Of a stretch of DNA of 64,000 nt, positions 1 to 64,000 are shown piece by piece. Numbering within the stretch: the first letter of the stretch is position 1; every line of letters starts with the position of its first letter. The notes beneath the pieces were generated by a model, which did not search any database, was not told the origin of the DNA, and saw nothing but the letters and a program-made list of their open reading frames with translations. Made by a program: the position numbers and the translations under genes. The stretch comes from Minisyncoccota bacterium (GTDB taxonomy: Bacteria; Patescibacteriota; Minisyncoccia; Phycocordibacterales; JABAAK01): contig OZ244141.1 in NCBI GenBank assembly GCA_965216295.1, forward strand, positions 365,299 to 429,298, written 5' to 3'.

Positions 1-299
1 TATTGTACGTATTTTTTAAAATTGTCAGAAGAACTAAGTATGTAAAATGATTCAATATCTAAATTCTCAAAGCTTATATTACATTTTCGCAAATAAGGAT
101 CACCAGCTGTAGAATGTTCTCTGTCAAGAGGTGATTCAACACTTCCTAAATAAAAATTTTTAATTTTTAATTTTTTATTTGTAAAAAATAATCTTAAAGA
201 AAATCTGGAGGGCAAGTTATATGTAATTTTTTTCTTATTATTAGAAAAATCTATCTGTAGAAAACTAGGCTGATTTTTAATAATGGAAATTATATACAT
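1..299 (-). CDS. Hypothetical protein, C-terminal portion runs off window start (partial)
   Basis: Manual translation of the minus strand gives a stop-free frame from an ATG at 299-297 to position 1 (MYIISIIKNQPSFLQIDFSNNKKKITYNL...). It is lysine-rich and in an AT-rich region. The ORF track misses it because it is truncated at the edge. Confidence 0.3.
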   Translation of the reverse strand, partial: MYIISIIKNQPSFLQIDFSNNKKKITYNLPSRFSLRLFFTNKKLKIKNFYLGSVESPLDREHSTAGDPYLRKCNISFENLDIESFYILSSSDNFKKYVQ

Positions 300-630
300 A
301 ACATTAATCCCTCCTTATAAACCTTCAATACCGTCAAAAGGTTCAAAAAAATTATGTTTAATGTTCTCATTTCTATTACATTCAGTTAATTCAATAGTAC
401 AAGGCCCTTCTTCCACACCCTCAATGAAACTTCTAATTCCTTTTATTTCATTCCTTTCTAGTATTTTCATTTCAGAGTGCCAATAATATAATTTATATTA
501 ATTTTTCTTTCTTGTTATCAATATTTTTTAACAATATTCTCTTTTTGAGTACTTTACCCATATTTCCTCTCTCAACATGCTCATATTACCAAATGTAATA
601 AAAACATTCAAGATTATTTTACAATACCTA

Positions 631-1332
631 TCATATCTTTCTTTTCAACACAGCCTTTCGTTCCTCATCACCCATCTTCTCTATCGCATATCTCAGTGTT
701 GTTCTCGGAATTTTATTATAGTTTTTCTCTATAAAAACTCTTACCACCTTCGCATCCTTTTTATAAACCTCCCGTAACATCCACCCAATAGCTTTATGTA
801 TTAAATCTTCCTTGTCTGAGAGTAATTGTTTAGCAATCCGTAGAAACATTGTAAATTCTCCAGCCTTTATCATTGGAAAACATGATAGGACTGATATTCT
901 CCTTTCCCACAGATCTTTTGATAGAGAGAGACGTTCTATCTTCTTTCTTTCGCCTATGTGCCCTTTTATGTACTCTCCTATAACATTTGGAACGGTGACA
1001 TCAACAATATCCCAATTGTTCACATATTTGAGATTCTTATAGTAAAACGTATATATCTTTTTCTTCTCAGCCTCATTTGCCTGTTTATACCGATATGTCA
1101 GAATGAGAAACCCACACATCCTATACTCATGATATTTAGAGGTTATAAGTTTTAAAAGCTCAGGAGTCTTTATATCCTCATACGTCTTCGCAATATCTCG
1201 AAGTACTGGCATGGTGATACCTACAAAACTATCATGAGCAGAGTAACTTCCCTTCCCTGTTTTAAAAAATCTCTCAGAATTCTGTTTTTTCTTTTTACTA
1301 GAGTTTTTCTTTAATACTGAGAATACTGACAT
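631..1332 (-). CDS. DNA alkylation repair enzyme (AlkD/AlkC-like HEAT-repeat glycosylase family)
   Basis: The 249-aa ORF has '...FFKTGKGSYSAHDSFVGITMPVLRDIAK...LLSDKEDLIHKAIGWMLREV', typical of the DNA_alkylation family. An internal Met at ORF residue 17 is the likely true start; the ORF as called begins at 1380. Confidence 0.6.
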   Translation of the reverse strand: MSVFSVLKKNSSKKKKQNSERFFKTGKGSYSAHDSFVGITMPVLRDIAKTYEDIKTPELLKLITSKYHEYRMCGFLILTYRYKQANEAEKKKIYTFYYKNLKYVNNWDIVDVTVPNVIGEYIKGHIGERKKIERLSLSKDLWERRISVLSCFPMIKAGEFTMFLRIAKQLLSDKEDLIHKAIGWMLREVYKKDAKVVRVFIEKNYNKIPRTTLRYAIEKMGDEERKAVLKRKI

Positions 1333-1408
1333 ATAGTTATAGCAAGTATACCAAAAAACAAGTTGTATTCCACAGTGCAAAATTTATAAAAATATATATA
1401 ATTAATAT

Positions 1409-2353
1409 GTGAAGTTAATCTCTGGCGCTGCAAGCGAACATCTATCAAAAGAGGTATCGGATATTTTAAATGTATCCATGGTACCGGTCTATAACAAAAG
1501 CTTTGCAGATGGAGAATTGTATATGAAGATAGGTGAAAACATACGTGGATCAGATGTCTATATCATTCAATCCACATCACCAGATGTAAACGATAATATC
1601 ATGCATCTTTTACTGATGCTTGATGCTATTAAACGATCATCTGCAAAAAGTATAAATTTGATAATACCCTACTCTGGTTATGCAAGACAGGATAGGAAGG
1701 TAGAATCACGATCCCCCATCAGTGCACGTCTCGTCTCATCGATGATAGAGTTTGCAGGAGCAACTCGAGTAATGACTATAGACCTCCATTCAAAACAAGG
1801 TGAGGGGTTCTTCTCTGTTGCTGCTGATAACCTTTTTGCTATGCGATTCCTATACAAAGAGATAGCAAACTATGTACGAAAAAATTATGACGAAAAAGAT
1901 GTTTTAGTTGTCTCACCAGATACTGGGGGTGTTCCCCGGGCAAGAGCCTTAGGGAAGCTATTTAACTCCAGCATAGCCATAGTAGATAAAAGGAGAGATG
2001 TAGACGGCATTGCAGAGGTCATGAACGTTGTTGGTGATCCAAAAGGCAAGGTATGTATTATCATAGACGATATGATCGACTCTGGTAACACTATCATAAA
2101 GGCAGCAGAAGCATTAAAAAAAGAAGGTGCAATGGCAGTTATTGGTGCTGCAACGCACGGCCTCTTTACTGGTAATGCCTTTGAGAATATAGAAAAATCA
2201 TCTTTTAAGAAGTTCTTTATAACAAATACTATCGCTCTCAGTGATAAGATTAAGAAATCAGAGAAGATTCGAGAGATATCTGTCGCTCCTATGATTGCAG
2301 AGTGTATCCGACGTATAGAAAGGAGAGAATCTGTCTCAGAGTTGTTTGGTTAG
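1409..2353 (+). CDS. prs: Ribose-phosphate pyrophosphokinase (PRPP synthetase)
   Basis: The 314-aa protein carries Prs hallmarks: 'YSGYARQDRK', a 'VVSPDTGGV' PRPP loop, and the 'IIDDMIDSGNT' ribose-5-P binding motif. Confidence 0.9.
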   Translation: MKLISGAASEHLSKEVSDILNVSMVPVYNKSFADGELYMKIGENIRGSDVYIIQSTSPDVNDNIMHLLLMLDAIKRSSAKSINLIIPYSGYARQDRKVESRSPISARLVSSMIEFAGATRVMTIDLHSKQGEGFFSVAADNLFAMRFLYKEIANYVRKNYDEKDVLVVSPDTGGVPRARALGKLFNSSIAIVDKRRDVDGIAEVMNVVGDPKGKVCIIIDDMIDSGNTIIKAAEALKKEGAMAVIGAATHGLFTGNAFENIEKSSFKKFFITNTIALSDKIKKSEKIREISVAPMIAECIRRIERRESVSELFG

Positions 2354-2365
2354 GGTTTGAAAGTT

Positions 2366-2638
2366 TTACTGTTCGTCAGTATCCTTGTCATCGGTGTGTT
2401 TTCCTTCTAACTCTTCTTTTTCATGCTGACGTCTTTTGCCGTCATGAATATATCCTTTTTTCAATTCTTTATTCATAACATATCCTTTTTCGACTCCACG
2501 ATACTTTTTTCCATGTCCATCTCTGTCACCACATCCATGACCGATAAGAAGTCCTATCAAAAGACCTACTATAAACGCTAAAGCGAGAAAAGAGATTAAT
2601 TTATAATCCATTTTATTAAAAATTAACTTATAATCCAT
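2366..2638 (-). CDS. Small membrane-anchored His/Gly/Lys-rich hypothetical protein
   Basis: 90-aa ORF with one N-terminal TM helix and a charged HGKK/HEKEE-rich tail. The N-terminus is duplicated (MDYKLIFNK-MDYKLIS) because of a short DNA direct repeat, so the start is ambiguous (2638 or 2611). Confidence 0.35.
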   Translation of the reverse strand: MDYKLIFNKMDYKLISFLALAFIVGLLIGLLIGHGCGDRDGHGKKYRGVEKGYVMNKELKKGYIHDGKRRQHEKEELEGKHTDDKDTDEQ

Positions 2639-2705
2639 GTTATTTAGTATATCATGTTTTGAAATAGATTAATTTTATTGTATTAAATATTATTTTAATC
2701 TTAAT

Positions 2706-3827
2706 TTACGATGGCAAATCTGCAATTTCATCAAGCATGTCTGTACGAATCATTTCTACCTTAACATCTTTCTGAAATAACTTCATAAGACTTTCGTAAG
2801 ACAGAAAAGAAGTTCTATCGTATATGTCTTTAAAGCTTGGTCTATTAATTTCTCTATTAAATTTTTCATATCTTTCAGAATGAGATACTATATAAAATTT
2901 CATAGTGTTATCAGGCATTAATTTCGCAAAATCATTCAATCTAAGTAAACCAGAATATATTGTTGTTGTATTCTCAACTTCAAATGCACAGGGCATGCTA
3001 TTTCCATTAATCCATATAACATCAATATTTTTAATCACTTTTAAAACATCTTCACTGTATGCCGTAGGTAATTTGTCTATAAACGTATCCTCATTAAAAA
3101 TTTCTTCTTGTTTTTTCACACGATCTTTATCTGAACGTGGAATCCAAACGTTATAATTCCATTTCTCGGCAAGCTTTGCCAGTTTTGCCTGCATTTTAGA
3201 ATGTATCTTTTTTTCATCATCATTAAAACCACACTCATCCACCTCTTCCATCTCGTCATCTTTTTCTATGAAATCTCTATCTATTTCTTCTATGATACTT
3301 AACTCTTTCTGATCTTTTTCATTTAAGATAAATGAATCTTTATTTTGAAGCATAATATCAACCACTTTTTTTGCAATATCACTATCTATTTTTCTTAAAG
3401 AACTCTGACCAAATAGACTAGAAAAAGTATTGCTTAAAATCTGCCCCTCTGATCGATTACCTGAATATTCTGTATTATCTAAAAATTTCTGTTTTGCTCC
3501 AGAATCTTCAAGCATATTTTTTAAAGGTATAGATTTCTCCGCTTCCGAAAAATTTATAAATTTCTTACCTTCAACATCAAATCTCCATATGAAAGGGTCA
3601 TTTCTATTAACAAAATAGGGCTCTTCGTCCTTTCTAATATTTCCTTTGAATTCAAGTATCCCTATAAAACGGGAAAAATCACCACAATAGGATATTAACA
3701 AATCTCCCTTATTTAATTTGTTTTTAAGTTGATTTCTCTGTCTATTTCTTACACCAGCAATCTTTCCACCTTTTTCACAAAAAGTTTTCCATGTCTTTGG
3801 ACTAAATAAATAAAGATAGTAATTCAT
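2706..3827 (-). CDS. EVE (PUA-like) domain protein fused to a C-terminal nuclease-like domain; candidate modification-dependent (type IV-like) restriction endonuclease
   Basis: N-terminus 'YYLYLFSPKTWKTF...GVRNRQRNQLKNKLNKGDLLISYCGDFSRFIGILEF' matches the EVE consensus (W..GVRN.QA.N.L..M..GD..L.YHS......VGI.EV). An acidic linker (DEMEEVDECGFNDDE) follows. The C-terminal ~150 aa has a D...EVE-type motif (IDVIWING...CAFEVENTT) compatible with a PD-(D/E)xK-like fold. The gene is AT-rich and sits next to tRNA-Glu. Confidence 0.55.
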   Translation of the reverse strand: MNYYLYLFSPKTWKTFCEKGGKIAGVRNRQRNQLKNKLNKGDLLISYCGDFSRFIGILEFKGNIRKDEEPYFVNRNDPFIWRFDVEGKKFINFSEAEKSIPLKNMLEDSGAKQKFLDNTEYSGNRSEGQILSNTFSSLFGQSSLRKIDSDIAKKVVDIMLQNKDSFILNEKDQKELSIIEEIDRDFIEKDDEMEEVDECGFNDDEKKIHSKMQAKLAKLAEKWNYNVWIPRSDKDRVKKQEEIFNEDTFIDKLPTAYSEDVLKVIKNIDVIWINGNSMPCAFEVENTTTIYSGLLRLNDFAKLMPDNTMKFYIVSHSERYEKFNREINRPSFKDIYDRTSFLSYESLMKLFQKDVKVEMIRTDMLDEIADLPS

Positions 3828-3892
3828 ATATTCAGTATATATAAAAGGTTTAAGAATGTCTAAATCAATAAAAATACTATTAAATCTACATG

Positions 3893-3964
3893 TGACCCCA
3901 CGGGGAATCGAACCCCGGTTTCAGCCGTGAAAGGGCTGCGTCCTAGCCGCTAGACGATGGGGCC
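3893..3964 (-). tRNA. tRNA-Glu (anticodon TTC)
   Basis: Minus-strand sequence GGCCCCATCGTCTAGCGGCTAGGACGCAGCCCTTTCACGGCTG...GGTTCGATTCCCCGTGGGGTCA. The acceptor stem pairs over 7 bp (one GU), the anticodon loop is CTTTCAC, and the T-loop is TTCGATT. Confidence 0.85.
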
Positions 3965-3999
3965 TAGAGAACTGTTAAACCGATGTGAATATAACATGT

Positions 4000-4698
4000 T
4001 TACGCAAATCCACCAAACAAGGAACCGATAAAGAAAGCAATAGAACCGGCAATAGCACCAACGAAAGTAACTTCAACAATCGCAAGTGCAATGTTCTCTT
4101 TTGTTAAGTACCCCCGGATAAAGCCAAGTGTCATTAGAGCAATGGTAAACCCGAGTACTGAATAGGAGAATGCTTGTTCAGGAGATGAGAGAAGTATAAA
4201 TGGAATAATAGGAATAGCACCAAAGAGGATAAAGGCAAAGAAAGTTGCTGTTCCCCGAATACCAGGTCGTTCATGAGTTTGACTTTGCATATCTAATTTA
4301 TAACGCATAAGAAAATCAACCCAGTACGCTTCGTTATGTTTAAACAGAGAAACTAATGATCGTGCATCTTCAGAAGAAAAACCACGTTCTTCTAAGACTT
4401 CAAGAGTAATGGCAACGGCTTCTTCCCGAGAATTTCGTAAGAGTTCCCTTTCTTCCCTCTCACGGACAGTGTAGAGTTTTTTTGCACTTCGAAGAGAGAG
4501 GAAATTTCCTAATCCCATAGAAACACCATCAGCAAAGAGGTTAGCAAAGCCAAAAAGGAGTACAAGGAAGATAGAGAACGTTCCTGTTGTATCGGTTGCA
4601 AAGCTAGCACCGGAGAATCCTGAAACAATGGCAAAGGTGGTGATAATACCATCGATACCTCCGTAGATAATTTCTCTAATATAGACAACAAAAGACAT
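4000..4698 (-). CDS. VIT1/CCC1-family membrane protein (putative Fe/Mn transporter, DUF125)
   Basis: 'EIIYGGIDGIITTFAIVSGFSGA' is a typical VIT-family N-terminal motif. Several TM segments and a central cytoplasmic acidic helix are present. Confidence 0.65.
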   Translation of the reverse strand: MSFVVYIREIIYGGIDGIITTFAIVSGFSGASFATDTTGTFSIFLVLLFGFANLFADGVSMGLGNFLSLRSAKKLYTVREREERELLRNSREEAVAITLEVLEERGFSSEDARSLVSLFKHNEAYWVDFLMRYKLDMQSQTHERPGIRGTATFFAFILFGAIPIIPFILLSSPEQAFSYSVLGFTIALMTLGFIRGYLTKENIALAIVEVTFVGAIAGSIAFFIGSLFGGFA

Positions 4699-4809
4699 AG
4701 CAATTACCCCTTTATTGTAACAGGTTACCTGATGTATTATGATATAGCATAGTTTTGGTACATATATGTGTCCTCAAATGTGCATTTATACAATGAGTAA
4801 TATAAAATT

Positions 4810-5538
4810 ATGGAATCAATGAAAGATGAGAGTGGAAGTGAAAATATCAAGACCCCTCAACGAAAGTGTAATAACACATGGATTACAATCATCTTAGTAG
4901 TTATTGTTGTAGCCGGTATTTTTCTTGTGTATTCGTATGATTCAGACAACAAGAAGCACGGTTATAAAAAGGAAAGTAGCTTAGTTACATTGGAAGGTAA
5001 AGTAGACTATCCGAGTTGGTTGGCTGAGTCAGCAACAGAATCTGAAATAACAAAGATTATAGATGAACAGAGAGAAATGGTACAGCAAGCAGTTAATCAG
5101 GCAAATAATGAACAACCAGACCTCTATAAGAAAAGAGGTATTGATCACTTTGAGTTCATTGTCGCTGATTTCATGCGATGGAGGCCAAATAGTTGGGATA
5201 GTATTCGATTCACAACGCAGTCATTCACTGGTGGTGCTCACTACAACACCTATCTCTTTAGTGTTAACGCTACCGCAAATGGAGAAATTGTCAAAAACAT
5301 TGGAGATTACTTGAGAACAGTGTCATACGATCAAGAAACATTTCTCACTGATCTAAACAAGGCACTCTCAACACAAGGTCGCACAGCAGTAGAGACAATT
5401 GGTGATGTTATCGTGTGGAACCTCAGAGATGTTAGTGAAGAAGGACAGAGTCCTGATCTTCTTATCTCATTCCCTCCCTGTAACGTTGCGTCGTGTGCCG
5501 ACGGCATTATTGAAGTAATTCTTCCGGTAAAAGGATAG
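4810..5538 (+). CDS. Membrane-anchored DUF4163/DUF3298-like (RsiV-like) domain protein
   Basis: N-terminal TM anchor. The 'FTGGAHYNTYLFSVN' stretch resembles the GGAH core of DUF3298. Family assignment is tentative. Confidence 0.45.
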   Translation: MESMKDESGSENIKTPQRKCNNTWITIILVVIVVAGIFLVYSYDSDNKKHGYKKESSLVTLEGKVDYPSWLAESATESEITKIIDEQREMVQQAVNQANNEQPDLYKKRGIDHFEFIVADFMRWRPNSWDSIRFTTQSFTGGAHYNTYLFSVNATANGEIVKNIGDYLRTVSYDQETFLTDLNKALSTQGRTAVETIGDVIVWNLRDVSEEGQSPDLLISFPPCNVASCADGIIEVILPVKG

Positions 5539-5574
5539 GAATAACATATACCACTTACGCACAGAGTGGTATAT

Positions 5575-5649
5575 GGGCGATTAGCTCAGTTGGCTTAGAG
5601 CACTCCCTTGACTTGGGAGGGGTCACAGGTTCGAGTCCTGTATCGCTCA
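5575..5649 (+). tRNA. tRNA-Val (anticodon GAC)
   Basis: GGGCGATTAGCTCAGTTGGCTTAGAGCACTCCCTTGACTTGGGAGGGGTCACAGGTTCGAGTCCTGTATCGCTCA. It folds as a cloverleaf with anticodon stem CTCCC/GGGAG, loop TTGACTT and a GGTTCGAGTCC T-arm. Position 37 is a T, which is unusual. Confidence 0.75.
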
Positions 5650-5733
5650 CATTATTTAAGTATGTATTTAGTGTTTTTCAAAAATCTGATGTCGTTATAA
5701 TTATTTCTACTTTCTTATGTTATACTGCATCCA

Positions 5734-5882
5734 TGGCCCACAAAAAAACAACAAGTCCTCGAATTGCTACTAAGGCTAGTAAGGCTCTCAGAAGTCATTC
5801 TACTTCTAGAAGTACCAAAAGTATTGCTGGGAGTGCTTTATCGCAAAAACACGGCAGCAAAGGAGGTAGCAAAAGGAAATAA
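5734..5882 (+). CDS. Small, very basic Ser/Lys-rich protein (histone-H1-tail-like); hypothetical
   Basis: MAHKKTTSPRIATKASKALRSHSTSRSTKSIAGSALSQKHGSKGGSKRK, 49 aa from an internal ATG of the listed ORF. The upstream part of that ORF overlaps tRNA-Val and is rejected. A TATACT -10-like hexamer lies just upstream. Confidence 0.25.
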
Positions 5883-6018
5883 AATTTCTCTGTACTTTGA
5901 TAGTATATTATTTAAATTAAATTTTTATTTATAGTTTTTACTAGTTTTATCACATCTGTTATATTTTTCACAAACCTAATTATTTATTTTAGTTTAATAT
6001 TAAAATTAAAATAAACAT

Positions 6019-7176
6019 ATGTATATTCTCGGTATCGAAACAAGCTGCGATGAAACTGCCCTCTTCTATGCAAACTACAAAGAAAAAGGAGAAACAGTGC
6101 AGATCAATGACATCACAGAACGACTGTACTCACAAGCAGCAAAACATAGCCAGTACGGTGGTGTCTATCCTTCTCTTGCCAAACGAGAACATCAAACACA
6201 CCTCCCTATCCTCACCAATGAACTCATCAAAGAAATACCAACAACTGATATAGCAATAGAAAACAAAGAAACAGAAATACAAGAACTCCTCAAGCGAGAA
6301 CCAGAGTTACTGCAAGCAATCACAAAACTCCCACAACAAAAACCACGCATTGATGGTATCGCAGTAACAGTCGGTCCAGGATTAGCACCAGCACTATGGA
6401 TTGGTGTCAATTGGGCACGAGCGTTAGCAACACTCTGGAATCTCCCCATCATCCCAGTCAATCATATGGAAGGCCACATTGTCGCTTCTTTGATGGAAGG
6501 TAGCCCAACAGATGGCTACACTCTCACAAAGCCAGAGTACCCACTCCTAGCACTACTTGTCTCTGGAGGCCACACTGAACTTGTTTTTTCAAAGAGTCTC
6601 GGCAACTATACAAAGATTGGTGCAACAAAAGATGATGCTGTTGGTGAAGCATTTGATAAGGTTGCTCGTCTGATGGATCTTCCCTACCCTGGTGGACCAG
6701 CAATTGCACAGTTAGCACAGAGAGCAAGAGAGACAAAACAACACCTCCCTGTAGAATTTCCCCGCCCAATGATAAACGATGGTACCTACTCATTTTCATA
6801 CTCAGGATTAAAGACCGCGGTTCGCAGATACCTTGAAGAAAAGAAACTAACCTCAGAAGAACAAAAAGAAGCTATTGCGTGTGCGTTTGAAGATGCTGCT
6901 ATTGAACCGTTGGTGTATAAGACAAGAAAAGCGGTTGAGGAGTACCAACCAAAAACGCTCATCGTTGGTGGTGGTGTTTCTGCAAATACCTATCTTCGCC
7001 ATCAAATACATCAAAAATTACACAATCACAATCCAGATCTTGCTATACGATTTCCTCACCCAACCTTAGCGACAGACAATGCCACTATGATTGCAACCAT
7101 CGGCTACCTGAGAAGAAATGACCTTACCACAACAAACAGAGAAAGAGTTGCCGCACAGCCTAATCTCTCCTTGTAG
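6019..7176 (+). CDS. tsaD: tRNA N6-adenosine threonylcarbamoyltransferase TsaD (Kae1/YgjD family)
   Basis: 'MYILGIETSCDETA', 'GVNWARALA', and metal-binding HMEGH...GGHTEL motifs are present. The protein is ~40 aa longer than typical because of an inserted charged segment (residues ~70-100). Confidence 0.9.
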   Translation: MYILGIETSCDETALFYANYKEKGETVQINDITERLYSQAAKHSQYGGVYPSLAKREHQTHLPILTNELIKEIPTTDIAIENKETEIQELLKREPELLQAITKLPQQKPRIDGIAVTVGPGLAPALWIGVNWARALATLWNLPIIPVNHMEGHIVASLMEGSPTDGYTLTKPEYPLLALLVSGGHTELVFSKSLGNYTKIGATKDDAVGEAFDKVARLMDLPYPGGPAIAQLAQRARETKQHLPVEFPRPMINDGTYSFSYSGLKTAVRRYLEEKKLTSEEQKEAIACAFEDAAIEPLVYKTRKAVEEYQPKTLIVGGGVSANTYLRHQIHQKLHNHNPDLAIRFPHPTLATDNATMIATIGYLRRNDLTTTNRERVAAQPNLSL

Positions 7177-7179
7177 GAT

Positions 7180-7725
7180 GTGGTATACTATCGTACGGTA
7201 AAAAAACATATGGCGGAGAGAAATAAAAAACCTTCATTTTTTGGAAAACTATTTGGTGGTCGTGGTGAAGTAGATGACTACTTTGAAGATGACGACGAAC
7301 GCTACGATGGTGATGACTATCGAGCAGAAGAAGAAACTGAAGAGTATGAAGAAGAGGAAGAGGAAGAATTGCGTGACAGAAACGAAGAGGAACGAGAGAT
7401 GTCTATCAACCTCATTGATAAAGGAGATAGTCTTGAGATATGTGCTCCAGTCCCTGGTGCTGGTCCAGATGAAATAAATGTCTCTATCACTCGAGAAGTA
7501 ATCACTATTACTTTAAGCGTTAAAGAAAAAGATCTTGTTAAAGAAGGTTCCTACCTATCACAAGAAGTGTATATCGGTCGTGCATCAAGAAGCATTATGC
7601 TCCCTGTTGATATTGATGTAGAAGAATCATCGGCGGAAGTAAAAGATGGATTACTCTTGATTACCATGCCAAAGGTAAGTAAGAAAAAGAAAAAGCGCAC
7701 ACTGGTGGTGTCACGAAAGAAGTAA
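7180..7725 (+). CDS. Hsp20/alpha-crystallin small heat-shock protein with acidic N-terminal extension
   Basis: C-terminal alpha-crystallin domain ('INVSITREVITITLSVKEK...SYLSQEVYIGRASRSIMLPVDID...KDGLLLITMPK'). N-terminal ~70 aa are extremely Glu/Asp-rich (EEETEEYEEEEEEELRDRNEEERE). Confidence 0.8.
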   Translation: MVYYRTVKKHMAERNKKPSFFGKLFGGRGEVDDYFEDDDERYDGDDYRAEEETEEYEEEEEEELRDRNEEEREMSINLIDKGDSLEICAPVPGAGPDEINVSITREVITITLSVKEKDLVKEGSYLSQEVYIGRASRSIMLPVDIDVEESSAEVKDGLLLITMPKVSKKKKKRTLVVSRKK

Positions 7726-7739
7726 TAAATATATTTTTG

Positions 7740-7813
7740 TGCTGAGGGTGAGACTCGAACTCACGACCCCTCGCTCTTCAAGCGAATGCTCTAACCAACT
7801 GAGCTACCTCAGC
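7740..7813 (-). tRNA. tRNA-Phe (anticodon GAA)
   Basis: Minus strand GCTGAGGTAGCTCAGTTGGTTAGAGCATTCGCTTGAAGAGCGAGGGGTCGTGAGTTCGAGTCTCACCCTCAGCA. Anticodon loop is TTGAAGA. Confidence 0.85.
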
Positions 7814-7837
7814 GTGTGTACCGTCTCAAGTATACCG

Positions 7838-8125
7838 CTATGATTCCTGTGTTGGGAAAATATTCGTCACGGTGTCAATAAGGCTTTTCCCTTGCTGTAA
7901 GATTTCTTCGCTTTGTTTCACAACACTCTGGAACGCAGTAATGTGCCCCGCAATGACATCTTGATTAGCCTGATACCAATAGTATCCGTAAGCAATAGTA
8001 ACGGCAAACACAACAATCATAAAAAGTTTTTTCATCAATTGAGCGTTACGATTCGCCCGAAGCATGCGATTGTTATGTCGCACAACTCCAAGCATTTCAT
8101 TAATTTTATCCTTCCCATCATCCAT
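7838..8125 (-). CDS. Small membrane-anchored hypothetical protein
   Basis: 95-aa ORF with a single TM helix (LFMIVVFAVTIAYGYYWY). No recognisable motif. Confidence 0.35.
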   Translation of the reverse strand: MDDGKDKINEMLGVVRHNNRMLRANRNAQLMKKLFMIVVFAVTIAYGYYWYQANQDVIAGHITAFQSVVKQSEEILQQGKSLIDTVTNIFPTQES

Positions 8126-8165
8126 ACGATAGTAAGTATAGCGTGTTTATTTGGTACAACTCGTG

Positions 8166-8238
8166 CCTCCCCATTAGGAATCGAACCTAAAGCTGCCCCT
8201 TAGGAGGGGGCTGTTTTATCCATTAAACTATGGGGAGC
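8166..8238 (-). tRNA. tRNA-Arg (anticodon CCT)
   Basis: Minus strand (G)CTCCCCATAGTTTAATGGATAAAACAGCCCCCTCCTAAGGGGCAGCTTTAGGTTCGATTCCTAATGGGGAGG. Acceptor CTCCCCA/TGGGGAG, anticodon stem GCCCC/GGGGC, loop CTCCTAA. The exact 5' end is uncertain by 1 nt. Confidence 0.75.
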
Positions 8239-8264
8239 ACAGTACTCCACCCCACCATATGTTA

Positions 8265-8510
8265 TTATTGACTAATATTCAATGCTTTAGCTAGCTTCTC
8301 TTCATCAAAACCAACAATGACATCATCACCAACAAAGGTGACCGGAACACCAATCTGTCCACTCCTTTCAACCAATTCATTCGTTAACTTCTCATCGCCT
8401 GAAACAACTCTCTCGTCATATTCAATATTATGCTTCTCTAAGTATTCTTTTAATGTTTTACAGTGGTGACATGTTGGTGATGTATACACCTCAATAGTAT
8501 TTTTCTCCAT
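8265..8510 (-). CDS. Glutaredoxin-like/NrdH-like small thioredoxin-fold protein
   Basis: 81 aa. 'VYTSPTCHHCKTLKEYL' gives a CxxC active site in the glutaredoxin-like arrangement, and a 'GVPVTFVGDDVIVGF' motif follows. Confidence 0.75.
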   Translation of the reverse strand: MEKNTIEVYTSPTCHHCKTLKEYLEKHNIEYDERVVSGDEKLTNELVERSGQIGVPVTFVGDDVIVGFDEEKLAKALNISQ

Positions 8511-8576
8511 CGTATGAAATATTATCTAGTAATGCATGCAAAAAGCAAATGCATAACAATAGTGTACCACAAGGAA

Positions 8577-8930
8577 CTATTCGGTAGGATAGACGTAGAA
8601 ACGAGTATCTTCCTTCCGAAATGCCCTATCTTCATCAGGAATATCACCAGTCACGCCACGAAAATGAATTTCCTGCACCTCTTTATTATTAACAACTTCA
8701 AGATCAGTCACCTGTGTGTTTTGACGAAACTTTGTGTCAGCAAGTTTTTTTGATGCCACCATATGTCTCCTTTCTTCTGCTTCGTATTGTTGTTTTGCCG
8801 ACGCATATCCATCATGTGAACGAAAAATACCGTAAAGAATGTTACCAAGAATGAAGAGAACAACAAGAAAGATAAACCAGGAGATAAATCCCAAGCGATT
8901 GCGTTTTTTTCTATAATATGATGTTGCCAT
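8577..8930 (-). CDS. Membrane-anchored hypothetical protein (possible FtsB/DivIC-like coiled-coil)
   Basis: Start placed at internal Met (MATSYYRKKRNRLGFISWFIFLVVLFILGNI...). One TM helix followed by a charged, probably coiled-coil segment. Functional call is weak. Confidence 0.35.
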   Translation of the reverse strand: MATSYYRKKRNRLGFISWFIFLVVLFILGNILYGIFRSHDGYASAKQQYEAEERRHMVASKKLADTKFRQNTQVTDLEVVNNKEVQEIHFRGVTGDIPDEDRAFRKEDTRFYVYPTE

Positions 8931-9072
8931 AGGGTCTGTGAAAGCAGTATACTGGATATATGGAAAAACCAAAAAGGAAATGGAGAGCAATTGGTAACAT
9001 TATTGTCGTTGCCGCTGTAATTATAGCCTTAATTGTCACATCCCTTCCATCGACATTCATTCATACCACCAA

Positions 9073-10860
9073 TTAAACGTCTCGTTGCATCACTTTCAAA
9101 AAAACGTCATGTGGAACACGCACCTGACTTGTTCCCTGCCTCTTCTCTTTCCCTTTCTTTTGCTTTTCAAGTAGTTTCATCTTTCTGGTCACATCACCAC
9201 CGTAGAGTTTTGCGGTGACATCTTTTCGAAGTGCAGAGAGTGTTTCTGAAGCAATAATAGTACCATCAACAACTGCTTGAATTTTAATAGTAAACAAAGC
9301 ACGAGGAAGGAGTTCCCGGAGATGTTTCACAATGCGTCGTGCCTGCAGTTTCGCTTGAGAACGAGCGATAATTTTGGAAAACGCTGGAAATACTTCCCCA
9401 GAGAGTAACACATCCATACGAACCACATCACCAGGGCGAGATGCTAGTCGTGTATACGATAGCGATGCATACCCAGCAGAAACACTTTTCAAACGATCAA
9501 AAAAGTGTCGCATCAATTCTCGAAGTGGCATCTCAGAGGTAACCACAGAACGATTCTCCTGAACGTTGACAATAGTGATAATAGATCCCTCATACTCTTG
9601 AAGTAACTTTGAAACCGCCGCAAGGTATTGTATAGGAACGATGATAGAGAGTTCTACCCACGGCTCAGACACAGCAGTAATCAAATTCCTATCAGGAAAT
9701 AACGAAGGACTCACAATAACCTCCTTGGTACCATTTTTTGTCGTTACCTCATAGTCAGTACTCGGTGTGGTAAGCATCAACGCAACACCAACTTCTCGTT
9801 TGAGTCGTTCTGAGATAATTTCAAGATGGAGTAATCCAAGAAAGCCACATCGAAAGCCTTTCCCTAATACCTTTGAGTGTTCTTGTTCAAATTGCAATGC
9901 CGCATCGGAGAGTCGAAGTTTTTCGAGTGCTTGCGTTAAGATAGTGTGGTGAGATGCATCGTGTGGATAGATTGATGCCCAGATAACAGGTTGTACTGTT
10001 TGATACCCAGGAAATGGTATAACCCCTTCTTTTGGAGAAGCAAGTGTATCACCAACAACAGCAACACCTGGTTCCTTAATCCCCGTAGTGACATACCCAA
10101 TCGTGCCAGATGAGAGCGTCTCTTGAGGAGAATATTCTGGGGTAAAAATACCGACTTCTTTTGCTTGAAATGTCTTTCCAACAGATAACAGAGAGAGTGA
10201 TTGACCTTTTGAGAATGTTCCAGAAAATACCCGAACATATGCCTTGATTCCATGGTGCGTATCGTACGAAAAGTCAAAAATAAGGGCTTTTTTTTCACCC
10301 TGAGAGATCTCTGGCGCAGGGACTACATCAACAACCCGTTTGAGGAGTTCTGGGACCCCTAACCCTGTTTTTCCAGAGGTGTGGAGAATAGTATCTTTCT
10401 GACACCCCAACAATGCCACCAACTCCTGTGTTGTCTCTTCTATTTGAGCGTGAGCCACATCTACCTTAGAAAGAACTGGTACAACGGTGAGATTTAATTT
10501 TTTTGCCAGGTGAAACACAGAGAGAGTTTGTGCCTGAACTCCTTGCGTTGCATCAACCAAAAGGATAACACCTTCAACAGCACGGAGCGAGCGGGAGACT
10601 TCATATGAAAAATCAATATGTCCTGGTGTGTCAATAAAGGTAATGGCATACGATACCCCATCAGATGAAAACGGTACCATAGCAGGTTGCATCTTAATGG
10701 TAATACCTCGTTCACGCTCTAACTCCATACGATCAAGCATCTGTTCTCCCATTTCTCGTTCTGAAATCACTCCCGTATATTCAAGGATACGATCAGCAAG
10801 TGTTGACTTGCCATGATCGACATGAGCGATGATGGCGACATTTCGTATAGGGGTGTTCAT
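9073..10860 (-). CDS. lepA: Elongation factor 4 (LepA)
   Basis: 595 aa. 'IRNVAIIAHVDHGKSTLADRIL' G1 motif, DTPGHIDF, the LepA-specific C-terminal domain, and full-length collinearity. Confidence 0.95.
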   Translation of the reverse strand: MNTPIRNVAIIAHVDHGKSTLADRILEYTGVISEREMGEQMLDRMELERERGITIKMQPAMVPFSSDGVSYAITFIDTPGHIDFSYEVSRSLRAVEGVILLVDATQGVQAQTLSVFHLAKKLNLTVVPVLSKVDVAHAQIEETTQELVALLGCQKDTILHTSGKTGLGVPELLKRVVDVVPAPEISQGEKKALIFDFSYDTHHGIKAYVRVFSGTFSKGQSLSLLSVGKTFQAKEVGIFTPEYSPQETLSSGTIGYVTTGIKEPGVAVVGDTLASPKEGVIPFPGYQTVQPVIWASIYPHDASHHTILTQALEKLRLSDAALQFEQEHSKVLGKGFRCGFLGLLHLEIISERLKREVGVALMLTTPSTDYEVTTKNGTKEVIVSPSLFPDRNLITAVSEPWVELSIIVPIQYLAAVSKLLQEYEGSIITIVNVQENRSVVTSEMPLRELMRHFFDRLKSVSAGYASLSYTRLASRPGDVVRMDVLLSGEVFPAFSKIIARSQAKLQARRIVKHLRELLPRALFTIKIQAVVDGTIIASETLSALRKDVTAKLYGGDVTRKMKLLEKQKKGKEKRQGTSQVRVPHDVFLKVMQRDV

Positions 10861-12512
10861 CTTTTCTGTAGTTTATGGAGAAACCATTTTTGTAATGGTT
10901 GCCATTCTTTATTACGAAGTGCTGAGAGCATACCACCCCACGCAAGAAGTCCTGCACCTGTTGAAACAAGAAGAGCAAAAAATAATAACAAGACATCACC
11001 GTTGTTGGAGAAGTTTTTAAAGATGATACTGGCAACGGCAACAAAAGTGATCGTCGCTGCAACGTGTTGGATAAATGAAAAAGCAATATTTTTTATAGAA
11101 ACACCAAATGTCCTATGCAACAAGTACAGAATACAGACACCTGCCAAAAGCTGTATCACCGTAACACTGATTGCAATAGCAACCAATGCCGCCTCACCAG
11201 TTAACTGTGTCCCAAAGATGGTATTGACCTGTATCACGAAAGCAGGATCTGTTGCGTATCGCGCAACAATAGTATGTGCAACAACGACTTGAAGAATTGC
11301 AGAGATAACAAAGACAAGAAATGGTTGCAGTGTTTTTTGTGCAGCATAGAAGGCACGAGCAGCAATAGCAATAACGCTAAACCCAAGAGTACTCAACGCC
11401 AAGACACTTAAAACAATTGCTGTAATACGGGTTGTGGAAGCATCAAATAGCCCTGTTTCAAAGAGAATGCGGATAATTTCTTCAGGAAAGATAATAAGGA
11501 ATCCCAGAATAGGAAGAACAAGAAAGAACGTATTCTGAAGTGCCTCTGCCACCTTATCACGGAACCGTTCATACTCATGCCGAGCAAAGTGAGTAGCGAG
11601 AATGGGAAAAGCAGCAATAGAGTAAGAGATACCAATGAGTGCTAACGGAACAGATCGAAGGTTATCAGCAAACCAGTAGACACTGAGTGTTCCTGCAGAA
11701 ATACCCGTTAAAATACCAAAGATAATAAGTAATGCAATCTGATGTGATGTTAACGCTAGTGCCCGTGGGAGTGAGATAAGAGCTGCTTTATAGGAATCAC
11801 GAAGTCTTTCCTGAATAGGACGCAATCGTGGCCAGATGTGTGAAGAGAAAAGCCATGGAAGTTGAATACCGATATGGAATAGAGCACCAAGAACAACTCC
11901 CCAAACGATACCAATAATACCAAAGAATGGATACAGAACAAGAATTCCTATAATAATACCAATGTTGTAAACAATGGGAGTGAGTGCGTAGACCATGAAT
12001 CTTCGTTGAAACTGAGTGAGCGCAGCAAGAAAAGTTGAAATACCAAGCAACAGTACTTGTAAGAGAATAATTCTCGTAAACGGTATTAACAAATCAAGTT
12101 GTTCTTTACTGAAACTTGAAAAAATTGCTTCACTTAATGTTGGTGTTAAGAGAAACAGTATAGTAACACCTATCACCATGACAATAGAGAAAGCAAAAAA
12201 GAGTGTGTCTATAAAATCTCTCATTGCCTGTTTTGATTCTTTCTGTTTTGCTTCAAGGATAGGAATGAGTGCAAAGACTGAAATAAAGGCAGTTAAAAAA
12301 ACAAAGAAGAGGTCTGGAATACGAAATGCCGCTAAGTAGACATCTAACGTATCACCAACCCCAAAGTTATGTGCTAAAAGTCGATCTCGAAAGATGGAGG
12401 TACCAAAGGAGATGAGCGCCATGAACGCCAAGAGATAAGCAGCGGTATGCATACCTAACACGGGACGACCAATACGGTTGAATATATTCATAGAACTCTT
12501 ACAGTTTAACAT
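10857..12512 (-). CDS. murJ: Lipid II flippase MurJ (MviN)
   Basis: 551-aa polytopic membrane protein. The N-terminal 'SIFRDRLLAHNFGVGDTLDVYLAAFRIPDLFFVF' is characteristic of MurJ. It overlaps the lepA end by 4 bp. Confidence 0.85.
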   Translation of the reverse strand: MLNCKSSMNIFNRIGRPVLGMHTAAYLLAFMALISFGTSIFRDRLLAHNFGVGDTLDVYLAAFRIPDLFFVFLTAFISVFALIPILEAKQKESKQAMRDFIDTLFFAFSIVMVIGVTILFLLTPTLSEAIFSSFSKEQLDLLIPFTRIILLQVLLLGISTFLAALTQFQRRFMVYALTPIVYNIGIIIGILVLYPFFGIIGIVWGVVLGALFHIGIQLPWLFSSHIWPRLRPIQERLRDSYKAALISLPRALALTSHQIALLIIFGILTGISAGTLSVYWFADNLRSVPLALIGISYSIAAFPILATHFARHEYERFRDKVAEALQNTFFLVLPILGFLIIFPEEIIRILFETGLFDASTTRITAIVLSVLALSTLGFSVIAIAARAFYAAQKTLQPFLVFVISAILQVVVAHTIVARYATDPAFVIQVNTIFGTQLTGEAALVAIAISVTVIQLLAGVCILYLLHRTFGVSIKNIAFSFIQHVAATITFVAVASIIFKNFSNNGDVLLLFFALLVSTGAGLLAWGGMLSALRNKEWQPLQKWFLHKLQKR

Positions 12513-12579
12513 TTATCACTCATAAAAAGGACCCCATAATGTGCAACACACACCCATTGCTGGATGTGCGTTGCATACA

Positions 12580-12947
12580 AATACTCCTCTTACGGTAAGC
12601 CGGATTCTGTACTTTCCATACGGAAAGTGGTGGTTATTTATCTAGGAAGTGCGTTACCGCACCTCTCATGCGCCACTCCACAATTAAAAATCGTGGTACG
12701 GACTTGCATTCAGATAGGAATTTAGCCGTTTCAGCTGTACATCACTGTACAGATTACCTCAATGAGGTCCCCTTCATTCTCAATCCAGGCGTCTCTGCTC
12801 GCATCCCTCACCGTTGCATAAGTATAGTTTCGGTGGATGGGCGTTACCCACTACCCTGCTCCGTTGTGTTATAAAAACACCGCGGAAATGTCCGGACTTT
12901 CCTCTTACATCAAAAATTGATACAAGCAACCACCTGTAAGAGGTTCT
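12580..12947 (-). ncRNA. rnpB: RNase P RNA (bacterial-type, rnpB)
   Basis: Minus strand contains the universally conserved P4 strands: 5' '...GAGGAAAGUCCGGAC' (rc of 12889-12903) and 3' 'ACAGAAUCCGGCUUACCG' (rc of 12594-12611). P1 pairing is CCUCUUAC with GUAAGAGG at the two ends. The region is ORF-poor and GC-richer than its flanks. A hairpin plus U-run (12520-12575) follows the 3' end. Confidence 0.85.
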
Positions 12948-12963
12948 TATAGTGTACACCCCT

Positions 12964-13440
12964 CTACACATCAAAGGCAAGTTGCATTTCTGTTGTTAAC
13001 ATATGCGTTGCAGCAAATCCAGCGGGTACTTCAAGAACAAAGCGAGCTGGTCTCTCTGGAAGAAATGATGCTGGGTATGTTTCAGGATGTATTTGTTCTG
13101 CGATAGTAATAATCTTTTTTTCTTCTGATAACCAAATAATATCAATACTCAAAAGCATTCCTTTCATCCAAATACCATGCAAACCATTCTCTGGGAAAAC
13201 AAATAACATTCCTTCTCCTTCAGAAAGGTTTGTACGACCAGCTAACCCTTTCGCTCGTTTTTTCGGTGTCTCTACAATGTCTGCTGTAATTGTCGGAATT
13301 TCTGGATTATCAATAAAATTGATACCAGTAATTCGTTGCTTTGGAGTGTTAGTAAATTGGTACTGAATGAAAAGAAGAACAACGAGTACTCCAAGGATCG
13401 CTACCGCAAGGATGCTGAATTGCTTTATAGGAACTCTCAT
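12964..13440 (-). CDS. DUF192 (COG1430) domain protein, membrane-anchored
   Basis: 'GLAGRTNLSEGEGMLFVFPE...HGIWMKGMLLSIDIIWLSEEKKIITI...FVLEVPAGF' matches the DUF192 consensus. Start probably at internal Met (MRVPIKQFSILAV...). Confidence 0.6.
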   Translation of the reverse strand: MRVPIKQFSILAVAILGVLVVLLFIQYQFTNTPKQRITGINFIDNPEIPTITADIVETPKKRAKGLAGRTNLSEGEGMLFVFPENGLHGIWMKGMLLSIDIIWLSEEKKIITIAEQIHPETYPASFLPERPARFVLEVPAGFAATHMLTTEMQLAFDV

Positions 13441-13488
13441 GAATCGTAGTATACCGCGTTGTCTTTGTAGTACTATACCCACACACCT

Positions 13489-13572
13489 GCCGAGGTGGCG
13501 AAATTGGTAGACGCGTTGCGTTCAGAGCGCAATGGGAGTAATCCCGTGGAGGTTCAAGTCCTCTCCTCGGCA
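13489..13572 (+). tRNA. tRNA-Leu (anticodon CAG), class II with long variable arm
   Basis: GCCGAGGTGGCGAAATTGGTAGACGCGTTGCGTTCAGAGCGCAATGGGAGTAATCCCGTGGAGGTTCAAGTCCTCTCCTCGGCA. The acceptor pairs over 7 bp, the anticodon loop is TTCAGAG, and the variable arm is TGGGAGTAATCCCGTG. Confidence 0.85.
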
Positions 13573-13706
13573 CTAAAACAAATTTGATATCAAATAGTAT
13601 TTTTTGTTCTGTTTTCATTAAATTTTTATTATGATTGAATTTAGTCATATTTGCTCTTGATAACCATAGTGTATATAGAGTAAGATATATGTGCAATATA
13701 TAAAGT

Positions 13707-15449
13707 GTGAAAATTAGCATGACAGATATAAATCTACATCAAAAACAAAAAGGAGATAGAAATGAGTGTACTCGTCTAATTCTTGATTCGAGAACAAAAA
13801 ATAAGATAATAGTTGCTGGTCCAGGAACTGGCAAGAGCTTTACATTTCAAGAACTTTTGAAAACTAAAGGTAGAAACGGTCTCGCGCTTACTTTTACCAA
13901 TAATCTGGCACAAGATTTGGAAAAAGATCTTGGAACTTTGGCGAAATCATACACTTTTCACGGCTATTGTAAAAAACTTCTTCACAGAATTTCTGTAGAC
14001 GGTATAGATACTGATTTTCTTTATTATCCGAAGCTTTCTAAATTGATAAAATCGGACGCGATAATTATTGGAAATACTCTTGAAAAATTTGACGAAGCGT
14101 TTCATATACTAGCTAGGGACAGTCGCATTGAATTTTATCTTGAATGTGCAAATTACTATAACGCTGTTGGGCATAATGATGCCGTTTACCGTGTCCTCAA
14201 ATATTTTCAAACAAAAAAAGATTCTCTACCTTCATTCTCTCAAATAGTGGTGGACGAATATCAAGATTTCAATCAGCTCGAAGTTGCATTTATTGATGAA
14301 TTGGCAAAGACTAGCCCGATATTGATTGTTGGAGATGATGATCAAGCAATTTATAATTTTAAAAATGCATCGCCCGATCATATTCGTACTAAGTTCATTC
14401 ATGCAGATTTTGAAAAATTTGAACTACCTTATTGTAGTCGTTGCACAGAAGTAATTATTAGTTCTGTTCACGATGTTATAAAAAAAGCGAAAAGCATTGG
14501 GAAATTACAAAACAGAATTGAGAAAAATTATATTTGCTTTTTGCCCGACAAGGAAACTGATAACATAAAACATCCTCAAATTATTCACGCAAAATGTTCA
14601 GTACAAAATTCTCGTACACCTTATATTTCAAAATTTATAGAGCAGGAAATTAAAAAAATACCACAAATAGAAATTAATTGTGCGCGAGAAAAGGGTTTTC
14701 CGTGTGTTTTAATTGCTGGACCCTCACACTATACAAAACAAGTATATGACTATTTATTGGAAAATAATTTTAAAAATATTGACTATGTTGGCACAAAAAA
14801 ACAAAATGTTGAGTTTTTAGAAGGATATGAAGTTTTAATGCATAATAGGAACTCGAATCTTGGTTGGCGAATAATTTTAGAATGTTCAAGATTGACGGAT
14901 AAAACAGATATTATTAAAATGATGAACGGGTCAAAACAAAAATTAACTGATTTGCTCTCACCGGATTTTAAAGAAAAACATCTTGCTGTTGTTGCACTTC
15001 TCGCAAAACTAAAACTCAACGAAACATTGCTCGAATCAGAAATCCAAAAGTTACTTTCAGAATGTGGAAAACAAAAAATTCAGGAAATCAAGGAATTTCT
15101 AAATATTAATCTAGAAACAGAAAATGATGAGGAAACAATCGAAGACACAAATATTTCAATAAAAATTACAACAATAAGCGGTTCTAAAGGTTTATCAGCA
15201 AATTATGTTTTCCTCATTGGGATGAATAATAATGATTTTCCAAAAAACGATCAAAATCCAACAGACAATGAAATTTGCCAATTTATTGTTGGAATTACAC
15301 GAACAAGAAAAAAATGTTATTTGATATCAAATTTTCGTTTTGCAGGGGCTTCTAGAAAATCAAAATCAGTGTTCATTGATTGGATAAAAACGGAAAAAGT
15401 TGCTGAAGTAAATGTGAGTGCTAGTTTTTTCCAAAACCCTGCTCGTTAA
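13707..15449 (+). CDS. Minimal UvrD/Rep-like superfamily 1 DNA helicase
   Basis: 580 aa with these SF1 motifs: Walker A 'VAGPGTGKSFT', motif Ia 'TFTNNLAQDL', motif II 'VVDEYQDFN', motif III 'VGDDDQAIYNFKNA', motif V 'TISGSKGLSANYVFLIG', motif VI 'IVGITRTRKK'. No accessory nuclease domain is visible. Very AT-rich. It immediately follows tRNA-Leu. Confidence 0.7.
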   Translation: MKISMTDINLHQKQKGDRNECTRLILDSRTKNKIIVAGPGTGKSFTFQELLKTKGRNGLALTFTNNLAQDLEKDLGTLAKSYTFHGYCKKLLHRISVDGIDTDFLYYPKLSKLIKSDAIIIGNTLEKFDEAFHILARDSRIEFYLECANYYNAVGHNDAVYRVLKYFQTKKDSLPSFSQIVVDEYQDFNQLEVAFIDELAKTSPILIVGDDDQAIYNFKNASPDHIRTKFIHADFEKFELPYCSRCTEVIISSVHDVIKKAKSIGKLQNRIEKNYICFLPDKETDNIKHPQIIHAKCSVQNSRTPYISKFIEQEIKKIPQIEINCAREKGFPCVLIAGPSHYTKQVYDYLLENNFKNIDYVGTKKQNVEFLEGYEVLMHNRNSNLGWRIILECSRLTDKTDIIKMMNGSKQKLTDLLSPDFKEKHLAVVALLAKLKLNETLLESEIQKLLSECGKQKIQEIKEFLNINLETENDEETIEDTNISIKITTISGSKGLSANYVFLIGMNNNDFPKNDQNPTDNEICQFIVGITRTRKKCYLISNFRFAGASRKSKSVFIDWIKTEKVAEVNVSASFFQNPAR

Positions 15450-15543
15450 ATTTTTGCTTATTCAAAGTAAATCTTCACGAAGTGTATAACTATAGCACCA
15501 ATAAAACACGTATCGCATTTATTTTGTTATACTACAGCAACCT

Positions 15544-15771
15544 ATGACAGACGCCTCTATAAAAAAATCAAAGTATACATGTTCAAAATGTAAGCACTCA
15601 AAATATGAGTCAGGAGAAATAAGAGCAGCGGGTAGTTTTTGGACAAAAATCTTTAATATTCAAAATAAAAAATTTCTATCAATTTCGTGTAAAAAATGTG
15701 GCCATACAGAATTCTATTCTCAAGATAAAGCAAAAACCGTCGAAAACATTTTTGATTTCCTTATCGGTTAA
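15544..15771 (+). CDS. Zn-ribbon nucleic-acid-binding protein (DUF-type, CxxC...CxxC)
   Basis: 75 aa: 'YTCSKCKHSKYESGE...ISCKKCGHTEFY'. Two CxxC pairs with a C-terminal GHTEFY, typical of small predicted Zn-ribbon proteins. Confidence 0.55.
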   Translation: MTDASIKKSKYTCSKCKHSKYESGEIRAAGSFWTKIFNIQNKKFLSISCKKCGHTEFYSQDKAKTVENIFDFLIG

Positions 15772-15772
15772 G

Positions 15773-16225
15773 TTACTCTATAGTACATTCCGTATTATTC
15801 GTTGCTAGCAGACAGTAGAGACGATTGAGTTCTGTTGGATAAGGATATTCATACCCAATCACCTTATGCGGTATGGTACATGTTTTCTGTTTTACTGTTT
15901 CTAAACCACACCACCGATTATCATCATAGCCACAAGCAATAACTGCTTTATCAATATGTGCGAAATACCATGTGTAAACAACTGGAATAATCTCAGGTGG
16001 TGTGTTTGGGAGGAGACAACTCGCAGCAGCAATATCTTTATTTTCTGTTCGTGTTGGTAGTGGCACCTCTTGTTTTTCTCCATTAACAGTCGTCACTGTT
16101 GTTTTTGGTGGTGTCATATCCGTTATTAAAACGGTAATCACAACAAGAATAACAATAAGGGAGATACCAATGAGAAAACGAATAGTGTTTTGATGCATAT
16201 AATCTATCGCTGTATCGTACCACAA
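15773..16225 (-). CDS. Membrane-anchored Cys-containing hypothetical secreted protein
   Basis: 150 aa. N-terminal TM (IRFLIGISLIVILVVITVLI) and an extracellular part with 5 Cys. No motif recognised. Confidence 0.4.
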   Translation of the reverse strand: MWYDTAIDYMHQNTIRFLIGISLIVILVVITVLITDMTPPKTTVTTVNGEKQEVPLPTRTENKDIAAASCLLPNTPPEIIPVVYTWYFAHIDKAVIACGYDDNRWCGLETVKQKTCTIPHKVIGYEYPYPTELNRLYCLLATNNTECTIE

Positions 16226-16229
16226 AGGA

Positions 16230-16634
16230 TTACTCTTTTTCCTTTTCTTCTAGGTTAAGAGCGCATGAATTGATACAGTACCGCTGCCCTGTTGGTGTAT
16301 CAGGAGCATCTGGAAAGACATGCCCTAAATGTGCCCCACAGCGTTTACAGAGCACTTCAGTTCTCGTCGTACCAAGAGAGCTATCTACCCGTGTACCAAC
16401 ATTCTCTGCTTGTGCGATATCATAGAAACTTGGCCAACCAGAGTATGAATCAAACTTTGTTTTTGAATCAAAAAGTTCTGCATTACACACAGCACATCGA
16501 TACATACCATCCGCCTTTGTTTTGTAATATTTCCCACTAAATGCCGCTTCGGTACCCTGCTCTTGTGTTACCCGATATGTTTCATCATCTAATCGCTCTC
16601 GCAACTCTTCTTCAGAAAATGATTGCTGTTCCAT
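16230..16634 (-). CDS. msrB: Peptide methionine sulfoxide reductase MsrB
   Basis: Two CxxC pairs (CAVCNAEL / CKRCGAHLGHVF) and the 'RYCINSCAL' catalytic Cys motif of SelR/MsrB. Confidence 0.9.
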   Translation of the reverse strand: MEQQSFSEEELRERLDDETYRVTQEQGTEAAFSGKYYKTKADGMYRCAVCNAELFDSKTKFDSYSGWPSFYDIAQAENVGTRVDSSLGTTRTEVLCKRCGAHLGHVFPDAPDTPTGQRYCINSCALNLEEKEKE

Positions 16635-16648
16635 AAAATCAGTATACG

Positions 16649-17113
16649 TTACCCTCCAATTGATCGTTTTTGAATGTACTGCTGATGGTAATCTTCTGCC
16701 TCGTAGAAAGTGGTTGCCTTGGTAATCTCTGTCACAATACCAGCGGGATATACTCCTTGTTCTTCTAACCTCTTTTTTTCCTCTTCAGCAATTTGTTGTT
16801 CTTCTGGAGTAGTGTAGAAAATAGCGGAGCGATACTGTGTTCCTCTATCTGGTCCCTGCATATTAGGTGTTGTTGGATCGTGGATACTCCAAAAACGTTT
16901 TACGAGATCTTGATATGTTATCTGTTCTGAGTCATAGGTTACTTCAACCGCCTCTGCATGATTTGTGGTACCACTACAGACACCCTCATAACTAGGACTT
17001 TCTGTTGATCCACCAGTGTATCCAACTCGTGTTGATACAACACCAGGAGTGGTGCGGAACTTCTCTTCTACTCCCCAGAAGCATCCCGCGGCAAATATCG
17101 CAATTCCCTGCAT
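16649..17113 (-). CDS. msrA: Peptide methionine sulfoxide reductase MsrA
   Basis: 'AIFAAGCFWGVEEKF...GVVSTRVGYTGG' is the MsrA GCFWG active-site signature. Confidence 0.9.
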   Translation of the reverse strand: MQGIAIFAAGCFWGVEEKFRTTPGVVSTRVGYTGGSTESPSYEGVCSGTTNHAEAVEVTYDSEQITYQDLVKRFWSIHDPTTPNMQGPDRGTQYRSAIFYTTPEEQQIAEEEKKRLEEQGVYPAGIVTEITKATTFYEAEDYHQQYIQKRSIGG

Positions 17114-17136
17114 AATGGTAGTATATACACTATCTC

Positions 17137-17227
17137 GGAGGGGTGCCAGAGTGGTTGAATGGGGCGGTTTCGAAAACCGCTGTCATGCTTCATCGTGTGA
17201 CCGAGGGTTCGAATCCCTCCCCCTCCG
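17137..17227 (+). tRNA. tRNA-Ser (anticodon CGA), class II
   Basis: GGAGGGGTGCCAGAGTGGTTGAATGGGGCGGTTTCGAAAACCGCTGTCATGCTTCATCGTGTGACCGAGGGTTCGAATCCCTCCCCCTCCG. Acceptor GGAGGGG/CCCCTCC, anticodon loop TTCGAAA, long variable arm. Confidence 0.85.
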
Positions 17228-17442
17228 CATTGTAACCAAATGAGGGTTCAAAGTTACACTTTGCCTTCTGCATAAGCCGTTTTTCCAAAGAGTTCTTAAC
17301 CTAGATAAATCAATTTTTCTATGTCTTCAGCTTCTTAGTATCAATGTAGCGGTAAATGGTCATAATGTTGACTTGCAGGATGTCTGTTGTGTTTTTGACT
17401 TTATAGAAATCTCTAATATTCATAAGTATATGATACTTTACA

Positions 17443-18918
17443 ATGCTTTACATAGCAAATATATTGGTGAATAATATATATGTGAGATTTTCTAAACACT
17501 TCAAACTGAATAAAACACAAACAGAGCTGGACTTCGTAGATATTCCTCTGAAAACAGATATTCCTCTTTACATAGATCCTCATGTCATTGCGACACGTGA
17601 AGATTTGCTGTCAGTCAAATGCAACAACATCGTTGTCAACTTTTTTCAAACCGTTGTTACAAAAATAAAAAATGGTGATGATGAATTTGCGAAATATATG
17701 CTGAGTAAATTGAGAGAGCCCAACCAAACACATTTTGGACTTTCCAGCAAAGAGCCGAAAGGAAGGGGGGTGGGGGGTAAACAATCAATTGACATATACA
17801 AAAAATTCAAAGAAAGTGAGGCCATAAAAACTGGATTTCTGAAAGATCTTTCAGGGACAGAACTTGTGATTGAAGGTATTGGTAATGACAAGATTTCAGA
17901 TATGACTACGAATATAATAAAAAAAGATCTTATAGAATACACACAAAAACAATGTGACACATACGGCATACCAACAGAAAATGTTCCTGCAGAATTTTAT
18001 TGGAACCCGCAGAACCAAGAGTGGGAAAATGAATATGTTCAAATCCCTGTCTATGAAAACAGGTCCATAATTTTGGTACCCAAAGTGTTTGCGAGATACC
18101 AAATTCAATACAATCACCAACAGTATTACAACAAATTTGTTTTGGAGTATCTTCAGCAAGAGCATATTGATGCTAATTCTTCATTAGTGAAGCTTCTGAA
18201 AAATGGTGAGAAAAAAGTCTATAAAAAAGATTTGAAAAATGAAGAAGAATACAAATTGTCAAAAAAATTTCTATACGAATTCTCCAACGAGCATCCAGAG
18301 GTGCTGGAACAGTATACGAACTCAGTCTCAAGGGATATCAAACCTATTACGGACACCGAGATTGAAATTCGTCATCCTGAACCAAAGAAGATTGATTATT
18401 CGGAGCTGAAAGAAAAACTGCGCGCTATTCCAACAGGCAAGAAAGATGCTAGTAACTACCACAACGTTATGGTGGGTATACTTGAAGCTATATTTTCACC
18501 AAATTTATATGCACCAGCAAAAGAGGAAAAGATACACAATGGGCGAAAATTTATTGATATTATTTTCTTGAATGGTGCAAAAAAAGGGTTTTTTAAATAT
18601 ATTACAAATAACTTCCGTTTCCCTCAAATAATTTGTGAGTGCAAAAATTACACAGAGGACCCTGCAAATCCTGCATTTGACCAGCTTTCTGGTAGATTTT
18701 CCCCTAATAGAGGACAGTTTGGATTTTTGTTAGCACGAACATTTAAGAACAAAAATAAGGCTAAGCAACGCTGTAAAGATACTGCGAATGACCACCGTGG
18801 ATTTATTATTCCTCTGGACGATGCCGACATTATGCAGCTTATAGACTGGAAAAATAAAAATGACTTCCAGAAAATTGATGATTTTCTTACAAATCAATTT
18901 AGAGAACTAATTAACTAG
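17443..18918 (+). CDS. Hypothetical protein with C-terminal Mrr-cat-like PD-(D/E)xK restriction-endonuclease domain and unrecognised ~330-aa N-terminal domain
   Basis: C-terminal 'YHNVMVGILEAIF...GRKFIDIIFLNG...FPQIICECKNY...AFDQLSGRF...GQFGFLLARTFKN' parallels the Mrr_cat pattern (E.V..LL..G...GIDII...ILIQCKRY...V.EL.G....GIIVTT.FT). No motif found in residues 1-330. Strongly AT-rich. First gene after tRNA-Ser. Confidence 0.5.
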   Translation: MLYIANILVNNIYVRFSKHFKLNKTQTELDFVDIPLKTDIPLYIDPHVIATREDLLSVKCNNIVVNFFQTVVTKIKNGDDEFAKYMLSKLREPNQTHFGLSSKEPKGRGVGGKQSIDIYKKFKESEAIKTGFLKDLSGTELVIEGIGNDKISDMTTNIIKKDLIEYTQKQCDTYGIPTENVPAEFYWNPQNQEWENEYVQIPVYENRSIILVPKVFARYQIQYNHQQYYNKFVLEYLQQEHIDANSSLVKLLKNGEKKVYKKDLKNEEEYKLSKKFLYEFSNEHPEVLEQYTNSVSRDIKPITDTEIEIRHPEPKKIDYSELKEKLRAIPTGKKDASNYHNVMVGILEAIFSPNLYAPAKEEKIHNGRKFIDIIFLNGAKKGFFKYITNNFRFPQIICECKNYTEDPANPAFDQLSGRFSPNRGQFGFLLARTFKNKNKAKQRCKDTANDHRGFIIPLDDADIMQLIDWKNKNDFQKIDDFLTNQFRELIN

Positions 18919-19050
18919 ATTGAGTGTTGCCTTCTTCGCTGTTAGACTTGAAATGAAGTAGTAGTTTGAAAAGACAATCCAATGGATTCTAATATCGTCT
19001 TACTACTCTTCGTCAAAAAAGGTGTGTTTTAGTTTATAATATAAATAGAG

Positions 19051-19605
19051 ATGGAATATAACTATGTAAAGAAAAAATGGAGTACTGTTACCTTTATATA
19101 CAGAAAGGGTGATGAGAAATATATAGATAGTCTCAAAAAAGCAATTCAGGTGATAGAAACACTATCACCAAAGTTATACAAAAAGGATGTAAAAAAAATT
19201 AAGTATATATTGATATATAAGTCTAGTAAGTTAAACACATCTCTCGGGTATAAAGAACAAGGTCTGGTAGTGATTCCAATAAAAATGCTTGATAGCAGCT
19301 CATTGCTGTGGAATGCCGGTACCCTTGTACATGAAGCAAGACATATAACCCAACCGAAGAATAAAATGTGGGATTTCTACTGGTGTGAAATGAATGCTAC
19401 AAAAGGTGAGATGGAGTTTTATTCTGACTGTGAAGATAAGTATTACTATGATTTAGTAAATCCAAAAACAAAAAGAAAAAAGTATTTTGAAGAATTGAAA
19501 AAAAGACAGAAAGAAAAGTCCACCAAAAAGAATCCATATGTGCAATTGAAAAACACAGACAAGGATTGTAAAAAAATTGATGAGATAATTAAAAACTTGA
19601 TCTAA
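19051..19605 (+). CDS. Small HExxH (gluzincin-like) putative metallopeptidase/hypothetical protein
   Basis: 184 aa, Lys-rich. 'TLVHEARHITQ' plus a downstream Glu (…WCEMNATKGEMEF) gives HExxH+E spacing typical of minimal zincins. AT-rich. Confidence 0.35.
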   Translation: MEYNYVKKKWSTVTFIYRKGDEKYIDSLKKAIQVIETLSPKLYKKDVKKIKYILIYKSSKLNTSLGYKEQGLVVIPIKMLDSSSLLWNAGTLVHEARHITQPKNKMWDFYWCEMNATKGEMEFYSDCEDKYYYDLVNPKTKRKKYFEELKKRQKEKSTKKNPYVQLKNTDKDCKKIDEIIKNLI

Positions 19606-19658
19606 GCCTAATCTTCCTTTTGCAAATAAAAAAGTATATTCTGATACAATGTACTTAA

Positions 19659-20003
19659 ATGGAAAAAGTAAATATACAAAAAGTTTTAGATGAATTAAAA
19701 GAATTTAGAGATAAAAGAGATTGGAAGCAATTTCATACACTTAAAAATCTTATCTGTGGTTTAAATGTTGAAGCTGGAGAATTGCTAGAACATGTTATAT
19801 GGGAAGATTTAAAAGAACCAACAGATAAACAAAAGAAAGAAGTAGAGAAAGAATTAGCAGATGTTTTCAATTATGTTCTATTAATAGCTGATAAATTAGA
19901 TGTTAATTTAGAAAAGATTTCTATGCAAAAAATTAAAGAAAACGATATTAAATACCCTGTTGAGAAATCAAAAGGAAATAGTAAGAAATATAATGAATTA
20001 TAA
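19659..20003 (+). CDS. MazG-like nucleotide pyrophosphohydrolase (small all-alpha NTP-PPase, YpjD-like)
   Basis: 114 aa: 'LKEFRDKRDWKQFHTLKNLICGLNVEAGELLEHVIWE...EVEKELADVFNYVLLIADKLDVNLEK'. The EAGEL and ELADV metal-binding helices are those of MazG-family NTP-PPases. Confidence 0.65.
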   Translation: MEKVNIQKVLDELKEFRDKRDWKQFHTLKNLICGLNVEAGELLEHVIWEDLKEPTDKQKKEVEKELADVFNYVLLIADKLDVNLEKISMQKIKENDIKYPVEKSKGNSKKYNEL

Positions 20004-20008
20004 ATATC

Positions 20009-20317
20009 TTAAGAGATAAGATAATTTAATCCAAATGCAATACCTAAAAAAATGAAGATAACAATACCAAGTCTTAAATGTAATCCCATAGCTTGTTTAA
20101 ACCACACCCTCCATTTATTCTTATGCTGATATAAAAATATACAAAATCCCGTAAAATCCCAAATAAATACAAACAGGAGTGGGGTTATGGCAATATATGA
20201 AATTATTGTTATGGATGATTCTATCGAAAACGAATTGTCAGGATTTAACGAGGATACAATCACTAGAGCTGCTATAGGAAAAATAAATGTACTGAACTTG
20301 ATTGTGTTATTAAACAT
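20009..20317 (-). CDS. Small polytopic membrane hypothetical protein
   Basis: 102 aa with 3 predicted TM helices. No motif. Confidence 0.35.
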   Translation of the reverse strand: MFNNTIKFSTFIFPIAALVIVSSLNPDNSFSIESSITIISYIAITPLLFVFIWDFTGFCIFLYQHKNKWRVWFKQAMGLHLRLGIVIFIFLGIAFGLNYLIS

Positions 20318-20335
20318 ATAAATATCTTAAAATTT

Positions 20336-20734
20336 TTATCCCTCAGACTTAACTTTCTCTATAATCTCTATTAAATTAACCTGTGTGCTACTTTGATCAG
20401 CAGCAACATCTTCTTTTGGCAATAGAAACTTTTCAACTTCAAGCGTGTATGTATACCCTTCCTCATAATCAAACCCAAAAATAGAACCGTAAAAGTATTC
20501 ACCATTCACAATCATACATTTTTGTGGCGCAATACCAACACAATCCACAAGCTTTGGTCCAACCGTCACGGTTTCATAAGAAACTAAATCAAACTGTACT
20601 ACTTCACCTGATTTCGTTTGTACATAGATATCATCGTTGGTAAAGTTAAATTTGTAAATTCCTAACAGTATCACAATGATAGGTATTGCAAAGAGTAATG
20701 CAGCACAGTAAATAATGATTTTTTTGATTTTCAT
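20336..20734 (-). CDS. Membrane-anchored hypothetical protein (Cys-pair, possible DUF4377-like)
   Basis: 132 aa. N-terminal TM, then 'VDCVGIAPQKCMIVNGEYFYGSIFGFDYEEGYTY'. Family call uncertain. Confidence 0.35.
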   Translation of the reverse strand: MKIKKIIIYCAALLFAIPIIVILLGIYKFNFTNDDIYVQTKSGEVVQFDLVSYETVTVGPKLVDCVGIAPQKCMIVNGEYFYGSIFGFDYEEGYTYTLEVEKFLLPKEDVAADQSSTQVNLIEIIEKVKSEG

Positions 20735-20769
20735 TCTTTACATGCAACTGACAATTCACTCAATGCCCT

Positions 20770-21294
20770 CTACTGTACCGGTTCAAATTGTAGTGGTTTA
20801 AAAACAGAAAAATTATAAATCAATTCAGTTGATACAGATGGTGTTTGTGAAAATGGTTCATCTTCATTTCTGTCTAAGTATGAGATAGATACCTTTCCTG
20901 TGATAGGAGTAAATACTATACTCTCAGGAATAATGCGATCACCAACAAAGACACTTTGACCACCGAGGTAACGATTAATTCTTTTACTATAAACAGCGTG
21001 ACTAACATGATAAAAGGTACCAGAACCACCAGTATTTTCTGCAAGCCATACAAAATAACACTTTTCACATTCTTGAGATGGTGTCGTGCTCACTAAAGTA
21101 ACCCGAATCCTTCCTTCATTACCAACAAACTCACCGTCCGTTAGTTGATACTGTTCAATTGATCCACCAGAAATAGAGGTGTAATAAAGACCATTTGCAG
21201 GAGTTGGATTAATCGTATCTTTCAAAACAAAAAGCACAATACCAATGAGGGCAACGACAACGACGACGACGACAATATTCAAGCTTTTATTCAT
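20770..21294 (-). CDS. Membrane-anchored extracellular hypothetical protein
   Basis: Start placed at internal Met (MNKSLNIVVVVVVVALIGIVLFVL), which gives a signal-anchor. Rest is Thr/Ser-rich with a CxxC (QECEKC). Confidence 0.4.
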   Translation of the reverse strand: MNKSLNIVVVVVVVALIGIVLFVLKDTINPTPANGLYYTSISGGSIEQYQLTDGEFVGNEGRIRVTLVSTTPSQECEKCYFVWLAENTGGSGTFYHVSHAVYSKRINRYLGGQSVFVGDRIIPESIVFTPITGKVSISYLDRNEDEPFSQTPSVSTELIYNFSVFKPLQFEPVQ

Positions 21295-21465
21295 AGTGAT
21301 AGTATAGCATGGGTAGAGGAATAAAGAGGAAATATATATAATAAAAGACAAAACCCCCAAAAAGTCTTAATTACTATACCTCTATACCTTTATATGCTAC
21401 ACTACGTATGGTTTCTGTCATATTTTTGACAGGTTTATTGTACAAAACATAGGAGGATACATATT

Positions 21466-21870
21466 GTGTCTAGATATCCAAATTTTAAACGCACAAGCGT
21501 TAACAGAATGCTTAGAACTGAATCCTCAGGAGGTTTGTTACTTATAGCAACTCCTGAAAGAAAAATGCCTAATAAGAAGGCGTTACGTCAGTTATTCAAG
21601 ACTGTTGTCGAGTGTATGAATGCTAGCTATAAAATAGCTTATCCAGAAGTGTACTCACCCATGCTTTTAAAAAACACTGATGTAAATTGGTGGCTGCAAG
21701 TCTCTTTACCATTGATGAGTCCAGAGATGGTGCTCCAATTTAAAAAGATATTCAGTGAAGAAATAGCAAAAAGGGTGTCTCAGGATGAATTACTTAACTC
21801 TGGAGGAAAATATATGTGCTTTGACAACAGAGTGTACGAATATATTGATAAGGAGTGGTGGCGAAGATAA
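21466..21870 (+). CDS. Hypothetical protein
   Basis: 134-aa ORF followed by a rho-independent terminator. No motif recognised. Confidence 0.3.
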   Translation: MSRYPNFKRTSVNRMLRTESSGGLLLIATPERKMPNKKALRQLFKTVVECMNASYKIAYPEVYSPMLLKNTDVNWWLQVSLPLMSPEMVLQFKKIFSEEIAKRVSQDELLNSGGKYMCFDNRVYEYIDKEWWRR

Positions 21871-21909
21871 TAAGTGTGTTTGAAGGATTCTTCAGATGCA
21901 CATAGAACT

Positions 21910-21947
21910 CACGTAGTATGGCGGGCAATACTGCGTGGGTTTTTTTT
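21910..21947 (+). terminator. Rho-independent terminator (hairpin + T-run) after hypothetical gene
   Basis: ACGTAGTAT-GGCGGGCA-ATACTGCGT imperfect inverted repeat followed by TTTTTTTT (21939-21947). It overlaps the 3' end of the convergent leuS. Confidence 0.5.
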
Positions 21948-24324
21948 ACCTTTTTTTGGAAGAGAAACTAATCAAAGTATTAGGAAGAAAAGCAGAAACT
22001 GTCATATCTTCTGAAAAGTATTTTTTCAACTTTTCACTTTCACGAACGAGAGAGAGGATTGTTCCCTGAGATGTATCTGGTGCCACGGTGAGACGATCAC
22101 GCACTTTGCCATTAATTTGTACAACCACAACTACTTCCTCTTCATGCAACTCCTGAGTATCTTCTTGTGGCCAAGTACTGTTCTGTATTGAATCAGTATG
22201 TTTGAGTGCCCCATTCCATATCTCTTCTGAAAGAACAGGAGCAAATGGTGCTAACAATTGAATAAATGTTTCATAAACTTTTCGAGACGGTTCTTTCTCA
22301 AGTGCTTTTAAAAGAATCATAAGAGCGCTCACTGCAGTATTCAAACGAAATGTTTCAATATCTCTACCTACCTGTTGTATCGTTTTCTTTTGTAACTGTT
22401 GCAACGTCTTCCCTGGTTCTTGATCTATCAACTTTTCAGACAATAGATGGATTCTTTCCAAGAAACGAATAACACCAGGAATATCAGTATCAGACCAACT
22501 TACCCGTTGAGAAAATGGTGCAATGAAAGCGACAAAGAGACGAGTAGCGTCAACACCATGACGTTTGGCAAATGCAAGAGGGTCAACAACGTTACCTAAC
22601 CGTTTACTCATCTTTTTACCATCATGTGCATGAACAATTCCAACAGTCTCAAGGCGAGTAAATGGTTCCTTGGTAGAAACTAATTTTTCATCATAAAGAA
22701 ATTTATGCCAAAATCGAGCATAAATCAAATGACGAGTCGCATGTTCAATACCGCCGATATAGATATCAACAGGCATCCACTCCTTTTCACGATTCGCATC
22801 AAGAAAAGCCTCTTTATTATGAGGGTCAATATATCGTAGATAGTACCAACAGGAACCTGCCCACTGTGGCATGGTGTTGGTTTCTCGCTTCCCACTACCA
22901 CCACAGGAAGGACATGGTACATTCACCCAGTCTTCCATAGCAGCAAGTGGTGATTCTCCTGTTCCAGTCGGTTCATATGATGCTATCTCTGGCAAAGTAA
23001 TCGGTAGTTCAGATTCTGGTACTGGAACAACACCACAGTCTTTGCAGTGAATCAGAGGAATTGGTTCACCCCAATAACGCTGTCGAGAAAATACCCAATC
23101 CTGGAGACGATACGTCACCGCACGCTCTCCTCCTGCTTTCTTGGTGATAGCGGGTTGTGCCTCGGCAACAGTCATACCATCAAACTCACCTGAGTTGATA
23201 AGAGTGCCTTCGTGTGCTTCATACGGCACTACTTGTTCCCCAGCAATAGTAGCAATGACTGGTAAATGAAACACATCTGCAAATGCAAAGTCTCGGTGAT
23301 CGTGTGCAGGAACTCCAAAAATAGCACCCGTCCCATAACTTGTGGTGACATAGTTGGCAACGAAGATAGGGATTTTTTCTTTCGTCAATGGATGTATAGC
23401 GTGTATTCCCTTCAGCTGTATTCCACTTTTCTCTTGTTCATGTGTGCGTGTAGCAATCTGTTTTCTAAATTGTAATTCTTGGTATGTCTGCACTTCATCT
23501 TTATTCTCAACATGTGTAAGAAGTTTTGAAAGACCTCGGTATTCTGGTGAGAGTGCAAGAAAAGAACAACCAAACAGTGTGTCTGGTCGTGTAGTAAAGA
23601 CAACAATTGGAGAAGAACCAGCAGAAAGAGTAAATGAGATATGGTACCCCTCACCTTTACCAATCCATGCACGTTGGAGATCTTTCACAACATCTGACCA
23701 CTCTGGGAGTGTATCGAGGTCAGAGAGGAGCCGTTCAGCATAATCGGTAATACGAAGAACCCATTGACGAATTACTTTTCTCTCTACAGGCGTACCACAC
23801 CGCTCACAACAATCCTCATCAAGATCTTCATTGGCAAGTCCTGTTTTACAATCTGGACACCAGTTGATAGGTTCATTGGATTCATACACTAAACCTTTTT
23901 TAAAGAATTGAAGGAAAATCCATTGCGTCCAGGTGTAATATGAGCTGTCAGTAGTTGCAATTTCTCGCTCCCAGTCAAAAGCAAAGGCAAGATGTTGCAT
24001 TTGATTTCGAAACGTATCAGTATTTTTTTTTACCACAACACTCGGATGTACCTTGTTTTTGATAGCAAAGAGTTCTGCAGGAAGTCCAAACGCATCCCAC
24101 CCCATTGGCTGCAATACTCGTTCCCCACACATTCGTCGATATCGACCATAAATATCAGTTGCATTGTAGGTGCGAACATGTCCCATATGGAGACCAGAAC
24201 CTGAAGGATACGGAAACATGGTAAGGACATAGCGTTTTGGGGCACTTCCTTGTGGGGTACGGTATGATTTCTCTTTCAGCCATCGTTTCCGCCACTTCTC
24301 CTCAAGGGCATGAAAATCGTACAT
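21946..24324 (-). CDS. leuS: Leucyl-tRNA synthetase
   Basis: 792 aa. 'PYPSGSGLHMGHV' HIGH motif, 'KMSKRLGNVV' KMSKS motif, CP1 editing domain, full-length. Confidence 0.95.
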   Translation of the reverse strand: MYDFHALEEKWRKRWLKEKSYRTPQGSAPKRYVLTMFPYPSGSGLHMGHVRTYNATDIYGRYRRMCGERVLQPMGWDAFGLPAELFAIKNKVHPSVVVKKNTDTFRNQMQHLAFAFDWEREIATTDSSYYTWTQWIFLQFFKKGLVYESNEPINWCPDCKTGLANEDLDEDCCERCGTPVERKVIRQWVLRITDYAERLLSDLDTLPEWSDVVKDLQRAWIGKGEGYHISFTLSAGSSPIVVFTTRPDTLFGCSFLALSPEYRGLSKLLTHVENKDEVQTYQELQFRKQIATRTHEQEKSGIQLKGIHAIHPLTKEKIPIFVANYVTTSYGTGAIFGVPAHDHRDFAFADVFHLPVIATIAGEQVVPYEAHEGTLINSGEFDGMTVAEAQPAITKKAGGERAVTYRLQDWVFSRQRYWGEPIPLIHCKDCGVVPVPESELPITLPEIASYEPTGTGESPLAAMEDWVNVPCPSCGGSGKRETNTMPQWAGSCWYYLRYIDPHNKEAFLDANREKEWMPVDIYIGGIEHATRHLIYARFWHKFLYDEKLVSTKEPFTRLETVGIVHAHDGKKMSKRLGNVVDPLAFAKRHGVDATRLFVAFIAPFSQRVSWSDTDIPGVIRFLERIHLLSEKLIDQEPGKTLQQLQKKTIQQVGRDIETFRLNTAVSALMILLKALEKEPSRKVYETFIQLLAPFAPVLSEEIWNGALKHTDSIQNSTWPQEDTQELHEEEVVVVVQINGKVRDRLTVAPDTSQGTILSLVRESEKLKKYFSEDMTVSAFLPNTLISFSSKKR

Positions 24325-24374
24325 AATTGTACTGTATCATACAATGACAATACACCCTATATATAACAGTACTT

Positions 24375-25742
24375 ATGGAACGAAAATACTACATAATAGC
24401 AATCGGTATACTCCTCGGAAGTGTCATTGTGCTGTGGTACCAACTACACATTACCTCTGCCACCTACACCATCCTCTTGCCAGAAAAAGATGATACTCCT
24501 GTCACATTAACGTATGGTGAACAAACGGCCTTTGCCGATGAAAACTTTTTTCGACAAGTAGAACAAAAGTTCATAGAAGAGAAAACGGACTTCATTTCAG
24601 CAGATCTCACCAATCAACGCCTCAAACTATACAAAAAAGGTAAAGTCGTGGAAGATGTTCCCATTCTTTCAAAAGGATTGGAAGGATCGTGGTGGGAAAC
24701 ACCCTCAGGATTATTTGCCATTCATACACAAAAAGAAAATCACTTCTCTACTTTTGGGAGTGTTCACATGCCATATGCTATGCAATTTCAAGGAAATTTC
24801 TTTATCCATGGTTGGCCATACTATCCAGACGGCACCCCGGTGAAACAATCATTTTCAGGTGGATGCATTCGTTTAAACACTGAAGATGCAAAAAAGATAT
24901 ATACTCAAACACACGTTGGTATTCCCGTATTAGTACATGAAGCGAAACAGAAAGAAACCGTCTTTACCTACCCTTCATTAAAACCAAACATTTCCGCATC
25001 ATCATTTTTGGTTGCCGATGTGAACAATAATGTGGTGCTGGTAGATCACAATCCTGATGCCATACTTCCCATCGCTTCAATTACAAAACTTATGACAGCG
25101 TTGATAGCAATTGAATATGTGAATATAGAAAAATTGTTGCGAGTATCTCCTGAAGCATTGGTTCCAACATCAAAACCACGACTCCAAGCTGGATCATATA
25201 ACTCCATTTATCATCTCCTCTATCCACTCCTTCGTGAATCATCAAATGAGGCAGCAATCGTTATCGGCAACAGTGTTAACCCAGATAGATTTATTACCTT
25301 TATGAACCAAAAAGCAAAATCGGTTGGTATGGAACACACCGCTTTCACGAATACTTCAGGGAGTGACAGTGGCAATGTTTCAACCGCTAGAGACCTTTTC
25401 CGGTTTGCAAAGTATTTACATACTAATAGAAATTTTGTATTAAATATTACAAAAGGAGATTTGGAACTTGAAAAGACATATGGCAAGCTCCCGTATGAAG
25501 ATCTTGGTAATTACAATATATACAGTGACACTGAAACATTTTTAGGTGGCAAGATTGGTAAAACACAAGCGGCAGGAGAAACAATGGTAGCGCTGTTTAA
25601 TGTCCCTATCGGCAACACACAACGAGCGGTGGTAGTAATTGCTTTGGGAAGTAGTGACGTAGAAAAAGATATTAATACACTATTGGAATACGTGGTAAAC
25701 AAGTATGCTGTACCGAAGAGATCAACGAGATTCCCTCTCTAA
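24375..25742 (+). CDS. Bifunctional-looking L,D-transpeptidase (YkuD) / PBP5-type D,D-carboxypeptidase fusion, membrane-anchored
   Basis: N-terminal TM anchor. YkuD catalytic region 'FIHGWPYY...SFSGGCIRLNTEDAKKIY' (His...Cys). C-terminal S11-peptidase motifs SxxK 'IASITKLMTA', SxN 'RESSNEA', KTG-like 'GKIGKTQ'. Confidence 0.7.
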   Translation: MERKYYIIAIGILLGSVIVLWYQLHITSATYTILLPEKDDTPVTLTYGEQTAFADENFFRQVEQKFIEEKTDFISADLTNQRLKLYKKGKVVEDVPILSKGLEGSWWETPSGLFAIHTQKENHFSTFGSVHMPYAMQFQGNFFIHGWPYYPDGTPVKQSFSGGCIRLNTEDAKKIYTQTHVGIPVLVHEAKQKETVFTYPSLKPNISASSFLVADVNNNVVLVDHNPDAILPIASITKLMTALIAIEYVNIEKLLRVSPEALVPTSKPRLQAGSYNSIYHLLYPLLRESSNEAAIVIGNSVNPDRFITFMNQKAKSVGMEHTAFTNTSGSDSGNVSTARDLFRFAKYLHTNRNFVLNITKGDLELEKTYGKLPYEDLGNYNIYSDTETFLGGKIGKTQAAGETMVALFNVPIGNTQRAVVVIALGSSDVEKDINTLLEYVVNKYAVPKRSTRFPL

Positions 25743-27466
25743 CGATCAGGTGGTAGCGCGTAGTACGAAATAAGGTAATTTGCTAGTTTACTAAAGGGTC
25801 TGGCAAGTGAATCGGAGGCATACCGCGCTCCTTTCGGATCAACAGTAAAGAGGAAGATAGAATATTTTGGGTTAGATGCTGGGAAGTACCCAAAGAATGA
25901 ATGGAGTATCTTATCCTCAAGATACTTCCCTGTTTTCGAATCAACTAACTGTGCTGTTCCCGTTTTTGAAGCAATGCTGTAGTGAGGATTACGAAGTGCT
26001 CCTCCGAGTAAAGCCTTATCATACACATTCACTAAAAAGTTAGTAACTGTTTCGGTTGTTGATTTCTTGAACACTCGTTGTTTAATAGATTTAATAGCAC
26101 CGCCTCCAATAATAGCTGCAGAAGATCCTTGTAAAATAGTTTCTTGTACAACCATAGGGCGAACAAGATAGCCTCCATTTGCCAACGAAGAAAGTGCTCG
26201 TGTGGCAGCGATGGGAGTAACGGCAATACCATGACCGTACGATGCCGTCACGTATTCAATAGTACGTTTCGTATTGAGATTATCAATCAATCCTCCTATC
26301 TCTCGTGGTAAATCAATACCTGTTGGTGTGTCAAAAGAAAATTGATTAAAGTAACTTCGATACACCGGCACACCAGTTTTCAAAACAACAAATGCTGCCC
26401 CGAGGTTTAATGATTGACTTAAGATACTTTGCAGTGATATGTTTTTTCCCCGAGCTCTACCGTCATAGTTTGATACTTTTTTCCCATCAACAACAATGCT
26501 CCCTGTGTCATCATAGGTATCGTTCACACTCACTCGACGCGAATCAAGACCAATAGCAATGGTAAGTGGTTTGAAAACGGAACCCATTTCATAGACATCA
26601 GCGATAAATGGATTATTGTAAACGCGGTGATCTTTTTCTGCTTGAAAATTATTTAAATCAAAGGTCGGCATCGACGCCATAGCGACAACTCTTCCAGTAT
26701 TTGGTTCAAGAACGATACCGCCCACTTTCTGTGATTGGTAGCTAGTACTAATCTCTCGAAGAAGAGATTGTAGTTTTTTCTGTACTTGCACATCAATACT
26801 AGCAACAATATCTCCTCCTGCAGATAATCCACGGGCACCTTCTTCACTCACACTCCCCCGAATCACATCAGAAATATCAATATTGTTTCGTTGTCGTTGA
26901 CTTAAAACCGTATCGTATGAATTTTCAAGACCGTACTGACCTTGGTAAACATTGCGATCATCAAAACCAACGTAACCGATAACGTGTGCAGCAAGAGAGG
27001 AAAAAGGATACACTCGCCACGCTTCCTCCTCAAGACTCACTCCTTTCAGACCATACCGTCGTATTCTTGTTTCAAGTTTTCCAACAACATCAGAAGGCAA
27101 TTGTTTCTGTATTATCTCATAACCATCATTGACAAGATTTGCTTTTTGATAAAATGTTGCTTCGTTAATTGGTAACACAGCATTAATGTGACCATACGCT
27201 TCATCAATATCATCTAATTCGCGTGGAGAGATGACAAGTCTCCTACCATACTGTGTTGTTGCAACAAGTACCTTCTCACCATTTTTATTAGTAAAATAGA
27301 TATCTCCTCGTTCAAATAGTTTTGCATTTATCGGTGATCGTCTGTCACCAATTTCGCTTTCAGTGAATAGTTGTAGGTGTGCAAGACGAGCAATGATAAG
27401 AATTGCAATAATAACAAAGACACCAAGAAGAACCTGAGATCTTTCTAAATTTAGTAAAGACAACAT
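25739..27466 (-). CDS. ftsI: Penicillin-binding protein (class B transpeptidase; FtsI/PBP3 by dcw context)
   Basis: 575 aa. N-terminal TM plus dimerisation domain. Transpeptidase motifs (MGSVFKP SxxK, SxN, KTGT). Position is directly downstream of mraZ-rsmH-ftsL. Confidence 0.85.
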   Translation of the reverse strand: MLSLLNLERSQVLLGVFVIIAILIIARLAHLQLFTESEIGDRRSPINAKLFERGDIYFTNKNGEKVLVATTQYGRRLVISPRELDDIDEAYGHINAVLPINEATFYQKANLVNDGYEIIQKQLPSDVVGKLETRIRRYGLKGVSLEEEAWRVYPFSSLAAHVIGYVGFDDRNVYQGQYGLENSYDTVLSQRQRNNIDISDVIRGSVSEEGARGLSAGGDIVASIDVQVQKKLQSLLREISTSYQSQKVGGIVLEPNTGRVVAMASMPTFDLNNFQAEKDHRVYNNPFIADVYEMGSVFKPLTIAIGLDSRRVSVNDTYDDTGSIVVDGKKVSNYDGRARGKNISLQSILSQSLNLGAAFVVLKTGVPVYRSYFNQFSFDTPTGIDLPREIGGLIDNLNTKRTIEYVTASYGHGIAVTPIAATRALSSLANGGYLVRPMVVQETILQGSSAAIIGGGAIKSIKQRVFKKSTTETVTNFLVNVYDKALLGGALRNPHYSIASKTGTAQLVDSKTGKYLEDKILHSFFGYFPASNPKYSIFLFTVDPKGARYASDSLARPFSKLANYLISYYALPPDR

Positions 27467-27484
27467 GATGGTAAGAAGATTCCT

Positions 27485-27796
27485 TTAGAGATGATCGGCA
27501 GTTACAGAAACAGTAACATGTTCTGTGTTTTCTGTGACGATGTGAGAGATAGCGCTCGCATTGTTGTATGTTGCTACCATACTATTCTCCAGATACATAG
27601 CTTCTTTATGAATATCTCCTGTCTCCAAAGCCAACTTCTGTGTTTCTGCCAATACAACAACTCCTTGGTAAATGAAAAAGAAGTGAGCAAGCAGAAGGAT
27701 AAGGGTGGCACCAGATATAAACGCAGCGAGGCGTTGTTGTGTAAAAGCGTGTCCTATGTGGAGCCCATAGTGTGACACTGATGATTTTCTTTGCAT
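27485..27796 (-). CDS. ftsL: FtsL-like cell-division membrane protein
   Basis: 103 aa with a single TM plus a short coiled-coil. Assigned by its conserved position between rsmH and ftsI. Confidence 0.55.
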   Translation of the reverse strand: MQRKSSVSHYGLHIGHAFTQQRLAAFISGATLILLLAHFFFIYQGVVVLAETQKLALETGDIHKEAMYLENSMVATYNNASAISHIVTENTEHVTVSVTADHL

Positions 27797-27798
27797 AA

Positions 27799-28716
27799 TT
27801 AAAAGATAAAAGTTCGTAATTTAGCACTTCGTGCTCGTGGATTATTGGTACATTCCTCAACACTTGGTCGTATTGGTCTTTTTGTAAAGCGCTTACCAAG
27901 TTCTCGGCGTTCCCAATCCACAAAGGCCCGTTTTACAATGCGGTCTTCGATACTGTGAAATGTGATGATACCAACGCGTCCTCCCGCTTGTACGCACTCT
28001 AAAGAAAGTGCGGCGAGAAAATCGTGAAGGGCTCCAATCTCATCATTAACAGCTATTCGTAATGCCTGAAAGGTTTTTGTTGCTACATGAATGTGACGAG
28101 GGTAAAATCGTCGCGGAATCGCACCTGCTACAATATCAGCAAGTTGTCCTGCTGTCTCTATCGGTTTTTCGTCACGACAAGCAAGGATACGTTTTGCAAT
28201 TCGACGAGACCAACGTTCTTCGCCATACCCCCAGAGAATATCTGCGAGGTGATTTTCATCCCATGTATTCAAGATAGTGCGTGCGGTAAACATACTTTTG
28301 TTTTCTGTTTTTGTTGCGTACTGCATATTGAGTGGTTCATCTGTTTGAAAAGAAAAACCTCTTCCGCATGTCAAATGGTAACTACCCCAACCGAGGTCTG
28401 CTATCACCTTATCTACTTTCTCAATACCCAATCCATTAAGTGCAGTTCGTATGTTTCTGAAGTTTGTTTCGACGAAACATTTCTTTGCGTGATATTTTTG
28501 TAATGTTTCTTCTGCAACCTTCAGTGCATTACCATCAAGATCAATACCGATGTAGATACCATCCCCATCAAGGTCATCAAGAATTTTTTTACCATGCCCA
28601 CCGACACCTGTCGTTGCGTCAACGCAAATGTCGGTGTGCTTTAACGAAAGTGAATCAATTAATTCATTTTCCAGCACTGGTATGTGCTGTATTGTATTGC
28701 AGTGTTTGTTTGACAT
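27799..28716 (-). CDS. rsmH: 16S rRNA (cytosine1402-N4)-methyltransferase RsmH (MraW)
   Basis: 'HIPVLENELID...DATTGVGGHGKKIL...IDLDGNAL' SAM-binding motifs. Sits next to mraZ. Confidence 0.9.
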   Translation of the reverse strand: MSNKHCNTIQHIPVLENELIDSLSLKHTDICVDATTGVGGHGKKILDDLDGDGIYIGIDLDGNALKVAEETLQKYHAKKCFVETNFRNIRTALNGLGIEKVDKVIADLGWGSYHLTCGRGFSFQTDEPLNMQYATKTENKSMFTARTILNTWDENHLADILWGYGEERWSRRIAKRILACRDEKPIETAGQLADIVAGAIPRRFYPRHIHVATKTFQALRIAVNDEIGALHDFLAALSLECVQAGGRVGIITFHSIEDRIVKRAFVDWERRELGKRFTKRPIRPSVEECTNNPRARSAKLRTFIF

Positions 28717-28725
28717 ACATTTCTG

Positions 28726-29151
28726 TTAGCCGTGGTATATCTGTTCAACAAGATCGGGCGAACGTTTCTCTACTTCCTGCATATAGGTATTCCAAGCGTC
28801 TTCATTCCAAAGTTCAACTCTATTTTGTACTCCTGCAAAGAGGACTTTGTCGTGCAGGTTTGCATACTTGCAAAGATAATCAGGGATAATAATTCTGCCA
28901 GCAGAATCAACACTTATTTTTTTTGCTCCCGCAAACAATAAACGATTTAAATCACGTACATCACGTTTGGTTGTGAACTTTGAGTCAACGCTTCGAGAAA
29001 TGGCATCCCATTCATATACAGGATACATATAGAGACAAGTATCAATGCCACGAGTAATAACAACGGTTGACCCAAGAGAAGGGCGTAATTCCGCAGGAAG
29101 CGAAATACGCCGTTTCGAATCAATCATATGTCTGTGTTCGCCTATCAACAT
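28726..29151 (-). CDS. mraZ: Transcriptional regulator MraZ
   Basis: 141 aa, duplicated MraZ domains. N-terminal 'MLIGEHRHMIDSKRRISLPAELR' resembles MraZ 'MF.G......D.KGR...P'. Confidence 0.85.
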   Translation of the reverse strand: MLIGEHRHMIDSKRRISLPAELRPSLGSTVVITRGIDTCLYMYPVYEWDAISRSVDSKFTTKRDVRDLNRLLFAGAKKISVDSAGRIIIPDYLCKYANLHDKVLFAGVQNRVELWNEDAWNTYMQEVEKRSPDLVEQIYHG

Positions 29152-29172
29152 AGTTTTTTAGAATATACCATT

Positions 29173-29211
29173 GGTTCCCACCCAAAACCACTATAGACCA
29201 CAATTCTCCAC
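29173..29211 (-). promoter_or_regulatory. Array of four 10-bp-phased GTGG repeats (MraZ-box-like operator) upstream of mraZ
   Basis: Minus-strand sequence GTGGagaatt-GTGGtctata-GTGGttttgg-GTGGgaacc lies 22-60 nt upstream of the mraZ start. MraZ operators in other bacteria are direct (T)GGG-type repeats at 10-bp spacing. Confidence 0.55.
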
Positions 29212-29366
29212 AAAAAGATATAGTTATCAACAATATATGTGGATAACCAAAAAATAATTAACAAATAGAGTGTTTGCGAATACCCCTAGTTTTCCCCTAA
29301 TCGGTTAATTGTATACAAAATGGAGTGGTTCCCCCACTTTATTGATTTATGAAGTCGAAAAAACTG

Positions 29367-29831
29367 CTATGTAATATCTAAAATGCTGAGTTGCAGTTCG
29401 CCAAATGGTAGTTGAATAATAACTGAATCTCCTTTTTTCTTGCCAAGCAAGGCCATGCCAATAGGTGAGGTGGTAGAGACGGGGATACCATTCTCATCAG
29501 TTGTGCCAATTGCGTATATGACGATACTGCCATCGTCTTTCTTTGACGTTACTACAGAACCAACAATAACCTCATCACCATTTGAAGATTCTTTCTCTAT
29601 TATCTTTGCATGCTTGAGTGTTGATTCAATTTCTAAAATACGAGACTCAATAGAACTTTGATCTTGACGCGCAGCGTCATATTCAGCATTTTCAGAAAGA
29701 TCACCAAGAGATCGAGCATGCTGAAGACGCGCAATAACCTCGGGTCTTTTAACTTCTTTGAGATCTCGTAAAACAAGATCTAATCTTTCATATTCTGATT
29801 TTGATATATGCACGGATAAAGAGTATAACAC
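29367..29831 (-). CDS. greA: Transcription elongation factor GreA
   Basis: N-terminal coiled-coil 'LGDLSENAEYDAARQ' and a C-terminal FKBP-like domain. Confidence 0.85.
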   Translation of the reverse strand: MLYSLSVHISKSEYERLDLVLRDLKEVKRPEVIARLQHARSLGDLSENAEYDAARQDQSSIESRILEIESTLKHAKIIEKESSNGDEVIVGSVVTSKKDDGSIVIYAIGTTDENGIPVSTTSPIGMALLGKKKGDSVIIQLPFGELQLSILDIT

Positions 29832-29866
29832 AGCATCTCCTAGGTCGCAATATCTATAAAAAAGCT

Positions 29867-31522
29867 CTATGGTTCCAGGTATTTTGGTGCAACCTCAAGC
29901 AATGTATTGAAAAAAGTAGTGGCAGCACTGTTTGCAGCATTTTGCTTTCCACGTTCCATGATAATGACAAACGCGTACTTTGGTTTTTCATACGGAAAGA
30001 ATCCGGCAATGAGAGAGTTCGTTAACCCTTTTGTGTCAATCTGAGCAGTTCCTGTCTTTGCGGCAAACTGAACATCAAATGTGTTTAATGGTTTTGCAGT
30101 ACCTTCAGTTACTGCAAGACGCATACCTTTCTTCGCAACATCAATACTTTTTTGCGAAAGAATAGTTCGATATCGTTCAACATTTTTTTCATTGACGGTA
30201 AGGTGTGGTTCTATAAAAACACCATCGTTAGCAATAACACCAAAACCTCGGAGCAATTGTAATGGTGTTACCTGGAAACCATACTGACCAATCACTGTGT
30301 TATATGTATCCCCCACTCGCCATTCATCTTCAAATGCTTCTTGTTTCCATGCTGGATGTGGAATGATACCTTCTGGTTCAGTAGTAAATTGTAATTGTGT
30401 AGGAAGATGTAATCGAAAAAGTTCAGCGTATTTTTTAATTCTATCAATACCTAATCCTTCTATTGCCGCATAACCACCACCAATATGGTAAAAGTAAACA
30501 TTTGATGACCAGGCAATTGCATCGTAAAGATCAATTTTGCCATGCGCTCGCCAATCTTTAAATGTGTAGATAATATCGGGATCATAAAGATTAACAAGTG
30601 TGATAGCACCATTACTCACCAATGTCTTTGTGGGAGGTACAATATTCTCTTCAATCGCTGCAACGGCAAAAAACGGCTTAACTGTGGATCCTGGGGTGTA
30701 AAGACCAGATACTGCACGATGTGTGAAAATAGCGTCATCACTCTCTAAGTACTTTTTTCGCTCATCATCAGAGCCATTTGCCAAAATATTTGAATTGTAA
30801 TCTGGATATGAAACAAGCGCTATTAGTTCCCCATTCCGTATATTCATCAAAGCTCCTGTTGCTCCTTCATACCCTCGCTCCTTTGCGACATTCTGCAGTG
30901 ATGTATACAGAGCTTTCTGTACCGTTGCATCAACGGTAATAGAGATATCACTCCCATTTATCGTTTGATCAACAAATCGCCGAGCAATTATATCACCAAT
31001 TGCATTTTTTTCAAGAACAAGACGACCATTAATACCTCGCAAAGTACTATTATAAAATTCTTCTAAATTACTAACACCATTACTAGTGGTACGAAAATAA
31101 TTTCCCGTGTCATCTTTCATTGGATAATTAACAAACCCAAGCAGTGAACTAAATCCTTCACCGACGTATTGTCGTGTTTGCCAAAGCTCTGTTTCATTAA
31201 ATACATCCCATGCCAACTTCTCTCCGTAACGATCATATATCGTACCGCGTTTAGCAAAAACAATCTCTTCAGCGAATGTATTGTTCTCACTAATATAATT
31301 ATAGGTTTTTCCTTCAACAATTTGAAGATAAGCAACACGGCTGAGAAGCAAAAGCATACCAACAAAAAAGAGAAAGAAAAGGAAAAAGAGAGAATACTTG
31401 TTAATTGAACTAGTAATTCTTCCTTCACCATGACGCAAAGTAAAATTATCCTGCGCAAGAGCGTCAGGCAACGCCTCGTGTATGTTTCTCAATCGTTTTA
31501 TCTTCCTGCTACCTAGTTTCAT
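29867..31522 (-). CDS. mrdA: Penicillin-binding protein 2 (elongasome transpeptidase, MrdA)
   Basis: 551 aa. TM anchor, PBP dimerisation domain, transpeptidase SxxK 'GSTVKPF', KTGTA. Immediately downstream of mreBCD. Confidence 0.85.
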   Translation of the reverse strand: MKLGSRKIKRLRNIHEALPDALAQDNFTLRHGEGRITSSINKYSLFFLFFLFFVGMLLLLSRVAYLQIVEGKTYNYISENNTFAEEIVFAKRGTIYDRYGEKLAWDVFNETELWQTRQYVGEGFSSLLGFVNYPMKDDTGNYFRTTSNGVSNLEEFYNSTLRGINGRLVLEKNAIGDIIARRFVDQTINGSDISITVDATVQKALYTSLQNVAKERGYEGATGALMNIRNGELIALVSYPDYNSNILANGSDDERKKYLESDDAIFTHRAVSGLYTPGSTVKPFFAVAAIEENIVPPTKTLVSNGAITLVNLYDPDIIYTFKDWRAHGKIDLYDAIAWSSNVYFYHIGGGYAAIEGLGIDRIKKYAELFRLHLPTQLQFTTEPEGIIPHPAWKQEAFEDEWRVGDTYNTVIGQYGFQVTPLQLLRGFGVIANDGVFIEPHLTVNEKNVERYRTILSQKSIDVAKKGMRLAVTEGTAKPLNTFDVQFAAKTGTAQIDTKGLTNSLIAGFFPYEKPKYAFVIIMERGKQNAANSAATTFFNTLLEVAPKYLEP

Positions 31523-31775
31523 ATATTCTAAAGAAATGTTGTACCGAATCTCTCACAAAGATACCAATAAGCGCTATCGCTGAGAGAGCGATAGGAAAGA
31601 TACCATACGGTGTTAAAAAAGCGTCAAGAAGTATACCAAGGAAAATTAACGCAACAAATGGAATAGAAGAGAAAAGTGTTACTAAAGTAAAAACAAGGAG
31701 AAGTAAAGTATACGGCAATAGTGGCACAAAAACTATTATAGCAACAAGAAGTATGTATGGAAATATTTTTTTCAT
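31509..31775 (-). CDS. mreD: Rod shape-determining protein MreD
   Basis: 88-aa polytopic membrane protein between mreC and mrdA. Confidence 0.6.
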   Translation of the reverse strand: MKKIFPYILLVAIIVFVPLLPYTLLLLVFTLVTLFSSIPFVALIFLGILLDAFLTPYGIFPIALSAIALIGIFVRDSVQHFFRIYETR

Positions 31776-32533
31776 ACAGAAAATGCTTGTGTATCATCAG
31801 TCGCTCGTTTGGCGGGCTTTTTTTCTACATCTTCTTCTTCTTTCTCTTCTACCACAACACTTTCTTTTGTTTTTTCTACATAAACTGCGGTAATGCGAAA
31901 GAAGTTGACTGACAGTGGTGCAAATACTTTCTGAACAATACCACTCTCTTCTTCTTTCACGCCAACTACGTAAGCAACAACCACTCCTGTTTTCTGGTGA
32001 ATGACTGCATCACCAACCGCCACAGAAATCTCAATTGGTATAGAAAATTCTAAACCACCACCACCAATACCACTACCAACAGTCACATAATCATTGATAC
32101 TGTAAGATTCTTCAGCCACTGAAGAACTAAAAAGAATCACCGTTGCGTTATTATCAGTTAATTGACGATCGAGCCTTCCAACAGGAATACCATCATTATT
32201 AGAGACAATGGTGCCAATATCAAAAGCAATTGAAGGTGGTACTGCAACAATCAAATGGTCATATGGTACTTGTGGTGGTCGAGCGATGATGGCGAGTCGT
32301 ATCGCATTACCGTCTTCACTATTCCTTGGTATCTCAACGGAGATATTTCTTCCATAGAGATAGATGGGAACAAAAACTGCATGTGAAATTCGAATGAAAG
32401 GATCTGGTATGAGAACATAAAGTGCAACTAAGAAAAGAAGAAGAATGGTGGCAAATGGCTCTCGTCTATTAGACCGTCCTAAAGAACGATGATTCTTATC
32501 AAGGTATCCTATTGGCTTCATTGATCGTCTCAT
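31772..32533 (-). CDS. mreC: Rod shape-determining protein MreC
   Basis: N-terminal TM plus beta-rich periplasmic domain ('GIPVGRLDRQLTDNNATVILFSS...DYVTVGSG'). Sits between mreB and mreD. Confidence 0.75.
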   Translation of the reverse strand: MRRSMKPIGYLDKNHRSLGRSNRREPFATILLLFLVALYVLIPDPFIRISHAVFVPIYLYGRNISVEIPRNSEDGNAIRLAIIARPPQVPYDHLIVAVPPSIAFDIGTIVSNNDGIPVGRLDRQLTDNNATVILFSSSVAEESYSINDYVTVGSGIGGGGLEFSIPIEISVAVGDAVIHQKTGVVVAYVVGVKEEESGIVQKVFAPLSVNFFRITAVYVEKTKESVVVEEKEEEDVEKKPAKRATDDTQAFSV

Positions 32534-32541
32534 AATACTTG

Positions 32542-33684
32542 TTACGTAGTAAGGAAATAACGACTGTACCGCTGTGGATCTTTAGAGATAATGGCAGTAC
32601 CGCGGGCAACGATAGTCACTGGATCTTTAGGGATAGTGACTTTGAGGTTTAATGCTTCTTGTATTTGACTGGCAAAGGTGTGAATCAATGTTCCTCCACC
32701 AACAAAGTAAATCCCTTGTTTTTTTAAATCAGCAGCAATCTCTGAAGGAAGCTTTTCAACTACTTGTTTTACTTTCTGTACCACTAAGCGTAATACTGGC
32801 ATAAGATATTCAATTACTTCAGTGACAGTAATGGTTACTTCTTTTGGTAATCCTGTCTTACAATCTTGTCCACGAACGATAAATTTCTTTTTCTGTTTTT
32901 GCTCACTCGATTGCATGGTTGCTATTTTCAAATCCTCTGCGGTACGGATACCAACCTTCACATTCTTTATATCGGCAAGTGCTTTAATGATTATTTTATT
33001 AAACGAATCACCTGCAATCTTAATACTCTCTGCGATGATAACTTCTCCTCGCGAAAGCACAATAACATCACTCGTACCACCACCGACGTCAATCACCATG
33101 ATTGATTCACCAAGTTTTGAAAATATCTGTAAGTCTGCCCCAATCGCTGCAGCGATCGGTTCTGCAATGAGATGTACTTCTCGTGCTCCAGCATCAAGTG
33201 CTACATTGCGTACCGCATTTGCCTCTATCTCTCGTACTGCACATGGGACACCAATAATGACTGTTGGATTAAATAGTTTAGGAGCAATGGTATTCACTTT
33301 CCTAAAAATATATGAAAATAACTGCTCTGCCACCTCATAATCAGAAATGACTCCATCTTTCAATGGTTGTATAACTTCTATATGTCTTGGCGTGCGTCCA
33401 AGCATTTGTCGTGCTTCCTTACCAATAGCGCTAATCTGTGCTGTTCGTTTATTAATTGTTAATAGTGTTGGTTCATTGAATACAACCCCCTTACCACTCA
33501 AGTACACAACAGTAACCGCAGTTCCAAGATCAATACCTATTTTATTAGAAAATGTAGTTGGTGTTTTTTTGCGTATTTTTTGTATTACTCCTGCACTATT
33601 AAAATATTTCATACGATTCAACAGCTTTTCAACGAAAGAGTAGCCAGTCCTTTTCCGTGTATAGTTGTTGTTTTTCAACCGCAT
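32542..33684 (-). CDS. mreB: Rod shape-determining actin homologue MreB (copy 1, with mreCD)
   Basis: 'IGIDLGTAVTVVYLSGKGVVFNEPTLLT...MLGRTPRHIEVIQPLKDGVISDYE' has the MreB phosphate-1 and connect motifs. True start is probably an internal Met (MKYFNSAG...). Confidence 0.9.
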   Translation of the reverse strand: MRLKNNNYTRKRTGYSFVEKLLNRMKYFNSAGVIQKIRKKTPTTFSNKIGIDLGTAVTVVYLSGKGVVFNEPTLLTINKRTAQISAIGKEARQMLGRTPRHIEVIQPLKDGVISDYEVAEQLFSYIFRKVNTIAPKLFNPTVIIGVPCAVREIEANAVRNVALDAGAREVHLIAEPIAAAIGADLQIFSKLGESIMVIDVGGGTSDVIVLSRGEVIIAESIKIAGDSFNKIIIKALADIKNVKVGIRTAEDLKIATMQSSEQKQKKKFIVRGQDCKTGLPKEVTITVTEVIEYLMPVLRLVVQKVKQVVEKLPSEIAADLKKQGIYFVGGGTLIHTFASQIQEALNLKVTIPKDPVTIVARGTAIISKDPQRYSRYFLTT

Positions 33685-33685
33685 A

Positions 33686-34225
33686 CTATAGCGTTACCTC
33701 TGTTATTTTTCCTTCAGTCATCTTTTTAATCTCTTGTTTGGTGTCATCAACGAGTTTCTGAAGTCCCTCTTCTGCTTTCTTTTTTTCATCCTCAGAGCTG
33801 AGTGCCTCACGAAGTGCTTTCAAGTCTTTTTCTCGTGCTTGACGTAGTGATTGTACGGCTTCCTCTGCCTTTTTTTTAATAATCCGCTTCACCTCTTCCC
33901 TTCTCTCTGAAGTGATTTCAGGCAAATTCACTCGAATACTTGTCTCGCCAACCGAAATCTGTACCTGTAAATCACTTTTTCGCAATGCCTGCTCGAGAGC
34001 ACCAAGAACAGTACTATCCCATGGCGTCACTAATAGTGTTTTTGCCCCTTCAATCGTTACCGATGCCACGTGAGTAATAGGCATTTTTTTTTCATAGGCA
34101 TCTACTGTGACACCATCAAGGAGTGATGCTGTTATCCGACCAATTTGTAATTGGGTAAAAATATCCTGTAACCACTGCAAAATCTCAGTTTTTCTAGTAT
34201 TTGTATGCGTATATGTATACCCCAT
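33686..34225 (-). CDS. frr: Ribosome recycling factor
   Basis: '...LDGVTVDAYEKKMPITHVASVTIEGAKTLLVTPWD...RVNLPEITSERREEVKR' is diagnostic for Frr. Start at internal Met. Confidence 0.9.
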   Translation of the reverse strand: MGYTYTHTNTRKTEILQWLQDIFTQLQIGRITASLLDGVTVDAYEKKMPITHVASVTIEGAKTLLVTPWDSTVLGALEQALRKSDLQVQISVGETSIRVNLPEITSERREEVKRIIKKKAEEAVQSLRQAREKDLKALREALSSEDEKKKAEEGLQKLVDDTKQEIKKMTEGKITEVTL

Positions 34226-34262
34226 GGTCGTATAATACCACACCACATATAGAAAGCGTTCC

Positions 34263-34889
34263 TTACACAAATGCGAATAATTGCAAGGTTGATTTTGTAA
34301 TAATACCGTCTGCTAATGCACGACGAGTCTGTGCAATATGTGTCACAATGCGACGCACCATATCTCTTTTCTCCTGTGTTACCACATGTTTATGTGCATA
34401 CACTTCACACCCTTGTAGAAATGCTAATATTGCTGCAGTACGTGTTCCCCCTTCTTTTTGCCAAATAGTATCTATATACGTAATGCGTTCTGCAGGTGAT
34501 GCGGTAAAAAAAGATTGTAATTTCTTAACAACGTCAACATCTTCTAATGATTCAATAATGTAACAACGAGACATTAACGTTGGAAGCACTCGCAACCCTG
34601 GTGGAAGGCATATGAAAAAATAAACATTTTCTTGCAGATCTTCAAGTGTTTTGAGAAGTGCGTGTTGTGCAGGAAGTGTAATATCTGGCGCTACAATACA
34701 TATCTTTCGCACTGTCTCACCCGTTGTCGCTCGTGCATACTCTTGTATCTGTCGTGCCTGCTCAACAGAAATGACTTCAGAGAGTTCGTAGAAACGCACA
34801 CCATCAACACGTTTGGGTTTTAAAGGGGTGGTGGTAAATATGAGATATGCGTGATGATGTGGTTCATTTAAAATGACCTCAAGATCCAT
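34263..34889 (-). CDS. holB: DNA polymerase III delta' subunit-like (HolB-like, degenerate P-loop)
   Basis: 'HAYLIF...RKICIVAPDITLPAQHALLKTLEDLQENVYFFICLPP...LPTLMSRCYII' matches delta'/clamp-loader box motifs. Walker A is degenerate. Confidence 0.6.
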   Translation of the reverse strand: MDLEVILNEPHHHAYLIFTTTPLKPKRVDGVRFYELSEVISVEQARQIQEYARATTGETVRKICIVAPDITLPAQHALLKTLEDLQENVYFFICLPPGLRVLPTLMSRCYIIESLEDVDVVKKLQSFFTASPAERITYIDTIWQKEGGTRTAAILAFLQGCEVYAHKHVVTQEKRDMVRRIVTHIAQTRRALADGIITKSTLQLFAFV

Positions 34890-34896
34890 AGAAACA

Positions 34897-35724
34897 TTAT
34901 CCCTGATTTGAAGGGAACACAGGTTCAATACGAGGAATCACTTGGAGAATTGACTCTTCCTCATCACTCTCTTCTACTTTATTGGTTTCTTGCTCAACGG
35001 TAGACCCTTCTGGTGATGTTTCTTCAATAGGTTGATTGTTTGTAGCACTGGTTAGCTGTTGATATTGGTCTGCAGTAACACAGGTTTCTCCAGCAAAAAC
35101 CGAAAGTACTTGTTCTGCTGTTGCCGTTGCTACGGTTGTACCGTACTCTTGTGTCAATCTTGTATCAAATGCATCGCGATGTTCTTGAGCAATTTTATCT
35201 GGATCAATAGTAACATCTTCTTGACCACCAGCGCGTCCTCTCAATTTCTCTAAACTTTCTGCGATAAAGAGATCATACACCGTTTCACCGCTCTTCTCTC
35301 CTGAGGGAATAAAATCACTGGAACATTCAGACAAATATGCAAGAAGTTCAGGCCTCAAAAGTGTTGGACAAACGAAACCATTTGCAAATTTCCATGTTGG
35401 ATACGAAACAATCTTTTCATTTTTACAGACTTGTGTTTGATCCTTCTGATCAGCAGTTGAACACTCAATGTATGGTAAAAGTGCTTGTGCCGATTTAGAT
35501 TGAAAAAGCCCTTTCTGTTCTGCGCAGTGTGGACACCAAAAAGCACCATAAAAAACTGCTCCATTATCTTTTAAGCATTGTGCTAATTCAGCGTGCAAAG
35601 CCCTATTTGGCTCTTCTACCTTGCGGAGAGTATAAAACGCGATGAGTACCAAAACAAGTACAACAGCGATAATAATGGCATTGACAAATTGCTTTTCCAT
35701 ACTATGATAATAAGAGTATATCAC
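34897..35724 (-). CDS. Membrane-anchored DsbA/thioredoxin-like thiol-disulfide oxidoreductase with acidic C-terminal tail
   Basis: TM anchor, then a 'VFYGAFWCPHCAEQKGLF' CPHC active site. C-terminal ~70 aa are acidic and low-complexity. Confidence 0.7.
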   Translation of the reverse strand: MIYSYYHSMEKQFVNAIIIAVVLVLVLIAFYTLRKVEEPNRALHAELAQCLKDNGAVFYGAFWCPHCAEQKGLFQSKSAQALLPYIECSTADQKDQTQVCKNEKIVSYPTWKFANGFVCPTLLRPELLAYLSECSSDFIPSGEKSGETVYDLFIAESLEKLRGRAGGQEDVTIDPDKIAQEHRDAFDTRLTQEYGTTVATATAEQVLSVFAGETCVTADQYQQLTSATNNQPIEETSPEGSTVEQETNKVEESDEEESILQVIPRIEPVFPSNQG

Positions 35725-35732
35725 AAAATGAG

Positions 35733-36767
35733 TTACTGTGCTAAAAGCGATTGACGATAGACAGGAATACCGCCAGTTTGTAACAGTTTACCGATACCAC
35801 GCACCACTGAGCGTGATGGATCCTCAGCAATTCGGACTGGTGTTTGTAGGTGTGTGGCAATAAAGCGATCTATCTGTGGAATCTGTGCAACACCACCAGT
35901 TAAGACAATGCCGTGATCAATGATATCAGAGGTAAGCTCCGGTGGTGTGGTACTGAATACCTGACCAATCACTTCTGTGATAGCCATCAATCCTTGGCGC
36001 ATACCTTCAGCAATATCAGTCGTATTGACCTGTACTATTTTGGGGAAACCAGTCGTCGCATCTTTCCCTCGAACTCGTGCCGTCTTTGTATTACTCATAA
36101 TACTTGCCGCACCAATAGTGTTTTTTAACTTCTCCGCTGTATGCCTTCCAATATGAATTTTGTACTTCTCTTGTATATATTGAGCGATACCTTCATCAAG
36201 AGCACGACCACCAACTGGTACACTTCCGTGACTGAGCATACCACCTAATGAGATAACGGCAACATCTGTCTTACCAGCTCCAATATCTGCCACCATACGC
36301 CCCTTAAGCTCGCCTGCGTGGATACCAGTACCCAACCCGGAAAGAATGCCTTCTCGCTCTGGAAATACCTCACGAACAGGGATTTGTTTACATGTTTCAA
36401 TCATCACTCGCTGTTCCATGCTATTGGCCTCTGTTGGAATAGAAACAACAATATCTGGGCGAAAAATGTTTAATCGTCCGAGTACTTTTTTCAAACACCA
36501 CTCTAAAAGATGTCGAGCTGCCTGTTGATCATTAATATTTCCTGCAATCAATGGTCGATGAACGATAATCTCTTCTGGTGCACGATCAATCATCTCCTCT
36601 GCAGAAGCACCAATACCAATCACCCTACCAGTTGTGGCATCGGTAGCAATGATGGAGGGTTCTTCAAGAACAATACCCTGTTTTGGTATAAATATTCTAA
36701 TATTACTAGTGCCAATATCTATTCCTAATTCTCGTACTAACATATAACGCAACGTCCATCGTACCAT
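35733..36767 (-). CDS. MreB-like actin homologue (copy 2, orphan)
   Basis: 'LGIDIGTSNIRIFIPKQGIVLEEPSIIA...MIDRAPEEIIVHRPLIAGNINDQQAA' and 'VADIGAGKTDVAVISLGG' are MreB/actin ATPase motifs. It is not linked to mreCD. Confidence 0.8.
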   Translation of the reverse strand: MVRWTLRYMLVRELGIDIGTSNIRIFIPKQGIVLEEPSIIATDATTGRVIGIGASAEEMIDRAPEEIIVHRPLIAGNINDQQAARHLLEWCLKKVLGRLNIFRPDIVVSIPTEANSMEQRVMIETCKQIPVREVFPEREGILSGLGTGIHAGELKGRMVADIGAGKTDVAVISLGGMLSHGSVPVGGRALDEGIAQYIQEKYKIHIGRHTAEKLKNTIGAASIMSNTKTARVRGKDATTGFPKIVQVNTTDIAEGMRQGLMAITEVIGQVFSTTPPELTSDIIDHGIVLTGGVAQIPQIDRFIATHLQTPVRIAEDPSRSVVRGIGKLLQTGGIPVYRQSLLAQ

Positions 36768-37074
36768 AAATGCTATACTGTCTCACCGTGAAATCAATAG
36801 GAAAAAAACTTCAGCATCTTGTGGGTAATACAAATGGACCGACGTCAAGTCGTGCCCATCTCATACAACAAATCTGTGACTCACTCTTTGATGGAGAAGA
36901 TTTTAAAAAAATACTTGGACAGACAAAAGAGTTCACCAATGAAGAAATACGAAATATCTTTGACACATCCTATAGTTGGAAAAAAAATCCACAAGCGCTT
37001 TTCTGGAAACTTGTGCGAGAGAAACAAGAAGAAGTGCGCAATACGTTACAGGAAAAAAGTAAACAATCACTCGA

Positions 37075-37311
37075 TTAAAGTCTTTTTCGTAAATATTCAA
37101 TAATATCGTCACTTTCGTAAAGTGCAAAATCTTCATCAGTATCAATCAAAAAAGGAACTTGTCTCTTCCCTCCTTTTTCCATTAATTCACTGAGATTCTC
37201 TTCTTCAGAAATACTCTTGAGAGTAATTTTTAATTTATCATCATGCTCTTTTAGAAAATCAAGTACTTTCTGACAAAAAGGACAGGTAGGAAGATAGTAG
37301 AGTAAAAACAT
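37075..37311 (-). CDS. Glutaredoxin-like thioredoxin-fold protein
   Basis: 78 aa with a CPFC active site in 'LLYYLPTCPFCQKVLDFL' and 'VPFLID' downstream. Confidence 0.7.
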   Translation of the reverse strand: MFLLYYLPTCPFCQKVLDFLKEHDDKLKITLKSISEEENLSELMEKGGKRQVPFLIDTDEDFALYESDDIIEYLRKRL

Positions 37312-37396
37312 AACAATATCTGTATACTAAAGATGTCTTAAGTATAACACAGTAACACCATAGTGCAATTGATAAGATGTGGTATAACGATGACAT

Positions 37397-37471
37397 TCCG
37401 CGGTAGCTCAGCGGTAGAGCAACTGGCTGTTAACCAGTAGGTCACAGGTTCGAATCCCGTCCGCGGAGCCA
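37397..37471 (+). tRNA. tRNA-Asn (anticodon GTT), CCA encoded
   Basis: TCCGCGGTAGCTCAGCGGTAGAGCAACTGGCTGTTAACCAGTAGGTCACAGGTTCGAATCCCGTCCGCGGAGCCA. Acceptor 7 bp, anticodon loop CTGTTAA. Confidence 0.85.
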
Positions 37472-37514
37472 AAAAATTATTTTTTGATTGGTATCTTTTT
37501 GATTACATTTGTTT

Positions 37515-38771
37515 TTAAACTCTAAATCCTATATCGTTACGATAATACGCATTATTCCAACTTGCTTGTTTTACAAGTGAATAGGCTTTGATTTGTGCAT
37601 CTTTGATATCGTCTCCCAGTGCGGTCACACAAAGCACTCTTCCTCCGTCGCTTAAAACTTGATTGTTTTCATATTTTGTTCCTGCGTGAAATATTTTTGT
37701 GTCGAGTGTTTCATCAGGCAAAAGAATCTTGTCGCCCGTTTGATACTTTCCTGGATATCCGTTTGATGCCATTACAACGCCGAGTGCTACTCGCTTGTCC
37801 CATTCCATCTCAGCTTCGTTTAATTTTCCTTGTGTAGAGAGGAAACACGCGTCGGCGATGTTTGATTTCAATCTCATAAGTATTGGCTGTGTTTCTGGAT
37901 CTCCAAGTCGACAGTTATATTCAAGAACTTTTGCATTGCCCTCTTTGTCAATCATAAGTCCTGCGTATAAAAATCCTGTATATTTTCTACCTTCTTTTTT
38001 CATAGCCTGTGTCGTTGGTTTTATTATTTGTTCCATTATTCTCTTCTTTAGTTCATCTGTAACAATTGGTGTGGGTGAGTATGCTCCCATACCTCCAGTG
38101 TTTGGTCCCTTATCTCCATCGTCTCGTGCTTTGTGATCCTGAGAGGTTGCGAGTGGCAATATAAAATCTCCGTCTGTCATAACTATAAAACTAACTTCCT
38201 GCCCAGTTAGAAATTCCTCTATGACTATCTGATGTCCTGCCTCACCAAATCTGTCGTTCTCTAAAAAGTCTTCTGCGGTCTGAGCTGCGGTTTGTATATC
38301 TTTTGCAATAACAACTCCCTTGCCTTTAGCTAGACCGTCTGCCTTAATGACAAGTGGTGCACCCTTTTGCTTTATATATTCAATAGCTTTTTCTTTTTGT
38401 GTAAATGTCTCGTACTCGGGAGTTGGTATGTTGTTTCTTTTTAAGAAATCCTTGCAGAATTTCTTTGAGCCTTCAAGCTCAGATGCTTTTTCTGTTGGTC
38501 CAAATATGTTTAACCCTTCTGCTATAAATCTGTCGACCATACCAAGCACAAGTGGAGCTTCTGGTCCTACTATTGTTAAATCAATTTGATTTGATTTTGC
38601 AAATGTGAGTAACCCATCTATGTTTGTAACTTCAATATCAATGTTTGTTATGCTTTCTTCAAGGTGTGTGCCGGCATTTCCTGGAGCTACGAATACTTCA
38701 CTTCCGTGCTTTACACAGTTCCATGCTATTGCGTGCTCTCTACCCCCTTTTCCTATTATTAGGACTTTCAT
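37515..38771 (-). CDS. purD: Phosphoribosylamine--glycine ligase (GAR synthetase)
   Basis: 418 aa. 'MKVLIIGKGGREHAIAW', ATP-grasp motifs ('GLAKGKGVVIA', 'EEFLTGQEVSFIVMTDG', 'GPNTGGMGAYSP'), full-length PurD collinearity. Confidence 0.9.
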   Translation of the reverse strand: MKVLIIGKGGREHAIAWNCVKHGSEVFVAPGNAGTHLEESITNIDIEVTNIDGLLTFAKSNQIDLTIVGPEAPLVLGMVDRFIAEGLNIFGPTEKASELEGSKKFCKDFLKRNNIPTPEYETFTQKEKAIEYIKQKGAPLVIKADGLAKGKGVVIAKDIQTAAQTAEDFLENDRFGEAGHQIVIEEFLTGQEVSFIVMTDGDFILPLATSQDHKARDDGDKGPNTGGMGAYSPTPIVTDELKKRIMEQIIKPTTQAMKKEGRKYTGFLYAGLMIDKEGNAKVLEYNCRLGDPETQPILMRLKSNIADACFLSTQGKLNEAEMEWDKRVALGVVMASNGYPGKYQTGDKILLPDETLDTKIFHAGTKYENNQVLSDGGRVLCVTALGDDIKDAQIKAYSLVKQASWNNAYYRNDIGFRV

Positions 38772-38832
38772 AATATTCAGTATAACGACTATCTGTACGA
38801 TACCTTGGTATGCAATATTTTTATTCTATAAT

Positions 38833-39216
38833 TTAAATCCAGAAGACAAGTGCGAATAAGAATGCGGAGAGGGCGAGGCTGAAGACTGCTCCCCATAGAA
38901 CAATTTTTGGTTTTTCTAGAGTTTTGTGTGTTAGTGCAATGATATTTTTGCGGAATGCTAAGAACACAAATCCTTCTAGTGCGGTGAGTGCACCGAGGAT
39001 GGCAGCAACTGCGCTGTGGAGTTGCCATTCAAATGCGTTGACTACGACTATTATTCCAAATACGATTTCCAGAAATCCAATGAGTAGACAGAGTTCACTA
39101 TGATCCGTGATTACGTCTGCGAGATTTTTGAAAGATTCTTTGTTCCAAAAATAAACTACTCCAAATAGAAGAAAGATTATTGCAAATATTAGAAGTATTA
39201 TGCTTATTAAATCCAT
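38833..39216 (-). CDS. Polytopic membrane hypothetical protein
   Basis: 127 aa with four predicted TM helices. Confidence 0.4.
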   Translation of the reverse strand: MDLISIILLIFAIIFLLFGVVYFWNKESFKNLADVITDHSELCLLIGFLEIVFGIIVVVNAFEWQLHSAVAAILGALTALEGFVFLAFRKNIIALTHKTLEKPKIVLWGAVFSLALSAFLFALVFWI

Positions 39217-39292
39217 GTTGAATATATTATATCATTTTCTGTTTAAGATGGCTGAGTATATCAATAGAGACAGTGTGATGATGTATAAAGAA

Positions 39293-39343
39293 CAACTGAC
39301 TGTTAATCAGTAGGTCACAGATTCGAATCTCGTCCGCTGAGCA
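39293..39343 (+). repeat. Degenerate direct repeat of the 3' half of tRNA-Asn (tRNA fragment / att-like remnant)
   Basis: CAACTGACTGTTAATCAGTAGGTCACAGATTCGAATCTCGTCCGCTGAGCA aligns to the intact tRNA-Asn from the anticodon stem to the 3' end with ~6 mismatches in 52 nt. The upstream sequence cannot form D-arm or acceptor pairing, so this is not a functional tRNA. Confidence 0.6.
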
Positions 39344-39488
39344 AAACAATAGCAAAAGAATATTAATAAATAAAGAGGATAAAGATAGCAACTGTTATCG
39401 TTGCTATTGTTAGTCCAACAAATCTGTCATTGAATCGCATACTTTTTTTTCAATACACACTGATATACAATGGAGTAGTACATATAGT

Positions 39489-39740
39489 ATGCCACAAATG
39501 GGAGACAACCTTTTTACCGTTGCCGATATGGTTATCGCAGATAACTCGTTTTTTGTTCTACCAGCAGTTTTGTTGAGTTTTTTTATTGCCTTAATGATTG
39601 TTGGTATGAATACGACAATACAGGCGATGTTTACACGAATACTCTATGCTGTCATTCTCTCCTTGATAACCTTTATCGGATTGCTCTTCACTGGCATGGT
39701 CATACTTATCATCTCTGGTGTCATCAAAGGTATCTATTAA
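39489..39740 (+). CDS. Small membrane hypothetical protein
   Basis: 83 aa with two TM helices. Confidence 0.3.
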   Translation: MPQMGDNLFTVADMVIADNSFFVLPAVLLSFFIALMIVGMNTTIQAMFTRILYAVILSLITFIGLLFTGMVILIISGVIKGIY

Positions 39741-39747
39741 CCCCGAC

Positions 39748-41208
39748 TCAAAACTCTGGGAGGTACTCTAATGGATTGAGTTTTGCATTGTTTGGAGCAG
39801 CTGGTATGAGTAATCCTTTACAGAGTCCTTTTGACGAAAATTCCTCATAGGGAATGATACGGAATCCGCCTGACGCATAGAGACCAAAGTGTAAGTGTGG
39901 GCCAGTGCTCTGCCCCGTGTTCCCACTGTATCCAACAAGTTCACCAGCAGTGACTCGTTGGCCAACACGAACCCTGATGAGTGAAAGGTGTGCATAGAGA
40001 GTTGTTAAGCCATTATCGTGTTTGATAGCAATCCATTTTCCCCATAACTGACAACTTCGTACAAGATCAGTGTTTCCGGTACCAACGACCTTCCCGTTTG
40101 CCGTTGCATAGAGTTTGGTGTTTGATGAAACGCCAAAATCAACACCAGAGTGAAATGGTCGTGCATACGGACTCCTGCTACTACGGGCAAATTCTGTTGC
40201 ACCAAATCCTTGGGTAATGCGAGGTGTTTCGTTAATAGGCCAACGCAAAATGCCACGTCTTGGTGTTGGTAGTGTGTTTGGGTTTTTGATGTACTCTATC
40301 CGTGATTCATAATCAAACAATTCTTGTTGCAAATTCCTACGTTCTTCAAGTTTTGTTGCTAGTAACGCTTGATACTCTGTTTCATTATTTCTTGTTTCAT
40401 TAACAATACGCTGCTGTCGTGCAGTTGATACTTCATAGAGACGCTGGCGGTCGTTGAGTTCTTTCTCTGATACTTGCAAACTACTTTTTTCTAAAGCAAT
40501 GCGAGTTTTATCTTTCTCCAACTGTATCGTTGTTTCTCGTAAACGATTTGTTTGGTCTGCAAGTGTTCCTGTCAAAGTGGTAATTTCATCAATTCGTTTA
40601 ATAACACCAAAGGCAGAGTCACCAAAAAGAACAAGTAACTTTTTATCACCCAACACAAATTCATTACTTCGTCGATAGTTCTCTATAAGTGCAAAGTAGA
40701 GTACAGTCATCTGATCAGTGCTACTGTCTAAATTTTCATTCAACCCTTCGAGTTTTAATTGACTACGATTGATATTTTCTTGCGTTAATAAAATTTGCTT
40801 TTTATTACGTGAGTTCGTCAGTGAGAGAGAGCGTAGCTGTGCTTCGAGAGTAACTTTTTCTTTTCCAATGATATCTAATTTTTGGTTTATCTCTGCTATT
40901 TCCTTTTCCGTTGATTCAATGAGTTTGTTTTTTTGCACAACCTGACTTTCTAGCTTCACCAACACTGAATTTTCCTGAAGTTCTGGCAGAGGGATGATAC
41001 CGCTATCTAAAGCTCCTTTTGCCCGTATTCCTGTCTGAGATTTCTTTTCCTCTTCAATGATAATAACAGGAGCGACAATTTTTTTCGAATCAATCGACTG
41101 ACTTTCAACAAGAATACTCTTTTGGTAAACGAGTGGTCCACCAACAAGAAAAAGTATAAGAAGAGCAATTTTCCAATCCATATATATATACATACCTACG
41201 AATGGCAT
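39748..41208 (-). CDS. M23-family peptidoglycan endopeptidase with long N-terminal coiled-coil (EnvC-like)
   Basis: C-terminal LytM domain with 'HSGVDFGVS...G.WIAIKHDNGLTTLYAHL...GNTGQSTGPHLHFGLY'. N-terminal ~300 aa are predicted coiled-coil. Confidence 0.85.
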   Translation of the reverse strand: MPFVGMYIYMDWKIALLILFLVGGPLVYQKSILVESQSIDSKKIVAPVIIIEEEKKSQTGIRAKGALDSGIIPLPELQENSVLVKLESQVVQKNKLIESTEKEIAEINQKLDIIGKEKVTLEAQLRSLSLTNSRNKKQILLTQENINRSQLKLEGLNENLDSSTDQMTVLYFALIENYRRSNEFVLGDKKLLVLFGDSAFGVIKRIDEITTLTGTLADQTNRLRETTIQLEKDKTRIALEKSSLQVSEKELNDRQRLYEVSTARQQRIVNETRNNETEYQALLATKLEERRNLQQELFDYESRIEYIKNPNTLPTPRRGILRWPINETPRITQGFGATEFARSSRSPYARPFHSGVDFGVSSNTKLYATANGKVVGTGNTDLVRSCQLWGKWIAIKHDNGLTTLYAHLSLIRVRVGQRVTAGELVGYSGNTGQSTGPHLHFGLYASGGFRIIPYEEFSSKGLCKGLLIPAAPNNAKLNPLEYLPEF

Positions 41209-41253
41209 CTATTACATACCCATAGTACACGGTAATTGGCTATCTCTTGCATG

Positions 41254-42603
41254 CTATGCATTTTGTAAACAAGCAATAGCGTTCATAATCCTTTTATGTG
41301 TCTCCCGTTTTCCAATTGCCATAACAATAGAGAATATATCAGGGCTTTGTTTTTTTCCTGACAATGCAACACGGAGAGGCCAGAGAACATCCTTTTTGCC
41401 GTGTGTCTCAGCATATGGTAGCAATGCTTCTTGTATACTCTCTGATTTCCAAGAAGACAATCCTGCGAGTAACTTCTTGACCGCATCAAGATGCATACAA
41501 GTGACATCTTTTTTGGTTTCAGGTGATGGTAAAAGTAGTGTGGCATCACACTCGGGAGATTTGTAATAAAAATCATACTCTCCTGCGCGTATTGCCTGTT
41601 GCATGTCACTCACCGTACTACATCGTTGTCGTAATTCTTGTAAAAGCATAGCAGTACTGGTAGAGCGTCGGAGAAGGAGAAAGAAAGAGAGTCGTTTTCG
41701 CAACACTGGCAAGAGCCATTGAAGAAGCTTTCGTTCTGACACAGTGCGAAGATAATGCTGATTGTACCAACGGAGTTTTGCCTCATCGTACACTGCTTCT
41801 TTTTTCTGCAGTTTTTCAAATGAGAAACGCTCTATCAATTCCTCTTTGCTGTATAACTCTGTATCTTCTTTTGAACTCCATCCTAACGATGCCATGTAGT
41901 TGATGAGTGCTTCAGGAAGATATCCTTCGTCACGAAAAGCATTCACTGCAGTTGCATGTTTTCGTTTTGATAACTTTCCACCATCTGCTGAATGAATGAG
42001 AGGTATGTGTACAAAGCGAGGAGCTTGTTTACCAAATGCTTCAAAGAGAAGTATCTGTCGTGGTGTGTTTGAAATATGATCATCACCACGAATGATATGT
42101 GTCACTCCCATTGCAATGTCATCAATTACAACGGCGAGATTATAGAGTGGTTTGCGAACACTTTTAGCAATGACAAAATCTCCTAACTCACTGGTTTCCA
42201 TAGTAATCACACCACGAACATCATCATGAAATGAAACCTTCTTCTGAGGATTTTTAAAGCGCACCACATCAACCATGTCTGTTTCAGAATCACGTGCTTG
42301 TTCATGTGAAATATATGCCTTCCCATCTTGTATTAATTGAGAAATACGTTCGTGATATAAATCGGTACGATCACTTTGTCGTACCACCACATCAGGATGC
42401 ATTCCTAACCACTTGAGTGCACTGTGTGCATCGTCTAAGTACTCTTTTTTACTCCGTGCAACATCAGTGTCTTCAAAGCGGAGAATAAATGTTCCTGCAT
42501 GTTTCTTGGCATAGAGGTAGTTAAAAAGAGCTGTTCGAGCGGTGCCAATATGAAAAGGTCCTGTGGGACTTGGCGCAATACGAGTAACAACGGTTTCACT
42601 CAT
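41254..42603 (-). CDS. gltX: Glutamyl-tRNA synthetase
   Basis: 'RIAPSPTGPFHIGTARTALFNY...LRFEDTD' HIGH region and 'KLSKR' KMSKS variant. Confidence 0.9.
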   Translation of the reverse strand: MSETVVTRIAPSPTGPFHIGTARTALFNYLYAKKHAGTFILRFEDTDVARSKKEYLDDAHSALKWLGMHPDVVVRQSDRTDLYHERISQLIQDGKAYISHEQARDSETDMVDVVRFKNPQKKVSFHDDVRGVITMETSELGDFVIAKSVRKPLYNLAVVIDDIAMGVTHIIRGDDHISNTPRQILLFEAFGKQAPRFVHIPLIHSADGGKLSKRKHATAVNAFRDEGYLPEALINYMASLGWSSKEDTELYSKEELIERFSFEKLQKKEAVYDEAKLRWYNQHYLRTVSERKLLQWLLPVLRKRLSFFLLLRRSTSTAMLLQELRQRCSTVSDMQQAIRAGEYDFYYKSPECDATLLLPSPETKKDVTCMHLDAVKKLLAGLSSWKSESIQEALLPYAETHGKKDVLWPLRVALSGKKQSPDIFSIVMAIGKRETHKRIMNAIACLQNA

Positions 42604-43751
42604 ATTTGGTGGCTCGTCAACACTGCCACTATTTGTTCAGCAATTTTCTGTGCTGCATTACTTGAATCAGTACTTCTCATTGATTTTTGCAATTCTTTGT
42701 ATTCAGTTGGGTTGTCTAAAATATTTTGAATACTCGCAAGAAGCAATGTGTGTGTCAGGTTTTCATTTTCAATAACGGTAGCGCCTGTTTTCCTTGCAAA
42801 GGCATACGCGTTACTCCGTTGATCGTGCGATACATCGGTTGGTATTGGGAGTGTGATGGTGGGAATGCCCCACTCAGCAAGTTCTGCAAGTGTTCCAGAA
42901 CCAGACCGACTAATAACTAAATCTGCCACTGAGTAAGCTGCACGAAGATAGTAACGACTTAAAAATGGGATAGGATGGTACGCTTTGAGTTCTTCTGCAT
43001 TTCGAAAGAGACTGCCTGTCACCTGTTTCACGCTATCAAAATTCTTTTCCCCCGTTTGATGAATCACCTGGTACTTTTCTCGCAAACGAGGCAAGACATC
43101 AAGAATTGCTTCGTTAATGGTAGCAGCACCTTGTGAACCACCCAATATAAGAATGGTTTTTTCAGAAGGAGACAGTGATAGTATTTCGTGTGCATTTTTC
43201 ATAACATTTCTTAAAAGATCTCGTCGGATAGGGATACCTACTAATGCAGTTTTTTCTTTTTGATCTTCATTTATTTCTTTGTCTACCTCAGGGTACGAAA
43301 TACCAATGCGGTGAGCAAACCCTGCAGACCACTTTGAAACCCTTCCAAACACCGCATCTGACTCATGAATAACAACAGGAATCCGCAACACCTTCGCTGC
43401 CCATAAAACAGGAAATGCGGTATACCCTCCTTTACTAAACACAACATCAGGAAAAATACGATACATCGTGTACAGTGCTTTGATAAGAGAAAGAAAAATG
43501 ATAGGAAGAGAGAAAATGTTTTTGATATACGATACAAAATCTCTTGTCTTATGAAATTTCTTTGCAGGACAGTAAAAAAACTTTATACCGTTTTCATACA
43601 ATGCCTTTTCATCATATCGAGAGGGTCCGAGGTAGTAGAGTTGTGGCTGCACAATCTTTTTTTCACTCGCAACACTACGGAGTGCCTCCGCAACAGCAAT
43701 GAGCGGATAGAAATGGCCACCAGTGCCACCACCGACAAAAACAACTTTCAT
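42600..43751 (-). CDS. murG: UDP-N-acetylglucosamine--N-acetylmuramyl-(pentapeptide) pyrophosphoryl-undecaprenol GlcNAc transferase MurG
   Basis: 'MKVVFVGGGTGGHFYPLIAVAEAL' G-loop. C-terminal 'GGSQGA' and UDP-GlcNAc binding region. Confidence 0.9.
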   Translation of the reverse strand: MKVVFVGGGTGGHFYPLIAVAEALRSVASEKKIVQPQLYYLGPSRYDEKALYENGIKFFYCPAKKFHKTRDFVSYIKNIFSLPIIFLSLIKALYTMYRIFPDVVFSKGGYTAFPVLWAAKVLRIPVVIHESDAVFGRVSKWSAGFAHRIGISYPEVDKEINEDQKEKTALVGIPIRRDLLRNVMKNAHEILSLSPSEKTILILGGSQGAATINEAILDVLPRLREKYQVIHQTGEKNFDSVKQVTGSLFRNAEELKAYHPIPFLSRYYLRAAYSVADLVISRSGSGTLAELAEWGIPTITLPIPTDVSHDQRSNAYAFARKTGATVIENENLTHTLLLASIQNILDNPTEYKELQKSMRSTDSSNAAQKIAEQIVAVLTSHQI

Positions 43752-43785
43752 AGTAGTAGTATACCACCGCACCTCTCACAAAGAG

Positions 43786-44952
43786 CTACAGCGCAAGCTT
43801 AGTTCTCTGAACACGCTGTTGTCGTGCAATATTGAGCAAAATACCAATACCAAGCAAGGTAATAAGGATGGATGTACCTGATTTGCTAAACAAAAGGAGT
43901 GGTATACCGGTTGTCGGTGCACCCAAAACAATGAGAATATTCAAAAACGCTCCTGTGCCGATAAGTGTGGTAATGCCGACCGCTAAGAGTTTGCCAAATA
44001 CGTCTTTTGTCCGTTGTGCAATAGTAAAACCCATAATGATGAGGAGAAGAAAGAGAATGACAATAAATGAGGATCCGATAAATCCTAATTCTTCCGCCGC
44101 AAGAGCAAAAATAGAGTCTGTTGTTGTTTCAGGGAGTGCACCGAGTTTTTGCAAACTATACCCTACTCCTCGACCAGCAATACCACCATTGGTAACCGTC
44201 TCAAGGTTTTGAAGTGCTTGATATGCCACACCATACCGTTCGTCGTATGAAAGTTGATCAGTGACCAATTTGTATGACGTTGAGAAACGATCAAGAACGT
44301 ATGATGGGAGAACAAACGGCGCAACAGACGTTGCAATAATGGTGACAATGATTAGAGTGTACCAGAGCCATTTTGAAAGTTTCGCGATAAATGCCATAGA
44401 AAGAAACACAATGCCAAGTATCAAGAAAGTACCATAATTTGGTTGTGCGTAAGAGACAGTAAAAAGAAAGATCATGCCACCGATAGTCAAAAGGTAAAAC
44501 CACATTGGTGATTTTTGACGCAAATCACTTGAAAAGAGATAGGCGTACCCAAGAACAGTTGCAAGTTTCAAAAGTTCTGATGGTTGAAAGGTAAAGTAAC
44601 CAAAATCAAGCCAACGAACAACACCATTTCTATCAATCGATAAGTCTGTTGTTAACAGTAAAATAAAAAAAACGGAGAGGGTGATAAAAAATAGAACGTA
44701 CTTCCCTTTGTTATATTTTTGATATGGAAAAAAACGAGCGGCTAGTAAAAAGATGGTACCAACAAAAAATGCAATCAGTTGAATAGACAGTGGTTGAAGA
44801 ATGCTCAGTTCTGGATTGATAACTTTCTGTCCAATGTACGCAGAGGCAAGAACAGCAAGACCGATAATAGAAAGCACAAGGAGGACGGTCAGGATAGAAG
44901 ATTCTATTTTCTTTCTTTCAAAAAACTTAAACACACCTTTTCTCCAATACAT
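43786..44952 (-). CDS. ftsW: SEDS-family peptidoglycan glycosyltransferase (FtsW/RodA)
   Basis: 388 aa with ~10 TM. 'QPSELLK' and 'TDSIFA' SEDS signature regions. Lies between mraY and murG. Confidence 0.85.
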   Translation of the reverse strand: MYWRKGVFKFFERKKIESSILTVLLVLSIIGLAVLASAYIGQKVINPELSILQPLSIQLIAFFVGTIFLLAARFFPYQKYNKGKYVLFFITLSVFFILLLTTDLSIDRNGVVRWLDFGYFTFQPSELLKLATVLGYAYLFSSDLRQKSPMWFYLLTIGGMIFLFTVSYAQPNYGTFLILGIVFLSMAFIAKLSKWLWYTLIIVTIIATSVAPFVLPSYVLDRFSTSYKLVTDQLSYDERYGVAYQALQNLETVTNGGIAGRGVGYSLQKLGALPETTTDSIFALAAEELGFIGSSFIVILFLLLIIMGFTIAQRTKDVFGKLLAVGITTLIGTGAFLNILIVLGAPTTGIPLLLFSKSGTSILITLLGIGILLNIARQQRVQRTKLAL

Positions 44953-45981
44953 CTACAGCACCGTGGCAAGCATTAATCCGAGAACTGCAGTAATTGTGGA
45001 TACAATAGTATAGTACATCACGACTGACGCACCTGGAATACCAATCGCTTCAAAATGGTGATGAAGTGGCGCTATACGAAGCAGTTTTGTCCCTTTCCAT
45101 TTTCGATAGAGAAGCTGAACAACAACAGAAAGCCATGTTACCAAAAGAACGAAACCGATAATAATGCCAACCCAGACGCCCTCACGACCAGCAACACCGT
45201 TTAAAATGGTGAGATAGGCAAACATAAGGGTAATTGGCATCATCCCTGATTCTGTCAGGTATACCCGAGCAGGATTGATATTAAACCAAAGAAAACTTAA
45301 GAGAGCACCCATCATCAAAGTCGACAAAAGAAGTGTTGCGGGGTTACCTTGTATGAACGAAAGAATAGCAAGCGCAAAGAAAGCAACAAAAAAAACAGAG
45401 CTCGACAAACCATCAATGCCATCAATAATACCACTCGCATACCAAGCAACAAACCATAATCCAACAAAAGGAATAATAAAAAGACCAAGATCAATACCAC
45501 TAGAACCAGGAATTCCAATTATCGTTGGGATGAGAGTGTGTGTTGCCCACCCAAAAAGACATCCGATAAGGAATACCACAATAAGACGTTTCGTCAATGA
45601 AAATGTCCCTCCTCGAATACGACCAATATCACGAAGGTCATCATAGATACCAACCATAGTTGCAAGCGCAAAGAGAAGGAGTGCAAGAAAAATAAATTTA
45701 CTGTTCAAAATAAATGCGGTCAGAGAACCGACAATAAGAACTGGAAAAAGAAGGAGACATCCTCCGAGACGCGGCACTGGACTTTTCCCTTCTCCTCGTA
45801 ATTTATTAAACTCAACCGCTTCTGTGCCATACAGTGTTTTCTTTGTATCTGGCTTCCAAATTTTCCGTATGTGAAGCAACCGTATGAGTGTTGGTGCAAA
45901 AAGAAACCCAACAGCAGTCGTGATAATAAAAACGAGACCAGTAAGAAATATCCAGGCAATCACAGTACTACTATAACACAA
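44953..45981 (-). CDS. mraY: Phospho-N-acetylmuramoyl-pentapeptide transferase MraY
   Basis: 'DD...DGIDGL' and 'APLHHHFE' MraY motifs. Polytopic. Confidence 0.9.
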   Translation of the reverse strand: MCYSSTVIAWIFLTGLVFIITTAVGFLFAPTLIRLLHIRKIWKPDTKKTLYGTEAVEFNKLRGEGKSPVPRLGGCLLLFPVLIVGSLTAFILNSKFIFLALLLFALATMVGIYDDLRDIGRIRGGTFSLTKRLIVVFLIGCLFGWATHTLIPTIIGIPGSSGIDLGLFIIPFVGLWFVAWYASGIIDGIDGLSSSVFFVAFFALAILSFIQGNPATLLLSTLMMGALLSFLWFNINPARVYLTESGMMPITLMFAYLTILNGVAGREGVWVGIIIGFVLLVTWLSVVVQLLYRKWKGTKLLRIAPLHHHFEAIGIPGASVVMYYTIVSTITAVLGLMLATVL

Positions 45982-46028
45982 AAGGTTATTTCTCTCACCA
46001 CCAAGGCACTCATGCTATACTCACAACG

Positions 46029-47276
46029 ATGGAAGATCCAAAAGAATACAAAGGGATGCGTTCTTTTACCCCTATCGCGTATGAACGAATTGCAATGGTA
46101 ACTCGTGCTTGGGTAAAAACAGCACGTATGTATGGTTTTAGACAATGTAAAACCCCACTCCTTGATCCAGTAGCACTCTATGAATCCAAAACAAGTGAAG
46201 AGATACTTGCAGAGCAATCATACACTTTCAACGATCGTGATGATAGAAAAGTGATTCTTCGTCCAGAGATGACTCCCGGTATTGTTCGCATGGTAATTGG
46301 TCTTCAGAAGAATAATGAACTATCGAAACCGTATAAACTCTTCACCATCGGTAGTGTCTTTCGCTATGAACGAAAACAGAAACATCGAACAAGAGAACAT
46401 ATTCAGTTCAATGCTGATATTTTCGGTGTTGATGACTTGTGGGCAGATGTAGAAATACTATCTCTTGCGGTGCAGACATTGAAACGTGCTGGCATACCAA
46501 CAACCGGTATTGATATACGCATCAACGACAGAAAAGCATTAGAAAAAACAATACGTAACTGCGGTGTAAAAAAAGAAATCATTCCTCAATTTGTCCGACT
46601 CCTAGATAAACGAGAAAAAGTAGATGACTTTGAAGCTGAGGTAGAAAAACTTGATAGTACTATTGATTTGAAAACAATCGATTGTGCACTAGAAAAACAA
46701 CCTGAATCAGTTAAAACTCTTATCAATCAATTACCGCAAGAGTTCCCTGCAACCTACAGCCCTTCCCTTGTTCGTGGTTTTGACTATTACACAGGTCTTA
46801 TCTTTGAAATATATGCAAAAGAAAAATCAGTGAAACGTTCATTGGTCGGTGGTGGACGATACGATGCGTTGGTGGAACGTCTCGGAGGAAAACCAATGGC
46901 TGCGGTCGGATTTGGTATGGGAGATGTGACGCTTGCGGCACTGCTTGAAGAACAGCAGGAGAAAAACCAACGAGACGCTTTCTCGTCTTCAGTTACCTTC
47001 TTTGTTACTACCGAAGACGGTATGACAGAGGGATATCGGTGTGCTGAAAAACTTCGTCGCGACGATGTCTCTGTAAATTTTGTGGGATACACACCACCAA
47101 AAAAAATAACTGATTGGTATCAACGAGTTGAAAAAGGAGGTGGTACCTACGTTGCTCACCTCAATACAGAAACCATGATACTGACGATAAAAAATGTGAA
47201 AACAAAAGGAGAGGAACAAAAAATAGAATTGACAGATAAATCAATAACAAAAATTGTCAACGCTCTCAAATCATAA
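46029..47276 (+). CDS. hisS: Histidyl-tRNA synthetase
   Basis: Class II motifs 'LRPEMTPGIVRMV', 'FRYERKQKHRTREHIQFNADIFG' and 'GGGRYD', plus a C-terminal anticodon-binding domain. Confidence 0.85.
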   Translation: MEDPKEYKGMRSFTPIAYERIAMVTRAWVKTARMYGFRQCKTPLLDPVALYESKTSEEILAEQSYTFNDRDDRKVILRPEMTPGIVRMVIGLQKNNELSKPYKLFTIGSVFRYERKQKHRTREHIQFNADIFGVDDLWADVEILSLAVQTLKRAGIPTTGIDIRINDRKALEKTIRNCGVKKEIIPQFVRLLDKREKVDDFEAEVEKLDSTIDLKTIDCALEKQPESVKTLINQLPQEFPATYSPSLVRGFDYYTGLIFEIYAKEKSVKRSLVGGGRYDALVERLGGKPMAAVGFGMGDVTLAALLEEQQEKNQRDAFSSSVTFFVTTEDGMTEGYRCAEKLRRDDVSVNFVGYTPPKKITDWYQRVEKGGGTYVAHLNTETMILTIKNVKTKGEEQKIELTDKSITKIVNALKS

Positions 47277-47279
47277 TCT

Positions 47280-47855
47280 ATGAAAGCAATTGTACTAGAC
47301 ATTGAAACAATTGATTTGTTTGACAGTATGCATAAAAAAAAGCCAGAAGATTTATCCATCAGCGTTGTCGGTACCTACCACTACGTAGATGATTCGTACC
47401 ACACCTACACCGTGGAAGAACTTCCAGAACTCTGGAAAGTAATGGAAAACATTGATACCATTATCGGATTTAACTCTAACCACTTTGATATACCATTGTT
47501 GAATAAATATGCTCCTATAGATTTACAAAAATTCCATAGTATTGATATCTTAGCAACAATACGAGAAGCACTTGGCCACCGCATACGACTTGATTGGGTT
47601 GCTAGAGGAACGCTTGGTGTTCAAAAAAGTGGAAAAGGAACAGACGCAGTCACCTGGTGGGCAAAGGGTGAAAAAGAGAAAGTAAAAAAATATTGCCTCG
47701 ATGATGTAAAAATCACAAAACAGGTTTTCGAGTATGGTCGTACCCACAAACATCTTAAATACTACGATCTGGGTTCTGAACGAAAGTTCCCTATTGATAC
47801 CTCTCGTTGGGTAATGCAGGCAAAAACCGAAGCAGAGTATGCACCGCTCTTTTAG
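47280..47855 (+). CDS. DEDDy-type 3'-5' exonuclease (RNase H-like fold)
   Basis: Exo I 'LDIETIDL', Exo II 'IGFNSNHFDIPLL', Exo III 'YCLDDVKITKQVFEY'. Start is 4 bp after the hisS stop. Confidence 0.6.
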   Translation: MKAIVLDIETIDLFDSMHKKKPEDLSISVVGTYHYVDDSYHTYTVEELPELWKVMENIDTIIGFNSNHFDIPLLNKYAPIDLQKFHSIDILATIREALGHRIRLDWVARGTLGVQKSGKGTDAVTWWAKGEKEKVKKYCLDDVKITKQVFEYGRTHKHLKYYDLGSERKFPIDTSRWVMQAKTEAEYAPLF

Positions 47856-47870
47856 TCATATACTGTAAGT

Positions 47871-48581
47871 ATGAGAAGAAGGGTAAGAAATAGGATTATT
47901 GACACATGTATTATTCTCTGCGGCGTCCTCATCGCAAGTGTCATCCTCTACACAGCAGAAAGTGTGCAACTTCGTAATGACACAGCGCTTCCAGAAGAAA
48001 CATACGTTCGACCTGTTACCATCGGCGAAGATATTATTTTTGGAAATCCGAAAGCACAACTCTTTATCGTTGAATATGGTGATCTCCAATGTCCTTACTG
48101 CCAAGAAGCACATCCAAATTTTAAAGAATTCATTCAAGGACCATGGGGTATTTCTGGTAAGGTAGCGTGGGTATGGCGAAACGGTTTTCATATTGATGAA
48201 ATATCAATAGAAAAAGCAGAGACACTAGAATGTCTTCGTATTGTTGCCAAAGATAGTACCGATCAAACTGCCTGGCAGTTTATCGATCGATCTCTCTCAA
48301 AGACACAGGAAGAATCCTATCCAGCAGAAAGGTACAGCACTATTTTCAAACAACTCGGCATTGATCCAAAAGAAATCAACATTTGTAAAAGTAATCAAAT
48401 GGCAAAAGAAGCACTAACCCGTGCAGTACAAGATGTTCTTAAACTCCAAATAGATGAGACGCCGTACATTCAATTCATTGACAGCGATGGGCGTCTTTAT
48501 TTCGATACCAAAGGACTACTCACGGTAGAAAACCTTGAAAAAGTTGTACAAACTATTCTACAAAGCGAAATCCAGACGTAA
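47871..48581 (+). CDS. DsbA-family thiol:disulfide oxidoreductase (membrane-anchored)
   Basis: N-terminal TM and a 'GDLQCPYCQEAHPNF' CPYC active site. DsbA-like helical insertion. Confidence 0.75.
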   Translation: MRRRVRNRIIDTCIILCGVLIASVILYTAESVQLRNDTALPEETYVRPVTIGEDIIFGNPKAQLFIVEYGDLQCPYCQEAHPNFKEFIQGPWGISGKVAWVWRNGFHIDEISIEKAETLECLRIVAKDSTDQTAWQFIDRSLSKTQEESYPAERYSTIFKQLGIDPKEINICKSNQMAKEALTRAVQDVLKLQIDETPYIQFIDSDGRLYFDTKGLLTVENLEKVVQTILQSEIQT

Positions 48582-49926
48582 CACAATCAGCCAGTGAAGC
48601 AATAGGGATCCGTTTTTGTTCCATAGAATCTCGATCTCGCACCGTTACTTTTAAATCATCTAATGTTTCAAAATCAATGGTAATGCAGTATGGTGTCCCA
48701 ATCTCATCTTGACGACGATACCGTTTACCAATTGCTTGGGTTTCATCATACATAACCGTTGTCAAACCACAGAGCAGTTCATATACCTCCTGTGCTTTCT
48801 GTTGTAACTCTGGTTTTTTCATAAGTGGCAATACGGCAATTTGTATTGGTGCAATTGTTGGCTTCAAACGCAACACCACACGTTCACTTCCATCAGGGAG
48901 AGTCTCTGTTGTGTACGCACTATGTAAGACTGCCAAAAAGAGTCGCCCAACGCCGATTGATGTTTCAATGATATGAGGTGTGATGTGTTGATTCTTTTCT
49001 TGATTAAAGTAGGTGAGTTTTTCACCAGATGCTTTCATGTGTTGTTGAAGATCGTAATCTCCCCTATCATGTATCCCCTCAAGTTCCTGCCAACCAAATG
49101 GGTACTGATACTCAATATCAACCGCTTCTTTTGCATAAAATACAAGTTGTTTATGAGGTTTCACACGAAGTGATTCTTCGGGAATACCGAGATCGTAGAG
49201 GGAGTTCAATCGTAATGCTTGAAAATGAGTAAACCATTGTTTCCTCTCTTCCTCCTGAAAGAAAAATTGCATTTCCATTTGTTCAAATTCACGGGTACGA
49301 AAGAGAAATTGACGAGGAGAAATCTCATTACGGAATGCCTTCCCTATCTGTGCGATACCAAATGGCAGTGATGGATGCATTGTATCAACAACATTTTTAA
49401 AGTTAATATATATCCCCTGACATGTCTCACCACGGAGATACACTGGTGATGAATTAGAAGTACCACCAAAATTTGACTCAACCAAAAGATTTTCAAATTG
49501 TGGTTCTCCTAGATCTCCAAAGACACCATCTGGTATCTCTAATTTTTCCCGATGCTTGGCAAATGTCTTTTGTAACTCATCCAACGACGCACTCTCAGAA
49601 ACCTCCACATCAATTGTTTCTAAAAGATGGTCGAGACGATACCTTCGCCCCGTCTTTGTGTTCATCACAAATGCTTCCCTGAAATGACCCGTATGGCCCG
49701 ATGCCTCCCACACTTTGGGATGTAAAAAAATGCCGCTATCAAGACCAACAATGTTTTGCTGTTGTTGCACCATAGCGTGCCACCAATGAGCCTTGATGTT
49801 GTTTGCCAATGCAACACCGATAGGACCATAGTCATAGACTCCACCGAACCCACCATAGAGTTGAGACGATGGATAGACGAAACCACGACGTGCTGCAAAT
49901 ACTGTTATTGTCTCAAGATCAATCAT
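48553..49926 (-). CDS. glyQS: Glycyl-tRNA synthetase (alpha2 dimeric type)
   Basis: 'RRGFVYPSSQLYGGFGGVYDYGPIGV' N-terminus, class II motifs and a C-terminal anticodon-binding domain. Confidence 0.9.
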   Translation of the reverse strand: MIDLETITVFAARRGFVYPSSQLYGGFGGVYDYGPIGVALANNIKAHWWHAMVQQQQNIVGLDSGIFLHPKVWEASGHTGHFREAFVMNTKTGRRYRLDHLLETIDVEVSESASLDELQKTFAKHREKLEIPDGVFGDLGEPQFENLLVESNFGGTSNSSPVYLRGETCQGIYINFKNVVDTMHPSLPFGIAQIGKAFRNEISPRQFLFRTREFEQMEMQFFFQEEERKQWFTHFQALRLNSLYDLGIPEESLRVKPHKQLVFYAKEAVDIEYQYPFGWQELEGIHDRGDYDLQQHMKASGEKLTYFNQEKNQHITPHIIETSIGVGRLFLAVLHSAYTTETLPDGSERVVLRLKPTIAPIQIAVLPLMKKPELQQKAQEVYELLCGLTTVMYDETQAIGKRYRRQDEIGTPYCITIDFETLDDLKVTVRDRDSMEQKRIPIASLADCVTSGFRFVE

Positions 49927-49941
49927 ATCAACGTTATCGTA

Positions 49942-50928
49942 TTATATACCCACCACCCCTGTAGCAGAAACTGGCCCAATCGTTTCTTCTGGGTTTTGTG
50001 TTGGTGGTATTTCTCCTGTCAGGAGTGCTTTTGCTATATCAAACAACACGAGCATATCATCAAAACGACCCCGTTTGGTAGAACCAAGAACAACAGCAGC
50101 GATGAGGTGGCCAGGGAGAACCTCAACCACCATAACGAGAGTACCACCAGCAATATCAGTGTATCCCGTTTTAGAAAGGTAGACAGGATATTCAAGTGTG
50201 CCCACTAACTTATTAGTGTTTTCAGCAATATATTTTTCACCTGAAAGTGAATAGAATGATTCTTCTTTCTTTGATGTCTCTGAGGCAAACTGTGGTGCTA
50301 ACTGAAAGAAGAGTCGTGCAGTCATAGCAATATCGTATGCAGAACTTTCAGAACCAGATAATGAACCGTGAGCATCAAGCCCTGTTTCATTAATGAAGTG
50401 TGTTTGTACCAATCTGTGAGTACGGGCAAAGGAATTCATTTTATCAACAAGTTTCTCACCCACCTTTTCGTGAATGGTTCTCCCTACCGAATGAATACCT
50501 AGGTTTGATGAGGTAATGAGAGAGTACTTGAGTAACTCTAAACTACCCCAACGGCTGTTTTTTCGTAGTGAAGTGCTTGCTGCAACAGCGTTATTCGCAT
50601 CAGTAATCTCAGAAACATCATCAACCGAAAGGAGTGGATAGGCAGTGACCACCGCAGTCAGTTTAGTAATGGAAGCAATGGGCATTGGAATGAAAGGATT
50701 TTTTTGTGCAAGAATATGAGAATCAGAAAGATCATAGATAATAGCAGAAGTTCCTTGAATTTCATCTTCAATGGTGTAGACAACTGGTGGTTTCTTTTCA
50801 ATAACCTCAAAGGGTTTGTTGTGTGATATATGCGATGCAACCCCTATCATGGAAAACAGGAAAAAGACAAGAAACACAATGACGAGTGGACGACAGAGTA
50901 CGATGTATAGTTTCTTTTTGAATAACAT
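49942..50928 (-). CDS. D-alanyl-D-alanine carboxypeptidase (PBP5/S11 family)
   Basis: N-terminal TM. SxxK 'IASITKLTAV', SxN 'ITSSNLG', KTG 'SKTGYTD'. Confidence 0.8.
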   Translation of the reverse strand: MLFKKKLYIVLCRPLVIVFLVFFLFSMIGVASHISHNKPFEVIEKKPPVVYTIEDEIQGTSAIIYDLSDSHILAQKNPFIPMPIASITKLTAVVTAYPLLSVDDVSEITDANNAVAASTSLRKNSRWGSLELLKYSLITSSNLGIHSVGRTIHEKVGEKLVDKMNSFARTHRLVQTHFINETGLDAHGSLSGSESSAYDIAMTARLFFQLAPQFASETSKKEESFYSLSGEKYIAENTNKLVGTLEYPVYLSKTGYTDIAGGTLVMVVEVLPGHLIAAVVLGSTKRGRFDDMLVLFDIAKALLTGEIPPTQNPEETIGPVSATGVVGI

Positions 50929-50934
50929 ATATAA

Positions 50935-51498
50935 TTAGTGTTGCTTTTCTTTCGATGACTCTGTGTCACCTCCCTGCATCCTCTGCTGTATTGCATGAAG
51001 TCCTTCAAGAATATGACTACGAATGGTGTCATACCCTTTCAATTCTGTCACGTGTTGTACGGCAAGATGTTGCAACAGAGTAACGGTAACGGAGAAGAGA
51101 TGATCATTACCACTATCGTGTTCTTGGATAAGTCCTCGTATCAAGAGACGACGTAGAGTTAGGTGTGTGTTCACCCCTCGCAAAAAATCTATATCACGTT
51201 TAGCAATTGGTCCTGCATAGGTAATAATAGAGAGTGTTTCTCGCACTGCATTTGAAAGTTCTCCCTGTGCTTCTTCTTTTTCAAGTTGCTTGAGAGATGA
51301 AGCAAGAGATGGATTGGTTGTCAGAGCAAGTGTCGTTCCGTCATCGACGATGACAACACCACGTTCATTGTACTTCGCTTTTAAAGCGTTGATAGGTTCT
51401 TCAAGTGAAGCAACTGGACACTGCAATAGTGTTGCAAGTCGCCTGCGACTGACAGGACCACCTTCGGTAAAAAGTATCGCTTCGAGAAGAGGTTCCAT
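50935..51498 (-). CDS. scpB: Segregation and condensation protein B
   Basis: 'LLEAILFTEGGPVSRRRLATLL' winged-helix motif typical of ScpB. Adjacent to scpA. Confidence 0.85.
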   Translation of the reverse strand: MEPLLEAILFTEGGPVSRRRLATLLQCPVASLEEPINALKAKYNERGVVIVDDGTTLALTTNPSLASSLKQLEKEEAQGELSNAVRETLSIITYAGPIAKRDIDFLRGVNTHLTLRRLLIRGLIQEHDSGNDHLFSVTVTLLQHLAVQHVTELKGYDTIRSHILEGLHAIQQRMQGGDTESSKEKQH

Positions 51499-51508
51499 AT
51501 ATCTTATA

Positions 51509-52255
51509 TTATGATGATGTTACCGTATCTGCATTTGTTTTTCCATTTGATGGCGCTGTGTGGTGCATAGTAATATCGGCAAACTGTTTCTCTTGTGCAA
51601 CATTGAGAATATTTTTTCGTACCAATTCAAGTACTGCCAAAAAAGACACTATCGTTTCATGCCTATCAACCTTGTCAGTCATCTCACGAAATGAAATGGC
51701 AATTCTTTTTTGAACTGTTTGTAGTGTTCGATTGATAGCATCTTCAAGGGTGATCAATCGTTTCACCACTTTTTTCGGCACTTCGCGGAAAAACGCAATA
51801 TCATCAAGAACTCTTTTTACATACGTATACAAACCCTCCTGTGTACAGAAACTATCAGGAGCAAAAGAAACGACCCGTTCACGCTTCTGTGGTGACACGA
51901 ATAGAGAAGTTCGACGCCAATTGGAAAACGCTGGCATAGCATTCTTGTGAATGTATGCGTAGAGTTGTAAACGAGAGGTAAGACTTTCTACGTCAGTTTT
52001 CTCCTCTTCTGTGTATTCAAGTATCGGTAGAAGTGATTTTGATTTTATCAACACCAACGTTGAAGCAACAAGAATAAATTGAGCGATTTGTTCAGGCGGT
52101 ATGTTCTGGTGAGAACGCAGGTACGCAAGGTATCCATCGGTGATAGCGGCAAGAGAGACAGTATTAATTTGTAACTTCCTTTTTTCAATGAGACTATAGA
52201 GTGTTTCAAGTGGTCCCTCAAACTTCTCTACCGTTACTGTATACACGCTCTCCAT
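51509..52255 (-). CDS. scpA: Segregation and condensation protein A
   Basis: 'VTVEKFEGPLETLYSLIEKRKLQINTVSLAAITDGYLAYL' matches the ScpA N-terminus. Confidence 0.85.
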   Translation of the reverse strand: MESVYTVTVEKFEGPLETLYSLIEKRKLQINTVSLAAITDGYLAYLRSHQNIPPEQIAQFILVASTLVLIKSKSLLPILEYTEEEKTDVESLTSRLQLYAYIHKNAMPAFSNWRRTSLFVSPQKRERVVSFAPDSFCTQEGLYTYVKRVLDDIAFFREVPKKVVKRLITLEDAINRTLQTVQKRIAISFREMTDKVDRHETIVSFLAVLELVRKNILNVAQEKQFADITMHHTAPSNGKTNADTVTSS

Positions 52256-52258
52256 AGA

Positions 52259-53266
52259 CTATAGTGTTAACCCAACCGCCTTCTTTATCTGTTCCAACTT
52301 CTCTTCCACTTGCTTACGGACAATCTGTTTGTCTTTCTCTATCCTTTGCATAACATCGCTGTCGCTGTGCCGATATGTCTCATAGGAATGACGGAATGGT
52401 CCAAAGTAATCAAGATGTGCTTGCAAAAGCGTCTCTTTGAGACTTTTGTAATCTGTCTTTCCACCCTCACAAACTCGTTGCACATCGGTATACTTCTCAT
52501 CAGAAAGCAATAGTTTGAGAAGTTGACAGACAGTACCGTGAGAATCAAGTGGTTTTCCAAGAGGTGTTGAGTCAGTCACAATAGTGGCAATTTGTTTTTC
52601 AATAACATCCTCTTCGGCAAACAGAGAGATAGTATTGCTGTATGATTTACTCATCTTACGTCCATCAGTTCCCATCACTTCCATTGACTGGGAGGAAAGA
52701 TTGCCTGCCTGTGGTTCTTTGAAAAGTGTTTCATTAGACGAATATGCATCATTAAACTTGCGAACAATATCACGAGTAACTTCAAGATGTTGTAGTTGAT
52801 CATGTCCTACAGGCACAACATCTGCGTCCATGATAAGGATATCAGCAGCCATAAGTGTTGGGTATAAAAGCACACCCGCTCTCACTTTCTCATCCAATCC
52901 CTGTTGAGCACTATCTTTAAAAGCATGACCACGTTTCAAGTACGGTACTGTCAAAAGAGAGGTAAAAAGCCATGCAAGTGCTGTAATCTCTGGAAAATCA
53001 GATTGACGATACAGAACAATGTTTTTAACATCACCACAAAAGACATAGTAAGCGGTGAGAATATGACGAGTATACTCACGCAACTGTTCTGCTGTTACTT
53101 CATCAGTCGTTACCGCATGGAGATCTGCGATAAAAAGATAAACAGTGCTCTCTGGATACTTCTTTGCATATTGAAGTATTCCCTGCAAGGCACCAAAATA
53201 GTTACCAATATGCAATTCACCTGTCGGTTTAATGCCAGTGAGTATTACTTGCGGAGCAACTGCCAT
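52259..53266 (-). CDS. trpS: Tryptophanyl-tRNA synthetase
   Basis: 'TGIKPTGELHIGNYFGA' HIGH motif, 'KMSKS', 'GHDQLQH'. Confidence 0.9.
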   Translation of the reverse strand: MAVAPQVILTGIKPTGELHIGNYFGALQGILQYAKKYPESTVYLFIADLHAVTTDEVTAEQLREYTRHILTAYYVFCGDVKNIVLYRQSDFPEITALAWLFTSLLTVPYLKRGHAFKDSAQQGLDEKVRAGVLLYPTLMAADILIMDADVVPVGHDQLQHLEVTRDIVRKFNDAYSSNETLFKEPQAGNLSSQSMEVMGTDGRKMSKSYSNTISLFAEEDVIEKQIATIVTDSTPLGKPLDSHGTVCQLLKLLLSDEKYTDVQRVCEGGKTDYKSLKETLLQAHLDYFGPFRHSYETYRHSDSDVMQRIEKDKQIVRKQVEEKLEQIKKAVGLTL

Positions 53267-53269
53267 ATG

Positions 53270-53887
53270 CTATATGTTTAACGCCATGAAAAAGAGGATA
53301 AGTGGAAGGAGGTAATGGAGAAAAATATACTCTTGTGGTTGAAAGACAGCGTCGAGAAAAGAAGTAGAATTGAGTAATTCACCTGCAGGAATGAGATGGA
53401 AGATAACGGTGAGAAAGAGAATGGCCAGCGCAATACCTAAAAACAACCCTTCAATAAAACTAGTTTGAATGTGACGAGCAAAATAATCATTGAGTACATT
53501 TTGTATCAAAACAACAACAAAAATGTACACCAAAACAAACACTATCAATTTGCCAAAAAATGAACTAACAATGGTATTACTGAGCCACGCTTGAGGAATT
53601 GCCTGGTACAACACCACAGCTGGATAAAAACCGAGAATGGTTGAAGCTGCAAGAGGACGGTTTAAGACAGAAATCACTCCAGAGAGAATAATAATTCCAA
53701 GAACAATAATCCACAGTGTGAACGTATTCAGTTGTAACAGCATAGGGCTATACAATTCCGAAAAAAAATCCAAACTTGCTGCCGACGCTGTAAATAAACC
53801 AGTAGATATTTCCATTACCACAGTATACCAACACTGTGTCACTATTAACAGAAACGTTTTACCAACCCTCTTTTTCCAAAATAGCAA
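53270..53887 (-). CDS. Polytopic membrane hypothetical protein (possible CvpA-like)
   Basis: ~5 TM helices. No motif. Overlaps the dnaJ-like start by ~29 bp, so the start may be internal. Confidence 0.35.
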   Translation of the reverse strand: MLFWKKRVGKTFLLIVTQCWYTVVMEISTGLFTASAASLDFFSELYSPMLLQLNTFTLWIIVLGIIILSGVISVLNRPLAASTILGFYPAVVLYQAIPQAWLSNTIVSSFFGKLIVFVLVYIFVVVLIQNVLNDYFARHIQTSFIEGLFLGIALAILFLTVIFHLIPAGELLNSTSFLDAVFQPQEYIFLHYLLPLILFFMALNI

Positions 53888-54722
53888 ATGCTTCTTTCAC
53901 CTTACTTGAGGTATTTGTGGGAAATGTCACACGACACACAATTAAGAGACGTCCTGTTCCGTGTGGTTGTGGTATACCATGACCATCAAGGCTAATAATA
54001 GTGCCATCTTTGCTCCCTTTCGGAACAGTAACTGTGAGGTTATTTTCTTGCACATCCTGTATTTGTTTTTGCGTACCAAGTATTGCTTCAGTGAAACGAA
54101 GATCAAGTGTATATAATAATTCGCCTTGTTGTTTTCTGAAGTGTGCGTGTGGCGTAACAGTCATACGAATAATTAAATCACCACTCGGTAATCCTTGCTC
54201 TTCTGGAGGCTCACCTCTTCCTGATACCTGAATCTGCATACCTGACTCAACACCAGGTGGTATGGTAAAAGAAATTTTCTCAGCAGTTTTTCTACGATAC
54301 GGAATGAGCATTTCTTTTTGTGTACCGTATACAGATTCTTTAAAGGAAATAGTAGTGTCAATATTAATATCTCGCCCACGTGCACGCATGGTACGAAAAA
54401 TCTTATGAAATATACCTCCCATACCATCATCCGCGTTAAAATTGGCAGAGAATCCGCCGCCACCGTTTGTAAATATATCTTCAAAACCGCCACTGTAGTT
54501 ACCGCCTCCTCTCTGACCAGTGGTGCCAAAAGCATCATACTGTTGTCGTTTCTTAGCATCTGAGAGTACCTGGTATGCTTCATTAATCTCTTTAAACTTC
54601 TTTTCATCACCACCTTTTTTATCAGGGTGATATTTATGAGCAAGTTTGCGAAATGTCTGACGAATCTCAGATTCGCTCGCATCTCTTTTAATACCTAATA
54701 TTGAGTAATAATCTTTCTGCAT
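53859..54722 (-). CDS. dnaJ: DnaJ-class co-chaperone, type II (J-domain + G/F + CTD, no Zn-finger)
   Basis: 'DYYSILGIKRDASESEIRQTFRKLAHKYHPDK' J-domain, then a Gly-rich linker. No CxxCxGxG repeats. Confidence 0.8.
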   Translation of the reverse strand: MQKDYYSILGIKRDASESEIRQTFRKLAHKYHPDKKGGDEKKFKEINEAYQVLSDAKKRQQYDAFGTTGQRGGGNYSGGFEDIFTNGGGGFSANFNADDGMGGIFHKIFRTMRARGRDINIDTTISFKESVYGTQKEMLIPYRRKTAEKISFTIPPGVESGMQIQVSGRGEPPEEQGLPSGDLIIRMTVTPHAHFRKQQGELLYTLDLRFTEAILGTQKQIQDVQENNLTVTVPKGSKDGTIISLDGHGIPQPHGTGRLLIVCRVTFPTNTSSKVKEAFAILEKEGW

Positions 54723-54756
54723 ACTCTACTTCCCCACATCCATTGTGGCAGTATAC

Positions 54757-56628
54757 CTATTTGTCACCATCCGAAGGTGTGTTTCCTTCGTGTCCTTTGG
54801 TATCACCTTCTGGTGGTTTTTCTTGTTTCGGTGGTTGCTGTTCATCTCTTTTGGCGTGCTTTGAAAAGATTTGAGATGCAGAAGTCAATGCGTTTTGTAT
54901 ATCTTCAGAACTCTCTTTTGCCTTTGCTTCTCGTAGCGCTGTCAGCGCTTGTTCTATTTCTTTTTTTGCTTCTTCAGAGAGGTCTGGTTGTTTGAGAATC
55001 TTTTCTCCTTCATAGACACCTTGTTCTGCAATGTTACGTGTATTTGCGAGTGTCCGTTTCTTTTCATCTTCTTCTGCGTGTGCTTCTGCAGATCCTTTCA
55101 TACTAGTAACTTCATCGTCTGAAAGTCCTGACGTCGCTTCAATACGAATAGATTGTTGTTTTCCACCATTCTTATCAATCGCAGTAACTTTTAAAATACC
55201 ATCTGTATCAAGATCAAAGGTCACCTCAATTTGTGGTGTTCCTCGTGGAGCGCCACCAATACCATCTAAAATGAAACGCCCTAAGCTTTTGTTATCCCCA
55301 GCCATTGAACGTTCACCTTGAACAATATGAATTTCTACTGTTGTTTGATTATCTGCTGCAGTTGAAAAAACCTGTGAAGCAGATGTTGGCAATGCTGTGT
55401 TTTTTTCAACGAGTTTTGTTGTGACACCACCGAGTGTTTCAATACCTAACGACAACGGCGTTACATCAAGGAGTAGAATGTCACGCACATCACCTGAGAG
55501 AATTCCTCCCTGGATTGCAGCACCAATGGCAACAACTTCATCAGGGTTAATAGATTGGTTTGGATCTTTTCCAAAAAAGTCTTTCACTGCCTTTTGAATC
55601 GCCGGCATTCTTGTTTGACCACCAACCAGGATAATCTCATTGATATCTTTAATTTCAAATGGCGAATCACTCATCACTGATTTCATAATTACAATGGAAC
55701 GATCGATGAATGGTTTCGCTATCTCTTCTAATTTTGCTTGAGATAGTTTAACAAGTAGGTGTTGTGGTCCAGCATCAGTTGACGTGATAAAAGGGATGTT
55801 AATTTCTGTTTCTGGAACACTTGAAAGTTCAATCTTAGCTTTCTCTACCGCTTCATCAAGTCGTTGCAAAGCGAGTGAATCTTTTGAAAGATCAATGCCA
55901 GAACTCTTCTTGAACTCTTGAATCACATACTGTATAGCTGCCCTATCAATATCACGACCACCAAGATGAGAATCACCACCAGTTGCTTTCACTTCAACAA
56001 CATCATCACCAACTTCTAGTATAGAAATATCAAAAGTACCACCACCGAAGTCAAAGACAGCTATTTTCTCATTCTTCTTTTTACCAAACCCATACGCCAA
56101 AGCAGCTGCGGTTGGTTCGTTAATGATACGTTTGACCGTCAAGCCTGCGATTGCCCCAGCATCTTTTGTTGCTTTTCGTTGAGAGTCATTAAAATACGCT
56201 GGCACAGTAATCACCGCTTCAGTCACTTTTTCATTCAATCGTTTTTCCGCATCTTCTTTGAGCTTTCGTAAAATCATTGCAGATATTTCTTCAGGACGAT
56301 ACTCTGAATCCTTTAAGGTAACGGCAACACCACCACCGTCACTCTCTTTCACCTTAAATGAAACAAAAGATATGTCTCGCTTCGCTGATTCATCATTGAA
56401 TTTATGACCTACAAATCGTTTAATACCATAGACAGTATTTTCTGGGTTAGTCACTGCTTGTCTTCGTGCTGTCACACCAACGAGTCGCTCGCCTGTTTTG
56501 GAGATAGCAACAACCGACGGTGTCGTTCGTGCACCTTCTGCATTTTCAATAATCTCCGGACCAGCCGCACTCATTGAAGCAACTGCACAGTTTGTTGTTC
56601 CTAAATCAATACCTATTATCTTTGCCAT
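54757..56628 (-). CDS. dnaK: Molecular chaperone DnaK (Hsp70)
   Basis: '[14 protein letters not shown]', 'DLGGGTFD', '[10 protein letters not shown]'. 623 aa, full-length. Confidence 0.97.
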
Positions 56629-56634
56629 ACTTTA

Positions 56635-57201
56635 TTATTTTTTTTCTTGTTTTTTGTTTGTATATACACCAACTCGTACCAAAGGAGCACGGACCGTACT
56701 GCTACCAACCACTACTCCGACAAGTACTACCTGAGTGATGCTGTTTTGTTTTTCCTGAATTGTTACAATATCTTCGCCCACCGACTCATGTTTATGTGGA
56801 TCAAACGTTTCGCCAACTGGTTCAATAACCTCTGCACCGATAGTTCTCAAAGACTGCAAACACTGTGCATAGATGTTCTCAATACCTTTTCGCCACGTAT
56901 CCGTATCTCCCTCTGAAGATGTTTCAAGGGCAGCTCGTGTTGAATCAAGTACGGGAAGTATTTTTTCAACAAAATCAACGAGTGTCCCTTGTCGGTATCG
57001 TTCTATCTGCTCTGCCAATCGTTTCTTTTCATTGAGCGCATCAGCTTTTGCACGTTTCCAACCATCAAGATACTCTTGACGTTCCTTTTCACACACACTG
57101 AGCGAATTCTCCAATGTCTCTACCACCTTTGTTATTTCTTCTCTATCAAATTGATTACTTTCTTTTTTATTTCCTTTGTTTTTCACTTCAGAATCGCTCA
57201 T
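56635..57201 (-). CDS. grpE: Nucleotide exchange factor GrpE
   Basis: Coiled-coil N-terminus and a C-terminal 'FDPHKHESVG...GVVVGSSTVRAPLVRV' GrpE beta domain. Start placed at internal Met (MSDSEVKNK). Confidence 0.8.
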   Translation of the reverse strand: MSDSEVKNKGNKKESNQFDREEITKVVETLENSLSVCEKERQEYLDGWKRAKADALNEKKRLAEQIERYRQGTLVDFVEKILPVLDSTRAALETSSEGDTDTWRKGIENIYAQCLQSLRTIGAEVIEPVGETFDPHKHESVGEDIVTIQEKQNSITQVVLVGVVVGSSTVRAPLVRVGVYTNKKQEKK

Positions 57202-57252
57202 CAGGTACACAATACACGCAAAAATAGAAAAAGGCAAACCACTCACCCACTT

Positions 57253-57663
57253 CTATCGCTTACTCCACTGTGGTGCTTTTCGCGCTTTACGTAGTCCAAA
57301 CTTTTTTCTCTCCTTAACGCGCGAATCACGAGTGAGGAAACCAAGTTTTTTCAATAACTTTCGTTGCGTTTCATCATAGGCAACAATGCTACGAGCGATA
57401 CCATGACGAACCGCATCTGCTTGTGCAGAGGTACCACCACCTTTCACAACAACAGACACTCTCATTTTTTCATCAAGTGTTTCCAAAGGACTTTTAGCTG
57501 TTGAAACGAGATCAACGGTCGGGAAATAATCTTTAATGTCTTTTCCGTTAACAACAAAACCATCTCCCTCCTTTCCTACTTTACTAATGCGCACTCGCGC
57601 AGTGGCTGATTTTCTCCTTCCAACTGCTTCAATATACCCTCCTTTTTCAATATAGTTTTCCAT
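57253..57663 (-). CDS. rpsI: 30S ribosomal protein S9
   Basis: 'AVGRRKSATARVRI' and C-terminal '...RKARKAPQWSKR'. Confidence 0.95.
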   Translation of the reverse strand: MENYIEKGGYIEAVGRRKSATARVRISKVGKEGDGFVVNGKDIKDYFPTVDLVSTAKSPLETLDEKMRVSVVVKGGGTSAQADAVRHGIARSIVAYDETQRKLLKKLGFLTRDSRVKERKKFGLRKARKAPQWSKR

Positions 57664-57664
57664 A

Positions 57665-58024
57665 CTACTCTTGTATTATTAGGTGTTTCATTTTCTTTGC
57701 ACGCAAACGATTATCAGCAAGCATACCATACACTGCTCTGCGAAATATTTCTGAATACCCTTTTTTTCTCACCACTTCATCAAATTTCTCTTCTTTCCTA
57801 CCACCAAAGTAACCACTGTATCGATCATAGATCATTCCTTTTTTCTTACGATTGCTGATTGCTAACTGCGAAACATTGATGACCATCACCTGTTTTTCAG
57901 GTGGTATACCAATGCGCGGAGTATACGATGGAGACCCTTTACCATTTAAAAGTACTGCAACTTCACTAGCAAGTCGCCCTAACTGTTTATTCTTCGCATC
58001 AAGTTTTATAGGTTTCTCTAACAT
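57665..58024 (-). CDS. rplM: 50S ribosomal protein L13
   Basis: Conserved L13 core and its position immediately upstream of rpsI. Confidence 0.85.
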   Translation of the reverse strand: MLEKPIKLDAKNKQLGRLASEVAVLLNGKGSPSYTPRIGIPPEKQVMVINVSQLAISNRKKKGMIYDRYSGYFGGRKEEKFDEVVRKKGYSEIFRRAVYGMLADNRLRAKKMKHLIIQE

Positions 58025-58036
58025 ATCTACACCCTA

Positions 58037-58390
58037 CTATACGAATTCAATAACCGCAACGCGACGACCAGAACCTGGAGTTCCTTCTACTTTGGTGATG
58101 CGAGTATAGCCACCAGAGCGATCTTTGTACCGTGGACCCAAATCATCAAGCAACTTTTTAGCAATATCAGTTTGGTTGTGAAACTGAGAAAGGATGTGAC
58201 GACGAGTGGCAAGATCATTTGTTCGTGCCTTGGTAATTAACTTCTCAACAATAGGACGAATTGCTTTTGCTCGTGCCTCAGTTGTTGTCACACGCTCTTT
58301 TAATATAACAGAACGTGCAAGTGACTCAAAAAACGCACGCCGTTGGTCACGCTCTCTACCAAATTTACTTCCTTTTCTACTGTGACTCAT
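58037..58390 (-). CDS. rplQ: 50S ribosomal protein L17
   Basis: 'MSHSRKGSKFGRERDQRRAFFESLARS...TTEARAKAIRP'. Start at internal Met. The listed ORF's N-terminal extension overlaps rpoA and is rejected. Confidence 0.9.
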   Translation of the reverse strand: MSHSRKGSKFGRERDQRRAFFESLARSVILKERVTTTEARAKAIRPIVEKLITKARTNDLATRRHILSQFHNQTDIAKKLLDDLGPRYKDRSGGYTRITKVEGTPGSGRRVAVIEFV

Positions 58391-58406
58391 AGGTATGTTG
58401 TAATGC

Positions 58407-59345
58407 TTACTGAAGGACAATGCCGTGCTCAGCAAGCGCATGTTCAATTTCATCAAATGCCTTATCACCAATACCAGGAATGTTTTTCACGCCCTGCTTC
58501 CCTTTTTTCACCAACTCTTCTACCTTATCAACATCATTTTTGTTTAAAACAGTGCGTACACTTTTAGTAATCTTGAGAGCATCAATGTCTTTTGAATAGA
58601 CACTACTCACCGCCTCTTGTTCGGCCTTATCAAATTGCTCCTTCATCTGAAAACCAACCATTGCTTCAAACTGAGTAATCATGATACGGATTGATTTATC
58701 AAGTGCCGCTCGTGGTGCAATGGTACCGTCGGTTTCTAATGAGATACGAAGTCGGTTGTAATCAGTACGATTACCGACACGCATGTTCTCAACAGAATAT
58801 GATACTCGTTTCACTGGAGAAAAAGCGGTGTCAAAAGTAATAATGCCAACTTCAGGATTGTCTTTCCTGTCTTGCCGTGATTGAAAACCAATACCACGGT
58901 CAATTTCTGCCTCAACCTCAAACGCTGCATTACTGGCGGTAATCTCTGCAAGTGGGAGATCTGCATTGATGATAGTAATCTGTGACGGTGTTTCAAAGTC
59001 ACCAGCAACCACAACACCCTTTCCTTTCTTTTTCAATGTAATACGTTGTGGAAATTCAATATCATGTGCTGCAATTTTAATTCTCTTGATTCGTAAAATA
59101 ATGGTCAGGACATCTTCCAAGATGCCATCAATAGTAGAGAATTCGTGTGGCACTCCTTTTATTCTTACATTAATAATACCAACGCCAACAACAGAAGAAA
59201 GTAACATTCTCCGAAGTGCGTTGCCCAAGGTATGGCCATATCCAGGATATAGTCCTGCAATTTCATAGACACCAGCTGTCTCAGTTTCAGAGATAGTCTG
59301 TGGTTTTGAAGGTGTCGTTGTATCTAAATACTCAATCATACTCAT
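58407..59345 (-). CDS. rpoA: DNA-directed RNA polymerase subunit alpha
   Basis: N-terminal dimerisation domain ('...LGNALRRMLLSSV') and C-terminal alpha-CTD ('NIPGIGDKAFDEIEHALAEHG'). Start at internal Met (MSMIEY). Confidence 0.9.
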   Translation of the reverse strand: MSMIEYLDTTTPSKPQTISETETAGVYEIAGLYPGYGHTLGNALRRMLLSSVVGVGIINVRIKGVPHEFSTIDGILEDVLTIILRIKRIKIAAHDIEFPQRITLKKKGKGVVVAGDFETPSQITIINADLPLAEITASNAAFEVEAEIDRGIGFQSRQDRKDNPEVGIITFDTAFSPVKRVSYSVENMRVGNRTDYNRLRISLETDGTIAPRAALDKSIRIMITQFEAMVGFQMKEQFDKAEQEAVSSVYSKDIDALKITKSVRTVLNKNDVDKVEELVKKGKQGVKNIPGIGDKAFDEIEHALAEHGIVLQ

Positions 59346-59358
59346 ACTAATCAGTAAT

Positions 59359-59964
59359 TTAACGTGAATAATATTCAAGAACCGTCGGAAGACCAAAAAA
59401 GTCATCGTCGGTAGTGGGGTTTTTGTTGATTGAACCGGTTTTCTTTTTTGTATCCCAGTTCAACCACGGAGCACGACTAGTAATGCCGTCACTCGTTATT
59501 TTTTTAAATAATGTGGTTTGTTTACTCCCTTCACGAATACCAACAATGTCGGTATTACGAACCTGATAGGAGGGTATGGTGCTCTTTCGGTCATTCACAG
59601 TGAAATGCCCGTGTGACACCATTTGTCGTGCCATACGACGCGTATCAGCTAAACCAAGACGATACACCATGTTATCGAGTCGACGTTCTAGAAATTCACC
59701 AAGGGCAACAACAGTGGTCGCTCCTTCTTGTTTCTCTGCCTTTTTTACATACCCTTTGAGAGCACGTTCAGAGATACCGTAAATATACCGAACTTTTTGT
59801 TTCTCTATCAATTGTTTCCCATATTCGGTAACACGTTTTCGACGACGACCAGTCGTCATTGTTCCTTGTCGTTGCTCGCGCAGGGCAAATTTCTGCGTTT
59901 GACATTTCTCAAACACAGGCATTTTGAGTCGGCGACTAATTTTGTACTTTTTGACTGGTTTCAT
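59359..59964 (-). CDS. rpsD: 30S ribosomal protein S4
   Basis: 'MKPVKKYKISRRL...YGKQLIEKQKVRYIYGISERAL...LERRLDNMVYRLGLADTRRMARQMVSHGHFTVNDRKSTIPSYQV'. Start reassigned to an internal ATG at 59964, 5 bp downstream of the rpsK stop. The listed 293-aa ORF over-extends. Confidence 0.92.
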   Translation of the reverse strand: MKPVKKYKISRRLKMPVFEKCQTQKFALREQRQGTMTTGRRRKRVTEYGKQLIEKQKVRYIYGISERALKGYVKKAEKQEGATTVVALGEFLERRLDNMVYRLGLADTRRMARQMVSHGHFTVNDRKSTIPSYQVRNTDIVGIREGSKQTTLFKKITSDGITSRAPWLNWDTKKKTGSINKNPTTDDDFFGLPTVLEYYSR

Positions 59965-59968
59965 ATAT

Positions 59969-60412
59969 CTATCCCCTTCGTGGCTTTCTTCGACGCGGTC
60001 CGTTGTGTGGCACTGGTGTTTTATCTTTAATAGAGAGTATATCAAAACCCCGATTAATGAATGAACGAAGTGCTGATTCTCGTCCTCCACCAACACCCTT
60101 GATAACAATGGACACTTCTTTAACACCAATAGCCTGTGCCTTTTCTGCAATGGCATCAGCAACCTTCGCTGCTGCATATGGCGTTGATTTTTTTGCACTG
60201 TTAAATCCAAGCGCTGTACTCGTCGTCCACATAACAACATTACCGTTTTTCTCAGTAAAGATTACTTTTGTGTTATTAAAGCTTGCTTCGATAAAGACAA
60301 TACCTGAAAGTACTTTTTTCTTGGGTAACTTTGAAAGAACGCGAGTACGACGACCAGTATTAGCACCACCACGTTCAATCTTATCTGCTGTTCTTTTTTT
60401 ACCCATAGACAA
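59969..60412 (-). CDS. rpsK: 30S ribosomal protein S11
   Basis: '...GIVFIEASFNNTKVIFTEKNGNVVMWTTSTALGF...AAAKVADAIAEKAQAIGVKEVSIVIKGVGGGRESALR'. Confidence 0.95.
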   Translation of the reverse strand: MSMGKKRTADKIERGGANTGRRTRVLSKLPKKKVLSGIVFIEASFNNTKVIFTEKNGNVVMWTTSTALGFNSAKKSTPYAAAKVADAIAEKAQAIGVKEVSIVIKGVGGGRESALRSFINRGFDILSIKDKTPVPHNGPRRRKPRRG

Positions 60413-60421
60413 ACACCACGA

Positions 60422-60799
60422 TTATTTCTTTTGCAACTTGACGCGACCAGATCCCATAGTTTTTCGTGGTCCTTTGCGAGTACGAGCATTGGTTTTTGTT
60501 CTTTGACCGCGGACCGGCAAACCAACACTGTGTCGATATCCACGTAATGTCTTTATATCTCTGAGTCGTTTGATGTGTAGAGCAACACTACGACGAAGTT
60601 CACCTTCCGTGAGAAAGGTTTCAATACTTTTTCTAACTTGCTCTTCTTGTTCCTTTGTTAAATCTGACGCATTCGTTGTGTAGGCAATTCCAATAGTATC
60701 AAGTATATGCCGCGCACGAGGACGACCAACCCCATACACTGCTGTAAGTGCAATCGCTAAATGTTTTTTTTCTGGAATAGTGACGCCAACAATACGCAT
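60422..60799 (-). CDS. rpsM: 30S ribosomal protein S13
   Basis: 'MRIVGVTIPEKKHLAIALTAVYGVGRPRARHIL'. Confidence 0.95.
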   Translation of the reverse strand: MRIVGVTIPEKKHLAIALTAVYGVGRPRARHILDTIGIAYTTNASDLTKEQEEQVRKSIETFLTEGELRRSVALHIKRLRDIKTLRGYRHSVGLPVRGQRTKTNARTRKGPRKTMGSGRVKLQKK

Positions 60800-60849
60800 A
60801 AGGTGTTATGATCAAAGGTAAAAAGATTATACAATTAGTTCAAAGATTT

Positions 60850-60966
60850 TTACTTTTGGCGCATTTTTCTTCGCGGGTTTCGTTTATTGATAAGATAGAG
60901 TCTCCCTTTGCGTCGAACAATTTTATCGTCTTTATCTTGTTTTCGTATAGATGTCCGCACTTTCAT
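60850..60966 (-). CDS. rpmJ: 50S ribosomal protein L36, Zn-free (C-minus) variant
   Basis: Manual translation gives [38 protein letters not shown] (38 aa). It aligns to L36 ([37 protein letters not shown]). All four Zn ligands are replaced (C→Q, C→D, C→N, H→R). It sits in the canonical slot between infA and rpsM. Below the 60-aa ORF-track cutoff. Confidence 0.75.
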
Positions 60967-61005
60967 ATTTCTCGCCATGTAAAAGCTCGCACACAGGTTT
61001 GTCAA

Positions 61006-61224
61006 TTATAAACGCCTTGTAATTCTTGCCTTTCCGCCATACTTATCGGGAACCAATTGAACTCGATCACCAACAAGTATTTTAATACGATTCATTCGCA
61101 TTTTACCAGAAAGATACGCAAGTAACTGTGTACCAGTGTCTTCTGCTGTAACGCGAAACAAAACATTCGGCAGTGCCTCGTCGACACGACCAGTGATGAC
61201 ATCCTTAATATCTGCTTTTGACAT
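61006..61224 (-). CDS. infA: Translation initiation factor IF-1
   Basis: 72 aa with an S1-like OB fold: 'ITGRVDEALPNVLFRV...GKMRMNRIKILVGDRVQLVPDKYGGKARI'. Confidence 0.92.
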   Translation of the reverse strand: MSKADIKDVITGRVDEALPNVLFRVTAEDTGTQLLAYLSGKMRMNRIKILVGDRVQLVPDKYGGKARITRRL

Positions 61225-61273
61225 TACAGCGCTTTCATTCTAACACGCGACACAAGAAAAAAGCAATATAACT

Positions 61274-61918
61274 TTAAAAATATGACTCTTTTCTGAATTG
61301 GTCAATAGCTTTGTGCGATCCAGAGAGAAGTACTTTCGGAACCTTATAGGTCTTTCCTTTCCACTGTATACTCTCTGGTCTGGTATATACCCTATCGCTA
61401 CTCACCCGATTCGATTCAAGGGATTCGCAATTACCCAAAACTCCAGGAATTTCCCTAATAGTAGCATCTGCAATCGCTAACGCTGGTAATTCGCCTCCAG
61501 TGAGGGTATAGGAGCCAATAGAGACCCGTTCTGCTCCAGTTGCTTCCACCACTCGATCGTCAATTCCTTCATAATGACCAGCGATAATAACGAGATGCTT
61601 TGTTTTCACAGCATACTCTCTGGCTTTCTTTTGTGTAAAGATTGTACCAGACGGTGTGAGAAATATGGTATGTACTGATTTTTTTCTCCCACATGCAGCA
61701 GCGTGCGCACGTAACACAGGAAACGCTTCTAAAACCATCCCTGGCCCACCACCATACGCACGCCTATCAATACGCCCTCCATCTCGTTCTGCGTAATCAA
61801 TGGGATTGTAAAACTGAAACGCAACGGTACCACTTTTAACCGCACGACCAACGATGGAAGTCCGGCAATACAGCTCACACACTTCTGGAAACAGTGTTAT
61901 GAGATGAATGGTGAACAT
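61274..61918 (-). CDS. trmD: tRNA (guanine37-N1)-methyltransferase TrmD
   Basis: 'HLITLFPEV...YGGGPGMV', 'HLVIIAGHYEGIDDRV', 'SIGSYTLTGGELPAL'. These are the SPOUT/TrmD motifs. Confidence 0.9.
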   Translation of the reverse strand: MFTIHLITLFPEVCELYCRTSIVGRAVKSGTVAFQFYNPIDYAERDGGRIDRRAYGGGPGMVLEAFPVLRAHAAACGRKKSVHTIFLTPSGTIFTQKKAREYAVKTKHLVIIAGHYEGIDDRVVEATGAERVSIGSYTLTGGELPALAIADATIREIPGVLGNCESLESNRVSSDRVYTRPESIQWKGKTYKVPKVLLSGSHKAIDQFRKESYF

Positions 61919-61924
61919 AGGGGG

Positions 61925-62245
61925 TTACGCACCGCCCTCGTGATGATCGTGATGATCTCTTTGTTCTGGCTTGCGTTGTGGTCGAGTACTGCCTTCTGGT
62001 TCTTCAATGAGAACACTAACTCGTGCTTCATGCTGACCACCATATACGTGCATGATTGTTCTAATTGCTGAAGCGGTACGACCCTGGCTTCCGATGATTT
62101 TACCCATGTCATTTGGATGAACAACAAGAGTCAATTTAATACCCTGTTGGTCACTCTCCTGCTTTACCTGTACTTCATCAGGGGAATCAACAATCTTTTT
62201 TATAATGCTAGTAAGGAACTCTGCCTCTTTCATGTCTTCTGTCAT
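61925..62245 (-). CDS. KH-domain RNA-binding protein (YlqC/UPF0109 family)
   Basis: 'LTLVVHPNDMGKIIGSQGRTASAIRTI' carries the GxxG KH motif. Conserved position between rpsP and trmD. Confidence 0.8.
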   Translation of the reverse strand: MTEDMKEAEFLTSIIKKIVDSPDEVQVKQESDQQGIKLTLVVHPNDMGKIIGSQGRTASAIRTIMHVYGGQHEARVSVLIEEPEGSTRPQRKPEQRDHHDHHEGGA

Positions 62246-62269
62246 AATTTTCTCTTTAATAGTAATTTT

Positions 62270-62782
62270 TTATTGCTCCTTTTCAGAGCCACCGCTTTGT
62301 TGTGTTTTGTTTGAAACTTCTTCTTGAGTATCAGGAACTGTATCAACTGTTGGTGTTTGAGGTTGGTTTTCGCTTTCTTCTTGAGGAGTATCAGAACCTG
62401 TATCAGGTACTGGTGTTTGAGGTTGAGTTTCGTTTTCAGTTTTTACTTCAGATTTCTTTTCATTTTCTTGTGAAGCACTCACTTCTTCTTTTTTGTCACT
62501 CTCTTGGGCAATCGGTTGCTTTTTAGGGAGAACGTTTCGTTTCTTACCTGTGATAATTTTCTCACTCACGAGTAAATTGTGTACTGTATCTGATGGCTGT
62601 GCACCATGACCTATCCAATGCACTATTCGATCAGCATTAAAATTACGAGTTTTTTGTTTTGGATTGTAATTTCCGAGCGATTCAAGATACGCTTTTTGTG
62701 GACCAACTGTTGATTCAACAACAACGAGACGAAACGAAGGGTCGTTACGACGACCAACACGATGAAGCCGAATTTTCAACAT
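62270..62782 (-). CDS. rpsP: 30S ribosomal protein S16 with repetitive acidic/Thr-Pro-rich C-terminal extension
   Basis: 'MLKIRLHRVGRRNDPSFRLVVVES...' is S16. Start at internal Met. The C-terminal ~90 aa (…ENETQPQTPVPDTGSDTPQEESENQPQTPTVDTVPDTQEE…) are encoded by an imperfect ~48-bp tandem repeat at ~62313-62440. Confidence 0.88.
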   Translation of the reverse strand: MLKIRLHRVGRRNDPSFRLVVVESTVGPQKAYLESLGNYNPKQKTRNFNADRIVHWIGHGAQPSDTVHNLLVSEKIITGKKRNVLPKKQPIAQESDKKEEVSASQENEKKSEVKTENETQPQTPVPDTGSDTPQEESENQPQTPTVDTVPDTQEEVSNKTQQSGGSEKEQ

Positions 62783-62847
62783 AGTACTTATCTCAAGTAT
62801 AGTAGCACATCTGTTCGTCTTGTCAATTGATATCGTCATATTCTCAA

Positions 62848-64000
62848 TTAGTAATTCTTAAGTCGCTCAACATTTTTATGTGCTCGCATTTTCTCAAGTG
62901 CTTTTGCCTCTATCTGTCGCACCCGCTCACGAGTAACATCAAACTTCTGCCCTATCTGTTCAAGCGTGTATTGAACGCCATCTTCAGCCATACCGTGACG
63001 CAACTCTATAATCTTACGTTCTTTCGCAGAAAGATCACATAATATCTCTTGAATTTGCTGTTTCAAAATATTTCTTGCAGAGATACTATCTGGAGACTCT
63101 TGTTCTTTATCCTCAATAACATCAGCAATTTTTGTCGCATCGTCATCACTACTACCACCACCGAGTGGGCGCTCTAATTGAATAACATCCTGTCCAACAC
63201 GACGAATCATATTTATCTTTTCTGGATCAACTTCCATTTCAACAGCAATTTCTTGTACTGTTGGTGGTCGTCCAAGATCTTGTTCCATCTGCACCATAAT
63301 TCTTTGATATCGAGAGATAGTCTCTGACATATGTACAGGAATTCGGATAGTACGTGATTTATCAGCCAGTGCTCTTGTCACAGCTTGCTTAATCCACCAC
63401 GTTGCATAGGTTGAAAACTTATACCCTCGTTCGTGTTCAAAACCATCAACCGCTTTATATAAACCATTCGTTCCCTCTTGAACAAGATCAAGAAGATTCA
63501 AGTCACGACTCCGTGCAGCATAGTTTTTCGCTATCGATACAACAAGACGAAGATTAGAACAGGCAAGCCTATCACGTGCCTTTGCAGCAGCAAGTAAAAT
63601 ACTTCTCTTCTCACGAGGATTTCGTGGTCGCAAAGTACCCAATGTCAATTTCTTACCTCTTCCTATTAATTCACCAAGTTCTTGTTCCTGTTTTGCATTG
63701 AGCAATGGATATCGACCAATGTCACGAAGATACATTTGAACAGAATCATAGGACGACGGTTGTGCCTCTGGAAAATCATTATCTGTTTCTCGAGTCACTT
63801 CTTGCAATAGACCCTCACCAGGAACGTAGTCAAGACACTTGTGCCCAAGGACAGCAGTGACAGCTTTCCACCCTTCAGCTTCATCAGTTTTTTTTGCATC
63901 AATTGCTGGTATGTACTGTATAATATCATTTGGAACAACATAACCACGTTTCTCACATATTTGTACTAACTTACGCAATCCACGACGAAACTCTTTTGGA
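62848..64000 (-). CDS. rpoD: RNA polymerase sigma-70 factor RpoD (N-terminus beyond window edge)
   Basis: Region 1.2 'YLRDIGRYPLLNAKQE', region 2 'NLRLVVSIAKNYA...DLVQEGTNGLYKAVDGFE...KFSTYATWWIKQA', and region 4 'LTLEQIGQKFDVTRERVRQIEAKAL'. The frame stays open upstream to position 64000. The listed start at 63978 is a TTG, so the N-terminus is probably truncated by the window. Confidence 0.9.
   Translation of the reverse strand, partial: PKEFRRGLRKLVQICEKRGYVVPNDIIQYIPAIDAKKTDEAEGWKAVTAVLGHKCLDYVPGEGLLQEVTRETDNDFPEAQPSSYDSVQMYLRDIGRYPLLNAKQEQELGELIGRGKKLTLGTLRPRNPREKRSILLAAAKARDRLACSNLRLVVSIAKNYAARSRDLNLLDLVQEGTNGLYKAVDGFEHERGYKFSTYATWWIKQAVTRALADKSRTIRIPVHMSETISRYQRIMVQMEQDLGRPPTVQEIAVEMEVDPEKINMIRRVGQDVIQLERPLGGGSSDDDATKIADVIEDKEQESPDSISARNILKQQIQEILCDLSAKERKIIELRHGMAEDGVQYTLEQIGQKFDVTRERVRQIEAKALEKMRAHKNVERLKNY

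What the first reader, a model, noticed from the sequence alone, without database searches (positions are those of the whole stretch)
2706..3964. EVE-domain–nuclease fusion next to tRNA-Glu: candidate modified-DNA-dependent (type IV) restriction enzyme
The 373-aa protein opens with a textbook EVE/PUA-like module (YYLYLFSPKTWKTF...GVRNRQRNQLKNKLNKGDLLISYCGDFSRFIGILEF). EVE domains bind modified bases such as 5mC and 5hmC. Fusions of EVE to nucleases are established components of modification-dependent restriction. The C-terminal domain has a D...E-V-E-N pattern compatible with a PD-(D/E)xK-like nuclease, but it lacks the canonical Lys. That suggests a divergent catalytic variant or a different nuclease fold. 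The gene is AT-rich, solitary with no McrB-like partner, and abuts a tRNA gene.
Basis: partly seen in the sequence, partly recalled or inferred. Interest (0 to 1): 0.6.

Follow-up and report, generated by a model that had tools for sequence, protein, structure and literature searches.

The report
Stand-alone EVE-reader restriction nuclease gene
This gene encodes a two-part enzyme, a reader of chemically modified bases joined to a DNA-cutting module borrowed from a known restriction enzyme. It is most likely an anti-phage nuclease that cuts only modified DNA. It belongs to a large, already predicted but biochemically untested family, not to a new kind of system.

Summary
A 373-aa ORF lies at 2706..3827 on the minus strand, 64 nt downstream of tRNA-Glu (3892..3964). 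It is AT-rich (GC 0.298 vs 0.392 for its neighbours).

No methyltransferase lies in the 64-kb window, and 81 homologous loci share no conserved partner gene. The same nuclease module also occurs fused to Mrr_N.

Best reading: a single-protein, modification-dependent (Type IV-like) restriction endonuclease that probably cuts at a distance from the modified base. Target base and activity are untested.

The EVE-PD(D/E)XK class was catalogued in 2020, and about 830-4000 sequence clusters exist. It is a new member of a known kind, of moderate interest.

The parts
2706..3827 (-). Complete CDS, 373 aa (stop codon 2706-2708): EVE reader + linker + NmeDI_C nuclease
   Evidence: ORF; identical protein P0001, 732 homologues; two-domain AF2 model, pLDDT 88.8
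3399..3827 (-). N-terminal EVE (PUA-superfamily) domain, aa 1-143; predicted modified-base reader
3228..3398 (-). Inter-domain linker, aa 144-200: two helices, then an acidic segment. aa 166-202 has 15 D/E out of 37 residues; aa 184-199 is predicted disordered.
   Evidence: It is the least conserved segment of the family (mean column identity 0.42).
2709..3227 (-). C-terminal NmeDI_C nuclease domain (PD-(D/E)xK fold), aa 201-373
3021..3023 (-). Codon GAT = D269, the 'PD' aspartate (IDVIW), at the start of the beta strand formed by aa 270-274
   Evidence: Read from the sequence; D in 120 of 120 homologues; secondary structure
2970..2981 (-). Codons GAA GTT GAG AAT = E283-V284-E285-N286. This is the '(D/E)xK' position, with Glu in place of Lys, at the end of the beta strand formed by aa 277-284.
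   Evidence: Read from the sequence; E283 and E285 in 120 of 120 homologues; position 286 is H103/D11/E2/G2/N1/S1
3892..3964 (-). tRNA-Glu (UUC), immediately upstream on the same strand. It is a neighbour, not a functional part.
3834..3862 (-). Promoter-like site TAGACA-17-TATACT (10 of 12) in the 64-nt tRNA-gene spacer. The -10 hexamer ends 6 nt before the ATG. This is a consensus match only.
   Evidence: 7 sites found in the region, 8.9 expected by chance, so not significant on its own

Best explanation
The gene encodes a single-chain, NTP-independent, modification-dependent restriction endonuclease (Type IV in function, Type IIM/IIS-like in design).

**Shown**
- The protein has two domains.
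- The N-terminal 143 aa are an EVE domain.
- The C-terminal ~170 aa are homologous to the C-terminal module of R.NmeDI. They carry an invariant D269...E283-x-E285 set at the canonical PD-(D/E)xK positions.
- No methyltransferase or other conserved partner accompanies the gene, either here or in its relatives.

**Inferred**
- The EVE domain flips a modified base of incoming (phage) DNA into a hydrophobic pocket, as in VcaM4I.
- Two or more nuclease modules then associate, as in FokI and in tetrameric NmeDI.
- They cut both strands, Mg2+-dependently, at a roughly fixed distance (about 10-13 bp) from the modified base, possibly on both sides of symmetrically modified sites.
- Host DNA escapes because it lacks the modification.
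- The low GC of the gene suggests it was acquired horizontally by this small-genome bacterium.

Which base is read (5mC, 5hmC, 6mA or a hypermodified base) is not determined.
For: **Architecture**
- AF2 gives two confident domains split by a disordered linker at aa 184-199.

**Reader domain**
- Pfam EVE passes its cut-off.
- 68 of 120 relatives match EVE.
- The family profile matches EVE structures at E=9e-12 and 5e-10.

**Nuclease domain**
- PADLOC REase_II profile PDLC03534 matches at E=1.2e-14. The profile is 351 positions long, the same length as R.NmeDI.
- Pfam names the domain NmeDI_C.
- R.NmeDI cuts 12/7 nt on both sides of RCCGGY and is a tetramer that needs two sites (PMC2095814). It is classed as a symmetric Type IIS enzyme whose C-terminal cleavage domain has no sequence specificity (PMC4081073).
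- Q213, D269, E283, E285, R296, D299 and R329 are identical in 120 of 120 homologues.
- K-to-E at the motif is a known active variant (BamHI) (PMC4081073).

**No cognate methyltransferase**
- None is found among 71 window ORFs.
- Across 81 homologous loci the commonest neighbour family occurs in 8 loci, and in only 4 of them within two genes.
- Of 143 immediate neighbours, only 3 are methyltransferases, all Type I HsdM.
- Stand-alone occurrence is the published criterion for modification dependence (PMC11037411; PMC6765204).

**Modularity**

**Defence context of the two closest relatives with context on record**
- P0002 lies beside GmrSD, MvaI/BcnI plus a methyltransferase, and an HNH protein. 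P0003 lies near an N6_N4 methyltransferase plus ResIII system.

**Published classification**
- EVE-PD(D/E)XK fusions have been classed as putative Type IV enzymes (PMC7641849).
Against: - There is no biochemical or genetic test of any member of this exact architecture in the literature I could search.
- For this sequence alone, the EVE hit is marginal.
- This copy departs from the >=80% family consensus at 39 positions. These include W106L and W135F in the EVE domain and H286N next to E285.
- I could not superpose active-site or pocket residues, because no coordinates were returned.
- EVE and YTH domains also bind RNA.
- A paralogous NmeDI_C family on plasmids sits among heavy-metal-resistance genes, not defence genes. 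The nuclease module by itself therefore does not prove a restriction role.
- Most homologous loci are not in recognisable defence islands.
Confidence: 0.66

Rival explanations
1. It is an orphan conventional Type II/IIS restriction endonuclease. The N-terminal domain would read an unmodified DNA sequence, as in R.NmeDI, and the protecting methyltransferase would lie elsewhere in the genome.
For: The only characterised carrier of this nuclease module, R.NmeDI, cuts unmodified RCCGGY and pairs with a C5 methyltransferase. PGAP names the plasmid paralogues 'type II restriction endonuclease'. PADLOC files the profile under REase_II.
Against: - The N-terminal half of the NmeDI profile (positions 1-166) is not matched. 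It is replaced by an EVE domain.
- No methyltransferase is within 64 kb here.
- None is conserved next to any of 81 relatives spread across most bacterial phyla. That is hard to reconcile with a lethal enzyme that needs protection.
Confidence: 0.07
2. It is an RNA-directed nuclease or toxin. The EVE domain would read a modified RNA base (tRNA, rRNA or phage RNA) and the nuclease would cut RNA, acting in abortive infection or RNA quality control.
For: EVE and YTH domains were first described as RNA binders, and the YTH m6A-RNA readers are among the best structural matches (PMC6765204). Some EVE-containing defence systems are predicted to target RNA (PMC11090510, listed). Can2 and NucC-type nucleases appear among the weaker fold matches. 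The gene abuts a tRNA gene.
Against: - The nuclease module is homologous to a dsDNA-cleaving restriction enzyme.
- Its nearest folds are DNA restriction nucleases.
- tRNA adjacency is seen in only 3 of 60 relatives and involves different tRNAs. That fits an integration site better than a substrate.
- No antitoxin-like partner is conserved.
Confidence: 0.08
3. It is a DNA-repair or damage-sensing endonuclease. The EVE domain would recognise a damaged or alkylated base in the host's own DNA and the nuclease would nick nearby.
For: A DNA alkylation repair gene lies 1.3 kb away. NucS/EndoMS is among the fold matches. Many relatives sit among housekeeping genes.
Against: - The alkylation-repair gene is not adjacent, and it is not conserved next to relatives.
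- Patchy distribution, low GC, and integrases or transposases beside some copies point to a mobile accessory gene, not a core repair function.
- The module is also fused to Mrr_N.
Confidence: 0.06
4. In this genome the gene is a decaying, non-functional remnant of such an enzyme.
For: This copy is the most divergent branch: about 30-35% identical to most of the family, with 39 departures from the >=80% consensus, including W106L, W135F and H286N. Three of 81 relatives are split into two ORFs.
Against: - The ORF is full length with no frameshift.
- All 21 family-invariant residues are retained.
- Three relatives at 47-52% identity share the same departures, which indicates a maintained subfamily.
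- AF2 folds both domains with high confidence.
Confidence: 0.05

Closest known systems
EVE-PD(D/E)XK class of predicted Type IV restriction endonucleases (Bell, Wolf & Koonin 2020, PMC7641849)
   Same: Same core architecture (EVE reader plus PD-(D/E)xK nuclease) and the same predicted role. This gene is a member of that catalogued class.
   Different: The class is a bioinformatic grouping of several unrelated PD-(D/E)xK nucleases. Here the nuclease is specifically the NmeDI_C type. I found no experimental work on this sub-architecture.
R.NmeDI of Neisseria meningitidis (symmetric Type IIS restriction enzyme; Pfam NmeDI_C)
   Same: The C-terminal cleavage module is homologous (PADLOC profile E=1.2e-14 over aa 198-359; Pfam PF27126). 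By inference it shares cutting at a distance and oligomer-dependent cleavage.
   Different: NmeDI's N-terminal half reads unmodified RCCGGY and is not matched here. NmeDI overlaps its cognate C5 methyltransferase gene; this gene has none.
VcaM4I / TspA15I / CmeDI (EVE-HNH modification-dependent endonucleases)
   Different: Their nuclease is HNH, not PD-(D/E)xK. VcaM4I's cytosine-N4-contacting E15 seems to correspond to a near-invariant Phe (F16) here. That correspondence comes from position counting only and was not tested by superposition.
MspJI / AspBHI family (SRA-like reader plus PD-(D/E)xK; Type IIM/IV)
   Same: Same design logic: a PUA-superfamily base-flipping reader fused to a PD-(D/E)xK domain. 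From my own knowledge, these enzymes cut at a fixed distance from the modified base and act as tetramers.
   Different: The nuclease family differs (D...QxK, from my own knowledge). No sequence match to this protein appeared in the Pfam, PADLOC or PDB searches.
YenY4I (EVE-DUF3427-PD-(D/E)XK; Lutz et al. 2019, PMC6765204)
   Same: It is the one experimentally tested enzyme that combines a PUA/EVE-type domain with a PD-(D/E)xK nuclease. It prefers 5mC/5hmC DNA.
   Different: It has an extra DUF3427 domain between reader and nuclease. No DUF3427 is detected here.
FokI / BspD6I cleavage domains and Mrr
   Different: There is no detectable sequence similarity to FokI or BspD6I. Mrr's own catalytic domain belongs to a different PD-(D/E)xK family.

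Membership tests
EVE domain (Pfam PF01878, PUA superfamily) | Sequence match to the family HMM above the curated cut-off | tested here: met
   24.5 bits vs 23, E=2.9e-5, aa 2-108. This is marginal for the single sequence. 68 of 120 relatives match at E<=0.01. The family profile matches EVE proteins 2p5d and 1wmm at E=9.4e-12 and 5.2e-10.
EVE domain (Pfam PF01878, PUA superfamily) | PUA-like pseudobarrel fold superposable on solved EVE domains | tested here: met
EVE domain (Pfam PF01878, PUA superfamily) | Conserved pocket for a flipped modified base (VcaM4I: T11, E15, P24, W82, Y130) | tested here: inconclusive
   Near-invariant T12, F16, G25, F83 and W135 (F in this copy) lie at nearly the same sequence positions. 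No structural superposition or coordinates were available, so the correspondence is unverified.
PD-(D/E)xK nuclease superfamily | Restriction-endonuclease-like alpha/beta core | tested here: met
PD-(D/E)xK nuclease superfamily | Acidic residue at the start of one core strand and (D/E)-x-K on the next strand | tested here: inconclusive
   D269 precedes strand 270-274. E283-x-E285 ends strand 277-284. All three are invariant. The Lys itself is absent (Glu), a documented active variant as in BamHI (PMC4081073). Three-dimensional geometry was not checked.
NmeDI_C (Pfam PF27126) / R.NmeDI family | Sequence match to the C-terminal domain profile | tested here: met
   PF27126 is precomputed for the identical protein P0001 and for all 120 listed relatives. 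PADLOC PDLC03534 matches at E=1.2e-14, profile positions 167-332 of 351. PF27126 is not in the local Pfam copy, so I could not rescore it. Equating PDLC03534 with NmeDI rests on its 351-position length and on the Pfam name.
NmeDI_C (Pfam PF27126) / R.NmeDI family | Full-length orthology with R.NmeDI: NmeDI-type N-terminal recognition domain and an adjacent cognate C5 methyltransferase | tested here: not met
   Profile positions 1-166 are unmatched. There is no methyltransferase in the window or beside relatives. The protein therefore shares a domain with R.NmeDI but is not an NmeDI orthologue.
Type IV (modification-dependent) restriction endonucleases | A modification-reader domain and a nuclease in one system | tested here: met
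   EVE plus NmeDI_C in one polypeptide
Type IV (modification-dependent) restriction endonucleases | No cognate protecting methyltransferase | tested here: met
   0 of 71 window ORFs match a methyltransferase model at E<=1e-8. There is no conserved neighbour in 81 loci. Only 3 of 143 immediate neighbours are methyltransferases, all Type I HsdM.
Type IV (modification-dependent) restriction endonucleases | Cleaves modified but not unmodified DNA, and restricts modified phage | not testable with these tools
   This needs enzyme assays and phage plating. I found no published data for this architecture.
McrBC-type Type IV systems | McrB-like GTPase/AAA+ translocase partner and a separate McrC nuclease | tested here: not met
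   The immediate neighbours are prs, a 90-aa ORF, tRNA-Glu and a VIT-family gene. No McrB-named PADLOC model matched any window ORF.

The most novel reading that the evidence does not exclude
The EVE-NmeDI_C family would be a widespread class of modification-dependent 'excision' enzymes. Like NmeDI, they would cut on both sides of the recognised site at a fixed distance. Their EVE pocket (Phe where VcaM4I has the cytosine-contacting Glu) would read a base other than 5mC/5hmC, such as 6mA or a hypermodified phage base. That would give both a new specificity class of Type IV enzymes and a possible tool for mapping that modification at base resolution.
Probability: 0.2. Interest if true: 0.6.

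Novelty: new member of a known kind. Interest (0 to 1): 0.35.

Why it matters
If the prediction holds, this is one more stand-alone Type IV enzyme. Its value is practical rather than conceptual.

- **It is a large untested family.** It has about 830 clusters at E<=1e-30 and about 4000 at E<=1e-3 at 50% identity. It occurs in at least 555 species-level genomes across most bacterial phyla and one archaeon. No member of this architecture appears to have been characterised.
- **Fixed-distance cutting would be useful.** The nuclease module comes from an enzyme that cuts at a fixed distance on both sides of its site. Members could therefore serve, like MspJI or AbaSI, as reagents for mapping a DNA modification.
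- **It shows domain shuffling.** One cleavage module is paired with a sequence reader (NmeDI), with EVE, with Mrr_N and with other N-terminal domains.
- **Its host is unusual.** The gene sits in what looks like a very small genome (a 511,782-bp contig). This suggests that such organisms may still keep a single-gene barrier against modified phage DNA.

Tried and rejected
- **att-site test.** I looked for direct repeats of the tRNA-Glu 3' end around the gene (window 2200-4100). Only short AT-rich chance repeats turned up, so integration at the tRNA is not demonstrated.
- **Empty-site test.** A metagenome scan with the neighbouring Prs protein found no close relative (best 48-51% identity).
- **The look-up of encoding contigs for the identical protein P0001.** Nothing is on record.
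- **The listing of cluster members.** It returned no source names.
- **NCBIfam and single-sequence PDB searches.** No hits.
- **Phage collection.** No match.
- **afdb50 fold library.** Unavailable.
- **Leads checked and dismissed.**
  - The enterococcal plasmid 'TIV-RE' is GmrSD-like and unrelated.
  - END nucleases are PLD-iEndoIII fusions and unrelated.
- **Plasmid paralogue N-terminal domain.** A GLGPAxAN stretch looked like a helix-hairpin-helix motif. A profile search of PDB sequences returned only spurious coronavirus-spike coiled-coil matches, and Pfam found nothing. The idea is untested.
- **Apparent tandem copies in three loci.** These are single genes split into two ORFs.
- **Promoter scan.** A good -35/-10 match lies in the tRNA-gene spacer, but the region has no more such matches than shuffled sequence.
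Full report
**1. Observation**

The window holds a 373-aa ORF at 2706..3827 on the minus strand. tRNA-Glu(UUC) lies at 3892..3964 on the same strand, so the gene starts 64 nt after the tRNA's 3' end.

The ORF is a real gene. An identical protein is on record on a 511,782-bp contig. There are 732 homologues at E<=1e-3, nearly all 365-390 aa long. The nearest three are 47-52% identical and the rest about 30-35%.

Its GC content is 0.298, against a mean of 0.392 (sd 0.038) for the other 55 ORFs of the window. That is z=-2.5, third lowest of 56. GC3 is 0.227 against 0.305. Only the word 'textbook' is too strong for the EVE match of this single sequence.

**2. N-terminal domain**

- Pfam EVE (PF01878) scores 24.5 bits against a cut-off of 23 (E=2.9e-5, aa 2-108).
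- At family level the assignment is solid. 68 of 120 relatives match EVE at E<=0.01.
- A profile of the 120 sequences matches the archaeal EVE proteins MJECL36 (2p5d, E=9.4e-12) and PH1033 (1wmm, E=5.2e-10) across aa 1-143.
- An AlphaFold2 model built on the 120-sequence alignment has mean pLDDT 88.8. It shows two domains separated by a disordered stretch at aa 184-199.
- Foldseek against the PDB returns EVE proteins first (TM 0.72-0.74), then YTH domains and the EVE-HNH enzyme VcaM4I.
- F8, R53 and R82 are invariant. Y3, T12, F16, G25, D42, Y47, F83 and W135 are near-invariant.

In VcaM4I the flipped 5mC/5hmC is held by P24, W82 and Y130 and is read by T11 and E15 (PMC7897488). T12, G25, F83 and W135 fall at almost the same positions here, and F16 stands where E15 would be. 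This correspondence comes from position counting only. I could not superpose structures, so the base specificity remains open.

**3. C-terminal domain**

- The identical database protein and all listed relatives carry the precomputed Pfam family PF27126. Searches give its name as NmeDI_C. That family is newer than the local Pfam copy, which explains its absence.
- PADLOC's REase_II profile PDLC03534 matches aa 198-359 at E=1.2e-14, through profile positions 167-332 of 351. The profile is 351 positions long, the same length as R.NmeDI.
- R.NmeDI recognises RCCGGY and cuts 12/7 nt away on both sides. It is a tetramer, needs two sites, and overlaps its cognate C5-methyltransferase gene (PMC2095814).
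- The Type II review classes it as a 'symmetric Type IIS enzyme' with an N-terminal recognition domain, a linker and a C-terminal cleavage domain without sequence specificity (PMC4081073).
- A model of aa 196-373 alone has pLDDT 90.3 and pTM 0.87.
- D269 sits just before strand 270-274, and E283-V-E285 ends strand 277-284. These are the canonical places for PD and (D/E)xK.
- Q213, D269, E283, E285, R296, D299 and R329 are identical in 120 of 120 sequences. Position 286 varies (H103, D11, E2, G2, N1, S1), and this protein is the single Asn.

Replacement of the motif Lys by Glu is a documented active variant (BamHI). Recruitment of catalytic residues from elsewhere is known for BspD6I (PMC4081073).

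**4. Context**

- The immediate neighbours are housekeeping genes: a DNA-alkylation-repair protein, PRPP synthetase, a 90-aa ORF with no Pfam match that looks membrane-spanning by eye, tRNA-Glu, a VIT-family protein and a PdaC-like protein.
- None of the window's 71 ORFs matches a PADLOC methyltransferase model at E<=1e-8.
They span most bacterial phyla, two candidate-phyla-radiation lineages (Saccharibacteria, Kerfeldbacteria) and one archaeon.
- I called ORFs in 81 loci and clustered all neighbours. The largest neighbour family occurs in 8 loci, and in only 4 within two genes.
- Of 143 immediate neighbours, three are Type I HsdM methyltransferases. No other DNA-methyltransferase Pfam family appears among the 25 most frequent families shown.
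- Pfam-annotated contexts of six relatives show varied surroundings, with integrases or transposases in some.
- The two closest relatives whose context is on record lie in or near defence clusters: GmrSD, MvaI/BcnI plus a methyltransferase and an HNH protein for P0002, and an N6_N4 methyltransferase plus ResIII system for P0003.

Stand-alone occurrence without a methyltransferase is the criterion used in the field to infer modification dependence (PMC11037411; PMC6765204).

**5. Modularity**

A profile search of 1.84 billion representatives found 4032 clusters at E<=1e-3, 2470 at 1e-10 and 827 at 1e-30.

Many strong hits share only the linker and nuclease (profile positions about 160-369) and have other N-termini:

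- P0194 carries Mrr_N (E=2.2e-30). Its nuclease is 35% identical to this one.
- P0199 carries homing-endonuclease-associated repeats.
- Five of the ten I sampled have no Pfam match; two more show only a sub-threshold EVE match.

All 176 plasmid matches cover only the nuclease module. The NmeDI_C module is therefore a shuffled cleavage cassette, joined here to a modified-base reader.

**6. Mechanism proposed**

*Shown:*
- The two-domain architecture.
- The identity of both domains.
- The invariant acidic triad.
- The absence of a partner or methyltransferase.

*Inferred from the characterised relatives:*
- The EVE domain flips a modified base of foreign DNA into its pocket.
- Nuclease modules from two or more protomers pair, as in FokI and NmeDI.
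- They cut both strands with Mg2+ at about 10-13 bp from the base, possibly on both sides of symmetrically modified sites.
- The host is spared because it lacks the modification.
- The acidic, partly disordered linker (15 D/E in 37 residues) may gate the nuclease, as the linker helix does in VcaM4I.

I put 0.66 on this overall.

The rivals each get 0.05-0.08:
- An orphan conventional Type II enzyme.
- An RNA-directed nuclease or toxin.
- A damage-sensing repair nuclease.
- A decaying copy.

**7. tRNA and horizontal transfer**

No att-like repeat of the tRNA end flanks the gene. No close relative of the host was found for an empty-site comparison.

Among 60 homologous loci, three (L018, L035, L047) have a same-strand tRNA within 400 nt upstream, each a different tRNA. 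The 18 tRNAs in about 720 kb of these loci would predict roughly 0.3-0.6 such cases (my arithmetic). This is a weak hint of tRNA-linked insertion. Low GC is the better evidence of foreign origin.

**8. Comparison and novelty**

Bell, Wolf and Koonin (2020) already listed EVE-PD(D/E)XK fusions as putative Type IV enzymes. Lutz et al. (2019) tested EVE-HNH enzymes and one EVE-DUF3427-PD-(D/E)XK enzyme. Pfam now has NmeDI_C.

I found no experimental work on an EVE-NmeDI_C protein. The gene shares a domain with R.NmeDI but is not its orthologue, because the N-terminal domain and the methyltransferase are both missing. It is not McrBC-type.

Verdict: a new member of a known, predicted kind, of moderate interest (0.35). 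Its main value is as an untested and very widespread candidate enzyme family.

**9. Caveats**

- The EVE score for this sequence is marginal.
- This copy departs from the family consensus at 39 well-conserved positions, including W106L, W135F and H286N.
- There was no check of three-dimensional active-site geometry.
- Paralogous NmeDI_C proteins on plasmids sit among metal-resistance genes, not defence genes.

Noticed in passing
L083:4434-5717, L084:2811-4118, L085:2757-4022, L086:2736-4001 (plasmids of Enterococcus, Sphingomonas, Cupriavidus, Deinococcus): A paralogous family of about 420-435 aa carries the same NmeDI_C nuclease module (motif AFEVE[K/H][S/T]TS) behind an unrelated, highly conserved N-terminal domain with no Pfam match. 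In 4 of 4 regions inspected it has no methyltransferase beside it and sits among copper and heavy-metal resistance genes (P-type ATPase, DUF2933, CopC/CopD, CopY-type regulator, CzcE). 176 plasmid records match. PGAP calls it 'type II restriction endonuclease'.
   Followed up: partly
P0194, P0199 and about 40 other hits: The linker-plus-nuclease module of this family, at very high similarity, is fused to other N-terminal domains: Mrr_N (P0194, E=2e-30), homing-endonuclease-associated repeats (P0199), and several domains of about 110-280 aa with no Pfam match.
   Followed up: partly
window 13489-20734: This is a second low-GC stretch (ORF GC 0.24-0.35). It starts right after tRNA-Leu (13489-13573) and contains tRNA-Ser (17137-17228). 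It holds a UvrD-family helicase (13707-15449), presumably the ORF behind the window's many GajB-model matches (PADLOC did not say which ORF). No GajA-like gene was noticed among its neighbours, but they were not individually scanned. It also holds two ORFs with no Pfam match (17443-18918, 19051-19605) and a MazG-like pyrophosphatase (19659-20003, GC 0.243). It is possibly another acquired island.
   Followed up: no
window 2595-2644 (minus-strand ORF 2366-2638): The 90-aa ORF downstream of the nuclease gene starts with a 27-nt tandem duplication that encodes MDYKLI twice (repeat D3, 91% identical). The ORF has no Pfam match and no counterpart beside relatives of the nuclease.
   Followed up: partly
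L002:3482-10782: The contig carrying the 49%-identical relative P0002 holds a dense defence cluster around it: GmrSD_N and GmrSD_C as separate genes, an MvaI/BcnI-type endonuclease with N6_N4 methyltransferase fragments, and an HNH protein.
   Followed up: no
L005:6001-7056, L056:6001-7122, L058:6001-7113: In 3 of 81 homologous loci the gene is split into two consecutive ORFs. These are possible pseudogenes or assembly frameshifts.
   Followed up: no
window 3828-3891: The best promoter-like site (TAGACA-17-TATACT) ends 6 nt before the ATG, and no Shine-Dalgarno-like sequence is visible. If the site is used, the mRNA would be leaderless or nearly so.
   Followed up: no
L018:5654-5740, L035:5535-5612, L047:5633-5723: Three relatives in unrelated bacteria also have a same-strand tRNA gene (Leu, Val, Ser) within 400 nt upstream of the nuclease gene, as in the window.
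   Followed up: partly

Follow-up and report, generated by a model that had tools for sequence, protein, structure and literature searches.

Downstream of a tRNA-Leu gene in a Patescibacteria chromosome lie two genes, one encoding a UvrD-like helicase and the other a small zinc-ribbon protein. The locus raises the question of whether these genes form a dedicated module, are the remnant of a known defense system or mobile element, or are simply two unrelated neighbors. It was analyzed within a window of 64,000 nucleotides, by which we mean the whole stretch of DNA under study. On balance, we lean toward an acquired low-GC islet with two unrelated genes: an orphan of a mobile helicase clade associated with restriction-modification (RM) systems and a stand-alone Zn_ribbon_13 protein.

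A low-GC islet beside tRNA-Leu

The features of the locus, in window coordinates, are listed here.

12964–13482, minus strand: DUF192 gene (Pfam), the native left flank, GC 0.39
13489–13573, plus strand: tRNA-Leu, anticodon CAG (ARAGORN; Rfam tRNA, 53.9 bits), the left border of the low-GC islet
13574–13718, plus strand: AT-rich spacer 5' of the helicase gene, GC 0.21
13657–13686: promoter-like site in the AT-rich spacer, 9/12 match
13719–15449, plus strand: compact UvrD/Rep-like SF1A helicase, 576 aa, ATG start (database protein P0001)
13818–13838, plus strand: Walker A/motif I, GPGTGKS, residues 34–40
14253–14267, plus strand: motif II, DEYQD, residues 179–183
14796–15143, plus strand: helical insertion, a reduced 2B domain, residues ~360–475 (secondary structure of the model)
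15450–15543, plus strand: spacer of 94 nt between the helicase and zinc-ribbon genes
15544–15771, plus strand: 75-aa Zn_ribbon_13 (DUF2082) protein with CxxC pairs C13/C16 and C49/C52 (Pfam)
15773–16225, minus strand: 150-aa hypothetical membrane protein, the right flank, GC 0.38, followed by msrB and msrA

An earlier note on this DNA had placed the helicase gene downstream of tRNA-Leu and had described both genes as AT-richer than the neighboring DUF192, murJ, and msrAB genes, and both statements hold. The GC content is 0.316 for the helicase gene and 0.298 for the zinc-ribbon gene, compared to 0.387 for DUF192, 0.399 for murJ, 0.427 for msrB, and 0.439 for msrA (roughly 0.30–0.32 versus 0.38–0.44 when all flanking genes are considered). 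A 2.2-kb stretch starting at 13601 has a GC content of 0.309, about 3 sd under the window mean of 0.392 (sd 0.028). At the loci of close relatives, the helicase gene was 2–8 GC points under its flanks in 10 of the 11 checked, including all of L001–L007. The DUF192 gene has homologs in Paceibacteria, Uhrbacteria, and other Patescibacteria. The segment from 13574 to 15772 looks like a small, horizontally acquired low-GC islet that carries two unrelated genes in a Patescibacteria chromosome. For a synteny comparison of islet presence and absence, the DUF192 flank had no close ortholog (best non-self match, 60% identity over 58% of the query), and the gene order around the islet shared nothing with the one long contig compared. 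The 150-aa neighboring protein was absent from the other helicase loci (n = 87), and PDC-M36A-like, ORF184, and MazG-like, which belong to a second islet, were found in none of these 87 loci.

The earlier note suggested looking for an att-like repeat of tRNA-Leu downstream. The search revealed no 12–20-nt repeat downstream for either tRNA-Leu or tRNA-Ser with up to 4 mismatches allowed, and Pfam analysis of the window ORFs identified no integrase near tRNA-Leu. A tRNA-targeted integrative island was rejected as a candidate, there being neither an integrase nor a far-border direct repeat that matches the 3' end of the tRNA gene. Promoter-like matches in the spacer at 13574–13718 were no more frequent than in shuffled sequence.

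The helicase and its clade

The helicase ORF extends from 13707 to 15449. The previously described length of 580 aa is correct if translation begins at the alternative GTG start at 13707, and the database protein has 576 aa from the ATG. Pfam UvrD-helicase (77.9 bits; cut-off 23), UvrD_C (44 bits; cut-off 25.6), and AAA_19 all matched above their gathering scores. Motif conservation was scored in two sets, one of 25 and one of 65 family members. Residues G34, G36, G38, and K39 of motif I are invariant in alignment A1 and were found in 63–64 of the 65 members, D179, E180, Q182, and D183 of motif II are present in all 65, and the remaining invariant motif residues are T58/F59, G205-D206-D207-Q209, R241, K490-G491, and R528. 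The full SF1/UvrD motif set reported earlier was recovered in conserved form (GPGTGKS, TF(T/I)NN, DEYQD, GDDDQ..Y, R241, KG at 490–491, and R528). The protein has every one of motifs I, Ia, II, III, IV, V, and VI, catalytic residues included, and its AlphaFold model (pLDDT 89.6) shows the four subdomains 1A, 1B, 2A, and 2B, which places it in superfamily SF1A.

The helicase had been thought to lack the large 2B insertion, and this proved wrong. The AlphaFold model contains an all-helical 2B domain of ~110 aa and, because this helical insertion fills the canonical 2B position, 1B and 2B are shortened rather than absent. The 2B domain also carries a family-specific GWR motif (residues 382–384), of which R384 is present in all 65 members and W383 in 60 of them, and the whole chain superposes on UvrD and Rep. 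The chain stops just past motif VI and domain 2A, in agreement with the reported absence of a C-terminal accessory domain. Four cysteines (C239, C242, C273, and C293) were considered as a zinc site. C239 is invariant and C242 occurs in 57/65 members, but C273 and C293 are missing from roughly half of the members, and the set is therefore not a family-wide metal site.

Members of the clade are typically ~555–610 aa long. At least 347 loci were confirmed in species-representative genomes and >1,200 protein clusters match; members are also found in archaea (ANME-1 and Micrarchaeota), and some single MAGs contain two copies (L004/L033 and L012/L061). The helicase shares 60% identity with homologs from Roizmanbacteria and "Gammaproteobacteria" MAGs, 56% with those from Thermodesulfobacteriota, and 51% with those from Thermotogaceae, but only 33–39% with homologs from other Patescibacteria. 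Identity does not follow taxonomy in the manner expected of vertical inheritance, which argues that the helicase has moved between phyla, including those of archaea. No description of the clade was found in the defense-island and embedded-gene literature searched. Judged by sequence, the protein belongs, in intact form, to an unnamed accessory clade of compact UvrD/Rep-like SF1A helicases that is mobile across bacterial and archaeal phyla.

Genomic neighborhoods and competing explanations

Using RM clusters defined by BLAST, RM-type genes were detected within 6 kb in 26/80 helicase loci versus 2/81 control loci, a crude comparison in that the helicase loci also supplied the RM queries and the control loci came from another collection. 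Site-specific recombinases were detected within the same distance in 12/80 helicase loci and 3/81 controls. About two-thirds of the 80 helicase loci have no RM-type gene from the BLAST clusters within 6 kb. The neighbors are variable and include the RM and related defense families Eco57I, N6_Mtase, MmeI_Mtase, Methylase_S, ResIII, HSDR_N, Type_ISP_C, XhoI, and GmrSD, and some are plainly housekeeping genes (gyrase, ribonucleotide reductase, and transketolase). At several loci, the helicase closes a type I or type IIG RM operon or is embedded in one. It follows an M+S fusion after a 13-nt gap in L083 (where an HsdR-like gene precedes the fusion) and in L084–86, and in L051, L055, L067, and L073 it abuts hsdR, either within an hsd operon or at its border. 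In L003, a type II REase is immediately 5' of the helicase, L027 and L076 contain HKD-SNF2, a IIG MTase, the helicase, and a Cas4-like nuclease, and in L087–89 the helicase belongs to ICE-like cargo with a serine recombinase, a TrwB-like coupling protein, ArdC, and a RES toxin. These contexts support the proposed tie to defense and mobile elements, with the clade found in RM and defense islands and in integrative elements. As far as gene content can tell, the clade has no fixed partner and is strongly enriched beside RM genes and integrative-element recombinases. The recurrent RM linkage is a property of the family that is not seen in the window: the surroundings of the helicase contain neither RM genes nor a nuclease, an integrase, or an att repeat. 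The gene is an orphan at this locus and, because it has no nuclease partner here, its earlier description as orphan or incomplete is fair.

The second gene conforms to its description as a 75-aa double-CxxC zinc-ribbon protein. It matches Pfam Zn_ribbon_13 at 4.8e-25 (87.9 bits; cut-off 23) over profile positions 1–63 of 63 and is an ordinary full-length member of Zn_ribbon_13/DUF2082 with both CxxC pairs conserved; the four cysteines are nearly invariant in 40 members. The AF2 model has a pLDDT of 63, comparison with PDB sequences gave only marginal zinc-ribbon matches (e.g., RPB12 and S27ae; E > 0.03), and a full-text literature search found no papers on DUF2082/PF09855. An exhaustive search yielded 425 representatives of the family, for which a word index had given one match only, and zinc-ribbon loci were located with alignment A5, alignment A4 being too diverse. 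Relatives of the protein sit amid ordinary chromosomal genes, such as those for RapZ, WhiA, and an ABC transporter.

Adjacency of the two genes invites the explanation that they form a dedicated two-gene defense or mobile-element module, in which the zinc ribbon would be a DNA-binding or sensor subunit. They share a strand and a GC content of ~30%, and no terminator-like hairpin was found in the 94 nt that separate them; in L077 and L078, whose helicases are relatives at 26% identity, an unrelated 63-aa double-CxxC ORF lies downstream and gives a borderline profile match (E = 0.033). However, the expectation that helicase and zinc ribbon would be conserved neighbors failed. A six-frame profile search extending up to 10 kb detected Zn_ribbon_13 in 0/87 other helicase loci, tblastn found no zinc ribbon in 80 genome helicase loci, and no helicase homolog was present in any of 81 zinc-ribbon loci. 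The closest zinc-ribbon relative (67% identity) occupies a different context in a genome of 24% GC, and PADLOC gave no match for the zinc ribbon. Co-occurrence largely refutes the module, which we consider very unlikely. The zinc-ribbon protein is better described as a stand-alone small protein, presumably nucleic-acid binding, that adjoins the helicase and is not its partner. Since both genes have ~30% GC with no terminator between them, the two may have been co-acquired.

Other explanations concern the helicase alone. It could be the working UvrD/PcrA-type repair or replication enzyme of the cell, a streamlined xenolog having replaced the canonical one in a reduced CPR genome; its motifs are complete and conserved, it has the full Rep/UvrD fold, and family members are numerous in Patescibacteria. 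Against this, its NCBIfam scores are approximately 10-fold under the equivalog cut-offs: 81 bits versus 1144 for uvrD, 85.9 versus 965 for PRK11773, 75.5 versus 911 for pcrA, 62.6 versus 951 for rep, 39 versus 543 for helicase IV, and 32 versus 419 for HelD. By these scores, the protein is not a housekeeping UvrD, PcrA, or Rep, in line with the earlier reading, and the discordance between identity and taxonomy points the same way; we regard a role as the working enzyme as quite improbable. A somewhat less improbable, still unlikely, explanation is that the helicase travels as cargo on, or assists, an integrative, conjugative, or rolling-circle element, serving replication or transfer of that element and not defense, with the present copy left from a decayed element at tRNA-Leu. 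The tRNA-adjacent position, the ICE-like loci, and the recombinases near 12/80 loci fit this, as does the weak similarity (~30%) of the N-terminal domain to the IncHI transfer helicase TrhI. However, the window contains no integrase, relaxase, Rep protein, or att repeat, and transfer genes are not nearby in most loci. In collections of 72,556 plasmids and 50,697 phages, the family is also all but missing, with partial matches at <30% identity only, and IMG/VR gave only one full-length match (31% identity). Finally, the helicase could be what remains of a Gabija system, as a GajB that lacks its GajA, or of a DRT system with an RT-associated helicase. The proposed check with PADLOC and HMMs gave a mixed outcome: the best PADLOC matches were indeed GajB models (2.2e-28) and RTasHel (1.1e-22), but neither potential partner accompanies the helicase. 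GajA (ABC/OLD ATPase plus TOPRIM nuclease) is not in the window and does not figure in the 25 commonest families when 147 immediate neighbors of family members are grouped; no RT domain was found in the neighboring window ORFs or among the same 25 families. GajB and the helicase clade are alike in being UvrD-like ATPases of defense islands, but structural similarity to GajB is much weaker than to Rep/UvrD, and a Gabija or DRT remnant is highly improbable.

Proposed role and relation to known systems

Returning to the reading of an orphan from a mobile, RM-associated clade, the UvrD/Rep fold suggests that the helicase would be an ATP-driven 3'-to-5' ssDNA translocase/helicase. Fold and neighborhoods together are consistent with an enzyme that would load at nicks or ends and, in an ancillary capacity, unwind foreign DNA or strip proteins from it; the neighborhoods suggest that it may act alongside whichever nuclease or methyltransferase system is present. 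In the Patescibacteria genome, it would operate as an orphan with no visible partner. A bolder and rather doubtful proposal is that the clade is an unrecognized portable "booster" or stand-alone anti-MGE factor for type I, IIG, II, and IV systems, kept solo in CPR. Such a booster might enter where the nuclease has left nicks or ends, unwinding and exposing invader DNA, or might guard the RM system, and reduced CPR genomes might retain it as a solo, single-gene defense.

These results remove a false lead, in that the helicase and zinc ribbon are not a novel two-gene module, and leave a modest real one: a clade of minimal UvrD-like helicases that has no name, has been transferred widely, and rides RM operons and integrative elements in bacteria and archaea. 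If these proteins modulate restriction or oppose mobile DNA alone, the clade would give RM biology a further, accessory level and would bear on the defense of ultra-small CPR bacteria.

Relative to UvrD, Rep, and PcrA, the helicase has 15–19% identity (Foldseek PDB alignments), is ~100–150 aa shorter with trimmed 1B and 2B domains, and lacks the C-terminal tail of UvrD and PcrA. It also differs in its motif IV (YCSRC, with an invariant Cys) and in the GWR motif in 2B, and the distribution of its clade is accessory, patchy, and island-borne. Independent defense genes are often embedded in type I RM operons, as exemplified by PrrC and TgvAB (PMC11411939) and by "guilt by embedding" (bioRxiv 10.1101/2024.01.29.577857); neither of these two sources mentions the helicase clade. 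The four loci in which the helicase abuts hsdR place it at a position typical of embedded defense genes, whereas the window has no hsd operon. UvrD-Cas4 fusions, which are linked to type III RM and Dcm/Vsr, have a predicted ancillary unwinding and cleavage role in several defense pathways (Hudaiberdiev et al. 2017, PMC5704561). The present helicase has no fused nuclease domain, and the likeness is one of features and context; the RM partners of its clade are mostly type I, IIG, II, and IV, not type III. Both groups are nonetheless UvrD-like, stand alone or occur in non-conserved contexts, and are found recurrently beside RM genes, and in L027 and L076 the helicase is followed by a separate Cas4-like gene.

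Structure of the locus and its helicase

The helicase and a small gene that follows it come from a Patescibacteria (CPR) bacterium and are flanked by ordinary genes of its chromosome. The upstream flank comprises lepA, murJ, and DUF192 (the last with homologs in Paceibacteria, Uhrbacteria, and other Patescibacteria), and the downstream flank comprises a membrane-protein gene (150 aa), msrB, msrA, and tRNA-Ser.

Features of the helicase locus (window positions)
13489-13573, + strand: tRNA-Leu(CAG) (ARAGORN, Rfam)
Directly 3' of tRNA-Leu, before the helicase ORF: spacer, 145 nt, 21% GC
13707-15449: helicase ORF, 580 aa from GTG (ORF listing)
Between the helicase and the 75-aa ORF: spacer, 94 nt
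15544-15771: 75-aa ORF (Zn-ribbon)

An identical protein in the database (P0001) uses the ATG at position 13719 as its start and so has 576 aa, versus 580 aa from the GTG at 13707. No terminator-like hairpin was found in the 94-nt spacer. These coordinates and the base composition agree with the earlier note, which described an AT-rich helicase and small gene after tRNA-Leu: the helicase gene has a GC content of 0.316 and the 75-aa gene 0.298, versus 0.38-0.44 in the flanking genes. The 2.2 kb that begin at 13601 (GC 0.309) fall ~3 standard deviations under the window mean of 0.392 and are equaled in low GC only by the 17.9-21 kb region.

The helicase exceeds the gathering scores of Pfam UvrD-helicase, AAA_19, and UvrD_C. 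Alignments of 25 and 65 family members revealed invariant residues in motifs I, Ia, II, III, IV (R241), V, and VI, confirming the full SF1/UvrD motif set previously read from the sequence. The protein thus has the look of a functional enzyme maintained by selection and not of a decaying remnant. The same reading held that the large 2B insertion was lacking. The predicted model contains an all-helical insertion (approximately residues 360-475) exactly at the 2B position. The claim is thus incorrect, 1B and 2B being shortened rather than lost. What is truly absent is the UvrD/PcrA C-terminal tail, in keeping with the noted lack of a C-terminal accessory domain. Motif IV reads YCSRC ((L)PYCSRC over residues 236-242), with Cys239 present in 65/65 members, and the 2B-like domain carries a GWR motif (residues 382-384; R384 in 65/65 members and W383 in 60/65). 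Both are clade signatures missing from canonical UvrD/PcrA. A candidate four-cysteine metal site was dropped, as it lacked family-wide support in the 65-member alignment.

A second low-GC islet (GC 0.24-0.35; region 17137-20003 with the tRNA gene) starts immediately past tRNA-Ser(CGA).

Features of the second islet (window positions)
17137-17228: tRNA-Ser(CGA)
17443-18918: 491-aa ORF; PADLOC candidate PDC-M36A (1.1e-55), phrog_27295 (1.1e-112)
19051-19605: 184-aa ORF, weak HExxH-type match
19659-20003: MazG-like pyrophosphatase

The 491-aa ORF matched no Pfam family; to the eye, a stretch in its C-terminal part, ICECKNY, resembles a PD-(D/E)XK motif. A search for att repeats of tRNA-Ser found none, and the three protein-coding genes are absent from the other helicase loci.

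The Zn-ribbon gene

Pfam places the 75-aa protein in Zn_ribbon_13/DUF2082 (87.9 bits), of which it is an ordinary member covered over its full length. The family has ~425 representatives, mostly stand-alone proteins of ~70 aa, and a literature search on it returned no papers. AF2 modeled the 75-aa protein with low confidence. Two larger family members were noted: P0253 (251 aa) has three tandem Zn_ribbon_13 units, and P0288 (249 aa) is lengthened at its N terminus by a long segment that appears thioredoxin/AhpC-like by eye.

The earlier note raised the possibility that the helicase and Zn-ribbon gene are an incomplete or novel module and suggested looking for the pair in other genomes. A tblastn search with the Zn-ribbon protein gave no significant match in 80 genome loci of the helicase (sole match, E=0.47). 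A Zn_ribbon_13 profile HMM built from 92 family members was then applied to six-frame translations of 87 other helicase loci, with flanks of as much as 10 kb. It recovered the gene in the window and, outside the helicase loci, the known homolog in L081, but nothing clear in the 87. The remaining matches at E<0.1 were confined to L077 and L078 (E=0.033), loci of distant helicase relatives (26% identity) in which the downstream ORF, of 63 aa with a double CxxC, is unrelated. Conversely, none of 81 Zn_ribbon_13-encoding loci contained a helicase homolog at E<=1e-3; their neighbors are lineage-specific chromosomal genes (e.g., RapZ, WhiA, and an ABC transporter). The nearest relative of the Zn-ribbon protein (67% identity) comes from a 24%-GC genome and another gene context. 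Thus, the Zn-ribbon gene is unrelated to the helicase, and the missing co-conservation is one of two observations that the note itself had named as counting against its proposal. With these co-occurrence counts effectively refuting it, the two-gene module is very unlikely.

Distribution and neighborhoods of the helicase family

A word-index search returned 1,294 clusters homologous to the helicase, the full-length members nearly all being 555-612 aa. The locus scan used one genome per species; at least 347 loci were confirmed and 80 were fetched. Identity to the query is at odds with taxonomy: it reaches 60% in one Roizmanbacteria MAG and in "Gammaproteobacteria" MAGs, 56% in Thermodesulfobacteriota, 55% in Gracilibacteria, and 51% in Thermotogaceae, and is just 33-39% in Saccharibacteria, Paceibacterota, Shapirobacteria, and Moraniibacteriota. 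Archaeal carriers include ANME-1, other Euryarchaeota, and Micrarchaeota. Two diverged copies occur in one Thermodesulfobacteriota MAG (L004/L033) and in one Solirubrobacterales MAG (L012/L061), and the helicase gene lies 2-8 GC points under its flanks in 10 of 11 close-relative loci checked, including all of L001-L007. Together, these features mark the gene as accessory and horizontally transferred. The helicase is neither a housekeeping enzyme nor Gabija; the grouping with housekeeping PcrA/UvrD, the other observation named as counting against the proposal, was not found. L012 and L061 have a common neighbor set (BLAST clusters 22-26), which suggests that the cassette was duplicated or acquired twice. 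Sequenced plasmids and phages hardly contain the family (partial matches only, <30% identity), and IMG/VR yielded one full-length match (31% identity). Pfam, NCBIfam, PHROGs, and PADLOC v2 contain no dedicated model for the clade.

BLAST clustering of 910 neighboring ORFs revealed no fixed partner, with no cluster in more than 13/80 loci. Immediate neighbors include Eco57I-type, N6_Mtase, and MmeI-type methyltransferases, Methylase_S, ResIII, HsdR N-terminal domains, Type ISP, XhoI, GmrSD, an nSTAND NTPase, a Schlafen-like helicase, and transposases. Clusters that recur comprise N6-methyltransferases in 13 loci, SNF2/ResIII proteins in 9, serine recombinases in 8, tyrosine integrases in 6, and HsdR in 5. 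Within 6 kb, restriction-modification (RM)-type clusters occur in 26/80 helicase loci and 2/81 Zn-ribbon loci, and recombinases in 12/80 and 3/81, respectively; this control is rough and biased because the query set was drawn from helicase loci. A same-strand gene ends <=120 nt upstream of the helicase in 41/75 loci, and the arrangements among the closest relatives look operonic.

Selected helicase loci (percentages, identity to the window helicase)
L083 (66%), 544-7188: HTH, HsdR-like, HsdM+HsdS fusion, 13-nt gap, helicase
L084-86 (59%), L084:5538-9761: DUF3800, M+S fusion, 13-nt gap, helicase
L001, L007, L015: methyltransferase immediately 5' of helicase
L003 (60%), 8467-11707: type II restriction enzyme (PADLOC) immediately upstream of helicase
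L002: DUF262/HNH GmrSD-like gene upstream of helicase (judged from translated sequence)
L051, L055, L067, L073: helicase directly adjoins hsdR
L027 (3314-13000) and L076, same order: HKD(PLD)-SNF2, type IIG-like methyltransferase, helicase, Cas4-like PD-(D/E)XK nuclease (248 aa), Trypsin_2 protease (~425 aa)
L087-89 (56%): ICE-like cargo; helicase with serine recombinase, RES toxin, DUF4238, TrwB-like protein, ArdC

In L083 and L084-86, the helicase is the last gene of a type I-like cassette whose M+S fusion polypeptide is ~800 aa; no recognizable restriction subunit was found in L084-86, where only DUF3800 lies upstream. The upstream enzyme in L003 best matched the PADLOC REase_II model (3.8e-129), with nicking-endonuclease models weaker; because a nick is a natural loading site for UvrD-type helicases, the locus suggests a putative nickase-helicase pairing. 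The five-gene cassette of L027 and L076 may be an undescribed multi-gene system.

Possible roles of the helicase

Very probably, the window holds an intact, horizontally acquired SF1A helicase of a clade enriched beside RM and integrative-element genes, here an orphan with an unrelated Zn-ribbon gene next to it. That the clade boosts restriction systems of diverse kinds as a portable add-on, or serves as a solo single-gene defense, is a more speculative reading, and we consider it rather unlikely. A helper helicase left by a decayed integrative element would be compatible with the recombinases near its relatives; no integrase, relaxase, or att repeat was found at the window locus, including the downstream tRNA-Leu repeats that the earlier note had suggested seeking, and this origin is unlikely. 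It is improbable that the protein is a streamlined replacement for the cell's own PcrA/UvrD, and a Gabija or DRT remnant is very unlikely.

From the Rep/UvrD fold and the neighbors, the helicase would be an ATP-driven 3'-to-5' translocase/helicase, would load at DNA nicks or ends, and might act on foreign DNA in an ancillary capacity, unwinding it or displacing proteins; taken as a whole, this mechanism is a tentative proposal. UvrD-like helicases are already known in defense islands; the present clade is unnamed, and the window contributes a single orphan from a CPR genome. For UvrD-Cas4 fusions, which are linked to type III RM and Dcm/Vsr, a role much like the one envisaged here has been proposed (PMC5704561), and such a role would also fit the habitual embedding of independent defense genes in type I RM operons (PMC11411939).

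Follow-up and report, generated by a model that had tools for sequence, protein, structure and literature searches.

The closest described counterpart of the locus considered here is PDC-M36, one of a series of PDC models that were built by guilt-by-embedding, the host systems being BREX, DISARM and type I restriction–modification (R-M), and that are explicitly untested defence candidates (Payne et al. 2024, 10.1101/2024.01.29.577857). The supplement to that work gives PDC-M36 the three-gene composition FAM_01399>>FAM_00303>>FAM_00303 (10.1101/2024.01.29.577857). Its gene A corresponds to DUF8370 (PF28123) and to phrog_27295; we found no experimental test of any DUF8370 or PDC-M36 protein in the literature. 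Further points of reference are the type IIS enzymes FokI and BspD6I, Mrr and the other type IV restriction enzymes, the small HExxH zincins (DUF6782, MXAN_6640_HExxH and the YgjP/WLM/SprT-like proteins), the all-alpha NTP pyrophosphohydrolases typified by DCTPP1/RS21-C6, and Nhi, which joins an N-terminal nuclease to a DUF2075 SF1 helicase; the anti-phage activity of both Nhi and Nhi-like has been validated.

The locus lies in a window of 64,000 nucleotides from a Minisyncoccota bacterium (contig OZ244141.1), where ORF calling and ARAGORN place three co-directional plus-strand ORFs after a tRNA-Ser(CGA), in agreement with the earlier note. The features are as follows, with residue numbers for gene 1 taken from the 491-residue frame that opens at ATG 17443:

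17137–17228, plus strand: tRNA-Ser (anticodon CGA; ARAGORN), at the left edge of a low-GC stretch
17443–18918, plus strand: gene 1 (p1) as the mechanical ORF, ATG start, 491 aa
17482–18918, plus strand: gene 1 in its likeliest extent, start GTG 17482, 478 aa, DUF8370/PDC-M36A two-domain nuclease
17482–18396, plus strand: N-terminal domain of gene 1 (aa 14–318), an autonomous module
17854–17922, plus strand: HhH-like motif GTELVIEGIGNDKISDMTTNIIK of gene 1 (aa 138–160), where conservation across the family is highest
18400–18915, plus strand: C-terminal FokI/Mrr-like PD-(D/E)xK nuclease domain of gene 1 (aa 320–491)
18556–18558, plus strand: codon of catalytic D372, PD-(D/E)xK motif
18637–18645, plus strand: codons of E399-C-K401, PD-(D/E)xK motif
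19051–19605, plus strand: gene 2 (p2), ORF of 184 aa, lineage-restricted HExxH protein
19330–19344, plus strand: HEARH codons of gene 2 (H94/E95/H98)
within 19378–19404, plus strand: E113 of gene 2, third-ligand Glu
19659–20003, plus strand: gene 3 (p3), ORF of 114 aa, MazG-like/DCTPP1-type NTP pyrophosphohydrolase
20009–20317, minus strand: 102-aa membrane ORF directly 3' of gene 3

Although the 491-residue ORF is present, the most likely start of gene 1, judged from its sequence relatives, is GTG 17482, giving a protein of 478 residues with the N-terminus MRFSKHF, because the homologues begin with MRFSxxF and are 476–490 residues long. Gene 1 would therefore begin 253 bp past the tRNA-Ser; the gaps between genes 1 and 2 and between genes 2 and 3 measure 132 and 53 bp, rather than 133 and 54 bp. 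Immediately past the tRNA, the GC content falls from 0.46 to 0.33, and the total GC contents of the three genes (0.35, 0.31 and 0.24, in gene order) compare with 0.42–0.44 in the flanks. The GC3 values, however, qualify the idea that codon usage is more AT-rich than in msrAB and leuS: this is true of gene 3 alone (0.13), whereas genes 1 and 2 (both 0.34) are no lower than msrA, msrB and leuS (0.30–0.32). There is no integrase ORF in the 13.7–24.3 kb section of the window, and no repeat of att type matching the tRNA-Ser 3' end between positions 17100 and 22000, where just short AT-rich chance repeats occur; the locus thus lacks both the integrase and the far-border direct repeat that a tRNA-integrated genomic island would have. 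Among 60 loci with gene 1 homologues, two have a tRNA within 300 bp. The locus is probably a small variable islet beside tRNA-Ser in a Patescibacteria-type genome. A scan for promoters and terminators was uninformative, with promoter-like sites fewer than in shuffled sequence and no terminators; as no terminator-like site lies between the three genes, which share a direction and have short gaps, they may be co-transcribed here.

Gene 1 matches the PDC-M36 A family over its full length: residues 15–490 align with positions 2–469 of the 469 in phrog_27295 (1.1e-112), PADLOC returns the PDC-M36A models PDLC04597 (1.1e-55) and PDLC04598 (3.7e-21), and PF28123 is precomputed for a protein, P0001, that is identical to gene 1, as well as for all 120 homologues among the matches listed. 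The label 'undescribed' must consequently be dropped, as gene 1 is already a PADLOC candidate and a Pfam family. More than 700 full-length homologues are found in CPR, Proteobacteria, Acidobacteria, Chloroflexi, Clostridia and other phyla; the mean column identity is 55–61% across both domains of the protein, and the cross-phylum identity, at 45–60%, is unusually high, which sets the family apart from FokI and BspD6I. The remainder of the PDC-M36 cassette is missing: genes 2 and 3 match no PADLOC model at E ≤ 0.1, and the PDC-M36 partner families are absent from the top PADLOC matches listed for 54 immediate neighbours of gene 1 homologues. What the window contains, therefore, is an 'A' gene on its own.

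The C-terminal domain of gene 1 belongs to the FokI/Mrr-like branch of the PD-(D/E)xK superfamily, with an alpha-beta core, the Asp on β2 and the (D/E)xK on β3; both D372 and E399-C-K401 are invariant across 77 homologues. Pfam, in a copy lacking the DUF8370 model, gave no family at E ≤ 0.1, Mrr_cat (PF04471) included. The nuclease assignment thus rests on motif and structure, and of the 'Mrr-cat-type' domain claimed earlier, the PD-(D/E)xK motif and fold are retained, but not the Mrr_cat match. A further difference from Mrr and the type IV enzymes is that no known modification-reader domain was detected by Pfam, NCBIfam or fold search. The fold search turned up no PDB structure related to the N-terminal domain (approximately 300 residues), and this domain is unrelated to the recognition domains of FokI. 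Moreover, unlike FokI and BspD6I, gene 1 lacks a cognate methyltransferase, both in the window (none in 13.7–24.3 kb) and in most of the loci of its homologues.

The surroundings of gene 1 were surveyed at 100 homologue loci (80 genomic, 4 of the nearest relatives in metagenomes, at 75–79% identity, 15 viral and 1 from a plasmid). Gene 1 has no obligate partner: no family recurs more than three times among the 54 same-strand immediate neighbours, and BLAST clustering of 879 neighbours gave no cluster present in more than 6 of the 80 genomic loci. Methylases or R-M fusion enzymes account for about 6 of the 54. Like the PDC-M36 A gene, members of the family occur within type I R-M systems, being inside or beside them at four loci (L007, L011, L030 and L039); HerA is nearby in four loci and Nhi-like in seven, and on p419 of B. 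mycoides the homologue sits between a complete Gabija system (GajA, 5.6e-206; GajB, 3.1e-155) and an integrase with McrBC. In total, a defence gene occurs within 5 kb at 14 or more of the 80 loci, and a recombinase at 6; as these counts used just 10 reference proteins, 14 is a lower bound. Many other homologues reside among housekeeping genes (for example, RNR, SDR, P450 and SIS). The proposal in the earlier note that the genes be sought together, and next to known defence genes, therefore has a divided outcome, the trio being absent from all 100 other loci, and gene 1 being found beside defence genes. We infer a defence role for gene 1 from guilt by association only.

With these observations in mind, we propose that gene 1 is probably a single-protein DNA endonuclease directed against foreign DNA, with no need of a methyltransferase. 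The N-domain would bind DNA via its HhH-like element, and its invariant acidic and Gly-rich pocket would recognize, or act on, some generic feature of the invading DNA; the tethered FokI-like PD-(D/E)xK domain (D372/E399/K401) would then cut, probably after dimerization, as FokI-type domains do. Part of the earlier interpretation is upheld, namely the two-domain architecture of gene 1, its PD-(D/E)xK effector and its habit of residing in defence islands, and the gene 3 family is likewise found near defence genes (Nhi-like); the reading as a new trio is not. A bolder proposition, to which we give only limited credence, is that DUF8370 constitutes a new and widespread class of single-protein restriction/defence nuclease: a new N-terminal fold, combining an invariant D/E cluster, a Gly-rich loop and HhH, would be the enzyme or sensor of a generic invading-DNA feature and would license FokI-type cleavage without a methyltransferase, while the N-domains found alone on plasmids would have a related, effector-less activity, for instance as inhibitors, decoys or independent DNA-modifying enzymes.

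The second gene does encode an HExxH+E protein, as had been claimed: H94, E95, H98 and E113 are invariant in all five family members, down to 35% identity. It shares this arrangement with the small HExxH zincins, but its matches to DUF6782 (14.8 bits; cut-off 27) and MXAN_6640_HExxH (15.9 bits; cut-off 140) lie far below threshold, and no PDB relative was found. Besides gene 2 itself, a word search found two relatives, and an exhaustive HMMER search of 1.84e9 representatives found three; the five known members all come from CPR-like metagenome contigs. The contexts of the relatives all differ (between CorA and CTP synthase; after Fic; between a Zn-ribbon gene and T5orf172; and after Peptidase_S9), and at the five loci of gene 2 relatives neither gene 1 nor gene 3 was found. 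Gene 2 is probably a lineage-specific orphan that lacks any conserved partner, and a putative small metallohydrolase. A YgjP-like zincin adjoins the DUF8370 homologue at locus L004.

The MazG-like assignment of gene 3 is confirmed (PF12643; 52.8 bits against a cut-off of 27, 4.7e-14). Among solved enzymes, it matches PDB entry 4qgp (1.5e-17) and DCTPP1 (4.7e-14), aligning with the DCTPP1/RS21-C6 enzymes and keeping their ExxE and ExxD motifs as EAGE (residues 38–41) and ELAD (residues 65–68), but it has just 114 residues and no fused domain. Its family has a DUF2075 Nhi-like partner at loci L024, L027, L036, L075, L076, L083/84 and L087/88; the MazG-like gene is directly upstream of the Nhi-like gene, with a 2-bp gap or a 4-bp overlap. 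We found nothing in the literature on a DUF2075–MazG pairing, and the MazG companion is absent from every PADLOC model. No DUF2075 gene or remnant is present in the window: tblastn with six DUF2075 proteins gave only P-loop noise (E ≥ 0.04) and no degraded copy. The module is, therefore, incomplete here, in that no DUF2075/SLFN-g3 helicase gene follows gene 3. Gene 3 is predicted to be a DCTPP1-like dNTP pyrophosphohydrolase; members of its family normally precede a DUF2075 Nhi-like nuclease-helicase directly, and the two are probably co-translated. Standing alone, gene 3 may be a remnant of a MazG/Nhi-like module or a free-standing house-cleaning enzyme. At locus L085, a 484-residue protein that overlaps the MazG gene was considered as a divergent homologue of gene 1; BLASTP and PADLOC showed it to be unrelated.

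As regards the locus as a whole, the family memberships, domain architecture, catalytic motif, lack of linkage and neighbour spectrum are directly supported, and they are probably best explained jointly by a solitary DUF8370 nuclease, an orphan HExxH protein and a lone MazG-like enzyme that were acquired independently and do not form one system. The earlier note had put forward a new three-gene defence system, with 'three unrelated cargo genes' as a hedge; the hedge proves to be the better description, as the trio is not conserved, which the note itself had named as grounds for refutation, and the gene 2 relatives are unlinked. A lineage-specific three-component system, in which the nuclease would be the effector, the zincin a regulator and the MazG-like enzyme a means of NTP depletion, would accord with the common direction and short spacing of the genes, the lack of terminator-like sites between them, the intact catalytic-type motifs in all three proteins and the low-GC stretch adjoining a tRNA. 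It is, however, largely refuted already by non-conservation, and we regard it as very improbable: none of the 100 other gene 1 loci carries all three families, the gene 2 profile matches at none of them, even in the relatives with 75–79% identity, and the gene 2 relatives occupy five unrelated contexts without gene 1 or MazG. Moreover, the usual partner of the MazG family is DUF2075, rather than gene 1 or gene 2, the GC3 of gene 3 differs, and neither gene 2 nor gene 3 has a PADLOC match. A coupling confined to gene 1 and the MazG-like/Nhi-like module, of which the window would keep a degraded version that lacks Nhi-like and has gene 2 inserted, is also improbable, albeit less so; a dCTPase-type enzyme might, for instance, clear modified dNTPs as the nucleases act on the DNA. 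Gene 1 and a MazG-like gene are adjacent in about five independent lineages, including this window: the MazG-like gene is directly downstream of the gene 1 homologue in L024 and L027 (gaps of 12–13 bp) and L075 (109 bp), the MazG–Nhi-like pair is directly upstream in L036, Nhi-like alone is 14 bp upstream in L053, and in L076, from a CPR relative, the pair is no more than 5 kb away, on the other strand. This amounts to some 6–9% of loci, against a rough estimate of less than 1% for a random gene; since the adjacency exceeds chance, some functional synergy is conceivable. Nevertheless, the MazG profile matches at only 5 of the 100 loci (DUF2075 being present each time), and both MazG and Nhi-like are absent from at least 91% of them. 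The variable order and orientation fit co-residence in islands rather than an operon, the pair occurs without gene 1 in L083/84 and L087/88, and the missing DUF2075 remnant and the differing GC3 values of genes 1 and 3 also count against coupling.

A separate question is whether gene 1 serves immunity at all. It could be a non-immune DNA-processing enzyme of mobile elements, engaged in, for example, plasmid or prophage maintenance, recombination or the exclusion of competing elements, with the N-domain as its primary activity and the nuclease as an accessory. More than 90 plasmids carry the N-domain by itself, tiny ones included, among them 48 from Staphylococcus and others from Bacillus and Acinetobacter, and this stand-alone form could point to a function in plasmid biology rather than defence. 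Even there, D39, D45-P46, E92, G99, G107, G109, D149, D153, W194, P213 and E240 are invariant, and they include an acidic cluster that is suggestive of catalysis. Profile searches found no separately encoded gene 1-type nuclease for these proteins, and so gave no sign of a split architecture. In IMG/VR, 15 viral contigs carry the family, in the vicinity of integrases or recombinases, and the family has its own PHROG, although GenBank phages gave no match; recombinases are also near the 6 of 80 loci noted above. Against this, full-length proteins of the family lie inside type I R-M operons and are flanked by Gabija and McrBC, domains of the FokI/Mrr type are characteristic of restriction enzymes, and most loci are on chromosomes and lack mobility genes within 5 kb. 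We therefore consider the mobile-element role unlikely.

As a system, the trio is of no importance, since its members came together by accident in a single genome. The tight MazG-like→Nhi-like pair is a secondary lead, suggesting that a dNTP pyrophosphohydrolase is an unrecognized accessory of a validated defence protein. What is of lasting value is the gene 1 family, which is large, spread over many phyla and highly conserved, and in which a FokI-type cleavage module is joined to a domain of approximately 300 residues that is also found by itself on clinical Staphylococcus plasmids. The small genomes of Patescibacteria are thought to carry few defences. Should DUF8370 prove to act autonomously as a restriction enzyme, the few recognition modules known to direct FokI-like nucleases would gain a new one, which may serve tool building, and the Patescibacteria would gain one more defence gene.

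The three co-directional plus-strand genes that the earlier note had proposed as an undescribed defence system directly after tRNA-Ser(CGA) are present in the ORF calls and the ARAGORN scan, although gaps given as 133 and 54 bp measure 132 bp (genes 1 and 2) and 53 bp (genes 2 and 3):

17137-17228, tRNA-Ser(CGA) (ARAGORN)
17443-18918, plus strand, gene 1, 491 aa as an ORF, likely product 478 aa from GTG 17482
19051-19605, plus strand, gene 2, HExxH protein, 184 aa
19659-20003, plus strand, gene 3, MazG-like protein, 114 aa

Gene 1 is no orphan fusion: it is a further member, in a Patescibacteria-type genome, of the catalogued candidate family DUF8370/PDC-M36A. It matches the PADLOC model PDC-M36A (1.1e-55) and, end to end, phrog_27295 (1.1e-112). 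Its homologues in the protein database number more than 700, nearly every one of them full length, and are spread over Patescibacteria, Proteobacteria, Acidobacteriota, Chloroflexota, Clostridia, Planctomycetes and further phyla. PF28123 (DUF8370) is present in all 120 among the matches listed, and mean column identity is 55-61% in both halves of the family. The reported length of 491 aa is that of the ORF: codon 14 is GTG (17482), and since translation from there starts MRFSKHF, fitting the homologue N-termini and their lengths of 476-490 aa, the product is most likely 478 aa. The proposed Mrr-cat-type PD-(D/E)xK domain stands in so far as the FokI/Mrr-like catalytic site is intact, but a Pfam search of gene 1 gave no Mrr_cat hit. 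Literature searches found no paper with a functional mention of DUF8370 or PDC-M36. The PDCs are 145 candidates that Payne et al. (2024, 10.1101/2024.01.29.577857) predicted by 'guilt-by-embedding', the host systems being BREX, DISARM and type I R-M, and PDC-M36 is in that work the cassette FAM_01399>>FAM_00303>>FAM_00303; whereas that cassette has three genes, the window has the 'A' gene only.

Genes 1-3 do not form a unit. We examined 80 genomic loci of gene-1 homologues (10-kb flanks), four contigs of the closest relatives (75-79% identity), 15 viral contigs and one full-length plasmid copy: the gene-2 family profile matched none of these, the gene-3 profile matched five genomic loci (L024, L027, L036, L075 and L076), and the trio is conserved in none. 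This non-conservation refutes a true three-gene system, which we regard as very improbable. No terminator-like site was found between the genes, so they may be co-transcribed in the window; this, if real, would be incidental. Total GC is ~0.44-0.46 in msrAB and tRNA-Ser and drops to 0.25-0.36 over the trio, yet AT-rich codon usage, attributed to all three genes, holds for gene 3 only: its GC3 is 0.13, against 0.30-0.34 in every neighbouring gene (0.34 in genes 1 and 2, level with the 0.30-0.32 of msrA, msrB and leuS in the flanks). Because gene 3 alone deviates, there is no common compositional signature, and its extreme GC3 suggests a separate, probably more recent acquisition. There is no integrase among the ORFs of 13.7-24.3 kb and no tRNA-derived direct repeat in 17100-22000, and a tRNA adjoins the DUF8370 homologue only occasionally (2 of 60 loci).

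Low GC (0.29-0.37) runs on from 20009 to 21870, up to leuS at 21946. In this part lie a plus-strand ORF of 134 aa and, on the minus strand, genes for three small membrane or secreted proteins, of which one has DUF4377; the variable region thus extends beyond the 17228-20010 first delimited. An exact 14-nt direct repeat, TATAAATATCTTAA, at 19999-20012 (overlapping the gene 3 stop) and 20317-20330, flanks a 102-aa minus-strand membrane ORF (20009-20317); on a rough reckoning, chance alone would produce a few repeats of this kind at such an AT content. A second low-GC islet (13489-15771) lies directly after tRNA-Leu(CAG) (13489-13573):

13707-15449, UvrD/GajB-like helicase, 580 aa (PADLOC GajB, 2e-28; GC 0.32, GC3 0.22), without a GajA partner
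15544-15771, Zn_ribbon_13 (DUF2082) protein, 75 aa, after the helicase

The description of gene 3 as a MazG-like NTP-PPase was apt: with its acidic motifs intact, it is predicted to be a dNTP pyrophosphohydrolase of the DCTPP1/RS21-C6 type. In all five gene-1-type loci with such a gene, it adjoins a protein of 616-795 aa that combines a nuclease-like N-terminal region with a DUF2075/SLFN-g3 helicase (PF09848, 2e-103), the same architecture as Nhi and Nhi-like, which are validated anti-phage proteins. The pair also occurs at independent gene-3 relatives with no DUF8370 nearby (L083/84 and L087/88), where the two genes are 2 bp apart or overlap by 4 bp. A MazG-like gene immediately upstream of an Nhi-like gene is a tight two-gene module.

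MazG-like (PF12643) plus DUF2075 Nhi-like modules in comparison loci
L083/L084, 5001-7050
L087/L088, 5001-7513
L024, 3657-5948
L027, 11460-13746
L036, 7243-9980
L075, 11559-14308
L076, 7762-9971

PADLOC has no model for the MazG member, and a literature search found no paper mentioning DUF2075 and MazG jointly. No DUF2075 gene or remnant was found in the window, where gene 3 is orphaned from its usual partner. Adjacency of DUF8370 and MazG-like genes in about five lineages could reflect a functional partnership, with or without the Nhi-like protein; however, gene order and orientation vary and the arrangement is absent from at least 91% of loci, making such a partnership unlikely.

Gene 2 is a nearly unique, lineage-specific HExxH protein. 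A word-based search gave two relatives, and exhaustive HMMER over 1.84 billion representatives gave three matches besides gene 2. Two were new family members; the other, 1125 aa long, repetitive and 17% identical, was left out. Searches of Pfam, NCBIfam and PDB reached no curated family. The HExxH motif and downstream Glu are invariant, as the zincin assignment implied, so gene 2 is probably a real small metallohydrolase. The contexts of the four relatives are unrelated: one is flanked by CorA and CTP synthase, one follows Fic, one is flanked by Zn-ribbon and T5orf172 genes and one follows Peptidase_S9, and none has gene 1 or gene 3 nearby. One of them, P0244, has a divergent Zn_ribbon_13 gene 35 bp away (L089 5754-6585; L090 950-1781), and in the window a Zn_ribbon_13 gene precedes gene 2 by 3.3 kb; the two genes may be weakly associated, or the recurrence may be due to chance. 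The contigs of P0244 and of a further relative, P0245 (L091), both carry the gene and its neighbours twice, in inverted orientation, which may be a genuine duplication or an artefact of assembly. A third relative, P0123 (in L082, region 8815-10549), begins 12 bp after a Fic/SoFic-like pair, with HTH and SocA_Panacea genes a few kb upstream, suggesting a toxin-antitoxin or defence-flavoured neighbourhood.

Elsewhere, DUF8370 genes have no fixed company: clusters of the 879 neighbour ORFs reach at most 6 of 80 loci each, and in the 54 same-strand genes immediately adjacent, every Pfam or PADLOC family is limited to three occurrences or fewer. Those that recur are of defence and mobility type, fitting the guilt-by-embedding origin of the PADLOC model; housekeeping neighbours are likewise common. 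The gene lies inside or beside an HsdR/HsdM/HsdS operon in L007, L011, L030 and L039, near HerA in four loci, Nhi-like in seven and tyrosine or serine recombinases in six; with only ten reference proteins as probes, defence genes were detected no more than 5 kb away in at least 14 of 80 loci. On the Bacillus mycoides plasmid p419, the order is GajA (5.6e-206), GajB (3.1e-155), DUF8370 gene, site-specific integrase, McrB, McrC:

L094, NZ_CP036030.1 120123-133493, p419 defence island: complete Gabija, DUF8370 homologue, integrase and McrB-McrC

YgjP-like HExxH peptidases usually accompany type I R-M. One (PF01863, 2.8e-52; L004 9306-10004) lies, in a Moraniibacteriota genome, 14 bp upstream of the DUF8370 homologue; this zincin is distinct from gene 2 and shows no sequence similarity to it.

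The N-domain of gene 1 (residues 14-318) also stands alone: tblastn found it on more than 90 plasmids, spanning its entire profile, in proteins that are 302-345 aa long and carry the annotation 'hypothetical protein'. The plasmids include 48 from Staphylococcus and others from Bacillus, Acinetobacter, Rhodococcus and Listeria; a profile search found no nuclease of the gene-1 type encoded nearby.

Stand-alone N-domain genes on comparison contigs
L092, 3992-4906
L093, 2500-3456
L095, 3983-4894, S. aureus Mu50 VRSAp, WP_000176962.1
L096, 3956-4864
L097, 3989-5026

At 20-29% identity, these retain D39, D45-P46, E92, G99, G107, G109, D149, D153, W194, P213 and E240 (491-aa frame). Such invariance suggests a binding or catalytic pocket, and not a variable sensor.

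Gene 1 has two domains, an intact FokI/Mrr-like catalytic site, no obligate partner, and relatives in defence-island and R-M-embedded contexts; overall, we consider it probable that the protein acts alone as a DNA endonuclease of restriction/defence type, independently of any methyltransferase. The N-domain would bind DNA via an HhH-like element, its conserved acidic pocket may recognize or process a generic feature of foreign DNA, and the FokI-like domain would cut after dimerization; sequence-specific, type II-like recognition is disfavoured because the family is conserved across phyla. Stand-alone N-domain proteins on plasmids, together with the DUF8370 genes on 15 viral contigs, would also suit a non-immune, mobile-element DNA-processing enzyme led by the N-domain, which we think doubtful beside a restriction-type endonuclease. 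What remains of interest is the uncharacterised DUF8370 N-domain, with its stand-alone plasmid form, and the pairing of MazG-like with Nhi-like proteins.
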